Assembly: GCA_002245135.1 (NCBI GenBank)
Contig: NGBS01001172.1
Location: forward strand, 1-64,000
Length of the DNA stretch: 64,000 nucleotides
Direction of reading: 5' to 3'
From: Proteromonas lacertae
Taxonomy: Eukaryota
The position numbers were made by a program, and so were the translations under genes. Shown here one piece after another: positions 1 through 64,000 of this stretch. Each line of letters opens with the position of its first letter. Position 1 is the stretch's first letter. The notes under the pieces are model-generated. The model did no database searches. It saw only the letters and a list, made by a program, of their open reading frames with translations, and was not told where the DNA came from.

Positions 1-258
1 TCTATTGCTTTTCTAACTCTTCTTTAGACACTGTGTAGCTAATCTCTTACTCTCTAAACGATTCATCAATTCAAGCACTTGTTCATCCAAACCTAAATTG
101 TATCTTCATTGAGCTTCTTACAAGTTACTATTATATTCTGCTTCTTTAATGCGTTTTGGTACTCCAAACTACCATCATCTTTGTGATTGATATATGTGCT
201 GCATAATTCGAACCATGTCAAATGCTGCTTCTGCATTTTCTTTTAACATCATTTCCAT
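1..258 (-). pseudogene. Fragmented orphan ORF of the outer element
   Basis: ATG at 258 (MEMMLKENAEAAFDMVRI...); protein-like sequence continues only by switching frames. Confidence 0.3.
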
Positions 259-351
259 TGTTATTTGATACTATATAACGAAAAATAAAAGAAATACCGA
301 ATTTATTCGTTTCGCGATCTTGGCATTTTCGTTATTATTTTTTAAGAATTC

Positions 352-786
352 ATGAAGTATTGTTTTAGCCATGGTGACCAAACTTTTTTGGATTCGAGAA
401 GTATAGTGACGAGTGTAGATGGAAGATATATATTCCAAAAGAAGCTAAAGATATAATATGGTTCTCATCATCAAATATCAAAGCACCTTTGGTAATAAAT
501 TATGGCCAGGCTGTAGAAGATAGATATAGCGTGGTTGTCCTACAATTTCACCTATTCCCAACCATGGATTTTACGAGATCTTCATTCCATCAAGATACAA
601 ACCAATTATTGTATCTACAATTGAAAGGAGTTTTTATTACACAATGTGTTGTATCTTGCAAGAGGTCAAACAAAAACAGAGAAGAATCAAAAAGTAATTA
701 ATGCAAAGACAATTGTTGCTCCACCCAGAAAACAAGTTAATAGCTATGATGTTGCTTGGTTGTTAGAACAGCTTAAAATTAATTAA
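352..786 (+). pseudogene. Fragmented orphan ORF of the outer element
   Basis: Protein-like pieces in alternating frames (CRWKIYIPKEAKDIIWFS / GFYEIFIPSRYKPIIVSTIERSF / NSYDVAWLLEQLKIN); includes the tracked ORF 489-701. Confidence 0.3.
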
Positions 787-2082
787 TTAATTACACAATT
801 GTATTATCACCTTTTCTGATTCGAGGTCTTTCCAAATATGTCTGAAATTTGTTTCAGGATCCCTTCTAGCTACTAATTGAAGTTCATAGTGCTTAAACCT
901 ATATCGAGACACATCTTCATCCCAATTTCCATTTGTATCTCCTAACATATAAGAGTATCTGTTCTTCTTTATAATACGATATATCTTATCTGACCAATAA
1001 GTGTTTTTATCCATAGGTCTTCTTCTCTCTTTAAATCGAACTAAATCTCCTACTTGAAAATGAACTTTTAATCTTTGTTCATTATTAAAATTGTATTTGA
1101 TTGATTCCATTAACATTCTGTTTTGTAGTTTAGGACTATTGTATACTTCATTAGGTGTAAAATCTCTCAAACTTGATAATGGTTTGTTGTTATAGTCATT
1201 CACAGCTTGTTGTACAATATCATTGAAACGTGCTAACCACTTTTGATCGATGATTTCTCTTCTGTCCGTCGATCAATATTAGCTTGAAACTCTGGTGCTT
1301 CTATTCCTAAGTCTATCAAGTGTTTATATAATAGTTTCTTTATTACACTTACCAGATTTATCTAATATAGCTTCTATTCTATGTTCATTAGGTGCTTTTT
1401 GATAGAATGTTATTCCTTCCTTATCACAGAACTCTTTAACTACACTAAAACCACTTTCTAAATCAGCTAAAATACTTACAACACGTCTTTTTGATACTAT
1501 TTCAGAACCATCTTCATTTGTTTTAAAATACCATGCATTAAAAGCTCTCATTATATCTTCAGCTTTATTGCTTGACATTGGTATCACCCATACTTTTCTA
1601 GAGTTTATTTCTATTATATATAAATGATATAATTGAGGTAAGAAAAAGACAATATCTAATTGAAAATAGCCTGGTTTCTTAACAGTTGCAAAAGGTAAAT
1701 CTTTATTGTACTTGAAATCAACTACTTGACGACCTGGTTTACGTCTAAGATACTCTCTAACAACATCATAAGGAGGTGGAACTTCATTCTTTCCAATAGC
1801 TTCTTGAGTTAATTTAATAAACTGTTTTTCACTTAAATAATAATACTGTTCATAAAGTCTATCTAAATATTCTCTATACTGCTCGATTTGTCTTGACATT
1901 TCATCATCATCATACGGATCCGCTCTTGTAAAATTCTGTAATGGCGGTGGTGCATTGTTAAAATTGCTCGTAAGGTTTGATTGGTTTGTTTGATTAACAA
2001 ACTTATATCCTGGTGGTAGTTCTTGAGTTGCATTTGCATCTGACTTAGTGTAAGGCTGATTATAATAAGAATTAGTAAGCAT
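787..2082 (-). pseudogene. Retroviral-like (rve) integrase of Maverick type, split by two frameshifts
   Basis: Core motifs GYFQLDIVF, IEINSRKVW, ILADLESGF and EHRIEAILDK. After a shift at ~1352 it reads VSVIKKLLYKH, and after a second shift at ~1265 it reads KWLARFNDIVQQAVNDYNNK...TPNEV...FQVGDLVR (integrase C-terminal and SH3-like region in ORF 787-1203). Confidence 0.8.
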
Positions 2083-2141
2083 AAGAAGAAAAACACAAAA
2101 GTAAAGGCATACACAAATATATTGAATATATCCATTTTATT

Positions 2142-5100
2142 CTAATTAATGCTATTTTCATCAATATTAATAACATTATTATTATTATTATTATTATCTA
2201 CAATATCTGTAAACATTGGTGGTGGTGGACGACTTATAGTATAAGGAATTGAAGTTAAAACATTCAAGTAAAATCTCTTTATATCAAAGATTGTAAAAGC
2301 TAACTTTGGTTGTTTAACTGTGTATACTACTTGTTTTGCACTTCTGAAACTATATTGATTAACATAAACTTTACTTAGTTCTTTACTTTCTAAGATATTC
2401 TTGTAGTAATCATAGTCACAAGTCTTTATTCTGAAACCTTTAGTTACGCCTTTTGCTCTGCTATCAGACACCTTTAAGTGCGTAAATCCATCCACTCTTT
2501 GCTTCTCATAAGCATACATCTTTGCTTTCAATCCACAGAATTTTGTTATTGTATATAATTGATCACTTTTGTTCTCTTCCATTTTAAGTAAATTCAGTTC
2601 ACCTGTTCTTTGATAGTTCTGATAACGAATGCCTCTCTCTTTAAGATAATCACAATTAATATTACCAGTATCCATGCAACCTTGTAGACTTAAATCATTA
2701 GCAATATCTTTGTATATATCATCTGTCCATACCATAAAGATAAAAGAGTCTGTATCTGTCATTAATAAACGCAATCCTTGTTTATACTTTTGATATAATT
2801 GTCCATACCAAAACTTTGCCATAAGATACTTTGATTGACAAAGAATGGACATTCCAATATAGCTTGGCTTATCTATTGCACACTTGTATTTTTTAAACTT
2901 ACACACTCTCAAGTCACAACCATCAATTGAAACAAAACCAGTAAAGTATGGATTGCTAACACATTTGAGGAATTGGTCCTCATTATTAACTAGTCTGCTT
3001 CTACATCTATTCTCAGTATTCTCACATGTCTTACCATATGTACTATTCAGGATTAGTTTAAACATATCAGCTTCTGCATCTCGATGAAACTTCTTTGCAT
3101 CTTTTCTTAATAGATGACATTGCATAACAAATTCATACGCATAATCTGTTTCACAAAAACTAATTACTCTCCATACTTTGGTTACTTTATATCCTAACTT
3201 CACAGCATAGTTTAGATATTGATAATGAACAACATAATGATACTTGTTGGATAAATCACATATTATTCTTGCTGTATTATTCTTCAATACTTCTTTGCCA
3301 GACTTTTTGTTGACAGATACTAATCCTAATTCTCTGGCCCATTGCTTCTGTGTTGGTGACAAATCTTCATATAATATTATCTTTCTTTCAGGAAATAAAG
3401 GATACTCTGAAAACTTGCCATTTGTATTATCTGGAGGTTCTATATCAACTTCTAAAATATAACCTCTGCTCTCTGGATCCTTCCACAGCTTCTGATCTTC
3501 TACCATAAATGATCTTTTTAAATCCTCATAAGGTTTTAATTTTGTTATAACATTATCATAAATTAATTGAGGATTTGGTTCCCATTGAAAGTCTTTATAG
3601 GGTAATTTCATTGATGCCATTGTAGAAGGATATAGAGAATTATAATCTACATACATAATATATGTTTCTTGTTTTGGTGGATGAGAAGTATGATCTGAAA
3701 AGTATGGAGGATCCATGTAATGATTTTTAGCTTCTGCTTTTCTCGTAGATCCAATCATTGAAATTCCACCAATAAGACCTTTTCTCATAAAGTCATACTT
3801 GTCTTGATCTGATATTAGTTCAATATCCACTTTGGATTTTTTAAGGAATATACTCCAGGCTAAACCAGGACATGATACATGCCAGCATGGATCTAATGTA
3901 AACGTTCTAAATACAACATTCCTAAAGTGATCGAATACACTAGATAATGTAAGAACATCAATTGCTAAATAAAACATATTGTAATCCATCAAGTTTTTAC
4001 ATTTCAATAGAGTCCAGAGAGCTTGAGATGATTCATAATCATAATCAGAAATACCTTCATTCTGTTTTAATTGAGACTTAAAATCTTCTTTTCTAGGTAA
4101 TTTATCAGTAAGGTATAACTTTTGAATACTATCTACGTATTCGTAGGGGAAATGACCTTTCTGTAAACCCCACTTAGCTATAAAATCATCTACTGTCCAG
4201 TTTCTCTCTTTTAAACAATCATTTATCTCTTTTGTTTGTGTTACATATTGATAAACTGGTTTAAAGAGTACTTTATGATTAGCATGTGCATCAGCTTCGA
4301 CTTTCAATGACTTTACTAATGAATCTAATGATGCTGGCATAAATTGACAACTATCTATAAAGTGTAACTTCATGAACTTGATAAGTAAAAACTTATTATC
4401 AGTTTTTAACAATACAGATAGTTTTGAATGATATTTCTTCTTTCTTGGTGTTGGTTGTTGTTGTTGTTCAGTTGTTGTTGAATTAAGTTGCGAAACAATA
4501 ATATTTCCCATCTCTTCTTCTAATCCAATATCTTCTGCTGTTCTTGGTGATATGTAATGATCTCTACTATGTAACATATAATACAACTCATTAAATGCTT
4601 CTTCATTTGCTGGATCATTTTCATCAACTATTTCAATTGCATTTGGTGGTATTTCTGGTAATGGCAAATCAGAATCAGTATCTTCTTCTGTTTCTGCATC
4701 TTCTTCATCATTATCAACTGTTTTTGCTACTTGTTCTTGTTTCTTTTCTTCTTCAATACCTCTATTGTATTCAGCTAATCTATCAGCAATTGGTTCAGGT
4801 TCAGGCTCAGGTTCAGGTATTGGTAATTGTATAATTTCATTATCTTCTTCTTCATCATCATCATCATCATTTGGAATAGGAATATTATTATCATTGTACC
4901 ATTTTGCTTCCATTTCTTTATCCAACTTTGATAATCCACGTATTATAAAGTTATTGTCATAGTTTTTACTGTTGTGTGCCAAACATGGTATAGGCATATG
5001 TTGTAAACTACAATGCCAATTACAGTTTGAATATAAGGTTGCAATATACTTACCAGTAAAATGGTCATGGTGCCTTGTACGCCTTCTATTTCTGTCGTTT

Positions 5101-7087
5101 TCATTGAAGGGTGTATTGCACCACATACATTTATCGATATTTTTATGAGCTGGAATATAAGTGCTTTCATCTAATGGTTTCAATTCACCACTTTTATAAT
5201 CTTCATACTTCTTCAATACATAATCTTGAATCTCAACAAACTTCTTTACTAGTTGCATCTCCAAATCTTGTGGATCTTGCTGCAATTCCAGTTTTCCGAA
5301 GAATGTTTCTTCGCTGATGATTTCAGGGTACCTGGAACTTAAGTGAATGCACCAACTGCTGAGGATATGTTTTTTAAACGCTCCTTTGGCTCCAGGTATT
5401 ACTTCAGAAGGATCTATTGGTACTTGTATAACTTCTGTATCCCAGTATAATACTACAGGAATCATTTGTTGGTATTTGAAATTATGAAACTTGATGAAAG
5501 TATCTGGAGGTGGAAATTGACGAATAATTCCTTTTTGTAATTGACAATTCTCTTTCTGATGTTGAATTATCATATCAGCTGTTGATAAAGTACAGAAACA
5601 ATACTGGCATCTGGTATAATAATTATGATACCTTTTACCAGAAGGTGATAGGAAGGCTTCTAACTTTGTTATTACCATATAATGATCTTTGTATATTAAC
5701 AAGTTCACATGAGGCCAGTGTTTTCTTTTATCTATGTTGGTAACGTATAAAGGTATTGGTTCATTCTGGTCTATTGTAAATATATTGATAGTAATATGAT
5801 TCAGCTGTTCAAACTCATCAATTCTGTTGCTATCATTAATTGCATCTACTGGAAACCTTAAACTACTTACATCCATTAAATCTACATACTGTTTGTATTT
5901 CATTGCTCTGTTACGGTGGTCTTTGAACTCTACATAGTGTAAACCGGCTGCCACGCTAAATAAAAAGCACATATTCTTACATTCTTCACTATATCTTACT
6001 AAATTAATAACGCACTTTCTATTGTTGAGGCTTGCTGGTAACTTTATGTTGTCATCTTCTGTAGATGATCCAGCAGCCATTGAACTTTTCATCAGTATCA
6101 TCTCTACTTTCTTAATATATCTGAACTTTAGTTCAGATCTTTCAGTGTTGAAAATTGAACCTAAATCTCGAATCATGGCATTGTTTAACTTTGAACCAAT
6201 TGTACCTAACTCTTGAGAAGTTATGATTTCTGGCGCTGTTTCGAATGTTTTGTAACAACTTACTTGTGCATTGGCTGGTTCATCGGATCCTATATAACCT
6301 ACTCTGAATCTGAAATAAACTTTTATATAAGAAAATTTCTTCTCATTTATGTAGTTACGTATGGTAACCATAAAATCACTTGATGCATTGCAGATTTGGG
6401 TAAACAAATCCTCAGGTTTCTTTCCATCTTCTTCATTTATAATCTTCTCGTAGGTACGTTCGTAGTCTCTACTACTTCTCTCTACAAGTTGTAACAAACT
6501 AACTCTTTCAGGATGTGACATTGTTTTCAACTGCCCTGGATGATTATCAACAACATCCAGAGCAATCATTTCTTCCTGTAGCTGCCTTCTTCTTTCAACA
6601 TCTGTAGTTGATTGAGGATGTATTTCAGGAATTGGTCCATCATTAATTGGTGAAAGTGTTGGTGGATCTTCAGGAGGAGGTGTATCTGGCAATAAATCAT
6701 CTGGGATTTCTGATAATCGCTTGTATTTTTGGATGGTGGAGGAGGTGGCTGATCAATTACAATTGAAGATGTTGTTCTTCTTCTTGGTGTTATGAAACTA
6801 GTTTCATTAGTACTTCTAGTAGTGTTTGATTGTTGTTGTTGTTGTTGCTGCTGCTGCTGCTGAGGTTGTTGTAGATGTTGATTTAATGATCCTACATAAT
6901 ATGGTGGAGGATAGTAATAGGATGGTGGTGGGATAGCTGGAGTAAAATAAGGGTTCATCCAGGGATTAAAATAACTTTGTGGCAACATTGGAATCTGATT
7001 TGCTTGACTATTGCCTTGAATAGGCATAGAAGTACTTGGAGACTGGTAATACCACGGATTAAACCAAGGAGGATAGCTGGGATACAT
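2142..7087 (-). CDS. Protein-primed DNA polymerase B (Polinton-type) with OTU-like protease region, Zn finger and endonuclease VII-like insertion; probable frameshift near the N-terminus
   Basis: ExoI YWDTE, ExoII HNSKNYD, PolA YVDYNSLYP, PolB KLILNSTYGK, PolC MTDTDS, KxY KAKMY, and CMWC...HHDHFTGKY. The tracked ORF starts at TTG (6692); adding one base to the T5 run at 6726-6730 fuses it to the P/Q-rich ORF starting at ATG 7087. Confidence 0.9.
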
Positions 7088-7283
7088 TAGAACCTATAAA
7101 ACGAGAAAGATATAAATATACCCAATAAAATAACTCCAAATGTATTAATATGATTTGCTAATTGAAATTCCTTGATAATCAAGGAGTTGTAATAATATAG
7201 TTAATTTTTTTTTCTTTGATTATCAAAGAAATAATTAACTTTACTTTTAATTTATTGTTTTTTTGATTTTTTACTATATTAAA

Positions 7284-7698
7284 ATGCGTCATTTTGTTTA
7301 TCAGAGAGATATAACAATGGTTCAAGAAGAAATACCATTTTGGATCAAAGTTTTTAATAGCATTAGAGAATTAGCATTAAATGGATATACAGAAATTCAT
7401 TTCTTATAGTTATTTAGAAGAGAGCATAGCTAATCTAGCAAAGTTAAAAGCTATACTAGACAAAGTCAAGCATTATTATACTAATCAGTATGCAACGAAA
7501 AAAAGATTGGAAATTATCACATATTTAGATAATATTAGAAAAGATGGTAATAGATTTAAGAAAGAATTAATTGAGAATAATCAATTATTTATTGATAACA
7601 AATTAGATTACGCAGTTAATGGATTACTATCTTTATTATGTGATGCTTTAGCAGCTAGAGTGAAAATGGATGCAGATATCAAAAAAAGAAGTAAGTAA
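7284..7698 (+). CDS. Hypothetical helical protein of the outer element, probably frameshifted near 7400
   Basis: ATG 7284 frame (MRHFVYQRD...GYTEIHF) overlaps tracked ORF 7381-7698 in another frame. Confidence 0.35.
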
Positions 7699-7819
7699 TT
7701 ATGAATTTATCTAATTATGATTAAATAATTATATATTTTAAATACTAATACAGAGATTAATTAAAATAAAAAGAAGACTGTGTGTTTTTAAGGGTTTATT
7801 TAAAATAACATAAAAAATC

Positions 7820-7937
7820 CATAACCGATTCTTCTTACCCTTTCTTTTTTTCACTTCCTTACTTAGGGAAAGTGAAGTCGATCACTTTTCTCTAGGTAAA
7901 TAAGTGAAAAAAGAAAGGGAAAGTAAAATCGATTATG
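7820..7937. repeat. Imperfect inverted repeat with ~55-bp arms
   Basis: CATAACCGATT...CCCTTTCTTTTTTTCACTT...AAAGTGA pairs with TCACTTTT...AAGTGAAAAAAGAAAGGG...AATCGATTATG; GGGAAAGTGAAAAC direct repeats follow. Confidence 0.75.
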
Positions 7938-8074
7938 AAATCCGCATTTCAAAAACTAAATGAGTAAAAGAAAAGGGAAAGTGAAAACAAGGGAAAGTGA
8001 AAACGAGTCTTAGGTGGTGTATATGGCCTTCCTAAGCTTTATATCAGTCTCTATAACATAATTGAACAAATGTT

Positions 8075-8162
8075 TACAACGGACGGCAGTTACACCGTCA
8101 GTTACACGTCAGTTATGTAACTGACATGTAACGGATTCATAACGACCGTTAAAACCGTTGTA
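8075..8162. repeat. Palindrome with tandem CAGTTA iterons
   Basis: Core GTTACACGTCAGTTA-TG-TAACTGACATGTAAC (8101-8132, 1 mismatch) with outer arms TACAACGG/CCGTTGTA. Confidence 0.7.
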
Positions 8163-8264
8163 CAAATGAACGGTTATTGAATAAAATGAAAAATAAGAAA
8201 AATGAAACGAATATATGAATTTTAGCCTCGGGTCCAGCGTCAAGCCATTTTGGGTCTGTAGCCC

Positions 8265-8534
8265 TTAATATATATTATTATAAGTAAATGGAATAGCAGA
8301 AACAATAGCAGTTTTACCTAAAGCTCTATTTATTACAGGTTCTGGTTCATTTAATATTTCAGCGATTTCTGCTGGACAATATCTATGATATAACCATACT
8401 ACAATCTTTTTAACTTTATAAAAAATCCATAATAACATACATACAAAAAATATAAGACCTTCTTGCTTTAGACTTGTTAATGTATCATTCATATCTTTAA
8501 GCATAGTTGAATATTGTGTATTATTAAATGACAT
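8265..8534 (-). CDS. Small single-pass membrane protein (89 aa) of the outer element
   Basis: ATG-started ORF with one hydrophobic stretch (GLIFFVCMLLWIFY) followed by basic residues. Confidence 0.45.
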   Translation of the reverse strand: MSFNNTQYSTMLKDMNDTLTSLKQEGLIFFVCMLLWIFYKVKKIVVWLYHRYCPAEIAEILNEPEPVINRALGKTAIVSAIPFTYNNIY

Positions 8535-8599
8535 TTTATGTGAAATTATTTATATATAAAAAACGCATAGAAATATAAAAATGAATTTTAAACCCAAAG

Positions 8600-8994
8600 T
8601 TAATTAATTATACAAGTAGGTGATGTAGTTAGATCTACTGTAGCTACCCCCGCGATAGAACTTGTAGATGTTTCTACTTTAGCAATCTCTACCTTTGGTC
8701 GACCCTCGGCAGTGGAACTATTCTCTACTTTACGCTTCTTATCTTCTCCGCTATTATCACTTCCTTTCTTTACTTCTTCATATCTTCTCTTCTTCTTATT
8801 TCTACACTCAGTACATGATTTATAGAATACACCTTCACTCTTATAACCAAATTCATCATTAGCTTTCTTCTTACCACAAGTACTACATATCTAGCTACTT
8901 CACTTTCAATGATTGCATTGATTCTTTCAAATTCTTCATCTTCACGCTTATTTCTATCTTCTATATTAACATTCTCGATCCAAATTCTTTACAT
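8600..8994 (-). pseudogene. Disrupted C4 zinc-ribbon protein
   Basis: Untracked frame reads ICSTCGKKKANDEFGYKSEGVFYKSCTECRNKKKRR...CIIN*. The upstream part has a stop at codon 2 (ATG TAA) and a frameshift near 8890. Confidence 0.5.
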
Positions 8995-9214
8995 TTGAAT
9001 ATAGTAGTAAATAGTTCAATATTATCAGGATATATAAATATAATAGGTAAAATAAAATATGAGATATATTTTTTTCAATTGCAAAGAAGAACACCGATAT
9101 AGTGTGTTATATTTGAGCATTTGCTTATTGAATGATATTTTAGACTAATAACAACAAAAAATCAACAACTTAAAACAAAAATTATAAGGATAAAAAAAGA
9201 TTCATAAATTAGTT

Positions 9215-9220
9215 TTGGTA
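9215..9220 (+). repeat. Left 6-bp target-site duplication TTGGTA
   Basis: Identical to 17223-17228 and directly abuts the left TIR. Confidence 0.85.
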
Positions 9221-9382
9221 TATATAGTATATAAATGGGACTCTGGCATATTGTGCCATAGTCCCATTTACGTAAGGTTCCTACGGGATTCCTCCTAACG
9301 GGGTCTACTTCTCAACAGAGTCTACTTCCCTGCGGGAACTCCTGGAAGCTATCTAGAAGTGTTGGTTACCTCGGGATGATGA
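9221..9382. repeat. Left TIR (162 bp) containing a hairpin with 17-bp arms at 9232-9270
   Basis: Aligns to the reverse complement of 16827-17222 apart from a 164-bp and a 70-bp gap. Confidence 0.85.
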
Positions 9383-9760
9383 AGCTATGTTTTCTATTAC
9401 CCCCCTTACAAAGACTAGAGAATGAATGTAGGAGGTTGATTATCTTAAGATCATTTACTTTGGCTTCTTGGGGGTGTTGGTTAAGCATTGTCCTCGGTAA
9501 AGTCTTCCTCCGGTGATTCCTCATCCTTCTCAGAGAAGGAGGAGGAATCGTCAGAGGAAGACTCCTTGCTATTGTTAAGTCTACGTCTCTTATCCTTCAA
9601 GTAGCTTCCTAGAGATGCTTTTCTCTTAATTGAATTGCCTACAAGGTACACTTCGTTCTCTTGCTAAGCACCTCACCAAAGACTACATCGGTAAGTAAAG
9701 TACCTGGGTTATGTTTATAAGCTAGTTACCGATACAATGGCAACTCCAAGGAAGTTCTTG

Positions 9761-10162
9761 TTATGGTAAGATGAGTACCTCGTGACACTTGAGATCAACT
9801 TCTTCATCTATCTGTAATCGATCCATTGCATACTCCAACTCCAGGTCATTGAGTCGATGCCTTAAGTCTCTTATCATTGCATCTTGTCCAAGACAACTCT
9901 CCATGTTAATCTTCTTGCAAGTGTCCAAGAGGTTGTAAGCCTTTCCGAAGCTACTACTGATGATCTCGTCTTTACAATAACGAGAGATTGCTTCATCGTA
10001 GAGTATACGTGCTTCTCCACTGACCAGGGAATGATAGATCTGCTCGGCCCTGTTCATCCACATCTCTAACACTAGCCTTTCATTCTCTGATGGTAACTTC
10101 GGGTAGTTGTTATCACTTGGGCAATCTACGGTCTGGAGTAAGCTGTTACCGATGGCTTCCAT
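9761..10162 (-). CDS. Orphan protein of the inner element (133 aa); may extend to a stop at 9481
   Basis: ATG-started ORF with the element's codon style; a downstream frame reads ...KDKRRRLNNSKESSSDDSSSFSEKDEESPEEDFTEDNA*. Confidence 0.55.
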   Translation of the reverse strand: MEAIGNSLLQTVDCPSDNNYPKLPSENERLVLEMWMNRAEQIYHSLVSGEARILYDEAISRYCKDEIISSSFGKAYNLLDTCKKINMESCLGQDAMIRDLRHRLNDLELEYAMDRLQIDEEVDLKCHEVLILP

Positions 10163-10314
10163 TGATAAGTAATTGCGAGTGATTGTAAGTAGCTCTTAGA
10201 ATGATAAGGAAAAGACCAACTAGCTATCTCCGATGATTCTTACTCCAGTGACTTTACAAGTACCCTAAACACACGTTGATAGTAAAAGCTATGAGCTTAT
10301 GCGTGTTACTGATC

Positions 10315-13300
10315 TCACCACAACTCATTGAAATCATCATCATCCTCTTGATCCTTCGGTAGTATTGAGTAGTGCCCATAAGGCAATGTTCTAATGTGAT
10401 CGATAAAGTACCTCTTATCATCAAAGGGAGTGAAGACTCTCTTGGTGGTCTCTACGGTGTAGATGTGTTGATCGAGGACACGGAAGTTCCTAGTCTTACA
10501 ATTCATATCCTCCATGGGTAGCATGTTGAAGAGAGTCTTGAAGTAGACGTCAAAGTTCTTCTGTTCTCTTAAGGCTTTATTGAGTCCCTTTGCACGGCTA
10601 TCACATTCCACGTAGACGGAAGAAGCTTCACTCTTCTCGTAAGCATACATCTTTGGTTTAATCCCGACGAACTGAGTGATTGTATAAAGCTTACCATTCT
10701 TGTTCTCTTCACATTTCAATAAGTTCAATTTGCCAGTGTCCTTGTAATTGTCATAGACGATTCCTCTATCCCTTAAGATGTCAACGTTGAGATTGCCAGT
10801 GTCCATCATCCTCATGAACTGCTTATGCTTCATAATATCTCGATAGATGTCTTCAGTCTTACACTTATAAAGCAAGGAGTCGGTATCAGTCATAAGCAAC
10901 TTCAAGGAGGATCCATACAAGGGATAGAGAACATCATACCAGAACCTTTGCATCTTCAACTTCGATAAGCATAAGATTGATGTACCGAGGAAGATGGGCA
11001 TGTCAATGAAGCAGGCGGACTTATTGAAATAACATAATCGGAGATCTGGATCTTCTTCATCTAAGTTCTTGAAGGTATCGAACCAGTTGCTGCTAGCGTA
11101 CTTTTTAAAGGTCTTCTCGGAGCAGGCTATCTTGATGCTGGATCGTCGTTCCTTACGCTCACAGCTCTTACCATAGATGGAGATCAACAATAGCTTATAA
11201 GTATCACTATCGGCAGTACGATTGCTCTTCTTTGCATCTACTCGGTATCGGATCATATCATCCACAAAGGTCTTCATCAGAGGTTCTTCAGTGAACTCCA
11301 ACACACGATGGACACCTTGTATCTTATAACCTTGTTCAGCTGCATACTTAAGTGCCTGGTAATGGATTACGTAATTCTTCTTAGGGGTGAGATCGCAGAT
11401 CAACTTCTCGGTCTTTACCTTCATGTTCATCTTACCATCCTCTGTTGTTAGCACCAATCCATACTCTTGAGCTAATGCCTGCTGAGTCGGTGATAGCTGA
11501 TCGTAAGCGATTGTCTTTCGTTCTGGGAACAAAGGATACTCCTTGAACTTATCATGAAGCTCTCTCGGACACTCGATATCGACTTCGAGGAAGTATCCTT
11601 TACCTGGCTCCTTGAACTCCTTCATAGACATGTCATCGTAATAAGGCTTCGAGAGGATCTCTTGAATGACTTCATCGGTCGTGGCAATGAACTTGAAATC
11701 TCCACATGGTAACTTGCTGGAGGACATCGTGGATGGGTATAAGCTATTGTAGTCATTGTACATGATATAAGTAGAAGGCTCCGATGGATCGTAGTTGTTC
11801 TGATACTTGTTGTTACTAGTGCTATACTTTTCACTTCCCATAGATGAGATACCTCCGTAAAGGCCAGCTATGAAGAAGTCGTAGATGTCTTCCTCGGAGA
11901 TCAAGGGGATGCTGATGTGCTCATGCTGGAGGAATGCATCCCATGATAAACTAGAACCAGAGATGTACCAGGCTGGATCTAACTGGAACCCTCCGAGGAT
12001 AACATTACGGAAGTTCTCAAAGACACTTGCTAGGATGCCAACATCGACGGCTAAGTAAAGCATGTTGTAATCACCTAAGGACTGACACTTGAACTTCTTA
12101 AACACTTCACAGGCAAAGTTGTACTCCTCCTCATTGATTCCTTTCATATTGAGCTCTGAGTAGAAAGCTTCTTGTGGTAACTCTGGGTCATCGTACTTGG
12201 CTAAGTCATCACAATACTCATAAGGGAAGTAGTTCTTCTGCATGAGGTAAGTCTTGATCATCTCTTCATCATATCCCTTGATCTGGTTCATCACGTAGAA
12301 CACCGGGGCAAAGTACTTCTTGAAGTCCCCGGACTGGACTGCTTGACGATGTAAGCACTCTGTAAGAGACTGTAAGCTAGAGGACATGAAGCAGTAGCTA
12401 TCAATGAAGGACAATCGTAAGGTTGATATGCTAAGGAACTTCTCATCGGACTTTGGTATCACGTCTACTTGGCATCTCTTAGCTAACTCTCGTAGGATGA
12501 ACGCCTGATCGTAGTTCTTAGCATTGTGGGCTATCACCGGGATTCTCATATAAGCAATCTGGCAAGCGGTGTTACAGGAATTGCATAAGGCTGCGATGTA
12601 CTTACCGGTGAAGTGATCATGATGTCTTACCTTATAGTTCTCCTTGGTAAACAACTCACCGCAGAAGGCACAGTTAGTTGCTTCATTAAAAGCTACCTGA
12701 TCATCCTTAGTTACTCTCATCACCTTTGGCTTATCACTGATCTCTCGATAATAGTCCTCAATCAACTCTCCGATCAATAGGAACTGACTCACTAGCTCTT
12801 CTTCTAAGTTCTGATCGGGACTTGTCTTCTTGCCTTCAATGCACCTTGAAGGGAAGTCATCGACTCTACTCCACACAAGGATATGGTAACTATATAATAC
12901 GTGAAGGGACTTCTTGGACTCCTCAGTCTTGCTTTCGTTTAAGGCATTACCATCTGCATCAACGTGGGATACCTTCTTGAAATAGACCTCTGTATCGTAG
13001 TAGATGACAATGGGGATGTATTGCATGTTCTTATAGTGCTTAAAGAAGCAATGGCTCTTCTCATAATCGTTTGAGTCAGGGAACTCTCTCTTGATACGGT
13101 ACTTGATAAGCTTCTGGCAGGGATAACTTTGATGAGTAAGGAACTGCCGGAAGGAAGTTGTTCCCGAGCAACAGTAAGGGCAACAAAAGTAAGTGTTGTG
13201 GTTCTTCTTACCGGTGTCTTTGGAGTACGATCTCTTCATAAGGGCGCTGAGACTCTTGACTAACCAGAAGTGACCTTCATGATAGAATAGATTCACATGG

Positions 13301-14208
13301 GGGTAGTTTAAGTGCTTATCGATCTTCGGTAAGTAGATTGGAGCTACGCAATGGATATGGTTCTTCTCCTTCTTTGACTCCTCATTGATGATCTTAAGAC
13401 CGAAGATGGAGATGGTAAGGTGGTTCTTCTCCTGGAACTGTTGAATCTTGTTATGATGGAAGTCTAAGTCCATTGGGTAGGTTAACATGCTATCATCGAC
13501 CATGGATAGGAAGGGTTCATATTGCTTCGGACGATTAGGATTAGTACCACAGGAAGGTTTTAAGAACATCACGATGCAGTAAAGGAAGCATCGATCGTCA
13601 GTGTTCTTTACTGTACAACAACACTTCTTATTAGCAATAAACTCAGGCAACTTCGGGATCCTACAACATCTATCAAAGACTGCTAGCTTTACTTTGACCC
13701 CATCTATCGTCTTGAAGATCATCCCTGACTTCTCTTGAGCTAAGTCCTTATTGAGCTTATCATGAATCGCTGCTTGGAATAGATCCTGGATGCTCTTCCT
13801 ATCGATGAAGTTGTTGATTGGGAATGTATCGCACTTGACAGTATAGATCTTGTTGGTGCCTGCGGTCTCTTCGAAGGTACAAATCAACGTGATGCTTACT
13901 TTGAGGTTCACATGAGCAGTCAGTATCTGCTCCAATCTTTCGTAGAATGGTTCATTGCCATAGCATAGTTGATTGACGAAGGCTTCTGGATTATCTCTTA
14001 AGGTCATCTGAGGAGTCTCCATCTGGATTACCCTAGAGTACTCCATGGAAGATAACTCCTTCTCATGCATGTTGAAAACTCTCTGATCCATAGGTAATGC
14101 TCTTGGATCATTAACCATCGGTGGAACTACTGCGCGATCTCTTCTCGGGCTCCTTGAAGTCCTTTGCTTCTTTGCTGGAGTATTATCGCTAGGTAATGAT
14201 CTCTTCAT
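10315..14208 (-). CDS. Protein-primed DNA polymerase B (1297 aa) with OTU-like protease region, Zn finger and endonuclease VII-like domain
   Basis: DDRCFLY...GHFWLV, CPYC...H...C, ExoI YYDTE, CAFC...HHDHFTGKYIAALCNSCN, ExoII HNAKNYD, PolA NDYNSLYP, PolB KLLLISIYGK, PolC MTDTDS, KPKMY. Confidence 0.95.
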   Translation of the reverse strand: MKRSLPSDNTPAKKQRTSRSPRRDRAVVPPMVNDPRALPMDQRVFNMHEKELSSMEYSRVIQMETPQMTLRDNPEAFVNQLCYGNEPFYERLEQILTAHVNLKVSITLICTFEETAGTNKIYTVKCDTFPINNFIDRKSIQDLFQAAIHDKLNKDLAQEKSGMIFKTIDGVKVKLAVFDRCCRIPKLPEFIANKKCCCTVKNTDDRCFLYCIVMFLKPSCGTNPNRPKQYEPFLSMVDDSMLTYPMDLDFHHNKIQQFQEKNHLTISIFGLKIINEESKKEKNHIHCVAPIYLPKIDKHLNYPHVNLFYHEGHFWLVKSLSALMKRSYSKDTGKKNHNTYFCCPYCCSGTTSFRQFLTHQSYPCQKLIKYRIKREFPDSNDYEKSHCFFKHYKNMQYIPIVIYYDTEVYFKKVSHVDADGNALNESKTEESKKSLHVLYSYHILVWSRVDDFPSRCIEGKKTSPDQNLEEELVSQFLLIGELIEDYYREISDKPKVMRVTKDDQVAFNEATNCAFCGELFTKENYKVRHHDHFTGKYIAALCNSCNTACQIAYMRIPVIAHNAKNYDQAFILRELAKRCQVDVIPKSDEKFLSISTLRLSFIDSYCFMSSSLQSLTECLHRQAVQSGDFKKYFAPVFYVMNQIKGYDEEMIKTYLMQKNYFPYEYCDDLAKYDDPELPQEAFYSELNMKGINEEEYNFACEVFKKFKCQSLGDYNMLYLAVDVGILASVFENFRNVILGGFQLDPAWYISGSSLSWDAFLQHEHISIPLISEEDIYDFFIAGLYGGISSMGSEKYSTSNNKYQNNYDPSEPSTYIMYNDYNSLYPSTMSSSKLPCGDFKFIATTDEVIQEILSKPYYDDMSMKEFKEPGKGYFLEVDIECPRELHDKFKEYPLFPERKTIAYDQLSPTQQALAQEYGLVLTTEDGKMNMKVKTEKLICDLTPKKNYVIHYQALKYAAEQGYKIQGVHRVLEFTEEPLMKTFVDDMIRYRVDAKKSNRTADSDTYKLLLISIYGKSCERKERRSSIKIACSEKTFKKYASSNWFDTFKNLDEEDPDLRLCYFNKSACFIDMPIFLGTSILCLSKLKMQRFWYDVLYPLYGSSLKLLMTDTDSLLYKCKTEDIYRDIMKHKQFMRMMDTGNLNVDILRDRGIVYDNYKDTGKLNLLKCEENKNGKLYTITQFVGIKPKMYAYEKSEASSVYVECDSRAKGLNKALREQKNFDVYFKTLFNMLPMEDMNCKTRNFRVLDQHIYTVETTKRVFTPFDDKRYFIDHIRTLPYGHYSILPKDQEDDDDFNELW

Positions 14209-14415
14209 ACTTCCTGAGAAGTACTTGGAAATTAAAAACTGATAGCTACCAGGTGTTTCACTTCACGTAGAATCCGATCATAGACTTCTCCGATGATTCC
14301 AATCATGAACTTTTCCGAGGTCTTCTAACTTCACTTCTTCTTCTTCTTCTTCGTTTGCTCCTTTATGTTATCTTGATCACAGCCAGCACAACAGTTGCTT
14401 ATTATGACTTAGCGT

Positions 14416-15255
14416 TTAATGATTAAGTTCTGGTCTCTTTGAGCTAGGCGATTCTACATCCTCGGAGGAGCTTCTGCTTCTCTTGGTGACTATGTCCTCA
14501 TCTTCCTTGGGTGTTGATGTTAGCTTACAGGTGACTTGCCCTTGTAATTCCTCCGACCTCACGGGGTTATTAACTACTGATAATGCTTCTGAGATTAAAG
14601 TCTCCAGCTTCATGTCCTTTGAGGTCTCTTCCTTGGTGCTGTTGAACTCTTCCAGTTGTTCTTGCTCCTTCATTTCACTAACAATCTTGCTAGCATCCTT
14701 CATCAACTCATCAGAGTCTTCCTCCATGAAGTGGTTCTCTTTTTTGTTGTGGTTCTCCCAGTGATAGTAATCATACATCTCAGCATAGTCCTCGACCTTG
14801 ATCTTGAACTCCAGGAGATTGCTTAAGTACTTTGCAGTGAAATACTTTAAGTTGATCATCCCATCGTAGAATCTCTTATACTTCTCCGAGCATCGATAGT
14901 TGGGCTCTTGGATCGCCTTCAATGTTGATCGGAGCTTCAACACGTTCCTTATAATGCTCTTCACTTGAGTTAAGCACCATGATGGAGTATGCCTAGCTTC
15001 GATGCACTCTTCAACAACCTTTACCTCCTTGAGCTCTTCGATGAACTGAGATATTGTCAGCTCCTTGAGATCCTCCAAAAGAAGTAGTTCCGGTACTTCT
15101 TCTATCAGTTCGGGACTGTTTCGGTATTGAGTTATCAGCTCCTTGATCTTCGCTTGACATTTCTTAAAGGCCTTACGGGATCGTGTGTATAAGCCATAGA
15201 TATTAAACCTGCTAAGGTACTGCTCTAGCATCGGTCTCTTGATTGTCCTGTTCAT
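14416..15255 (-). CDS. Orphan protein of the inner element (279 aa), helical with acidic tail and NLS-like C-terminus
   Basis: Intact ATG-started ORF ending ...KRSRSSSEDVESPSSKRPELNH. Confidence 0.7.
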   Translation of the reverse strand: MNRTIKRPMLEQYLSRFNIYGLYTRSRKAFKKCQAKIKELITQYRNSPELIEEVPELLLLEDLKELTISQFIEELKEVKVVEECIEARHTPSWCLTQVKSIIRNVLKLRSTLKAIQEPNYRCSEKYKRFYDGMINLKYFTAKYLSNLLEFKIKVEDYAEMYDYYHWENHNKKENHFMEEDSDELMKDASKIVSEMKEQEQLEEFNSTKEETSKDMKLETLISEALSVVNNPVRSEELQGQVTCKLTSTPKEDEDIVTKRSRSSSEDVESPSSKRPELNH

Positions 15256-15312
15256 GAAGTTAGGAACATCATAGGGAGTAAGCTGGATGAATCTTCCCTT
15301 GATTGATCTTGC

Positions 15313-16038
15313 TTAGAAAGCATCTCGCATATTACCATCCTTATCGAATAAACCAATGTCAACCAAGTACAGGTAGTTCTCTTCATCATACTTATCGCTT
15401 ACCGAGGGTCTGTGAACTTTATAAAACACCTGGCCACGTTCACTCCGTTCAAAGAAGTAATCCAGGCATGACAACTGTTCTATCGGGTAAGGAGCTCTAT
15501 AATCCTTCGGGTTGAACCTACTTGAGTCTGGTTTATATCGGGAATATGCATCCTTTAAGATTTTAAGATGGCAATAACTCCAGTCGATGAAACTATCGTA
15601 GATCATTATCGTCCATCTCCTTGCAACTTTAATTGCCTTGTAGTTGGGGTTATTGATAAAGTGTCTTGATTGCCATAAAGGAATGATTGAAGAGTAGCTT
15701 ATCGGAGGTATCCATCCACAGTCCTTCAGATCTGGATCATCGATAGAAGTCTTGCTCCATGTTATCAACTCACGATAGCTAGCAGTGAACTCCAGATACT
15801 TGCTTAGATCCAGTGCAAGAGTCTCTAAGGTGTTGATTTCATCGGCTGGTTGTTTAGACTCCTTGAACTTCCCCAAGGTGTAATCAACTACGTCCTTATA
15901 GTCCTTTACTGCATCTCGTACTCCTTCAAAGAGCTCCATCTTCTTATCCCAGTAGCTATTGAACATCTCCTGAGTAAGGTTACTCTTGTCATCTCCATGA
16001 TGCTCAGCCACGACTCTAAAGGGATTGTAAGGTTGCAT
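15313..16038 (-). CDS. Orphan protein of the inner element (241 aa)
   Basis: Intact ATG-started ORF, aromatic-rich, no motif I recognise. Confidence 0.7.
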   Translation of the reverse strand: MQPYNPFRVVAEHHGDDKSNLTQEMFNSYWDKKMELFEGVRDAVKDYKDVVDYTLGKFKESKQPADEINTLETLALDLSKYLEFTASYRELITWSKTSIDDPDLKDCGWIPPISYSSIIPLWQSRHFINNPNYKAIKVARRWTIMIYDSFIDWSYCHLKILKDAYSRYKPDSSRFNPKDYRAPYPIEQLSCLDYFFERSERGQVFYKVHRPSVSDKYDEENYLYLVDIGLFDKDGNMRDAF

Positions 16039-16247
16039 AATTATTATTGCTGTATGCTTAGATCGATAGGAATTGCTGGAATATTGAACTCATCGGAGAT
16101 TGTTAAGAAGGTCTTTACAATTGTTAACTCTAGAGATTCCCTTTTGAGTTTCCACGATTACCTGAAGTAGCTTACCTTGAAGGCTTAGAATGGTATTGAA
16201 ATTTACTCAGTCAACAATCTGTGGAAGTTCCATGGCTTTGTCAGGAG

Positions 16248-16279
16248 GTTCCTCCTTGAGTTACAACTCAAGGAGGAAC
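16248..16279. repeat. Perfect 15-bp inverted repeat
   Basis: GTTCCTCCTTGAGTT-AC-AACTCAAGGAGGAAC. Confidence 0.85.
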
Positions 16280-16454
16280 ATTCCCTTCCTTGTTAGGATA
16301 GATGATAATTGAATGTTACCTAGTTGATTAACAAGGACGATTAGACCTACCTCTAGGAAGCTCCCGAGAATGCTTACGATGATCTTCAAGGCCTTGAGAA
16401 AATCCAGTACTAACCAGAACCTCCAGTTGTAAAGTCACTGATTAATAGAAGAAC

Positions 16455-16569
16455 CATCAAGACCTTCCCAGATACGTCCAGCCGTGCATGACTGCGTCAG
16501 GGAATCTCCCATCGTGGGAGATTCCCTTCCTTGCCAACACGGCTGTTCTTCTCGGGAAGGTCTTGGATG
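16455..16569. repeat. Interrupted long palindrome
   Basis: Nested arms CAAGACCTTCCC/GGGAAGGTCTTG, CAGCCGTG/CACGGCTG and core AGGGAATCTCCCA-TCG-TGGGAGATTCCCT. Confidence 0.8.
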
Positions 16570-16826
16570 AACTTATCTAGGAGAGTTATAAGGATGATAA
16601 AACATACCTTCAGAAGCCTTCCGAGATTGCTAATCATTATCTTCAAGGGCCTTGAGAAATCCACAACTTGCTAGAACCTCCCGGAGTTACCATTTGGTAA
16701 CTTGTTAACAATTGTTAACTTGTTACCAATTGTTAACTCCCGGTTCCACGATTGGTTTCCACGGTTCAATTAAAAGCCCTTACAAGGTCACCAGCGTAGC
16801 AAGGAGAGTCAAGAGCGTGATTAGAA

Positions 16827-17222
16827 TCATCACCTCGAGGTAACCAACACTTCTAGATAGCTTCCAGGAGTACCCGTAGGAGATCGTCTCATAGATAGGT
16901 ATAGGTAGGTATAGGTAGGTATAGAAATAGCTTAGAGGAGTCCCCGTAGGGAAGTAGACCCCGTTGAGAAGTAGACCCTGTTGGGAGGAATCCCGTAGGA
17001 ACCTTACGTAAATGGGACTATGGTACAATATGCCAGAGTCCTAACGAGTTTTCTAGGGGTCCGTCCCCTTCTAGATTCAGAGTTGACCTTTACGGGAGCT
17101 TCATCGATGCAATCGATGAAGCTCCCGTAAAAGTCAACTCTGAATCTAGAAAGGGACGGACCCCTAGAAAACTCGTTAGGACTCTGGCATAATGTGCCAG
17201 AGTCCCATTTATATACTATATA
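16827..17222. repeat. Right TIR (396 bp)
   Basis: Inverted copy of 9221-9382 plus a 70-bp segment with TAGG/TATAGG micro-repeats and a 164-bp palindromic segment. Confidence 0.85.
17009..17211. repeat. 203-bp subterminal palindrome (100-bp arms, GCA loop, 5 mismatches)
   Basis: 17009-17108 is the reverse complement of 17112-17211, checked base by base. Confidence 0.95.
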
Positions 17223-17228
17223 TTGGTA
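17223..17228 (+). repeat. Right 6-bp target-site duplication TTGGTA
   Basis: Identical to 9215-9220. Confidence 0.85.
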
Positions 17229-17467
17229 AGTGAAAAGCACAACGAAAGGCACAAAACACGAAAGTGAAGTGCTTTTCCGAACCAAAGGTTATTGAGAGAA
17301 ATTAATTTAAAGTAAAAAAGAAACTTAGAAAAATTCTCATGTATTGTCATGAAATCAATCATCATCTCAACAACTACTAAAACAACAATTGTAATTATTA
17401 ATTAATTATAATAATAACAGTTGTAGGCATTTTATGTCTAATAGTTGGTATAAATCACATAATCATA

Positions 17468-20400
17468 TTATTTCGATATTTTTTTAATAACATAGTTTCT
17501 TAAATCTTCATATTCAACTTTTATTATTCTTTTTTTTAGAACTGCTTTATCATATAATTGCTTTTTTTCATCATCAGTTAAATCGTTCTTTGTTAATTTT
17601 TGAAAAATATCTGGATATATTTTTGTTACTCTAGGTACTTTTTCAAGATCAACATTTTCTTTTGGACTTATTATAAGGTAACCAAAATCTAAATTTAAAT
17701 CAACTATAGTATAATCTTTACCTTTATCATATCCATGTTCATAAATCAAGTACAAATTCTGTAGAATCATTGTCATTTCAGGTGCATATGAATGTTCTTT
17801 ACTAACAGTAATTTGAATACCAAACGGTCCAATTAATGCATCAATATCAGGGAAATTTTTATCATAACTGAAGTCAATAAAATGATATTTATTTTCATCA
17901 TGATATTCTTTGAAAAGTAAAATTTCATTTTTTAACTGTTCATGATTATTTACAGGCTTTGCAATAACTGTATTATCAGAATAGAAACTACTATTTAATC
18001 TCTCAATTTCATTAACTATATCTGCTCTAAAATCATCAGATTTTTTCATTAAAAATAATATTATTATCTCATATAAATTTCCAACAAAAGCTCCAATTCG
18101 ATTTTCATATAATAAATTTATCATTTCGTTACATTCTACGAATGAACTAATATTTAACAGTTTATTACATGCAATGCTTCTTACTGTATCAGATATAAAT
18201 CGAAGATTACCAGATTCAGTAACATCATTTTCATCTGTTTCATATATAAGTATATTTTGATAAACTTCCTTTGATATAGATGATATATTTATGCCTTTTA
18301 TCATATTCTCAATCATCACTTTGTTCACTTTATTTATTTCACGCGTACATTTATTTTGATCATCTTTATATTTTCCAATTATACCACCATAATATTCATA
18401 GTTATTGAGATATTCATCCAATTTCATTTTTAATCTTTTATCTATTTCAACATTTGATATTTTTTCTATTTCATCATATTTAATAATTTTTCTATTAGAT
18501 TTGATTAGTGCTGGATGTTTCAATTTTACTACTTTTTCTACTTCTTCTATTGTAAATGGGGGTATATACATCACCAAAGGGCATCTTTTGTTTTGAAAAG
18601 TCTTAAAATTTTTATCACAAGGATTAGCTAACACTATTATCATTTGTGCATCTGCAAAATCATCTTCTCCTATAGCAACTCCATCAGAAACAACAATATA
18701 TGGATAATATGGATAATCTTTTTCATTCTTATAATAATTAGACTCACTATTATTGCATTTTCCATTTATATATTTGTAATGTATTCGAATATCTTTATTC
18801 TTTTCATGAATTTGGTTTATAATAATTTCCGCTAATTCAGATTTACCTATTCTTTCTTGGCCAAATATCAGAATATTTTTTTGATTTTTATCATTCATTG
18901 GATAAATAAAATCTATTATATTACCAAAACATTTTCTCATTAATAACAATTTTTTACCATTGTCATATACATCAAATGTTTCTTCTATTGTTGTTCTTTG
19001 TTGCTCTTGTACTTCTGTTGTTAATGCTGCTGTAGCTGTTGCTATCGGTGGTATTGCTGGTGCTATTGGTAGTGGTGCTGTAGCTGTTGCAAGTTTAATC
19101 TTAAAGTTTGTATCATATTCATATACTCTGTATTGTTTTATTACACAATATGTAAATTCACCACTTTCAATCTCACTGTATTCCTATTTTATTATAAATA
19201 TTATACAGATTCATACTTTTATAGATTTTTCTATTCTATTTCTATCTCTATCAAACAGGTCATCATCTAATAAGACTTTTATAAATATTCCATCCATTAT
19301 CAAATCAAAGTAATTATTTTCATCCAATATGTAATAAACAAAATGTAATGCATTTGGAGGATAATGAACATAGACTGGGTTTTCATAGTTTAATTTGAAA
19401 TTTAGATTACTGTTAATTGGAATGCTTATAGTATCTGTATACGTCAACTTCATCATTTCGGTGCTTAATTGATATGCTATAATCTGTTTTAATGCCATTT
19501 TTTTTACATATATATCATCATCATCAATTGAATTATACTTATCTTTTAAACGTTCATAATCATTAATATCTGTTGGTGGATAGAATTTAAAAACAATGTA
19601 ATTTTCAACATCATCAGAAATGAATTTTAAATGATCTTTTGGTTTTAATATATAATGATCTAATTCATCATTCCATTCTGATATAAAATCATATTTTAAT
19701 ATAATATTGGATAAGTCATTATTCTTCAAGTTGTTTCTATACATATAATTATCTACAAAGTTATTATAACCAGTTGTTCCTACTACACTGTCTATCAACT
19801 GCTTATAATATTTCCAGTAATTTCTACAGCTACCAAAGTTTTCTTTGTATAAATAGTGATAATAAATCTGTCGCGGTATATTACCATATTTTCTACATAT
19901 TCCTTCAAATTCCTTTAAACTAGTATAATTACTATTAATGCACTCTTTAAACCATTCAATTATTTCTGTATCATTTAATGAATTAAAATATAATTCTATA
20001 CATTTTTCATCATCATCAGTATAATAATCATTGTTTTGCTCATCAGGTGAACTGATGGATATAATTATGTTACCAGAACCAAATTTAGCATTAAAAGTGT
20101 CAACTATTATTATCGAATCATTAATATCACGTTCTTCTATATCATCAATTTCTATGAGATGACAATTTGTAAATAAATATTTCTTCCTATCACCAGAAGC
20201 GTCATTCTTCTTCCCTTTTACTACGTAAATATCTTTAACAGTTTTATTCTCTCTTCTCCATACTTTATCATCTAAAATATAATAATTGAATCCAAACTTT
20301 CTCATTTCATCATAATCTAGCGGTAATGAACTTTTTGTTTCTGTATCTTCTTCAATTTTTCTCATTTTTTCTGAAATTTTTGTACATGAACTATTCATTT

Positions 20401-21858
20401 CCTTTTTTAATCCATCATATTTGCTTATCACTTCTTTTTTTTATTTTTACACTTTTTTGTTTTATTTTCATTGTTTTGTATTATAAAATTAAGACTATTT
20501 ATCTTATTAATTCTATTTACAATAGTTGATGATGCTACATATCCATTAATAACTCTTTCCTTTGTAGGAATAGTTTTCTTAAAATCTTTCAACTTTTTTT
20601 CATCAATTACTGCATCTACATTGGCTATATCATTATTAGTTTCTTTTATTATATTCATTATCTTATCTATTTTATCTAAACAATCTTTCATCATGGCTTC
20701 TGATGAAGTATATTCAAATTCTTCACCAAGTAGTGTGTATATACATTTTTTACCATCTCTTTTATAATAATTTTTGGAAATTTTATTATTATCAATAACG
20801 TTTTTTAGATTTCTATAATAATCTTTAATATCTTCTTTATATTTATTAATCTTTTCTTTGTTCTCTTTTATATTTCTTTCAAGTATTGTTATTTCCTGAT
20901 TCAGTGAATTTTCTTTTTTGTTTTTTTTAACATCTAATCTTTTCTTCAATTCTTCAATATTTTTTCTTTCAATATTTAACTCTTCTAAATGTAAAGATTT
21001 CTTTTTATCTTCAAATGCATTTGATAGATTTTTCTTTAAAAAGAATAGTAAAACATAAATAAACGATGTTTTACCTATACCTGGCTGACCAGTTACTACT
21101 ATATATTCATATTTCGACATGCATTTACAAATATCACGAAATATTGTATAATAACAATCCCTGATGTAAATTGTCTTCTTTGGGAATTGAAATACATTGA
21201 TATCATCGCTAAATTGTAGATACATCTTTGTTTGATCTTTAATAGCTTTACTATTCTTCTTAAGTTTATTATGATATACATCTGTTAAACTATTCACGAT
21301 TCTTATAAAACTATCTTCTTCATTGGATTTTTTACTTTCTAGTTCTTTTCGTATATCATCATCCAAGAATTCAATACCATCATGTCTATCAAACAAAATG
21401 AATACAGGATAGATTGGATTTTCACATTGTATATCACTCAATTTACATAGAACATCATCATCTTTCTTACCATCTTCTTTAATTGACATGTTTTTTTCTT
21501 CCAAATTGTATGTTATTTCATATATTGTACCTTCTTTCAATCCATCAATTGTAACTTCAAGTATTCCACCTTTATCATCCATCTGTGGTGTTACATCAGC
21601 TGATGTGTTCTTTATTTTCATCAACTTTATCATTTTATCACTACTTATCCTTGATAATGATTGAGAATATCCAACTCCTAATTTAGTTTTTACTTTCCAA
21701 ATTTGGATTCTCATCATACACTTTTTAGCTTTAACTTGTTTTTCAAGTATACCGATTTTTAATTCTTCGGATCTATTTCTAAACAGTACATCATTTATTG
21801 CTAAGGTTGAATGGCCATTTTTTCTTCTTTCTGGCAAACAGTCTAGAATAGAATTCAT
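17468..21858 (-). CDS. Crinkler/RHS-type protein with two P-loop NTPase modules and a C-terminal REase-like domain
   Basis: IYIRDCY...VVTGQPGIGKTSF, a second module LLMRKCF...IFGQERIGKS, and C-terminal FPDIDALIGPFGIQITVSKEH. Three tracked ORFs join through a T8-run frameshift (20435-20442) and a ~33-nt intron near 19184-19216. Confidence 0.7.
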
Positions 21859-22596
21859 TTGTCTATTGAATAAGAATTAATAATAATAAATACTGCATCT
21901 TAACTAATAAGTGAGATATAGATAATTGATTATTTGAATGAACAACCAATAAAATAAGCTCAACAACTAACCAATCAAATCGTACCTGTATTCAACCAAT
22001 AAAATTGCTTTATTTAGATAATTTGCATGTCGTTTTTATATTGATGTAGAAAGAAATAATTGATTTTGATATACATAATTGATTTAGGTTATTATAAGTT
22101 TTCATATTGTAATGATATTTAAGTAAGCAATCGAATTGAGAGTGAATTAGTTAATTACTCTTGATTGATGGTAATTATATATGTAATTGCAGTTATTATT
22201 ATAGATTAAATATATAAGTACTTTATAATCAGCTTAATTTTCGTTCTTAACGAAATATCGTTTGCTCTGTAATATAAGAAGAAAGAATGATATTGAAAAG
22301 TAGTATTTTATATTTTTTACAACATAACTCCAAAGCATTTGTTTATTATCATACTATCAAAAAAAGATTGTTTAGAAATCAACTAAAACATGATACTATT
22401 TCATATATTCAAACTTCTCTGTAACTGAAGCAATTGTTTCTCAATCGCACACCATTTGTGTTGTTATAATTGTGTGAAATTTCTTACTAGTACTGCAATA
22501 GTATAATTCAAAGTGACATATCAAATTACACATTTAATGATGAAATAAAATCACATAAAGAAACAATTAGAACCACAGCATATATATAATTAATAA

Positions 22597-25078
22597 TTAA
22601 TATTCTACTGGATTATTATTTTCATCAGTTTCTACTACTTCAAAGTAATAATTATATATATCCTCATTAAAATCACTTATAGGAATACCCAACTCTTCAA
22701 AATCAATATAATCTTCACTCTCTTTATTCTCTTCATCATTATCTTCAGCTGTTGGTATTACATTATCATCATTTTCTTCAAAGAAAGGAGCTTCAGGAAT
22801 TGTAGAATTTTTGGGAGTTAAAGATTGTTTTTTATAAGATTTATTCTTTGTTGGCAAAGGTATTAATGTTGATCCACTCATTGTTGCTCTTCTAGTTGCT
22901 ATATTGTTATGAACTTTTACAGGATTCTTAGTGGCTGTTTTTACTGCACTTTGAAGTTTTTTGATCTTTTCTTCATTCTTTTCATTTGTTTTTGATAATT
23001 TTTCTTTTTCTTTGGTTATTGATTCTAATTTTGTTGTTATTGTTTGTAATTTCTTTTGAATTGATTCATTTTCTTTTGTTAAACATTCATTATCATTCTT
23101 TAGACTTGTATTACTTTTCTTTAATGTTTTTACTTCTTTCTTCAATGAATCAATTTCTATTTTCAATTCTTCTCTACTTTCTTCAAGTTCTTTCTTTAAT
23201 TTCTTAGTTTCTTCATTTGTCATTTTCTTTTTATTTAATTCTTCTTTTTCGTATATTTCTATTTGATTCTCTAAACTTTCTTTTTCAGATTGTAAATTCT
23301 TTAATTCTTTCTTAAGTTTCTTCAAATCATCTTCTGATTTAGAATTATTTGAACTTAATTTATTATTCAATTCTTTATTTTCATCCTTCAACTTTTCATT
23401 CTCATTTTCTATTCTTTCAATCTCACTTTTATATTTCTTCATCTCATTCTTTAAGTCTTTGATTATTGAGTTATTTTCATCGATTGTTGAACTTAATTCT
23501 TTTATCTGTATTTTAAATTGTTTTTCATTCTTTTCTCTATTCTGGTTAATTTTCTGTAATTCATTCTCTTTGTCATTCTGTAAAGAATTATTCTGTTTCT
23601 GTAAATTTTGTAATTCCTTTTTCAATGCAGATAGCTCCTTTTTAAGTGTAGAATTTTCATCTTCAAAGGATTTATATTCTACCAACTTTTTAGCACTTCC
23701 TAAATTCACTTTTCTTATTCTACTAGCAAAATTTAAAGTGCATAAAGTCTCACCACAAAATTTCTTATCATTTCGTATTGTACAAATCATTATTGTCTTA
23801 GCTCCTGGACTTAATGCATCTTTCAATGCATAGGTCAATTTACTATTACGATAAGGAATATGCTTCTGTTTTCCATCTAAAGCAGATATTACATCCCCTA
23901 AGGAACTTAGTGATTTATTGATATTTTGAGCTTCTATTAATCGACTTCCAGATGCTCCAGATTTATCGATTCTTTCACTTCCTGCTAAATCTACTAAGTT
24001 TATTCTTCCAATGATTGTTTTGTTGTTAATTTTATGTTGAACTGTTAATAGTAAGATACAATGTGATCTGGAACTATATTCATTCATATTGGTACTAGCT
24101 GTAGATCGATTATCACTTCCTATTTTATAATATTTCAATATATCTTCATTTGTCTTTATGAACTGTTCAGTTATTCCATTTGCTGTTATTCCTTCTTCAC
24201 TATTCACTAAATTCATCTTCTTTCGTTTGTTACTTAATAAATCATACACTTCTTCGTTATATATTTCATACATGGAGATTTTTATTACACAATCGATTAA
24301 ATCTTCACTTAAATTCATTATTTTGTTTGTCAAATTGAAGAATAATCCATAATTGTTTTTCTCACCTATCATTGTATAAGTTTTACCACTTCCAGTTTGA
24401 CCATATGCAATGACAGCTACTTGATATCCATCTACTACAGATACACTTAGATGTTCAAATTCATTGAATATTTCTGATTGGTTACTTTTCATTGAAAAAC
24501 AATGATCAAATAGAAATGCTTTATTATTGTCATGATCATCATCTTTTATACTCATCGATGTATCATTATATACGTCTACTATGTTGTTAGGACTGTCTAT
24601 ATTCACCTCAGGACGTACTCTTGTGTAAACTAATATATTACCTTTCGTGTTTTGAAGAGATGAAAGTAATTTTGAATTATCTTTTCGAGTATTTGCTAGT
24701 TGAACTTCTAAATTTTGTAGTTCTTCTTTTAATTGTTCCATTGACACCATCTCATTGATAGGAAGAAGTCCCATTGAAGATAATCTCTTTCTTTTAAATG
24801 TACTCTTAGAAAATGGCATTTTACCTGTTGTTCGAACAAATAACGTATTTAATGATTCTAGTAATTCACTCACTTTCTAATAAAATCACAATTCTAAATA
24901 TACTGTCTCTTTTTTAGATATATCACTTATTTTCTGAATCTCTAACATCACAGGCTATTTCAATTCATTATAACTACGATTATACCTCCAAAGAAGCAAA
25001 AGAACTATATAGCTCTTCCAAACTACGTTCTATCTCACTAGACACTGAAGTATCATTTTTCAATTCTTCTAATGACAT
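22597..25078 (-). CDS. Kinesin-14-like motor protein with C-terminal coiled coil
   Basis: KGNILVYTRVRP neck, AYGQTGSGKT, SSRSH, LVDLAGSER, HIPYRNSKLT; two short upstream exons inferred, start uncertain. Confidence 0.9.
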
Positions 25079-25316
25079 AATTCGATTTAACTAGTGATAT
25101 ATTCAAAAAAATATAAAATACAGAATAATACAGTGAATAATACATTTGTATTTTCTGAAAAGATATTCTAGAGACATTTATTAATTGACATAGTAGATTT
25201 TATATAAGCTAATGTTTGCTATTCTATTTAATCTTTTAGATGAACATATAATTATGGATTTTCAAAATACAATAACAACAAAACAAAATATATTCATATA
25301 TATCGAATTTAATCAT

Positions 25317-28300
25317 TTAACTTTCAGTTGGAGGAGTAGTGGATGTTTTTATTCCTTCATTTTCTTCTATTACCACTTCTCTCTTTTCTTCTTCCTGTTC
25401 TTCAACTTTTTCTTCTTCTTTCTTTTTATCTTTCAATTTTCTTCCTACATTAAAATCAGGTGGTTTTTCCCAAACACTTTTACCACTCAAAGTATCATAA
25501 TAATATTTTCGTTTATTCGTTTCATCATAAAATACTTTCCATTTTGGTTTACTTTTAGCTTTTATACTATCAGTTGATAGTACTTTATTTATTTTTGGTT
25601 TGAAATGATCTAATTCTTTTTCATTATTTTCTACTTCTTTTCCTGGTAATCTGAATAATTCATCATTCATATGATTTATTTGTTCTAAACTACACATTTT
25701 ACATACTTTCAATTTCTCAGATGAATAAACGGTTAATTCATATTCACTTTCACAAGAATCTAATGTTGCTACGATTATTCCATAACATCCACGTTTTAAT
25801 CTACATCTTATTTCTATCTCAATTTCTTTTCGAGGATTTCCACTGTAACTTATAATATTTGCATGACTTAATTCACTTAATCGAAATTGTTTATATCGAT
25901 TATAAGGATTTTGAACTACATACATCGATATTGGTAATAGTTTCTTCAATATATCACCATTTTTATCACATTGTCTTAATTTCAATACAATCTCAGTCAC
26001 TCTTCGAATTCTTAACTTATAATGAGGTGCTTTGGTTAAATCACAATTTGGATTATTAATTGAAGGTAAACCAGTAGCAGTTCCATCTCTTTTAGACCAT
26101 TCAGATTGTATTACTTGTTTTGTCCATTTCTCAGGGAATAAGTAATAACAAATATAAAGTGATTTAAATGCATTACAAAAATCATCTAAACACATCCAAA
26201 ATGTATTTTCATCTTCATTTTCTTCACATAATTTATATTTTATTCTTGAACTCCATAAGGAACTATTCTTATTCCAATCGCCTTTCCAACTCATATCTCC
26301 TTCATCTGGTTTAGATGGGTATCTTAATTTGATTAATTGATTTCCATCTATCTCTTTTACATCACATATAGGATATACACTATTTGTTAAAATTCCATAA
26401 TCACTTGTATATTCTTTCTCATTTTCAAAACCAGTCATTACACTGACGCCCATTATATAGCCATTTTGATTACATCTCATTAAATTCTCCCAAAATACAG
26501 TTCGATGAATATTTTTACTCTCTTTATAGATATGAACTTCTTCAGCTGCATATCCTGTCAATATTTCTAATGCTTCTTTTACAAATCCTTTTTGTAAGGC
26601 TACATAATTACCTCGATATTTAGCAAATGCTTTTTCAATTAAAGAAGCCCAAAGTGATTTGAAATTTGAACTATAACACATTGCAACTGAAGCACATTTT
26701 GTTTCTCGATAATTTCTACTAATTACAGGGAAGAAATCATCAACAATAATTGGTTGAAATACACCATATTTGTATAAATTAATAATATAAGCGCCAGTTT
26801 CAGATAATTCATTATTAATAATAATCTTACTAATTGGAATAGAAACACCTTTGTCATTCTTTTCACTATTAGCCAACATAGCTAAAGCACCAATTAACCA
26901 ACTATCACTAATAATACCTTCATAGATATCACTTGGATCAGTTCCATTTTCACCAAATAATGTAACATGTGGATTAATAGATAATGCAGATTCCCAACCA
27001 CATACTGGTTCAACTTTAGGAGGTAATTTACCAACACTTTCTATGGATGGAGAAAACTCAAAATCACAATATTGAATCTGTCTTCCTGGTACTGATGTTA
27101 AGATTGCTTGTCTTCCTCTGCTGATTTCTTCTAATAATTTTACAGAACAATAATCAATTTCTGTTAAATTCTCAGGAATTGTTTCATCTGCAACAATGAA
27201 TTCTTCTCTTCTTTCTTCTAATTGGTCATGATAAGTATCTAAGAATTCTAATTCTCTTTCTTTATGTTTATTTGACAATTCTTTTGATTCTTCTTCCATT
27301 TTCTTTTCTAAGGCTATTGTTTCTTCCATTTCTTCTTTCTTCAGCTTTTGTACCTTCTTTCTGTATTGTTTGAATAATAATTTGGTCTTATTATCTAAGC
27401 TGTTATACCAATCATTAATTATCTTCACTTCAACAGTTGTATAATTCTCAGTTAAAAATACTTTACTTGGTGGAATGATATTTTGTGCAACTAAACTATA
27501 TTTCTCTCTTCTCAACAACTTAATCATCTTTTGCTCTTCACTAGTTACTCTTTCTTGAGCTGTCTCTATTAACATACAAACAAAATGTAATAAACATCGA
27601 TATTCTTCATTAAATTCATGTTTTAAGTAATTATCTAATGGAATGACATTCTGTAATTTTTCTCTTGTCACTAATGGACGAGATTCACCAGCAATTGGAG
27701 TGATATTTTTATTATTATAAAAGCAGTTGAATATTCCTGAAGGAGATAATATTCCAAGAGGTCCCATTCCTTTGAGAGTATATTCCATAAAGTCAGAGAA
27801 TTTCCATAAACCATTGATTCTTTTTGTAGCTATTTCTTCTTGGATATGCTCTTGTGTACCATCTTCTTGAGGAATGATCTTTTGTACAAATTGACGGAAT
27901 GAATATAAATCTGTGGCATTATTATATGCTTCTATTGCTGCATTTAATGCATTTCTAACTTTCTTTGTTTCATCATCTTCATCATCATTATCTACTTCAT
28001 TCTTATCCATTTTATTATTCTCTATTAAATCATTACTACTATTATTAACGTTATTATTTGGTTTTACTGTTTCGTCTTCTTCATTATCATTCTTATTAAT
28101 ATCCAAATTAATCTCTGATGTATTATTAGATATTAATTCTTTATTACTTTGAGCAAATGGAACACAATTGTTATTCATATCTCCTAGACCTGATTTTCTT
28201 GAACTTATTGTTTTAAGAAGAGCTGATTTTGGTAAAATTTCAATCTTTTCATTTTCTCCATCAATTATTAAAACTCCTCTTCTTTTCTTATATTCATCCA

Positions 28301-31300
28301 TCGCTAAACTAATAGCAAATTTAATTTCAGGATCACCTAAATACATCACTTCATTAGCCAATAAGAATGGAACTTGTGATTGACAATAAGTGTAAAAAGC
28401 TTCAACTATAATGATCGGAATACAAATCACTATTAAACCAAATTCTATTGGATGAACTAAAGCTGTTAATATTGAACCCCATAGTGTAAATAACATTAAG
28501 AAAATAATAACATCTAAACCAAAGTGATTGTCAACTTGTAATGATAATTTGATAGAATCAAATGAATAAATGGGGAAGATATAAGGACTGAAATATAACG
28601 AAGGACTTTTCCTTGTATAATAAATCTGACACATATCAAATAAATAACCAACTGCAATTAATCCAAGTAAACCAGAGAAGGTAAATGCTAAATTAATATC
28701 TAATATTAATGAAATAACAAATGCAATGACAAATAGAACAAAACATAAACCAATTGATCTTACCTGTGTTGGAACTGAAACTGAATACTTATTTTTACTC
28801 CATGTATGTATGTAAAACATCAAAACTAAACCTAAAACTAATACGATTGAAACAACAACACCAGCCACCATTGGAGTGAAGAAATATAAGAATATATGAC
28901 ATATAAATAATAAAACATAACTTGGCCAAAATAATACATGAGAAAACTCACTATTATTCCAATTATTATCATACCATCGATAAATTGCACAAAACATAAA
29001 TATTGCAGATGGATAAACAAATAATACCATTAAATATAACATAGCATAAGAACTACTTAATTTCCATTCAATACACATACCAAATAAGTAAATTAAAGTA
29101 CCAATAAACACTATACTACCAACTATTGAGTTAAATATGATTATTGGTGTAAATTTATATCTATGGAAATATCTAAATACTGGTTCAAGTGTAAAGAATA
29201 AACTAACTATTGTAAGAGATACAAATCCACCTACCCAATGTGGATCTGTAACGTAACTAATTATTACTCCCATTCCTACTACTAATATGAAATCAATAAT
29301 GAATAAACACAATATCTTATAATCAATACTAGTCAAATTACCTGTAAAGAATGCTTTCATTATACTCATTTCGGCTGGATTTACTTTATTGCTCTTTAAA
29401 TCTCTTGTCGGCTTGGGAGGGTTTGATTCTCCTACTTTACCAGCTTCTAAATCATCATTTTGGACTAATGGAACATTTATATCATCTTTACTGTTTTTAT
29501 CTTTTGGTTTATCTTTTCCTTCTTTCTCTTCTTCTGAAGCTGCAACTACTACAACAGTATCTGGTGGATTTTTATTTGATGTTTCAGATTCAGGCTGATT
29601 TTGGGGACTTTTAGAAGTGTTATTTGATAATACATCTGATGCAGTTGTTGCTGTAGTTTTAGAATGTTGCAATGTATTTGATAATACCTCAGATTCTGGT
29701 TGTTGTTCACTATGAATTGTAGATTGTGTCATCATTGGAGGAATAGAAGGCATTTTAACATGAAATTGAGATTTCTTTGGTGTTAAGTAGTCTAAATCAC
29801 TATTGAAATTTGGTCCATTCTTCTTTGGAGTTGGTGATGCTAAATTATTAACATTATTATTGTCATTCATAAATAATTGATCTAATTTGGGTAATACTGG
29901 CATCTGTTGTACTGCTGCATTGATTTTTTCTTTCTCTATTTCTTCATTATTACCATTGCCACCACCATTTTCATTATTATTATTATTATTATTATCAGCT
30001 TTACGATCTAAAGGAGGTAATTCAAAGTTTTGAGCCCATCTTTCCACTTCTTTCTTATTTGTTGTACCATAATAATATAAATTATAATATTCTACACTGT
30101 TGTAATATTCATCCATTATATTGAAATCCTCTCTATTCCTAAACTTTGGATTTTCAGTGAAACTACCTCCATTTTCCCAATATTGTAAGAATATATTAAA
30201 TGTAATAATGATAATTGCAGGTAAAAATCCTAATAAGATTGGAATAATCATTTGATCTGTACTGAAATGATATACTATAGCACATGCAATAAAGACAATC
30301 TCAGTAATGATTGATAATCTCATTGGGAATGAAAATAATGGCTTTTTACCTTCTTCATTTTCATTTATAATTTGCCCTCTGAATTGAAGCCAGAATGCTC
30401 TTAAAGATGCATAAGAAAATGAATATAACAACACAAAAACTAACACACATACACCCAACATATATTCTTTGAAATATAAATCAAATATATGAATATCAGG
30501 TAAGTCTGTCAATGTATCAGATAATGCAATTAAAATAACAAAATATATAGTTGAGAATATGAATGGCAACTCTGTATCTAAATAATTATATCTTTTATCA
30601 TCCTCTTCATTATTTTCATTACCTTTTCCTACAGGAATTAATTCTTTTGTGTTACTTTTATCAGTATAATTTGGTGTAACGTATGTATAAATAATTTGGC
30701 TTGACATTATTATAGCAAATGTAGCATAAGCAAATATATGACCAATCAACCAGTATTCGCCCATCCAAATACAAAACCATAATCTACTCACTATAACCAT
30801 AATAGATAGCATAAATGGACCAATATTAGATTTAGATCTAGTCAATGAGAATAAAGCTGCATCTAATATAACACAGGACAAAGCAACTACAAATCCATGA
30901 ACTCCCATCTCTTCATCAAACAATGGAACAGTTATAATATATAATACTAAATCAAGAAATGCTACACCATATATTTTATAAGAGGAAGATACATCTTCTG
31001 AATTATTTTCATATATTCTATTAAAACTATCAGTATATTCGAAATATGGATTATCTGGATCAATTGAAAATGCACCTGGTAAGCAATCTGTTATTTTAAA
31101 TTGCACATTATAATCATCTTCTTCTACTTTTTCTAAACCAACGAATGATTCACGACTTGACCTTCCTGAATTCAATGCAATTACGTCACTTGGTGTAGAT
31201 GATAATAAATTCTTATCACTTGTTTTTAAGGATGCCTTACTGGCTTGCAAGAATCTTAAAGCATCTTTACTCTTTTTACTTATTGATTTTCTACTATTTG

Positions 31301-33346
31301 TACTTGATAATGATCTTTTATTGGATGATAATTTATAAACTTTATTATCACTACCATTATTATTATTATTATCTTTATTATTATTATTATGTCTTAAACA
31401 GAAGTATTTCAACATATCTTGAATAGTGATTTGACTCTTTCTAACATGTGAATTCTGTAAAAATAAGAACCAACACATTAATGCAGAATTCATCATTAAA
31501 AATATAGTCGTTACAGAGAAGAAGCTAACTGGTCTAATACTGGAGAATAAAGCACCAAACATGTAAGCAATAATACACAAAATACCGAATACAAATGAAT
31601 ACAGTATTCTCTTTTGCATTCTCCATCCATCATTTTTCCATAAGCAAATACCATAACCGAAACTTATAATTGCCAAACCAACAAATATGACTAAATAACC
31701 CATTGCAGCTGGAACAATATTTCTAATTAAAACAATACCAAAGGAGAATAATATAGGAATGGGTATTAATATTGATATCAAAATACTCACTTTTTCATAA
31801 TACATATTACGATTGTAAACTACGTTGTTAACTGATTCTCCATAGTTGAAGAATAAATATCCTAATGCATTGTTATAAGGAGAATCTCTATTGTATTCGA
31901 TTGAATCTAACATTGGTTCGATATATTCATATTTATAACTCTATTCAATAATATATATATATATATATATACAATTCTTCTTGATACAAAACAAACAGAT
32001 AAAAACATAAATATAAACAAAGGAATACCAAACTGTAAAACATATAAAAAGAACTTTACATTATCCATATCATCATCATAAACAATAGGTAATGGTGGAA
32101 TAATTGGATGTAATTTCAACGCAATCATATAGCCATAACTAGCAAATGTTTCATTGTCTTTCATATCATAAGAAGGAGCTGGAATTGTATAATTACCTTT
32201 GGATGATGTTAAATTCTTATAATAACATTGTCCTCTATTATCTTGAAGATCGTCATTCACTTTGATGTAGTAATCAATATTGTCAGCTTTATTCCATTTA
32301 GTCAACCATAAACCTACAGCTTCATTACTTACATCAAATCTATTAATACATATAAATAAATCTGTTGGCATGTTATATTCAAAGGTGATATAATCAGTAT
32401 CATTAATTCTGTTTTCTTCACTGGAATAGCTTGTCTGGATTAGAAATGCATTGTATATTTCACTTACACTATATTATATATATATATATATATATAATAT
32501 ACTTTTCTTGTGTAGTAAGCATCTTAACATTAGTTGAATCAGCATAAATATAACCACCTGTTGGATCATCAATAACAACATTAACACTCTTATTCATATA
32601 TCCATGACTATCGGTGATCTTTACTGAGTATGGAATCATCTTCTGTCTTATCAATATACAAACTGCTTCTGGATTTAACTTACTATTTGTTACATTATTT
32701 TCATCAACTATAACACATGGAATATCATTCAAACTTAACCAAGCTTCTTGAATACAGATATTATCGTACTTTGGATTGGTGTAGTTTTCATCTGGGAATA
32801 TAGAGCAGGATATGACTTTAGTTTCAACCATCCCAATGAAATCATTTCCTAATTCAAAGCCTGTATCATAATCCCATACTTCAATGGTGATATTATCATT
32901 GACATTTCTCAAGCCAAACTATAATGAATATATAAGATATATATATATATATATACATCAAAGACATTATATTCTTTCCACACTGGATTTAAGTTATCGT
33001 CAATATATCTTGTCTTTTCGTTCTGTGTGTGAGTTCCTATCTCTTCATTCTCATGAACAGTCACTTCTACGAAAACATCTGATTCTGCTGACATTACTCC
33101 TAAAGTATCAAGGTTTGGCATGTTATATCCCTAGATAAAGGATAATAGATGTGAAAATACCTCTAAAACAGAGATCTCCAAATAACCCATCAGTTTATCA
33201 ACACCATCACACGATTGTGTGTCATTCCAGTCTGTTTCATCGTCACATCCAAAAGTGTTATGGTAATACTCGGTTTCCTTAGTAACACATCTACAAGATA
33301 CAAGTAATAAACTAATTATCAAGAATTTCAGTCTTATATTCATCAT
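25317..33346 (-). CDS. Giant multi-pass membrane calpain-like protein (signal peptide, C2, many TM helices, inactive CysPc, calpain domain III, WW)
   Basis: N-terminal exons encode a hydrophobic leader and C2 (DNLNPVW, IEVWDYD). Calpain motifs IVDDFFP, LWASLIEKAFAK, WKGDW, FWMCLDDF; WW domain WKVFYD...YYY...SVWEKP. Confidence 0.85.
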
Positions 33347-33498
33347 TTGTACTAAAATTTGAAAAATATGTAATTCTAAAAAGACTTATTAAATTTAACT
33401 GACTAAAGGTTGATTTCTGAAAATTTATCAACTTAAAACGAAAAAAGCTTGACTATTGCTTGAATAATCGTAAAAATGGGATTTACTTCATTCTTCAG

Positions 33499-33770
33499 AT
33501 GGCTGAGTATGCAGTATCAAAAATGAATCGTCTGAGCCAGGAAGAACACCCCATTATGATCGGTTTTGTGTATAACTGCAGTCATTCCTCTGATTTAGAT
33601 GTAATTCGTGCAACAGAAGAAGATTTGTTCCACAACATGTTTTTGTATATTGTTGATATAGTAATTTAAAATTAGATATATTGACAGATTAATATCAATT
33701 GTTAAACCAAGAATACTGTTATTTATCGTTATTGATGGAGCTCCAATAGCCAAAATGAACCAACAGTATA
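33499..33770 (+). pseudogene. Truncated XRN-family 5'-3' exoribonuclease fragment
   Basis: YNCSH...EEDLFHNMFLYI, short intron, DRLISIVKPRILLFIVIDGAPIAKMNQQ (XRN consensus AIDGVAPRAKMNQQ); the rest of the gene is absent. Confidence 0.65.
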
Positions 33771-34486
33771 TTACAATGTTTATTATGTGGAAGTATTGGT
33801 CATAGAGCTGATGAATGTAAAGGAAGAATAGATTTAGAAGGATTGAGTGAATTTAGAAAGAAAGAAAAAAGAAGTAATATATTATACTTATCAACAAATA
33901 CAAGAAGAAGAAGATAAAAGAAGAAGAAAAGAATTTAATGAAAACAATTGAATAATATAAGTCATTATGAAGTATTTTACTAAATTACAAAACTATTAAC
34001 TAATATTTCTATCAAATAGTTTTCTTAGCTTAACTGCTTATATATTTCTATTTATTTCTTATCAACTTTATCTACAGAAGTCATTCAGTAGTTATGCTTC
34101 TATAAATAATTCTAACTTCATTCACAAATGAACTGTGCATAATAATATTTAACACCCAATTAATTTATTCAAAAGATATAAGTGTGAAATTTACAAAATA
34201 CAACAAAATACAAATTATTCAAGCCATAAAAGCTTGACTTTTTTCTTTCAAAATTATATATTCTTATATATAACATAAAATATATTAATATTGTTATTAA
34301 CTCACTTATATACATATAAACTAAGATGTCAGCTAATACTTACTACACACTCATCGATGAATCTATATATATATAAGTATTCATCGTTATATACAACTTT
34401 CATCTCAGTAATTTGAATATCAACTGTTATTCAGTAAGTTTATCATAGCTATACATTCATCTTTATCATTTATTTTATATAATTCA

Positions 34487-37400
34487 TTAATAACCATTTT
34501 TATCCTTTATTTTATATAATTTGCTGTATACCATTCTCTCTATTGTTTCAGTTAGAAAAACCAAATGATTGGATTTAGTAACATCACCTTCATATGTATT
34601 GTATATAAAAAAATCATCATAATCATAACCATAATCAGACTTTGACAGAGATGATATACTAACTCCTTCTATTATTGATTTAGCTTTCTCAACATCAATA
34701 TCATTAATGGTATCAATCATTTTTTTCTCGTTTTTATCATAATTATCAATAATTCCACCATAAAACTCATAATTATTTCTATAATAAGCTATATTATCAA
34801 TATATCTCTAACATCATTTTTCTTTATTTCTTCTGCATTTGCAAGATTTTTCAACTTCAGATAATGTTCTTCATAATTTTTAGAGTATTTTGGATGTTCA
34901 ATTCGAATTACTTTTTCTATTTCTTCTTTTGTAAAGGGTGGTATATACATAATCAGAGGATATCTTTTACTTTGAAATGTTTTATACTCATTTTTAGATG
35001 AATCAGCTAATAATATTATCATACTGGCATCAGGATAATCATCTTCACCAATTACTGCTCCATTACCAACTACAATATATTCATTTGTATATTTACTTGT
35101 ATGAACATATTTTTCATTTGTTATATCTTCATTCTGGTATTTATATATTATATTTATTCTTCCTTCATAAATCTCTTTAATATGTTCAATTATAACTTTT
35201 GCAAATATTCTTTTACCAATTCCTCTATTGCCTAGTATTAAATACATTTTTTGATGTGGACTTGTATTATTTATACCTTCATCAATTATTCTCAACATTT
35301 CTTTATAACATCTTCTCATTAAAAACAATTTTTTATTATATGCAAATATTCATATATTCGACTTTCATCTTCTTTTTTGATATGAAATAAAGGAAGAGGA
35401 AGTGGAGTTTTAACATCAACAAAAGGAAATGCTTTTATTAATTCTTCCAATTCAGAATTACTATTATCATCAACTTCTAAATCTTCTGGTGTGGTGATGG
35501 TTGTGGTGGTGGTTGTGATTGCTGATCTGTGGGAGATGAAATTGTAATATCATGATAAGATTCAATATTGTCTTCGTTTCTTATTATAGCATATTTAAAA
35601 CTACCACTTTTAATCTCACTGTATTCCTATTAAACTATAAATATATAATTTCATACTTTTATTGATTGCTTAATTTTTGTTTCATCATCTAATCTCTCAC
35701 CATTTAATGCTATTTTTATAAACACTCCATTCATTATTAAATCAAACACATTATATTCATCCAATATATGATAAACAGAATGTAAACCACCAACAGGATA
35801 ATGAACTAGAAGTTGTTTATCAGTATAATATTTGAAATTGGAATCTTCTTCTGCTAATGAAATTTCTCCTTTACTCAATTTGTATGATATTATTTGTTTC
35901 ATACATATCTTTTCCATATTTTTATCATTTAGAGATTTATAACTATCTTTTATATCATTATATTCTCTCTCATTTTTTGGTGGATAGAATTTGTAAATAA
36001 TATATCTTTCAATATCATCAGATATGAATTTTAAATTCTCTTTTGGTTTCAATATATAATCTCTTAATTCATAATCCCATTCTAATTTCATGTCATATTT
36101 TAATAATATATTGGATAATGGTTTATATTTTAAATTCCCTCTATTTGAATATAGATTCAGAAATTCATTAAATCCTGTTGAACCAACTACACTATTCATT
36201 AATTGTTGATAATATATCCAATAATCTTTACCATCATAATTTTCTTTATATAAATAATCAAAATAAATCTGTCTTGGGATATTACCATATCTATCACAAA
36301 CATCTTTAAATTCTTCACTTTTAACATAATCATCAATTCTAATATTATTACCAACATTAACATCTGCACATTCTTTAAACCACTCTACAATTTCTTTATT
36401 ATCTAATGAATCAAAATATAATTCTTTACAATTTCTATAACAATCATTATTCTCTTTATCTGGTGAATTAATTGAAATAATTGCATTATCCTCTCCAATG
36501 TGCTCATAATTAATTGTATCAACTATTATTATTGATTCTGTTATATTTTCAATATCTTTAATTGTCATTTCACTTTTCACTAGAGTATAATCATTTTTAC
36601 TCTCATCATATTTATATTCATAAATTCTTTCATCAATAAAAGATCCATTCTTCTTCCCTTTCATCATATATATTGGTCTATTCCAGTCAACTTCAAATAT
36701 GTAATGATTAAATCCAAGTATATTCTCTGTGTATTCTTCACTTCCTTTTTTTCTTAATTCTTCAATCTCGTTTTGAATAAATTTTGACAAATCTCTCATT
36801 TTTTCTATTCTATAATTAGGCTTTTTAATTTCTTCTATTTCATTTTGTAGTTTATTAATCTTGTATTGATTTACTTCTTTTTCTAGTAATATTTTATTAA
36901 TCTCATTTAATTCATCTAAGATTATACTTATCAATGTATATCCAACCAATGTCATATCTTTGTATTGATTTTTATTTAATGTATTAAGTCTATCATCTTC
37001 ATTCATAATGTAACAACAATATCCATCTAATTCTTCTACATCGATGATAACATCTTTTGAAGAAAGGAATTCACTAAGTCTTCCTGATGGTAATAATAAT
37101 TCTTTAATTTTTTTTATTTCATTTTTAATCTCATCATTACAAAAATCTATAATACTGTTGTTATCGTTATTCAAACTATTCATAATGTTATCACATTCAG
37201 TTTTATTCACATTGATGAATTCATAATATCCAAATTTATCTTCTGTTATACTTTTCAAATCTTCACAAATATTTTTTACTTTTCTAACATCTTCATCATC
37301 TATTTTCTTTTCATTGTTTTCTGTTATTAACTTTTCGATTTCTTCATTCAACTCTTCTATTTTTACTTCAATTTCTTTATCATATTTTGTTATTATTTCA

Positions 37401-38456
37401 TCCATTACAACCATTTCATCTTTATATCCAGCAATCTTTAAGTAATTCTTCTGCTCTTCACTATATTCTTTACATAAATTTGTCTTTAAAAAGTATAATA
37501 ATGCATAAATGAAGGAAGTCTTTCCTATACCTGGTTGTCCTTCTATTGATATATTTTGTCGAGGATTTTCTGATAATAATAAACAAATATGTCTAAACAT
37601 TTGTTTATAACATTCTCTAATAAGAATTCTCTTTCTGGGGAATTGAAATACATTTACAGATTCATCAAACTCTAACAACTCTATACCATTATCTACATTT
37701 AATTTTAAAGAATTTACTATTCTGATGAAAGCATCTTCTTTATTTATATCAACACCTGCTAATGGAAAAGAAATTGGAATATTTGTATTTCTCGAAATAA
37801 TCACCACCTGTATTGTTTGGGAATAATCTACTCCTGTATTACACCAAATTGATTATTATTGTTATTTTGGCAAATAAACCACCATTTGTATTGTTTGACA
37901 TTAATCCAACACTTGTATTGTTTGACAATAAATCGCACTTCTATCACCACCTTTGTCACTATCTAGAAATAAACGATTTACGATATGCTGTAATTCATTC
38001 TCACTTAACTGTAGACTCTTTGACCTTTTGCGTACCTGAGTAGAAATATATCACTCTTTTCTTCTTTGCATTTTCCACTACATACATTTACACTTCTTCT
38101 CTTTACTTGAAATATCTGACCTATAAACAATATAATACTATATATTTACTTTGCTTCTACTTGAGGAGATTCTTACATATTTTATCATTCATCTTTGATA
38201 CATCATTAACAGAAGGAGTGTGGACTGGTTGACTTACACTTGTGTTGATTACAACTCTCATCATTCTTCTCATACAATAAAACATCTACTTTTTTTACAA
38301 CTGTAACTGCAGGAATTTGCTATAAACATTAAACATTTAATATTTACCAGTTTGTGAATTATCAAGATATATTTCACCCTCATCGATCTTTGACTCTTCA
38401 TTCTTTAGTCTATGGCGTTTTTTATGAACGCTTTGATCGGCTTTATTTTTATTCAT
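34487..38456 (-). pseudogene. Second, degraded Crinkler/RHS-type NTPase paralogue
   Basis: GQPGIGKTSFIY, YGNIPRQIY, the same SIK|intron position as the first copy, second module GNRGIGKR; frameshifted N-terminal exons and truncated C-terminus. Confidence 0.65.
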
Positions 38457-38768
38457 AATAAATTTGAATGAATCAAGCAATAAATCAAGCCATCCAATCA
38501 AATCTCTTTAAAATTATTCATTTTGTTTGTGTATAGTAAATTATAAAGAATATTAAAGAAATAATTAGTCAATCAATGTGTTATATTATTGTATTTATGA
38601 TATTATAATTAGTTTTATAATCACTTGAATTGTGTGATTAGTCATTTCTATTATTTTTTGATATACTGATGAATATATCCAGAACTAGTGATATATGATA
38701 AGAATTGTTATATTGTTTTTCTGTATTAAGTAAAAATGTCAAACAACACTCTTTATTCAAACTATATG

Positions 38769-40198
38769 TTATTTTCTTAAATAAATATCTTTCAAGGTTG
38801 AAACTACCCTTATTAGTTTATCATTTTCTAGTTTAAAATTTGGCATTTGAGAAATTGTTAATTTCAGTGGTTTTTCGATAAAATAAGGATGTTGTAAAGC
38901 TTCACAAGCACTTATTCTCTTACTTGGATTATATTCTAATAATCTTCTTAATAAATCATAACCTTCAGTTGAGATAAACATTTGACCATTCTATTATATT
39001 TTATATTATATTCTGTAATATACTTGTTTTCCATGTTGTTGTAAAGTTTGTTTTAACTGATCAGGATATTGAGGGATTTTCATATTTTGAAAATAAGGTG
39101 ATTTATTCATCTCACATAATTCTTCATTTTTTGGACTTCCTAAGATTTTGAATATCTTTAATAATTGATCTATCTCACCTTCACCTCGAAATAATGGTTG
39201 TCTCAATATTAATTCACCAAATATACATCTATTGACAAATATATAAATCATTAATTTTATATATATAAATACCCTATACTCCACATATCAACAGCTGTTG
39301 AATATTTCAATTTTTCATTATCACTTGGTTTATTTGCAATTTCTTGACCTGTTAATAATAATTCTGGAGGTCTGTAGTATTGAGTAATCACTAATTGAGT
39401 ATAAGATCTTAAAGGATCACCATATTTTCTACTACTTCCGAAATCAGCTATACATATTCGACCAGATTTATATAGAATATTGGAAGTCTTCAAATCTCGA
39501 TGAATATACCATTTACTATGTAAATATTCAATTCCACTTAATAGTTGAAACATTATACACTTTATTTCTTCGAAAGAAAATGGATATTTCATTCTTTCTA
39601 ATATATATCTTAAATCATAATCCATATAATCCATTACCATATATACAGCTTTATTATCTGGATTTATTACCATTTCTCGAACATTTATTATGTTTGGATG
39701 ATGTAAATCCAATAAAACTATTATAATAATAGTAAATAATTGATTATACTGTTTGTTTCTCTTAAAGCAGTAATTGGAAAACCTTCACTAGCTAATCTAC
39801 CTTCTATTTTTACTTTCTTTAAAGCATAACATTCTTTTGTCTCATTGTCTTCAGCTAAGTAAACTGATCCATAGGTTCCTTCTCCAAGATATTTTATTCT
39901 TGTGTAACAATAAACTTCTCTACAACCCTATTATAAATTAATACCATCACAGTTATACTTCCAATAAAGGATTGTGTGTTTTTATTATTTTCTCTTCATT
40001 TTCTTTTAATATTTGCTTATAAGAATCTTCTTCTACATTTTTTATCTCATTTTCATTGTTATATACATCTTCAACACCAGCTTGTTTAATTCTTTTACTC
40101 TCCTCATTTTCACTATCATTTTCTTCGACTTCCCATCTACTTCTGCTCTTTTTTCGTTTTTCTGGATGATCTGATTCTCTATTGTCCATATTTAGCAT
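38769..40198 (-). CDS. CDK11/CDK10-like cyclin-dependent kinase (multi-exon)
   Basis: [35 protein letters not shown]; short GT-AG introns. Confidence 0.85.
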
Positions 40199-40337
40199 AA
40201 AATAATTTTGGTATAAGCTTGACTCTTATGTTTGATTTAAATTTTAATTCACTAAATTTCTCATCAAATTAATGTTTTAAATTTATAAATTCCTCTTAAT
40301 CAACAATATTGAAATAACAATAATAATGATAATTAGT

Positions 40338-41163
40338 CTAATTTAATGATTGAATTATAGATTCAACTATTTCTATTGGTTCAAGTTTATATCCTTCTCC
40401 TGGTGTAATTGTAGCTAATTCAACATTTGTTTTACTAATTTTTTCTTCCATCACCTGCTTCAAAATAGAGAGTGATAACTTCTCAGCATCTTTTAAACTC
40501 ATTGAACTATTATAATCTTCTTGTAAACGAGACTGAGCACCTTCAGCACCACTGCCAATGGCATGAGCTTGATATTTAATAAATGTACCTGAAGGATCTG
40601 TGACATATAAAACAACATTTCCATTATCAATTCCTCCTAATATTAAAGAGACACCAAATGGTCTGGATATATCACTATCTTCATCTTCACCAAAACTAAG
40701 TGCTTTATCACAGAGAGATTGAGCTATTGCCTCAATTGGCATTTTTTCATCATATGTGAATGTATGATTTTGGCAAACTACACGAGCATGATCTATAAGT
40801 GTTCTTGCATCAGCTGTAATACCACTAACTGCTGCACCAACATGAGAATCAATCTTAAAAGTCTTCTCAACACTAGAATAAGTATATAATGGATTTTTGA
40901 AAATACCTGGATGGATCTAAAAGTGGTGATGTAATTCTTTTCTCAACAGCTAGAACAACACCTTCATTCGTTCTTATACCTAGAGCTGTAGTGCCAAGCT
41001 AGGATAAAATATTAAATCTTTTATGATCTTATACTTTTATTGCTTCAATTGCATATTCAACTTGAAATAATCTACCTTCTGGAGAGAAGGTGTTGACACC
41101 TCTATCATATTCACTTCTATACAAATATATATAAAAATAGAAATAATACCTGGTTAAAAACAT
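40338..41163 (-). CDS. PSMA5: 20S proteasome subunit alpha 5
   Basis: [34 protein letters not shown]...SRPFGVSL...[10 protein letters not shown]; three short introns. Confidence 0.93.
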
Positions 41164-41266
41164 CTCAAGTAAAAAGAAGAAGAATAATTATAATTTTCTA
41201 TAAACTTGGCTTGACTCTTTTTGGTTTTTTATTTTTTGTCATATCGTGTGAAACAATAGAAACTGT

Positions 41267-43197
41267 ATGTTCATTCCAACTTCAGTGAAGCGCAAGTATA
41301 ATGGGGAAATAATAAATAATCCAAAGCAAATAAAAGTTGAATCAAAGGCAAATATTGAAGAAAACAAGCATATTTCGTTATTTGATTATGCTTTAGATGA
41401 TAAAGAAACAAATGAAGAATCTGCAGATGACGATAATTCTGTTGTTGAATTTTCAAGAAATCAGAGATATCCAAAAGAAGGAGAGCCTGTGTGTATAGTA
41501 TGTGGTAGATATGGAGAATATATTTGCGATGAAACAAACAAAGATGTTTGTAGTTTAGAATGTAAAAAGAAACATCTTCAATCAATACAAAAAACAAATA
41601 AATTAGCTATAGAAGAATCACTTTTACCACTTTCTAGCAAAATAATAAATTATACAGAACATGAAGAAATAAGTAAATTAACTGAAGAACAAGTAGAAAA
41701 CATAAGAAACTCATTATATATATCAGTAAAAGGTGATAATATACCAAAGCCAAGTATTTACATCTTTTTTTATGTTGTTTATAGTTATTCAATTTTCACA
41801 TTGTAATTTCCCTGATAGAATAATTGAGAATATGAAACTTGAGAATTATATAACTCCTACACCAATACAAATGCAAGCAGTATAAATATATATATAATCT
41901 ATTATCATTTTATTATAATAGATTCCTGTGTTATTATTACATCGTAATTGTGTAATATGTTCTCCAACAGGTTCAGGAAAATCATTGTCATTTATATTGC
42001 CATCTATTATAACTGTAAATATAAAATATCCACAAATTCAATCAATTCTACAATCATCAGAAACTACTCATAGTTTGCCAATTATTCTAATAATTACACC
42101 AACAAGAGAATTAGCAATGCAGATTGAAATACAAATAAAAAGTTTGATAAAAGGTTTTAATAATTATAAAACAGCGTTATTAGTAGGTGGTGAAGCAATG
42201 CCAGTTCAGTTATATAGATTAAAGCAAAAAGAAATACAATTTATAATTGGTACTCCAGGTAGAATATTGGATATAATTCATTCTCAACCTGATATATTGA
42301 ATTTCTCATATATTTCTACAATAATTGTTGATGAAATTGACACATTGTTAAAAAGTGGATTTGAAAATCAGGTAAATGAAATTATATCGTTTTTACCAGT
42401 TGAAAAACAGTTAGTTTTAGTTAGTGCAACAATACCACCAAACACAGAAAAATATGCAAGTAAAAACTTGATTAATCCTATCTTTATAAAAATTGGAAAT
42501 GAAAAAACACAAGTAAATGAAGTGATAGAACAACATGTAATTTGGGCAGAAGAAAAATCAAAGAAAAATAAATTATTTGATATTATTCAAGATCCATTAA
42601 AATATAAACCACCAATGGTTGTATTTGTTGATAATAAAATAGGAACGCAGTTATTATCAGATGCAATTACAACAAAGACTGAAATACCTTCAACATTTGT
42701 TCATGGTGATTTAAAACAAGATGAAAGAGTAAGATCTTTGAATAGTTTTTTAAATGGAGCTTATAATGTATATATATATATATATATATATATTTATTAA
42801 AAGTAATTTTACGATTATATAGATTATTGTAAGTACAAGTATGCTTGGAAGAGGTTTAGATTTACTAAAAGTTCAAACTGTAGTTAATTTTGATATGCCT
42901 AATAATATCAATGATTATGTACATCAGATTGGAAGAGCAGGTAGGCTTGGACAGAAAGGATATGCATATTCGTTTGTTAATCAGAAAAATGAAAAGTTGT
43001 TCTTCCCATTAGTGCAAATCTTGAGAGATTCTGGATTTATCATTCCACATCAAATACTGAATAATAAATATTATCTATCAAAGAAAGATCATACAAAACT
43101 CGAGAAAAGAAAAGTAAAATGTTCAAGTGCTCCTTGTAGTGCTGATCCAGTATATCTACATGAATGGAAGAAATGGCAAGAAAAACATAATAGTTAG
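41267..43197 (+). CDS. DDX59: zf-HIT plus DEAD-box RNA helicase (DDX59/RH41-like)
   Basis: CIVCGRYGEYICDETNKDVCSLECK, PTGSGKS, PTRELA, DEID, SAT, HQIGRAGR. Confidence 0.88.
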
Positions 43198-43268
43198 TTA
43201 TTATAAGTCTTTTTTCATTTTAATTTATCAAGCTTTTTGTTTGATTTTTTGGAGGGAAATTTAAAAGA

Positions 43269-44554
43269 ATGATAGGGAATGTGAAATGCGATTTAGTTTA
43301 TGATGAAAACTATTGTCAGAATAGATATCATTTGTTAGAATTGAATGATACACTCAATAAAGCAATAGAAGCAAATGAACCGTATATTAAAACTAGTCTG
43401 TTACTATATCATATAGACTATACATAAGAGGACTGCCAGATAGAGAAGCTGTTATATGCACACAAAAAGAAACGTAATTATTTCATTTATTAATTTTTAG
43501 GTTTCTATTGAAAAAAGTAGAAACATCTAACACAGTTTATTTAACCAATCTATCAGAAGCTATAGAAGGAAGTGAACAAAATAAAGAAATCAATATTTCA
43601 ACAAAAATAGATTTTACTGTTGATGCTTTTCATACAACCCCTAAAATAGAAGAATTAAATAATTATTTATCAAGACACATATATGGGGATACAGAACATC
43701 AAGCAAAAAAGAGGAAATTGGATGATAACATATCAAAATATGTTAAAGTATATTTAATTCAAATAACACATTTATATAGGATTTTACATTTAACAGTCTA
43801 TTAATTATAGCTCAATGTTCAGATGAAGAGTTACGAATCTTATTAAATAAAATTGGTGCAATATTAATAGAGAATGAGTATTATATACTATCAAATGAAT
43901 CAAAACATAATTATGAAGATATTGTTATTAATTATTTGATTGAAAATAGTGTAAGTTATAAAGATGTATCTTTGACTAAATTAATGGAATCATATCCATC
44001 TGGTAATATTGATATTATGGTATATATATATATGTCGTTTTTAATGATTTATAGAAATCGATTTTACATTTATTATCAAGTGAAATAAACATAAATAATA
44101 ATGATGATGATATTTATCATTTATCACCAGTCAAACTAGTACAGTCAAAAATAAAGATATTATTTAATCAAAATAAAACAAATACAGTGAAGAAAACAAC
44201 GTTTATAAATGACTTAAAAGAACACCTTCCTGATGATATAGAAATAAAAGCAGAAACTATGTTTAAAGGCTATTTATTATCTTATAATAATAATGATTTT
44301 TACCAATATTTTCCTGTGGATGAATTATCAATGAATCCCGTTGAGAGATTTAAAGAATTGTTTAAATTCAAACAAAGTTGGATATATGATGATATTGAAC
44401 CTTATATTGTGTATAATTATTACTATCTCATATTATATATAGAGATTTAACCAATCTAACTACAAAAGTAAACGATCTGTTAATGAAATACACAAAATGT
44501 AGTTTTAAAACAGTATTAGGTGTTGGTAGAATAAAAGAGTATTATGCTAAGTAA
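43269..44554 (+). CDS. DCC1: Sister chromatid cohesion protein Dcc1 (multi-exon)
   Basis: EAVICTQKET.LKKVETSNTVYL, AQCSDEEL, ERFKELFKFKQSW..DDIEPYI. Confidence 0.8.
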
Positions 44555-44644
44555 CATATTGAGTATTTATTCCTATTTTTTATTAGCCAATCTACTCCAA
44601 TTCAACATAATTAAAAGAAGAAAAAAAATATAGTTATTATTACT

Positions 44645-45815
44645 TTATAATTCATTTCCAATAGTCACCCAAAAATTCCTCAAATTATTTCTCCTTCCAA
44701 AAATCTCAAGATAATATCCATTTGGAACTAATTTCTCAATAAACTCATAAATTTCAGTTGGTTTCTGACTCTGCCCTCTTCTTTCACTAAATATCATATC
44801 AGGTAACTGCCCTTTACCAACATCAGGAATTCCATTGGGATCTTTTGGATCTACTTTCTTTCCGATTAGACATACTTCCTTACAATGTTGTAAATAAAAT
44901 CCATGTGACTTTGATATTCTTCTATCACTTGATTTCACCCAAGCAATTTCATCAATTGGTTTATAACCCCATCTACTCATTAGATCATAGGCAAATCGAT
45001 ATTTTGCATTAATAGCCCATATGAATATATATCCACTAGTTGATAATTTATCTATCCTCATCGATTCAATCATTGTGTCTTGTAATTGCGAATATCCAAT
45101 AGCAACACCTCTTGAAGGATTAGCTGAGGCTAATTGCCATGGCGGATCCATCATAATACAGTCAAACAATCTACCAGCTGTTTCTAATTGTGTTTTTGCT
45201 AATTTGTCCCAACTGTAGTTCATAACATCTGCACATATTGGAATACAGTGTTCTGGAGGTATCCAGATCATATCTTCATTCTCTATTATTTCATTACTAT
45301 TGTATTCATTGTTTTTCTTATCTACATTTTCATCTCCATTTTCTAAAGAAACTGTGTTTTCGTCTAAAGTATCATGTTTTCGTTTTTTAGATGTTAATTC
45401 CGAGGTTAAATGCTCATCCCAACTTTCACATAACTCGTATTCAAGATCCTCTATTTTCTTTTTGAGCATTTCAATCTTCTCTGATTGTTGCTTCTCCTTA
45501 TCAACCGCTTTGCTTTGCATTGGGGTTGTATGAAATGTTTTTAGTGGTTTCTTATCACTAGTGACAGGTTTTATTAGAGTATCTAGAATAATAAATTAAA
45601 CGACTATACAATTTTGACTATAGATGCTTGAATCACAAATGGGACATATCCAATCATCATTAGCTGTAGATTCTGACACTTTTACACTATTATTGTTAAT
45701 AGTCATCAATATAATACCATTTACCGTGGAAATATCCTCTACACCATTTGCATTGTATCATAAACCCACATTTTGGTCCACAACACACGCAATTAGCTAC
45801 ATTTATTCCTTCCAT
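44645..45815 (-). CDS. MT-A70 adenine methyltransferase of the AMT1/MTA1 type with an N-terminal PHD finger
   Basis: DPPWQLASANPSRGVAIGY, IWAINAKY, HGFYLQHCKE, QSQKP, EIFGRRNN. Removing 31-nt and 27-nt introns adds MEGINVANCVCCGPKCGFMIQCKWCRGYFHGKC...WICPIC in frame. Confidence 0.88.
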
Positions 45816-46275
45816 TTTCTAAAAATACATTCGTTTTATAAGAATTGGCGCCAAAAAATAAATTTCGATTATTTTCTCTTTGTGTGATGAAATAGATTAT
45901 TTTTTTATGAATTTTGGGATTAATAAATAAAAATAAATAGATAAATAAAAAAAAATGAGAAAATTAAATTGTGTTCCATTTATTAATATGCTGTTTAAGC
46001 TTAATTTTACTTCTTTTGTAATTAAGCTCTTTTAGTTTGTATAATGTAATAAAAGTAAGAATAGTTTAACTAATTTATGAAAGAGAAACAATACAATCGT
46101 TTAAATAAATAATCACACTATCATGTTGAATTATGTTATGCATTTTTGAATATTCCTAACTTAAAAATGTTAAAAATGAATAGAAATTGTTAAATAAACA
46201 ATTGGCTTGGCTTGATTAAAATCAATCTTTTTCCCACTCATTTTTGATTATATTTTTGTACCCAAAATTTAAAAT

Positions 46276-49200
46276 ATGTCAGATCTTCCAAGAGAACATC
46301 TCAAAAATGGATTTATGACTAAAAGAGTATTGTCTATGACCTATATAATCTACTGTAGGGACATCTTGTAAAGAACTGGAAGAGAAGGTATTTTGTCTTA
46401 ACATCTAATGAATTATCATATTTCACTGTATTTTCGAAATACTTATAGTTATAGGATCAATCTCAGAAAAACAAAAAGAACACAATCTGTCTAGAACATG
46501 TTGGCACAATTAAACCAACAAATGACGAAGAAGGATACAGTATAAAAGTGCTGTAAATATTATGCATTAGCTAATCTTATAAGACTTACAACTGATTCTG
46601 ATGAATATTTATTTTCATGCGATACTCCTGAAGATCGTGATGCATGGATAAATGCCTTAGAAGCAGCACACAATTGTAACCCATTAGTTGCCAATTCAGA
46701 AATTGTTTATGTTAGATACACTCAAGAAGAAACTCCAGAAATAATAAATTCATATTATAACCGTTTAGTAACGAATTTCTGTGAGGCGTCATCCTTTAGT
46801 ACTCATTTTGACAGTTTATTATGTTTGACTGCATTCTTTGCAAGAACATATAACTCTAGTTCAAAAGTATTGAATATAATTTATTATTATTAGCAAGTAT
46901 ATAATTATGAAGCAACTTTAGCTCGATGTAATAACATTACTGAAGTAGTAACAAAGAAAAGAGATAAATCATTAATTAATATGACTTGGGGTGATGATAT
47001 GGAACCAATGTATAATGTTTAATAATTGTTTGTATAGTTATCAAGATTTCTTTGATATAATTAATGGATTGAAGAAACATATTGAAGAAGCAATGAGATG
47101 TAATGCCTCTGGATCAACTCCTTCTGTTTCTAGTGAAGATAATACATCATCCACAACATCAGTAACAAAATTAGATGAAGGACAACCAAAGAAATTATTT
47201 AAAAAGAATTATGTATATATTTATATTAATAGTTTATTAATGTTTTTTTTAGAAATTAAAAGCTCAATTAGGTCAAGGTTCTTATTCAGTAGTTCATGAA
47301 GCAGAAAACCTATTAACTCATGAAAGAGTTGCTGTGAAATGTATTACAAAAAGCAAACTAAGTGCTGGTGACTTAGATGCATTAAAGAATGAAGTAAGTA
47401 TAATGAGACAATTAAATCATCCAAATATTGTGAAACTAGAAGATTTTTATGAAGAAGATGATATGTATTATATTGTTACTGAATTATTAGATGGTATATA
47501 TATATATATATATATGTTATTTATTATTTATTTATTTAGGTGGTGAATTATTTGATAAAATCGTAGAAAAGAAATTCTACACAGAAATTGAAGCAAGAGA
47601 TGTGATAAAGACAATCACAGGAGCAATTGCTTATTGTCACGAACACAATATAGTTCATCGTGATTTAAAGCCTGAGAATATATTACTATCTTCCAATGGT
47701 GAATTGAAACTAGCAGATTTTGGATTTGCTAAAAGTACTGAGACAAAAGGAAGACTTCAAACTGATTGTGGTTCTCCTTGGTATGTTGCTCCAGAAATAT
47801 TAGAGAATAAATTATATGGTACTGAAGTAGATATGTGGAGTTTAGGTGTAATTATTTATATTATATTAAGTGGATTTCCACCATTTCATGATAATAATCA
47901 AGCCAGATTGTTCCGTAAGATCAGATCTGGGAAATTCCAATTTTTATCACCTTATTGGGATAATATCTCAGCTGAAGCGAAAGATTTAATAAAACATTTA
48001 CTAGTTGTAGATCCTAGGTCAAGATATGATGCAAGACAAGTGTTAAACCATAAGTGGTTTACTACAAGTTGTGTTGGTGCTGCTTCTAATCGAAAACTTT
48101 TGGGTGCTCAACAAGGACTTCGTACATTTAATGATACAAGAAGAAAGAATATTATAAGACAAGGATATTTGATTAAACAAGGTCATATTATTAAGAATTG
48201 GAAAAAGAGAAGTTTTGTATTGACAGCTGAAAGTTTATCTTATTATACAGTATTATTATTATTATTATATATATTATATAGGATGAAACAGCCATTATAC
48301 CAAAAGGAACAATTAAGTTATCCACAATCGAACAAGTAATCAATGGTTCAAAAGAAACAAACTTCATTGTTGAAACAAAAGGAAAAAGTTATGATATACA
48401 AGCCAAAAACTTGAAAGAAAGAGAAAAATGGAAGAATGCAATCATTTCTGCTAGAAGATGTTGGATGTTGATTGATAGAGCTCAAATTGCTATTGGAGAA
48501 GGAAGAGTTAGAGATGTATAGATTATAATATTATTATATTATATTATTATTATTATAGGCAATTGATATGATAGGTGAAGCTAGACGATCTGAAGGTATG
48601 ATTTTAAATAGTAAAGTCATCTCCTTATGGGGTAAAGTTGGTACAAAATGTGAAAGAAATGCATGTGCAGCTGTATTAAATATGAATACATATCGTGGTT
48701 CAACTACATTATCAGTATATTGTATTGAACTTGGTAGTGTTTTAGATAAAGATTATTTACTCTTAGGTTCATCAAAAGGTATTATTCAAATAATGTCATT
48801 GGATGGTTTGATCACTGCCAATTTGAATTTAGGCGAAGACACTGATATTACATCATTATCATTACAAACATCCACAGGATTGTTATTATCAACAACGAGA
48901 AATGGAAAAGTGCAATTTTGGTCATTGACAAGTAGGAAATTATATTCAAATATTGTTGTATATATTATTATTATTATTATTATTATATAAATAGTCTCAT
49001 AATGGTGCTGTATTATGTTGTGCAATTTCCAAAATCAAACCAATCGCAGCAACAGGTGGTGATGATGGTGCAGTTCGTTTCTATGATCCAACTGACTTCC
49101 GATTAATCGCTCAACAGTGTGAACATAGTGGTAAAGTATGTTGCATTAGTTTCAGTAATATGAGTAAATATGTAATCTCTGGTGGTGAAAATGGTGAATT

Positions 49201-49888
49201 AATTATATGGGATGCAATGACTCATGCTAGAGAAACAAAGTTAGAAGGTCATTCAGGAACAATCAATTCGCTCTATGTAAATAGTAATGACTATCTATTA
49301 ACAGGAGGAGAAGATAAGAAAGTGATATTATGGAATATGGAAACATTAACTTATGAAAAAGAATTAGGATGTAAAGACATAGTGGATAGTGGAGATGATG
49401 AGATAGTATTAGAACATCTATCACCTGTTGTTAGTGTTTCATTAAGTTATGATTTGAATTGGGGTATTTCAGCTGATATTGATGGTAAAGTAATTATTTG
49501 GGATTTAAGAACTGGTATTCCTGAAGCAATGTGTAGAATGTCTGCTAAATTGAATACAATATTATATTCAATAGATGGAACAACATTTTATTGTGGTACT
49601 TCTTCAGGTGTTGAAAAGTGGATTTTAGATTGGGTTTTGACTTATGAAGGAAGAGAATATCCTCCTCCTATTTGGTTATTATCCAATGGACATCATTCTG
49701 TACCTCCATTATTATCGACTGGTGATATTACTACAACGAATGCATCTGATTCAATCAATACTGTTGATACTAATGCTTCTTCATCAGTTACAACAGTTCC
49801 TGTAGCTCCACAAACAGTGGAGGATAGTAGTGAAAAAAATAAACTTCCACCACCACCAACAGCAACTACTGAAGTTGCTGATAAATGA
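46276..49888 (+). CDS. PH - CAMK-type Ser/Thr kinase - PH - WD40 multidomain protein (multi-exon)
   Basis: GHLVKNWKRRYFVL, HRDLKPEN, ADFG, CGSPWYVAPE, GHIIKNWKKRSFVL and GH...WD repeats. Confidence 0.8.
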
Positions 49889-50055
49889 ACATATTAATTA
49901 TAAACATTTTTTATACAAAATTGTTGAATTATATTTCAAATTTTCATCTATAACCATTATATATATATTTAACACTTTACAATAAGTCCACCCAAAATTT
50001 GATATTTTATACAATTAATAAAAATATAGTCGTTAGAACTCGTGTTGGTTTATTG

Positions 50056-51394
50056 ATGTTCAGAAACCTTACTATACTCCCCAAAACATTTATTCGAGTT
50101 AGTAGAAGAGCTCAAAATCCAAAATTAATTGCAGGGCTAAGAACAAATCAACACCAACTTTTTTTACGATACTTTGCTGATGTACCTGCAAAACATCCTG
50201 AAGAACATTTACATGACCATGATCATGACAATGAACATCATATTGGAGAATCAGAAAAAGAAATAATGGAAGAATTAATGAAGAAAGGAGAACATCACCA
50301 TCATAATCACGAACATAATCACAAACATAAATATATACATGTACATGATGATTTAAGTCATAATGCAGAAGAATTACAAAATCTATTACAGTCAGAACAA
50401 AACATAGGCAAAAGAGTGACATATATAGCTATTGCTCTAAATTTCGTATTAGGTGTAGCAAAAGGAAGTGCCGCTCTATATTCTCATTCTCAAGCTTTAT
50501 TATCAGATGCCGTTCACACATTAAGTGATTTACTTGCTGATTTAGTTACGTTGTATTGTATTCATGTGGCAAGAAGAGCACCAAGTACAAAATATCCATA
50601 TGGACCTGGAAAAGTTGAAAATGTATTTTATTTATTCTTTATTTATTTATATATTTAAATAGATGGGAGCTTTATTTGTATCTGCTACATTATTAGGATC
50701 ATCAGCTGCTTTGATTGTTCACGCTATAAATAGTTGGATTCCATTTATGCAGAAATCTCAAGAAGCTCTACATGGTCTAACTGATATATCTTATTTAACA
50801 ACATCAACTTCAGCTATACAATTATGTCATACAGTTGAAATGGATACAAATCATTTAGCAGTAGCTTTAGCAGCAGCATTTGCAAGTATTGCTACCAAGG
50901 AATGGATATTTCGAATAACGAAAGATGCAGCAATCAAAACAAGAAGTCCAGTTTTAATGGCAAATGCTTGGCATCATAGAACAGATGGTATGTCTTCAGT
51001 AGTCGCAGTAGTTGGTATTTTAGGTGCTATTATTGGTTTCCCATTGATTGATTCTATTGGTTCAGCTATTGTAGCAACTACTATTGGTGCTACTGGTTTT
51101 AAAATGTGGGCGAAGGCATTTAGAACACTGATTGATAGAGGGCCTAAACCAGAGACTGTTACTAAATTGAGTGAAATTATCAAGAAGCATCTGAAGGATG
51201 AGTATAGAATTAAAAGTATGGATATTCGTTCTAGTGGAGGATATTACCAGATTGTTGTAAAATTGTATTGTGATGATGATTCTAAGAATTTGGAAGACTT
51301 TGTAGCTGATAAAGAAGAATTAAGATCTGAAATACTGAAAGAACGATGTGGAATCCAAAGAATTGATTTTGATCTGGAAATGTTACCTAATTAA
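50056..51394 (+). CDS. Cation diffusion facilitator, probably organelle-targeted (MMT1/MTP6-like), with His-rich N-terminus
   Basis: SQALLSDAVHTLSD, YPYGPGKVE, ANAWHHRTD; Arg-rich, acid-poor leader. Confidence 0.85.
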
Positions 51395-51511
51395 ACAGCT
51401 AAATATATTGTTATTTTGTTAATCTGTTCACTGATTATTCAAAAATGACGCTTTAATTTATAATCAAAAAAAATTACCGTTATTCAAGATTCATTTCGAA
51501 TTAGTTGAAAA

Positions 51512-52054
51512 ATGGCACAACCAGGAGCAGTAGGACAAAAAATGAGTTATGAGGATGCAAAGGAACATGCATCTAAAATGTTACCCGATGCTAATGGTTT
51601 ATTAGTATGATTTTATGGTAATTTTGTATAATAGTATGGAACTTATGTAGCAGATAAAGAAAAATGGGGTATTGGACGTGTTCTTCGTGAACATAAGCCG
51701 AAAGGCCGTCGTAGAGTTGGTTGGACAACAAAACCACAAGACTATAAAGTACTATGCTGTGGTAACTCATTAACTGATATTCGTATAATTACATTGTCGT
51801 TTATTTAAATCCTAATAGTCCTCATTATCCTTTGCTTCATTTGTTTATATGGACTTATTGCACTTATTTTCTTTGCCTTCCTTCAATTAATTGACTTAAA
51901 TATGGAAGTTGTGTTAGCAGTCTTTGGTTGCATTGGGCTTGTTTTCATTATTGCATTAGGTATTTTTGTCTGGATAGGTCAGAAACAAAGTGAAAAAGTA
52001 AGAATGTCTGAAAAATGGAAGGCTAGAGGAGGTGATAATGATAAGACTGAATAA
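51512..52054 (+). CDS. Small two-TM hypothetical protein (spliced)
   Basis: MAQPGAVGQKMSYEDAKEH... with two short introns and two hydrophobic segments, ending ...GGDNDKTE*. Confidence 0.6.
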
Positions 52055-52168
52055 CTGTTATTTACATTAAAATAATAATAATTATTAATTTTTATTTGTG
52101 TTATTATAACTATTAAAAAAAACATTTTCTTATCAAATAATTTAAGAATATAACATACAGCATTGATC

Positions 52169-53489
52169 CTAGTCAATAGGTCCAAATCTATCTCTATAAT
52201 TCTTTATTACTTGTTTCAATCCCATTATCATAGTTTGTAATTCTTCATTCTCCTGTCTAAGTGCTTTATTTTCATCTATAACTGCTAATATTGCAGATCT
52301 TTCTTTAGGAGATATAGTAGTAGTTCCATCTGGATTAATATGCATTCCACCTACTGGATTTTGAGTATTATTATTATTATTGCCAATATTCATATCACTA
52401 GTAGCTGTATCTAAATCATCATCATTGTCATTATTATATGGATTTCTAATGGGTGGATATGTTGTAGCACCACCTTGTGATGGTGATGTTTCTACCATTC
52501 TACTTGGCAAACATGCCGATTGTGGTGGTTCTCTAAGATATGGATTAGGTGAAGCCATAGGTGATTGAAAACGTGATGAAAAGGATGATCTTGATGAAGA
52601 CATTGGAGTGACTGTTCTTGAATGTGATCCATATTCACTGTTAGTAGTTGTATACATACTAGCGAATCGATTAGCACCTGGTGAACCTGGTGGATTGAGT
52701 GGTGAGAGATATGGAGCTCTTTGAATGGGAGTTGAAACACTACGACCACTTCCTGCATATCCAGGTTGAACTGGCTATATATAATTAAATAAATATATTA
52801 ATATATATACACTAAAACAAGTTTGTTGTTGTTGTTGTTGTTGTTGTTGTTGATCTATTCCTCTAACATTTGTTATTATTTCACCATTTCTACCTCGTGC
52901 TGGAGCACCACAACCTGGCCTACCAAAACCATCATAAAATGAACCTCTACTTGCCACTTCACGTTCATATTCTCTATCTACAGCTCTTTCTCTGTCTCGC
53001 CAAGGGAGGGGATTTCCATTCTGATCTATCATTTGTTGTTGCATTATATTTGAACCATTATTAGACATTGGATCTATTGAAGCGATCATTGAGTGATCTG
53101 CCATTAATGGACCTGCTTCACCATCACCACCACCACCACCTCCACCACCATGTTTATTTGCATAACACTTATTGACATGAAATTGAAGGACAGATTGTGG
53201 GAATTCACCTTTGCATATTGGACATCTACTTTGTGGATCGTATGGTTTTGATTGAGATTGAGGTCGACTTACTGGACCTGTTTTTGATCTATTGATTGTT
53301 AAAGATATATATACTGATATTGTCCACCATATGAATTTCCTTCTCTTGATGGTGGAGTATTACCTCTTGGTCCACCTCTGCTAACTAAACAAGATTAGTA
53401 CAAAAGATTTCAATACGTCTATAAAAAATAAAAATATGCTAATTATACGGTGGGATGGATGGACTACTACCTTTGGGGGCAAAACACAT
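52169..53489 (-). CDS. Low-complexity protein with UBZ-type zinc finger, FGRPGCGAP motif (CSPP1/CCDC66-like) and C-terminal coiled coil
   Basis: RCPICKGEFPQSVLQFHVNKC and DGFGRPGCGAPARGRNG; several short introns; start tentative. Confidence 0.55.
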
Positions 53490-53892
53490 CTTTAATGCGG
53501 CAAAAAATCAAAAATAAATTCAAATTCAAAAAGTCGAGTTTTAAAACGAATATATTTTCATTTTTTGAATTATAAAAGCTTTAAAAACATGTGGACTGTT
53601 ATAATATTTTACATGAACAACTGTGAAAATTATTTATAATTATATAATATATAAAACACTCGAATAAATAAATTGAATAAATTCTATTTCTAGCTTCTTC
53701 AAAAATACCTTTCATTTTCTATGTATAATTCAAAAACATATATACTCTCAATTGCATGATATTAGATTTGAGATAATTGAAGAATAAAAAAATTGAGCGT
53801 TATGAAATTTCAAACCAATCATTTTCATTAATAGTACGAAAATTTATTCGTTACATTTCTCATTTTTAATTTTTGTTCTTTTCATATTCAAA

Positions 53893-54699
53893 ATGTCAAG
53901 CACAGCGGCTTTAGCAAAAGAAACAGGTTCTTCTATCGCAAATGCACCTACCACTATGGCAACATCCACAGCAGATGCTCTTAAAGACGGAATTGTCGAT
54001 ATAGCAAACGAACCTGGAAGAGCCATTGAGCAAGAAGTTAATCAAACAAAGAGAGAAATAGATAATGCCATCCATGAACCTGGCAGAGAGATTGAAAGAG
54101 AAATAAATCAAACTAAAAGAGAAATAGACAATGCGATACACGAACCAGGTAGAGAGATTGAACGTGAAATTAACCAAACTAAAAGAGAAATCGATAATGC
54201 TGTTCATGCTCCAGAAAGAGAGATAAGAAACGAAATAAATCAAACAAAACGAGAAATTGATGACACAATTCATGCACCAGAAAGAGCAGTTCAAGCTGAA
54301 ATAAATCAGACAAAAAGAGAAATTGATCAGACAAAAAGAGAAATAGACAATACAATTCATGCTCCAGAAAGAGCTGTAAAGAATGAAATTAACCAAACCA
54401 AAAGAGAGATAGATCAAGCTGTACATGCACCAGGAAACGCAGTGAGAAGTGAAGTAAATCAAACTAAGAGAGAAATTGACCAAGCTATTCATGCTCCAGG
54501 TAATGCCATAAGAAGTGAAGTTAATGAGACAAAAAGAGAAATTACAAATACTGTTACTGCTCCTCAAAGAGCTGTCAATAATGAATTAAGACAAGTTAAT
54601 AATGAAGTAAACTATGCTGCTCGTGCACCAGAAAGAGCAATTCGTAGTGAAACTAACAAGATAAAGAGTGATATTCGACAGTGTTGTATAATTTTTTAA
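53893..54699 (+). CDS. 22-aa helical tandem-repeat protein with CaaX tail (CCIIF)
   Basis: About ten copies of EINQTKREIDNAIH(A/E)P(G/E)R(E/A)I. Confidence 0.85.
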   Translation: MSSTAALAKETGSSIANAPTTMATSTADALKDGIVDIANEPGRAIEQEVNQTKREIDNAIHEPGREIEREINQTKREIDNAIHEPGREIEREINQTKREIDNAVHAPEREIRNEINQTKREIDDTIHAPERAVQAEINQTKREIDQTKREIDNTIHAPERAVKNEINQTKREIDQAVHAPGNAVRSEVNQTKREIDQAIHAPGNAIRSEVNETKREITNTVTAPQRAVNNELRQVNNEVNYAARAPERAIRSETNKIKSDIRQCCIIF

Positions 54700-54969
54700 A
54701 TAATAGATATAATATATTTTTCATAAGTAATGCATATCATATATTACATTTGTCCATATTTGTTTGTTGTGGTTTATATTTTTATGAAATGTTTTTTTTA
54801 TCAAATTTATTATTTCTTTATTATTTTAATATATTTATTTTTTTTATTAAATATTAATCTAATAATAATTTGGTGATTAATAGGAGTATTAAATAAAAAA
54901 AACAAATTAAAAGCTGATAAATTTCCTATATTTATTAAGTAAATTCATGAATAAAATTCTATATAAAAA

Positions 54970-56729
54970 TTAACATATAACACAACATTGAGTAATTCCT
55001 TGCATACATCCTTGTACAGCACCTTGTGATGCTTCTCGAGCAATACTGCCAGCATGAGTGCTTAATTGGGTTTGTAATTGACTTCCTATTCCACTTCCTA
55101 TGCTTCTTAAACTATTAACCAAACCTCTTCTTGATTCTGTAATACTACTTATTAATGCACTTTTTGTATCACTAATTCCTTCTCTAAGCAGTTCTCCTGG
55201 AACACTCATAACATCACTAAGTCCTTCAGTTATATCTTCTTTTGTCTGACTAATTCCACTTCTTAATAATTCTCCTGGTGCATGAATTGCTTCACTAATA
55301 CTTTCATTAATTTGCTCTTTTGTTTGATTAATTTCACTTCTAATCATTTCACCAGGAGCGTGAATTACATCATTAATTTCATTTCTAATCTCTTGTTTGG
55401 TTTGATTTAATCTCGTTTCTAATCTCTTGTTTAGTCTCATTTATCTCATTCTTTATTGCTCTTCCAGGAGCATGAATTGCATCATTTAACTCTTGTTTGG
55501 TTTGGTTTATCTCGTTTCTTATCTCTTGTTTAGTCTCATTTATCTCATTCTTTATTGCTCTTCCAGGAGCATGAATTGCATCATTTAACTCCTGTTTGGT
55601 TTGGTTTATTTCACCATCAATCTCCTGCTTAATCTGGTATAACTCACTATCTTCATTTGCCACATAAGAATCATCAGAATTATCTTGTTGTGTTTGTTTC
55701 TTATTATTCATTTCATCTTTTATAACTTGGTTGTCATAGTTTACTTGTTTATTTTGATAAACTTCATACTTTACAGCTTGTTGTTGTTGCTGAGATTGAA
55801 TTAAATCATTAGTTTCTTGTTTGATTTGCTTCATCTCATTTTTTATTTCTTGTTTAGTTTGGTTCATTTCAGTTCTGATAGCTTCTACTAAAGCACGAAT
55901 TGCCATCACTGATTTCATTCTTTATTTCATGTTTAATTTGGCTTATCTCATTTTTGATTTCAAGTTGATTTTGATTAATTTCATTCTTTATTCCTTCCAT
56001 AGCTTGACCATTTACTGTATTTATCATTGTATGTGGAGCACCAGTGCTTTCATCATCCTCTTCTGCTAGTTTCATCCTCTTCATTCATGCCATCTTCATT
56101 AATCTGGTTAACTCCAATATTTATATTTTGTTTCGGCTGCTTTTTAACTCTTCTTATGGCTTTCTTTACAAATTTTTTCTTATCACGGAAACGTTGATTA
56201 TTCTCTTGTTTACTTTTGCCTCTTTCATTTTTCATTTCTTGAACATTTTGATTTACTTCGTTATTCATATCGTCTATACTTTGATCATTTCCTTTCTTCA
56301 CAACTTTTTGTGTTTTATTCACAGTATCACTTATCTCTTTATTATTTTGATTATCGTCTTTTTTCATAACTTTATCCTGCTCATGGCTGGTTTTCTCAGT
56401 TTCTTGATTGGTTTGCTTACTTCCATTGTTGCTAGCTTTTGTATTTTGATCATTATCATTCTTCATTACTCCTCCTGGACATTCAGTCTTTTTATCAATC
56501 TCTTGTTGAGCAAGGTTAGTATCATCCTTAATTACTCTTTCCTTTGTTAGCGCAGCAGAATTAGCCAATTCAACATTACCAGATGTGGATGAAGAATTAT
56601 TCGCTTTATTTGATGCACTAGCATCTGAATTTCCTACTTGTTTTGAAGAAACAGGTTTACTAGGCATTGCAGCTAAGAAAAGAGAAGATATAAGTAGAAA
56701 GATACTTACCGATTGAAATTGCTCTTCAT
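54970..56729 (-). CDS. Paralogous repeat protein with CaaX tail (CCVIC), interrupted by three single-base insertions
   Basis: Four tracked ORFs join into one when an extra base is removed near 56065, 55904 and 55408. Repeats read EINQTKQELNDAIHAPGRAIKN. The start is 56729 (via a 37-nt intron) or 56667. Confidence 0.7.
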
Positions 56730-57107
56730 TTAACGAAAATGATTGGCTTAAAACTGAAACAGCTATATTTTTTTTGCCTTTTCATTTTCTGAAAAATATT
56801 CCCTCAAACCTTTCAAGCCATTCCAACTAAAAATGTATTGAAACTTGACTCTTACTACCATAATATATATAGTAAATATCATGTGCCTTTATAAAACCAT
56901 TATGTCTTCTAGAATAATTCTTAAAAACGTATTAAAGAGATAAAGTCCGATTCTGTGAAAATAATAACAATATAACCTATTTAATGACTATATACATTTC
57001 AATTTATTTTATAGTGTATTTAAATTCATTATAGTTGTTCAGTAAAGAATAAAAGTATGAAATTGAAACGGCTATTTATTCTGAAATATTAAAAACAATC
57101 GTTTTTC

Positions 57108-57701
57108 ATGGCAGCTGTTGAACCAGAACAAACTGAAATACCCCAAGATGATAAAGAAAAGGTAATGAATCAATTAGAAGGGACAAATCTACCAAATGAT
57201 GAAAAAGACAATAATGAGCAAAATAATGTAGGAGGTGAAAATAATCAACCACAAGCTTCTTCTGACAATGATAATCAAGTTAATCAAGGCGATACTGGCG
57301 CTAAAGATAAGAGCACTAATGAAGAAGATAAAAACAAAACAGACACAGAAAATTCTTCTGGACCACCCAAAGAAAATGTAGAGACAGCAGAAAACAACGA
57401 TGCTGATAAAAAGAAATCAATAAACAAAAATCAGATATATCCAGAAGAAATGATAGGAAAAGATGATAAAACAAAACAAGAAAAAGAAGAAAAGAAGAAG
57501 AATGAACAGCCTACTGCTGTGCAAAAAGCAGTCACAAAGGTAGAAACTGCAGTTAAAAAGGAAGTTGATAAAGAAATCAAACAAGCTGAAAATAAAGCAA
57601 AAAATCAAGCAAAATCTGCTGTTAGATCAGAAGTGAATGAAGTGAAGAATGGTATTAGAAGCGAAGTTAGAAGTTGGTTTTCTGGATGTAATATTATCTA
57701 A
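57108..57701 (+). CDS. Hydrophilic protein with related C-terminal helix and CaaX tail (GCNII)
   Basis: Ends AVRSEVNEVKNGIRSEVRSWFSGCNII, echoing AIRSEVNETK and AIRSETNKIKSDIRQCCIIF of the first family member. Confidence 0.75.
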   Translation: MAAVEPEQTEIPQDDKEKVMNQLEGTNLPNDEKDNNEQNNVGGENNQPQASSDNDNQVNQGDTGAKDKSTNEEDKNKTDTENSSGPPKENVETAENNDADKKKSINKNQIYPEEMIGKDDKTKQEKEEKKKNEQPTAVQKAVTKVETAVKKEVDKEIKQAENKAKNQAKSAVRSEVNEVKNGIRSEVRSWFSGCNII

Positions 57702-57810
57702 ATGTATCTTTAAGATAATTATATGAGATGCATGTGAAGGAAATATAAAATTAAATGGTGATTTTACATATACAATGTATTATATAATGTATTTTAAGTG
57801 AAATTTTTAA

Positions 57811-57883
57811 GGTTCGTTGGTGTAGTGGTTATCACGCCCGCTTCACACGCGGGAGGTCCTGAGTTCAAACCTCGGACGAATCA
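57811..57883 (+). tRNA. tRNA-Val (anticodon CAC)
   Basis: Acceptor stem GGTTCGT/ACGAATC, D arm with TGGTGTAGTGG, anticodon arm CCCGC-TTCACAC-GCGGG, T loop GTTCAAA, downstream oligo-T Pol III terminator. Confidence 0.95.
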
Positions 57884-57922
57884 GTTGTTTTTTCTTTTTT
57901 CCTCTTTTACAATAATAATAAA

Positions 57923-58935
57923 TTACAAACTTATTACATTTATAGTCTTATCCCATGATGTGCTATATATTTTATTATCTTTTGAGCTAATTGAAGAGAT
58001 GTAATCTTGATTTTGTTTGTAATTATTACTATATAATAGAATATAAACTACTACAAATATATATACACAACACTAAGATCAGATACATTATGTTGAATAA
58101 TACTAGTATCATCACTTCCTGAAAATAAAAATCCATTTGTTTCATGTAAACATCTATTTAACCCTCTATGATGATTCTATAACTCAATACATATATAATC
58201 AAATAGTAATACATTAGAACTGACAACTTCATCCGCTTTTCTAATATCTCGTAATTCAATAACTCCATCAACATTTCCTATAAAAAGTGCATTGGCATCA
58301 TTATTAGACCATAAACACGATGTATATGGTATGTCACTTTGGATGGTTATAGAACAACTATAATCTTTAACATTCCATATTTTAGTTTTACAATCATCAG
58401 ATACTGAACATATCATATTATTTAACATTGACCAATCACAGCCTACAATACGTTTTGAATGACCAACTAATGATTCATTACTATTTGGGTGAACAATATC
58501 CCAAATCTTCATTGTACAATCATAAGAGGCAGAGACAAAGAGTGTAGATTTCTGTGGAGATGCTTTAACACAGGAAACAACATCATCGTGTTCTGACAAA
58601 CATTCAATAAGAGTTGATGGGGATTTATACTTTTCAATTTGCATAGCATTGTTTATTCTATAAATCTATTAATATTAACTAAAGATTTAAAATACAACGA
58701 TATCACCTATATTAGTAGCTCCAATAACATAATTACCATCATATGCACAATCAATAGAGTTTATTCCATGTGGATTACCTATTTTAAAACACTTTGTAAA
58801 TCCAGAATCAAAAACAATAATCTCACCATCCCATACTGGTCCATTGTAATGTGCAGTTCCAACAATGAAATAATTAAGGATAGAATTATATTTTATAGAT
58901 GTAAGCTGCTTATCATGAGAAAAAACTAAATTCAT
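57923..58935 (-). CDS. WD40-repeat protein, possibly MEP50/WDR77-like (multi-exon)
   Basis: EHDDVVSCV...SASYDCTMKIWD, GH...KTKIWN, final exon STSWDKTINVISL*. Confidence 0.7.
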
Positions 58936-59070
58936 GTTTAAATGAAACGAATATATTTTTATAAATGTTTTTATTCATTTAATCTAGACACTCACACATA
59001 CAAATTATATATAATAATATAATATAATGATAATTAATTATAATATCAAATAGAATTTTACTTTCATTAT

Positions 59071-61757
59071 CTAATGTAATCCAAATTTCTCAGAACTACT
59101 TTCTCTAGCTTTATTTGGATCAAAATTAGGTAATGATCTTACTCTCTCCATACCAGCATTAAGTTCAACAGGTCTACTACATGGTTCAATATGCCAGATC
59201 TGTTCAGAGTATTCCTTCATCACTCTATCAGTTGAGAAGAATCCCATACTTGCTACACTCATTATACTCATTCTAGTCCATTCTTCTTTATTCTTATAGG
59301 TCTCATCTACTTGTCTTTGAGCTCTTAAATAGTCTCTAAAATCATGAATTACTAAGTAATGATCATGACCATTCTTAATTGTATCTAATAAAGCATAAGC
59401 ATCACCAACTGGACAGAAACGACCACTTTCCATCTCTTTGAATACTTCTTCAAGCTCGGGACAAGGTTTGATTTGACCAGCTCTCATTTCACTTCTTAAT
59501 CTTTCCACTTCATCAGTTAAAGCTCCAAAATAAAAGATATTTTCTTCGCCAATATTTAAAGCTATTTCAATGTTAGCACCATCTCTTGTTCCGATGATTA
59601 AAGAACCATTCATTGCGAACTTCATATTACTAGTTCCTGATGCTTCTGTACCAGCTGTAGAGATATGTTGAGATAATTCAGCTGCTGGGATAATCATTTC
59701 AGCTAACGATACGTTGTAATTTGGAATAAATACAACTTTGAATAAATCACCAATATCTGGATCATTATTTACTACATTAGATACTTGATTAATGAATTTA
59801 ATTATTCTTTTAGCAGTTACATATGCTGGTGCTGCTTTGCCTCCAAATATAGTTACTCTGGGAACTACATTCTTTCTCTCTTCAGGACTCATTCTTTTAA
59901 TCCATAAGTATCTATGACAGCAGTATAAAATATCCATAAACTGACGTTTATATTCATGTATTCTTTTAACTAATACATCAAACATGGAGTTAGGATTAAC
60001 TTTAATACCTAAATTCTTCTCTAAATAGTTAGCTAATCGGATTTTATTATGTAATTTCACTTCATACCATTTTTGCATTAAATCACCATCATCTACAGAC
60101 ATCTTCAAAGCGGATATTAATGATAAATCTTTAGCCCAATTATCATCTCCTATAGTTTCAGTAATTAATTTACTCATCTCAGGGTTAGCTAATAACATCC
60201 ATCTACGTGGTGTAACACCATTCGTCTTATTTTGGAACTTCTCAGGCCATAAATCATAGAAATCAGGGAAGACAGATTGTTTGATGATTTCACTGTGGAT
60301 TTCAGCAACTCCATTGACTGCAAAACTACCAATAATAGCAAGATTAGCCATTCTAACACGTTTAGGGAATCCTTCTTCAAAGATGGACATGTTATTCATC
60401 TTTTCGAAATTATGATTATACTTCTTATCAACAAATTGCATAAAGTTCCAATTAATCAATTCAATAATCTGTAAATGTCTTGGTAATAAGGAACCAATCA
60501 AATCTACACTCCATTTCTCTAATGCTTCTGGTAATACAGTGTGATTGGTATAAGCGAATGTTTTAGTTGTAATATCCCACGCTTCTTCATAACATAATCC
60601 TTCTTCATCCATCAATAGTCTCATTAATTCAGCAATACCAATAGATGGATGAGTATCGTTTAACTGTATACTGTTTTTAGCTGCAAATTCACTCCAAGGT
60701 CTTGGCATTCTCTTTTTGAAGTTTTTAATTAAATCTTGTAAAGTAGCTGAAACAAAGAAATATTGTTGTTTTAAACGTAATTCTTTACCTGAATAAGTAC
60801 TATCATTTGGATACAATACACTGGTGATTGTCTCTGCTCTTTGACTTTCTTCTAATGCTTTGAAGTAATCACCACGATTAAATGAACCTAAATCAAAAGC
60901 TTGAGCAGGCTTGGCTTTCCATAGACGAAGGTTGATTGTATTATTAGTTCTGTAACCTGGAATAGGGTTATCACAAGCTACAGCATTGACAAATACACTT
61001 GGAACCCATCTTTTCTTTTCTAATCCATTTTGAGTGTAAGTTTCGACTGTTCCATAGAAACCTATTGGATATTTTACATCTAAACGTTGGATTTCCCATG
61101 GATTACCAAAAGTTAACCAATAATCTGGATTTTCAACTTGTTCACCATTAATTATCAATTGTTTGAAGATACCATAAGTATATCTTATACCATATCCCCA
61201 AGCTGGTAGATTCAAAGTAGCCATTGAATCTAAGAAGCATGCAGCTAATCTACCTAAACCTCCATTACCTAAAGCAGCATCATTTTCACATTCGTATAAA
61301 TCTTCGATTTTGAATCCTAAATCGAATAAAGCATCTCTGAAATTTTCTTCACAGTCTAAGTTGATTAGACTATTTTGTAAGGATCTACCCATTAAGAATT
61401 CAAGAGATAAATAAGAGCTATTTTTGATATATATATTATAAATAAAATTATATACGTTCTCTTTACATCTTGTTCTTCAAAGTAAGCTGTTGTATCATTA
61501 AGGTTTTCGATTAATCTATCACGAACACTGTGAGAAGTGGCAAGATATGCACGATAACTATCAAAATTGAAACGAGTTGATGCTAATGTGTATTCAACAT
61601 GGTTTACAATTGAGTGTTCAATACTTGGAACATCTAATACATAAAATGTGATTAACAATACCATTTGAGAGGTATGATGACATAAGTGACCATAACTCTT
61701 CATGAACTTTATCTTCGGTGGTAGCTAGTAAGTAAAATTAAGTAATATACTACTCAT
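59071..61757 (-). CDS. Glycogen/alpha-glucan phosphorylase (GT35)
   Basis: LGNGGLGRLAACF, KRIHEYKRQ, EASGTSNMKF (PLP lysine); spliced N-terminus MSTTTEDKVHEELWSLMSSYLSNDVPSIEH. Confidence 0.95.
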
Positions 61758-62215
61758 CTTGAATAATGCAAAACCTATATGATATTATGATAGATATATA
61801 TTTATAAGAATAAGATAGAATAATATAAAGGATAGATATCCTTAAATGGGTACATACGGGTTAGAAGAACTGATGAGAGAAAATGAATCTCAAGTTTGAT
61901 TGGTTAACTTCGTTGGGGTTTTATTCGGCTTCTAAAATGTGTATCAATTTGATTTATTGAAAACATGCTCTATCATCTTTATATCTTTGTATTATCATAG
62001 AAAGGTAACTCCTAATAGCTTTCATTTTTATGGATTTCATATATAATACATAAATCTATTCTTTGGTCATATATATTATTGATTATCTTTGTTATTTTTC
62101 CCAATCTTGTTTAGATTTTTCTAAAAATGAAAGATAAAATTTTATCAAGCTTTTTTTGTTTTTCAAACTCGATTTTATCGATCGATCTTTTTTGATCGAT
62201 ATTTAAAACACAATT

Positions 62216-64000
62216 ATGGCTGATCATGATAGCAGAAAAAGGAGCATAGTGTGGAATTCTTTCATTGAAGATCCAGTTGATGAATGGTATGTAAGATGCG
62301 CTATCTGTGGAGCTAGATTATACAGAGGAGTGTCAAAATCAACAACAGGGATGTTGAGGCATTTAAAATTAACTCATAATACAGATTCAGATGATGATAA
62401 TTTATCACCTGATACACCAAACGAAAATAGAAGAAAAAGAGCTAGATTGGACAGCAATGCTAGTAATCTATCTATAAACCCTGTAACAATCCCAAGAGTT
62501 GCAATAAAAGAGAGAGCAAGCCAAATCAAATTAGCTTTAACTGTTTTATGTGGTGTTGAAGCATTACCTCTTGATTTTGTGCAATCCTCCTCATTTCATT
62601 CATTTTGTTCTGTTAGTACAGTAGATATAATAGGATTATTGCCAACTGCTGAACAAATTAGAGATAATCTGATAATATTAAGTGAAAGAGTTAAACAAAA
62701 TATTATTTTTGAATTAGAGGATAGTTGTATATACTGTACACTAATGTTTGAAATTTACCAAATAAAATCTCAATCATCAGTTTTACAAATCTCTTGTTCA
62801 TGGCTTGACAATGATTTGAGATCAAAGACAGTATTATTAGGTGCAAAAGTTTTCATCCAAACCGGAGATTTGACTGATTTAAATCTATTAATAAAAAGCA
62901 TTTTATATCCATATTCATGTATAATGAATAAAATAGTTGCCATAGTAACAATAGATAATGAATTATTAAAGGATAGTCTAGATATATTAACATCAGAAAA
63001 TTATTTAATATCCCATCCAACTATCATTGTATGTTATGCAGATACAGTAAACATATGTATAAAGAATGTAATTAACAAATTTAAACAAGAAGATCCTAAT
63101 TTTTTCATTAGTAAAATGCAATCCATCATATCACTCTTTCAAATGAATTTACCATTAGTTAATAGTTGGGTAAATCAAAAACAGAAACCAGAATTAAGTA
63201 TTGATCCATCATCATCTTCAGATTCATGGATTGCTATTTATAAAACCTTAGTAATAATTGACGAACAATGGGATGAATTTAGTTCATTTATAAAACCATA
63301 TATTGCAGATGATTTATTCTCATCTTTTTTTAACTCTGAAGTAAGAGTATCTATGGGAGATTTTCTGTCACTTATATCTCCTCTTATTGAAATAGTGAAT
63401 ATGACTTTAACTCAAATTAATAATCCTACTATTGGATATGTTTATCCATATATTCGGACTTGTGCTACTTTTTTATTGAGAGAAAATCCTTCACCTGAAG
63501 ATGGTTGGACTTTACCGAAAACTGATTTTGCTATTGAAGTTAGAAAAGCATTGCAAGAGCAGTTTGCTTATACGTGGAGTGCTAGTCCTTCAAAGACTAT
63601 TGCATTATCTTGTGTATTAGATCCAAGGTATAAACAAATGATTGTATTTACTGAGAATGAACAATCACAGATTCATCATGATTTAGTGCAAGAGATAGAG
63701 AATAATCGATTTAAGAATAATCGAAGTACTGGGATGAAGATGAATAATAATGGAAGTAGAGAAACTACTGGTATTACTTCAGCATTTTCTGTATCAAAGG
63801 TTTTTGAAGAAAAATTGAAGTCAGGTGATAGTATACCTAATACCAATAACAAAGATGCAAATTCTATTATTCAAGATTATTTTACTCACGATGTAGAACT
63901 GAATGATACTTTAGATACGACCAATTGGTGGAATACACATAGGGCAAAATACATTGAACTGATTCCATCCGTTAGAAAGTATTGTTGTATACCAGCAACT
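62216..64000 (+). CDS. BED zinc finger plus hAT transposase-derived protein (ZBED-like), partial, runs off the window
   Basis: SIVWNSF...CAIC...STTGMLRHLKLTH, CVLDPRYK, WWNTHRAKY...RKYCCIPAT; start and end are in the same frame over 595 codons; absent from the ORF track. Confidence 0.8.
   Translation, partial: MADHDSRKRSIVWNSFIEDPVDEWYVRCAICGARLYRGVSKSTTGMLRHLKLTHNTDSDDDNLSPDTPNENRRKRARLDSNASNLSINPVTIPRVAIKERASQIKLALTVLCGVEALPLDFVQSSSFHSFCSVSTVDIIGLLPTAEQIRDNLIILSERVKQNIIFELEDSCIYCTLMFEIYQIKSQSSVLQISCSWLDNDLRSKTVLLGAKVFIQTGDLTDLNLLIKSILYPYSCIMNKIVAIVTIDNELLKDSLDILTSENYLISHPTIIVCYADTVNICIKNVINKFKQEDPNFFISKMQSIISLFQMNLPLVNSWVNQKQKPELSIDPSSSSDSWIAIYKTLVIIDEQWDEFSSFIKPYIADDLFSSFFNSEVRVSMGDFLSLISPLIEIVNMTLTQINNPTIGYVYPYIRTCATFLLRENPSPEDGWTLPKTDFAIEVRKALQEQFAYTWSASPSKTIALSCVLDPRYKQMIVFTENEQSQIHHDLVQEIENNRFKNNRSTGMKMNNNGSRETTGITSAFSVSKVFEEKLKSGDSIPNTNNKDANSIIQDYFTHDVELNDTLDTTNWWNTHRAKYIELIPSVRKYCCIPAT

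Follow-up and report, generated by a model that had tools for sequence, protein, structure and literature searches.

An 8-kb pPolB element with terminal inverted repeats, a 6-bp target-site duplication and no recognizable integrase or virion genes

Bounds and ends of the element

The window, by which we mean the whole 64-kb stretch of DNA analysed, contains a compact element of 8,002 bp (9221-17222) delimited by its terminal inverted repeats (TIRs) and by a 6-bp target-site duplication (TSD). The features of the element and its borders are as follows:

9215-9220, no strand: left TSD copy, TTGGTA
9221-9387, plus strand: left TIR, with a (TA)3 tip; its first 28 bp match perfectly, the rest imperfectly as far as about 9387
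9481-9663, minus strand: ATG-less frame of 60 codons occupying 9484-9663; its codon use is coding-like, and a 63-nt hairpin (9501-9563) overlaps it
9761-10162, minus strand: ORF133 (133 aa), orphan
10315-14208, minus strand: pPolB, 1,297 aa, Polinton-type
14416-15255, minus strand: ORF279 (279 aa), orphan, predicted four-helix bundle with a disordered tail
15313-16038, minus strand: ORF241 (241 aa), orphan, predicted long helical hairpin (residues 23-98), remainder of low confidence
16039-16820, no strand: upstream region without coding sequence, holding a 109-nt direct repeat (71%) and short palindromes at 16680-16743 and 16248-16279
16822-17222, minus strand: right TIR, exceeding the left by insertions of 164 nt and about 70 nt
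17009-17211, no strand: near-perfect 203-nt hairpin with 100-nt arms and 5 stem mismatches
17223-17228, no strand: right TSD copy, TTGGTA

The original prediction, made from the letters of the window, had placed the ends at 9221 and 17222 with TTGGTA duplicated outside them, and both were found again at those positions. The register is not unique: the letters also fit an element at 9220-17223 with a 4-bp TSD (TGGT) or one at 9226-17217 with AG...CT ends and ATATAT as the TSD. The 9221-17222 register explains the most duplicated bases and yields the (TA)3 end motif. Given the composition of the flanks, an identical 6-mer on both sides would arise by chance with a probability of 8e-4. The predicted step in GC content was likewise recovered, the element having 42.6% GC against 25-28% outside it (in the adjoining 2 kb, 27.5% on the left and 25.1% on the right). 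When up to 3 mismatches were allowed, the terminal 21-mer occurred in the 64-kb window at the two ends of the element and nowhere else (0.01 expected), and no second copy of the element was present there. A 10-base match to the terminus at 268-277 was dismissed as chance; another such match lies at 38135.

The perfect 28-bp terminal inverted match that had been claimed is present, but it is the outer part of a longer and imperfect TIR of about 160 nt, with indels, whose arms are 92% identical over 115 nt and 93% identical in another 54 nt. The two ends differ in structure. The 203-nt hairpin sits 11 nt inside the right end, and the left TIR holds merely a 39-nt hairpin (9232-9270). Deleting 164 nt between two GGACTCTGGCA repeats brings the right end into agreement with the left, a single mismatch remaining over the first 75 nt. 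We infer that both ends once carried the long hairpin, which would serve as an end signal, and that the left end probably lost 164 nt between two 11-nt direct repeats. A fold-back artefact of assembly is an unlikely source of the hairpin, since 5 positions differ between its arms and the left end represents its exact short form. The insertion appears to be young, since no stop interrupts about 1,950 codons and the tips are identical; drift since insertion is about 0.5-1.5%. The 8% divergence between the inner TIR arms exceeds that drift and is therefore likely to be older than the insertion.

Coding content

Exactly four ORFs of at least 100 aa starting with ATG were found in the element, all on the minus strand and all intact, in agreement with the gene content first proposed (pPolB and three orphans). 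The polymerase matches Pfam DNA_pol_B_2 (PF03175) at residues 557-1020 (E 1.8e-21) and has exonuclease and polymerase motifs. An Endonuclease_7 insert matches at 504-548, with Asp/His/Asn-like motif residues in place. In the alignment, conserved OTU-like Cys and His motifs occur around residues 204-211 and 312-317; read as motifs, they may be the catalytic pair. A protein search returned 2,279 homologs, the best of them 41-42% identical, and a PDB sequence search with pPolB gave nothing useful. At 40 near-invariant columns, the polymerase deviates twice (positions 752 and 1009, the latter in motif B); among its nearest relatives, P0002 and P0003 deviate at 0 of 39, P0001 at 1 and the pPolB of a decayed neighbouring element at 3. 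This copy may thus be impaired or slightly decayed. No helicase family was matched by the element's ORFs (Pfam, PHROG), and no RNA polymerase or transcription gene family was found among the four.

Codon use was coding-like, in frame only, for all three orphans. ORF241 had 0 hits among 1.84 billion representatives, and ORF279 and ORF133 had no homologs among proteins of 0.55-1.75 times the query length. None of the three belongs to a Pfam or PHROG family or gave a tblastn hit in 107 loci. The folded models of ORF279 and ORF241 are predicted to be mainly helical. At E 0.001, Foldseek returned nothing for ORF279 against the PDB and nothing for ORF241 against viral models. VIA-align placed the ORF279 model among generic four-helix bundles (top Z 14.0, rmsd 3.6, 165 residues aligned, to a designed protein), a modelled likeness that indicates no function. 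In the ESM Atlas, ORF241 found no match and ORF133 resembled CCDC65/DRC2 coiled coils (0.91; recognition 1894, below 2300), which is a weak lead. A 90-aa antisense ORF lies within ORF279. The ATG-less frame at 9481-9663 may be a spliced last exon of ORF133, a deletion scar or a by-product of the hairpin that it overlaps; splicing from ORF133 is possible and not unique, with 19 solutions that keep the frame.

These genes bear on one way in which the element could have entered the chromosome without a helper, as a linear plasmid-like replicon captured by host break repair, by the endonuclease VII-like insert of pPolB, or by a recombinase unrecognized among the orphans. The insert does keep its motif residues, and the 203-nt palindrome could extrude a cruciform, the type of substrate cut by T4 endonuclease VII. 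A recombinase might also lie in ORF133, known from sequence alone, or in the C-terminal 140 residues of ORF241, for which no confident model was obtained. The nuclease insert, however, is common in integrase-bearing relatives, PF02945 occurring in many hits, and the orphans are short and predicted to be mainly helical. Both tips, moreover, are complete to the base beside an exact 6-bp duplication, the footprint usual for a Polinton. We consider entry by any of these routes very unlikely.

Search for integrase and virion genes

Five profiles (integrase, ATPase, protease, putative major capsid and putative penton) were built from ORFs of fetched Polinton-like loci and compared with all six frames of the element. 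None matched; the best iE values ranged from 0.9 to 18. The integrase profile (36 sequences) reached an iE of 9.2 at best, and there was no Pfam rve match; the same profile found the broken integrase of the neighbouring element at 1.3e-15 and 2.9e-18. The ATPase (38 sequences) and protease (21 sequences) profiles, with seeds checked against Pfam, gave best iE values of 2.7 and 5.2. The capsid and penton profiles also had no match, with the qualification that their seed labels are unconfirmed by Pfam and that virion genes of protists can escape sequence search. With 415-600 aa, the putative major capsid seeds are longer than any of the three orphans. ORF133 occupies the position where many relatives have an integrase gene; by profile search it is not itself an integrase. 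The predicted absence of integrase and capsid is supported, in that integrase, packaging ATPase, protease and capsid-like genes were undetectable by profiles in six frames and by Pfam and PHROG.

The neighbouring element and other relatives

What directly adjoins the 8-kb element on its left is a second, decayed pPolB element rather than plain host DNA, with the following genes:

787-2082, minus strand: rve-type integrase gene, broken, interrupted near 1200-1330, directly downstream of pPolB
2142-6569, minus strand: pPolB, 1,475 aa, of the same clade as that of the element

The termini of this neighbour were not found in the window, its integrase had no relative in viral contigs, and Rfam gave just sub-threshold hairpin matches, in the neighbour. 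Its pPolB is 43% identical to that of the element over the C-terminal 730 columns, and GC3 is 0.24 in the neighbour against 0.55 in the element. On both values, we reject the idea that the element arose from the neighbour by deletion. The neighbour plausibly represents the type of a helper and not a parent; with its integrase copy broken, it marks that type and need not be the acting copy.

In a FastTree tree, the element's pPolB nests among Polinton-like pPolBs, and the element, its neighbour and three further sequences (P0001-P0003) form one clade (support 1.0, stem 0.76); P0001 lies on a 13.4-kb contig. Neither a single-protein scan of viral contigs nor a scan with the close-clade alignment found close relatives with genomic context. 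A scan with a broad alignment yielded 27 viral loci and at least 270 metagenome loci, of which the best 80 of the 270 listed were taken; all of these were 25-33% identical, and none was a member of the close clade. Among the fetched loci of at least 10 kb (n = 48), an integrase was present in 23, an ATPase in 31, a protease in 19, a putative major capsid protein in 19 and a putative penton in 27. In many fetched loci, as in the neighbour, the integrase lies directly behind pPolB. Of the fetched relatives with inverted repeats at their bounds, the shortest (L018 and L026) measure about 12.3 kb. Eleven large loci without any of the five marker genes were rejected as analogues: in ten, pPolB is in pieces, and the other (L054) is gene-rich and at least 19 kb long.

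Relatives of this kind frame the main rival explanation, namely that a full Polinton inserted by means of its own integrase and that one or two internal deletions then removed the integrase and virion module, leaving a one-off remnant that never moved. Most relatives do have integrase and virion genes, and the integrase normally lies behind pPolB, on the side that now holds ORF133 and the ATG-less frame. The apparent loss of 164 nt from the left end, the two altered polymerase positions and the decay of the neighbour would also suit such a history; 96% of vertebrate Mavericks are degraded according to PMC8097293, and TIR-bearing fragments in Halocafeteria have been interpreted as possible remnants. 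Against this stand the absence of integrase, ATPase, protease and putative capsid fragments in every frame, and the four intact, closely spaced, stop-free ORFs on one strand. A clean loss of at least 4 kb would also be needed in a young insertion, since the shortest TIR-bounded relatives that were fetched are about 12.3 kb. We regard a history of deletion as a serious possibility, though on balance a doubtful one.

The original prediction had also raised a satellite or a segment of a multipartite virus-like system. On this reading, the element would contribute replication, and capsid, integrase and packaging would come from another molecule whose ends match. The small size and few genes recall transpovirons and the segments of bidnaviruses, the latter sharing termini (PMC8502044); a packaging signal might account for the elaborate structure of the ends, and a GC3 that is high relative to the host suggests recent arrival from outside. 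The terminus, however, was found on no second sequence in the window. In viral contigs, 25 of 25 exact matches to the terminal 18-mer failed to extend (2-7 of the next 20 bases agreeing) and were put down to chance; none of these contigs carries a pPolB gene. Unlike bidnavirids, whose protease is reported as inactive, the element keeps its OTU-like Cys and His motifs, and the codon use of the neighbour is strongly different. We think such a system unlikely, and the multipartite idea in particular drew no positive evidence, with the terminus found nowhere else in the window or the viral contigs.

Proposed origin of the element

We favour, with a probability of roughly one half, a replication-only derivative of a Polinton, devoid of recognizable integrase and virion genes, that was integrated in trans by the rve integrase of a related full element. 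The proposed course of events is as follows: the element would replicate as linear DNA by protein priming. On the strength of its motifs and the published TP-vOTU-EXO-PALM plan, pPolB would carry its own terminal protein, released by its OTU-like protease; synthesis would start at the (TA)3 tips, and the inverted repeats would pair as a panhandle. The 6-bp duplication with clean ends is probably the footprint of a Polinton-type rve integrase. Because that footprint is present and the element encodes no such enzyme, a helper would have supplied it. Insertion in trans is made more plausible by the adjoining related element in the same genome, which encodes an rve integrase.

Several observations weigh against this replication-only reading. 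The element occurs as a single copy in the window, most relatives are full elements (P0001, of the same clade, lies on its 13.4-kb contig), and ORF133 stands at the usual position of the integrase; the coding-like frame without ATG close to the left end may be the scar of a deletion. The replication-only module inserted in trans, as first proposed, stands in part: the undetectable genes and the rve-encoding neighbour speak for it, and the two deviations of pPolB at near-invariant positions against it. A stronger claim can be put forward only tentatively, and we doubt it somewhat: that the element represents a distinct family of minimal self-replicating Polinton satellites. On this view an 8-kb linear replicon with a long hairpin at its end, encoding a complete terminal-protein polymerase and three helical proteins specific to the family, would parasitize a related Polinton to integrate and perhaps to be packaged.

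Polintons are thought to be ancestral to capsid-less transposons that kept the integrase, to adenoviruses that lost it, and to linear plasmids that lost both and are extrachromosomal. If the preferred reading is true, an intact element without integrase and capsid that is nevertheless cleanly inserted, with a 6-bp duplication, would be the remaining combination, and mobilization of other replicons by Polinton integrases acting in trans would be shown. Such elements would escape surveys that take capsid genes as their starting point or demand the full core gene set, and the small size would make this one a handy model for protein-primed Polinton replication. If the satellite family is real, its relation to Polintons would parallel that of transpovirons to giant viruses, and it would be a living intermediate linking Polintons with linear plasmids. 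Should the element instead be a one-off deletion, this would amount to ordinary decay, and just the new pPolB clade and the end hairpin would stay noteworthy.

Comparison with known systems

A 2026 preprint (bioRxiv 10.64898/2026.07.28.741278) already mentions terminal palindromes as well as gene-poor elements bounded by TIRs and TSDs. Among titles and openings of abstracts, a scope that leaves Repbase, most subscription papers and Kapitonov and Jurka 2006 outside it, no intact 8-kb pPolB element without integrase and capsid was found.

Polintons/Mavericks are 13-25 kb long (PMC10748475). Of their defining features, the element has pPolB, TIRs tipped with a simple repeat and a 6-bp TSD (5-8 bp in the definition), and it lacks an integrase of its own, the ATPase and protease, and the length. 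For the double jelly-roll major capsid and penton proteins no profile matched, although protist virion genes may go undetected by sequence. Among the closest systems are Polintons with an alpha-type (OTU-bearing, PF03175) pPolB, including the MELD elements of eukaryotes other than animals (Starrett et al. 2021, PMC8502044; Jeong et al. 2023, PMC10748475). Common to them and the element are TIRs, a 6-bp TSD, a pPolB in which OTU-like, exonuclease and palm motifs occur together with an HNH/EndoVII insert, and a simple-repeat tip, which is (AG)3 or (AGT)2 in the alpha type as described there and (TA)3 here. Unlike them, the element is 8 kb long, has no detected integrase, ATPase, protease or capsid-like gene, and its best homologs are 41-42% identical. 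Capsid-less Polintons, which are pure transposons, likewise lost virion genes and kept pPolB and TIRs (Koonin et al. 2015, PMC4405056); they are described as losing virion genes only, whereas the 8-kb element is also without integrase.

Halocafeteria seosinensis has gene-poor endogenous virophage/PLV elements bounded by TIRs and TSDs, with terminal palindromes and nested arrangements (10.64898/2026.07.28.741278). Core genes missing, a proposed dependence on complete copies, end palindromes and clustering with other viral elements are common to both systems. The Halocafeteria palindromes (52 nt in the example given) occur preferentially with replicases other than pPolB in that study, whereas the 8-kb element combines a full pPolB, a 203-nt hairpin at one end only and intact ORFs.

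Helper dependence, proposed for our element, is also a property of transpovirons, capsid-less linear elements of about 7 kb that depend on a giant virus. Those encode a fusion of pPolB with an S1H helicase and no exonuclease (10.1101/2024.03.18.585575); the element has exonuclease motifs and no helicase match. Bidnavirids have an inactivated vOTU, whereas the Cys/His motifs of the element appear conserved; the second segment of Bidnaviridae, with matching termini and a parvovirus-type capsid and NS1, had no counterpart for the element in the window or in viral contigs. Fungal cytoplasmic linear plasmids of the pGKL type share with it a TP-vOTU-EXO-PALM polymerase and the absence of capsid and integrase. 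They carry RNA polymerase and transcription genes, none of which was detected in the element's four ORFs though a companion plasmid could supply them, and they are extrachromosomal, existing as free linear DNA with protein-capped ends, whereas the element lies in the chromosome, flanked by a TSD.

Boundaries and composition of the element

The insertion was delimited as follows:

9221–17222: Polinton-like element, 8,002 bp

The terminal 28 bases at either end form a perfect inverted repeat, with a 6-bp target-site duplication (TSD), TTGGTA, immediately outside each; the chance of the same 6-mer on both flanks is 8e-4. Within the window, the terminal 21-mer occurred only at the two element ends. 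The original prediction had named these ends, terminal match, and duplication, and the sequence bears them out, but the register is not unique: 9220–17223 with a 4-bp duplication fits too, as does 9226–17217 with AG...CT ends and ATATAT duplicated. The predicted register explains the most duplicated bases and leaves (TA)3 as the tip, which parallels the tips given for vertebrate Mavericks, (AG)3 and (AGT)2, in the available part of PMC8097293. The elevated GC content first noticed by eye was confirmed (42.6% as compared to 27.5% in the 2 kb on the left and 25.1% in the 2 kb on the right), as was the count of one polymerase and three orphans: four ATG-initiated ORFs of at least 100 aa were found, all on the minus strand; read in their direction they are 241, 279, 1,297, and 133 aa long. 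With the polymerase as training set for a codon model, ORF241, ORF279, and ORF133 had a coding score in their own frame and none in other frames.

Polymerase and age of the element

The protein-primed family B polymerase (pPolB) of the element matched Pfam DNA_pol_B_2 (E 1.8e-21) and carried an Endonuclease_7 insert scoring slightly below the Pfam curated cut-off. Three exonuclease motifs and the palm motifs were found by alignment, along with Cys and His motifs at the place expected for the vOTU domain of the TP-vOTU-EXO-PALM plan, as outlined in the available text of Krupovic et al. (10.1101/2024.03.18.585575); we infer a terminal-protein domain from position only. There were 2,279 homologs, the top three (Logan proteins) at 41–42% and the next ones at 31–36%. 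A midpoint-rooted FastTree tree of 75 sequences and 958 columns (two sequences from the window, 22 of the 120 listed homologs, and 52 locus ORFs, with one duplicate removed) united these three proteins, the element pPolB, and the pPolB of a neighboring element in one clade with support of 1.0.

Of 40 near-invariant columns, two are altered in the element pPolB. They are positions 752 and 1009; position 1009 belongs to motif B, and one residue is common to 118 of 122 homologs there. Judging from the alignment, these changes would count against full activity of this copy. In a neutral-drift simulation, drift of about 0.5–1.5% best fit the zero stops, identical tips, and two pPolB changes. The 8% divergence of the inner terminal inverted repeat (TIR) exceeds what such drift allows, and therefore likely predates the insertion.

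Terminal repeats and hairpins

With imperfections, the TIR reaches about 160 nt; its arms match at 92% along 115 nt and at 93% along the 54 nt that follow. The right end contains a hairpin of 203 nt that stops 11 nt short of the tip and has a DNA folding energy of −114 kcal/mol (z −25.9; 0 of 200 shuffles), with none like it elsewhere in the window; that at the left end spans only 39 nt. An 11-nt repeat occurs twice at the right end, 164 nt apart, and once at the left, and with 164 nt subtracted the right end shows one mismatch to the left in the first 75 positions. From these repeats we infer that the long hairpin came first and that the left end arose by deletion; alternatively, the right end could have expanded. 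Among 107 fetched Polinton-like loci (27 viral and the best 80 of at least 270 from metagenomes), one had a hairpin with at least 35 pairs, a weak comparison given that most of these loci lack their ends. At the edge of a locus with a fragmented pPolB, L100:1-634 is an imperfect palindrome of 634 nt (82%). The end hairpin is not new in kind, since terminal palindromes are known from endogenous virophages and PLVs of Halocafeteria, as described in the available part of bioRxiv 10.64898/2026.07.28.741278.

Missing genes and orphan ORFs

Marker profiles were built from 806 ORFs of the 107 loci. None matched in the six frames of the element: best iE was 9.2 for integrase (36 sequences), 2.7 for ATPase (38), 5.2 for protease (21), 18 for putative major capsid (20), and 0.9 for putative penton (28), the last two seed labels being our own reading. 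Pfam confirmed the integrase and ATPase seeds and, weakly, the protease seeds, but not the capsid seeds. The predicted absence of integrase therefore held; that of capsid agrees with the profiles but is qualified by the unconfirmed seeds and by the virion genes of protist MELD elements, which can escape sequence search (Starrett et al., PMC8502044, section 3.4). The same five profiles matched no ORF of L054:1438-19239, a large element with an intact pPolB of 1,472 aa and many ORFs.

Sequence searches found no homologs of ORF133, ORF279, or ORF241, including among the 107 loci. In single-sequence models, ORF279 is predicted to fold as a four-helix bundle (mean pLDDT 60) and ORF241 as a helical hairpin with a remainder that has no clear fold (mean pLDDT 47). 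Orphan size and, for these two modeled proteins, predicted helicity would argue against capsid.

The main rival to a replication-only derivative, less likely in our view, is a full Polinton that suffered a one-off deletion after insertion. Most relatives carry integrase and virion genes: among 48 large loci, integrase was present in 23, ATPase in 31, protease in 19, putative major capsid in 19, and putative penton in 27. Integrase usually follows the polymerase in relatives, at the place of ORF133; a coding-like frame without ATG lies near the left end of the element; and P0001, a Logan protein of the same clade, sits on a 13.4-kb contig.

The neighboring element

To the left (1–9214) lies a second, decayed Polinton-like element with a pPolB, with these features:

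2142–6569: neighbor pPolB, 1,475 aa, 43% identical to the element pPolB over 730 columns
787–2082: neighbor integrase gene, interrupted, directly downstream of its pPolB

The neighbor pPolB carries a long acidic insertion and has a host-like GC3 of 0.24, as compared to 0.55 in the element pPolB. The integrase profile matched the interrupted gene at 1.3e-15 and 2.9e-18, and the gene matches Pfam-confirmed rve proteins of two fetched loci (L009 and L082). Further frames at 6566–9070 look broken too, whereas host genes in the vicinity keep long, uninterrupted frames; decay, not general sequence error, is therefore indicated. No ATPase, protease, or capsid-like genes were found in the visible 9.2 kb (best iE 0.015, inside the pPolB gene), nor were termini found in the window; the neighbor may extend past the window edge. 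A purine-rich motif clustered at 7848–7995 recurs at 17228 and 17260, which faintly suggests that the 8-kb element may lie inside the end region of its neighbor.

Other features of the neighbor include a proline/glutamine-rich ORF overlapping the pPolB start (6566–7087) and small orphans (7381–7698 and 8265–8534). At 8600–9070, about 150–200 bp from the left end of the element, lies what is left of a minus-strand gene, disrupted by frameshift and bearing two CxxC pairs. In non-coding sequence of the neighbor, an imperfect hairpin of about 120–140 nt (7809–7950) accompanies clustered GAAAGTGAAA-like repeats reaching about 8010; together they are a possible end or origin signal.

Surrounding host DNA

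The surrounding DNA is that of an AT-rich eukaryote, whose apparent introns, as read by eye, measure about 30–46 nt. Clusters of related intron-poor ORFs with weak P-loop NTPase matches (17468–21858 and 34789–37600) are duplicates about 16.4 kb apart, with 71–83% DNA identity; they may resemble Crinkler-like NTPase proteins. The window also holds a host MT-A70 family methyltransferase gene (44645–45520), two repeat-rich ORFs in opposite orientation (53893–55918), each an inverted copy of the other (~71%) and both showing a periodicity of 33/66/99 nt, and a hAT-type transposase with a BED zinc finger that continues past the window end (62216–64000).

Origin and comparison with known systems

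We consider the element most likely, with a probability of about one half, to be a Polinton derivative reduced to replication. Terminal protein, protease, and synthesis would all come from its polymerase; DNA synthesis would start from the (TA)3 tips; and the integrase of a related Polinton would insert the element, producing the 6-bp duplication. As read from its DNA, the neighbor shows that rve-type integrases exist in the P. lacertae genome and in the polymerase clade of the element, its own copy being broken. Membership in a multi-copy satellite family is doubtful. A packaged satellite or segment is improbable, and insertion free of any helper still more so, little direct evidence pointing to either.

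The literature covered, to which Repbase, the founding Polinton paper, and bioRxiv preprint supplements did not belong, yielded no account of a pPolB element of 8 kb that is intact yet lacks integrase as well as capsid; similar gene-poor elements may be present in those supplements. Polintons without capsid are already known, according to the available part of PMC4405056, and that of 10.64898/2026.07.28.741278 describes elements without core genes but with TIRs and TSDs, possibly relying on complete copies. The element differs from transpovirons and from bidnaviruses in polymerase architecture. It resembles Polintons in replication and insertion footprint, and differs from them in size and in its missing integrase, ATPase, and protease.
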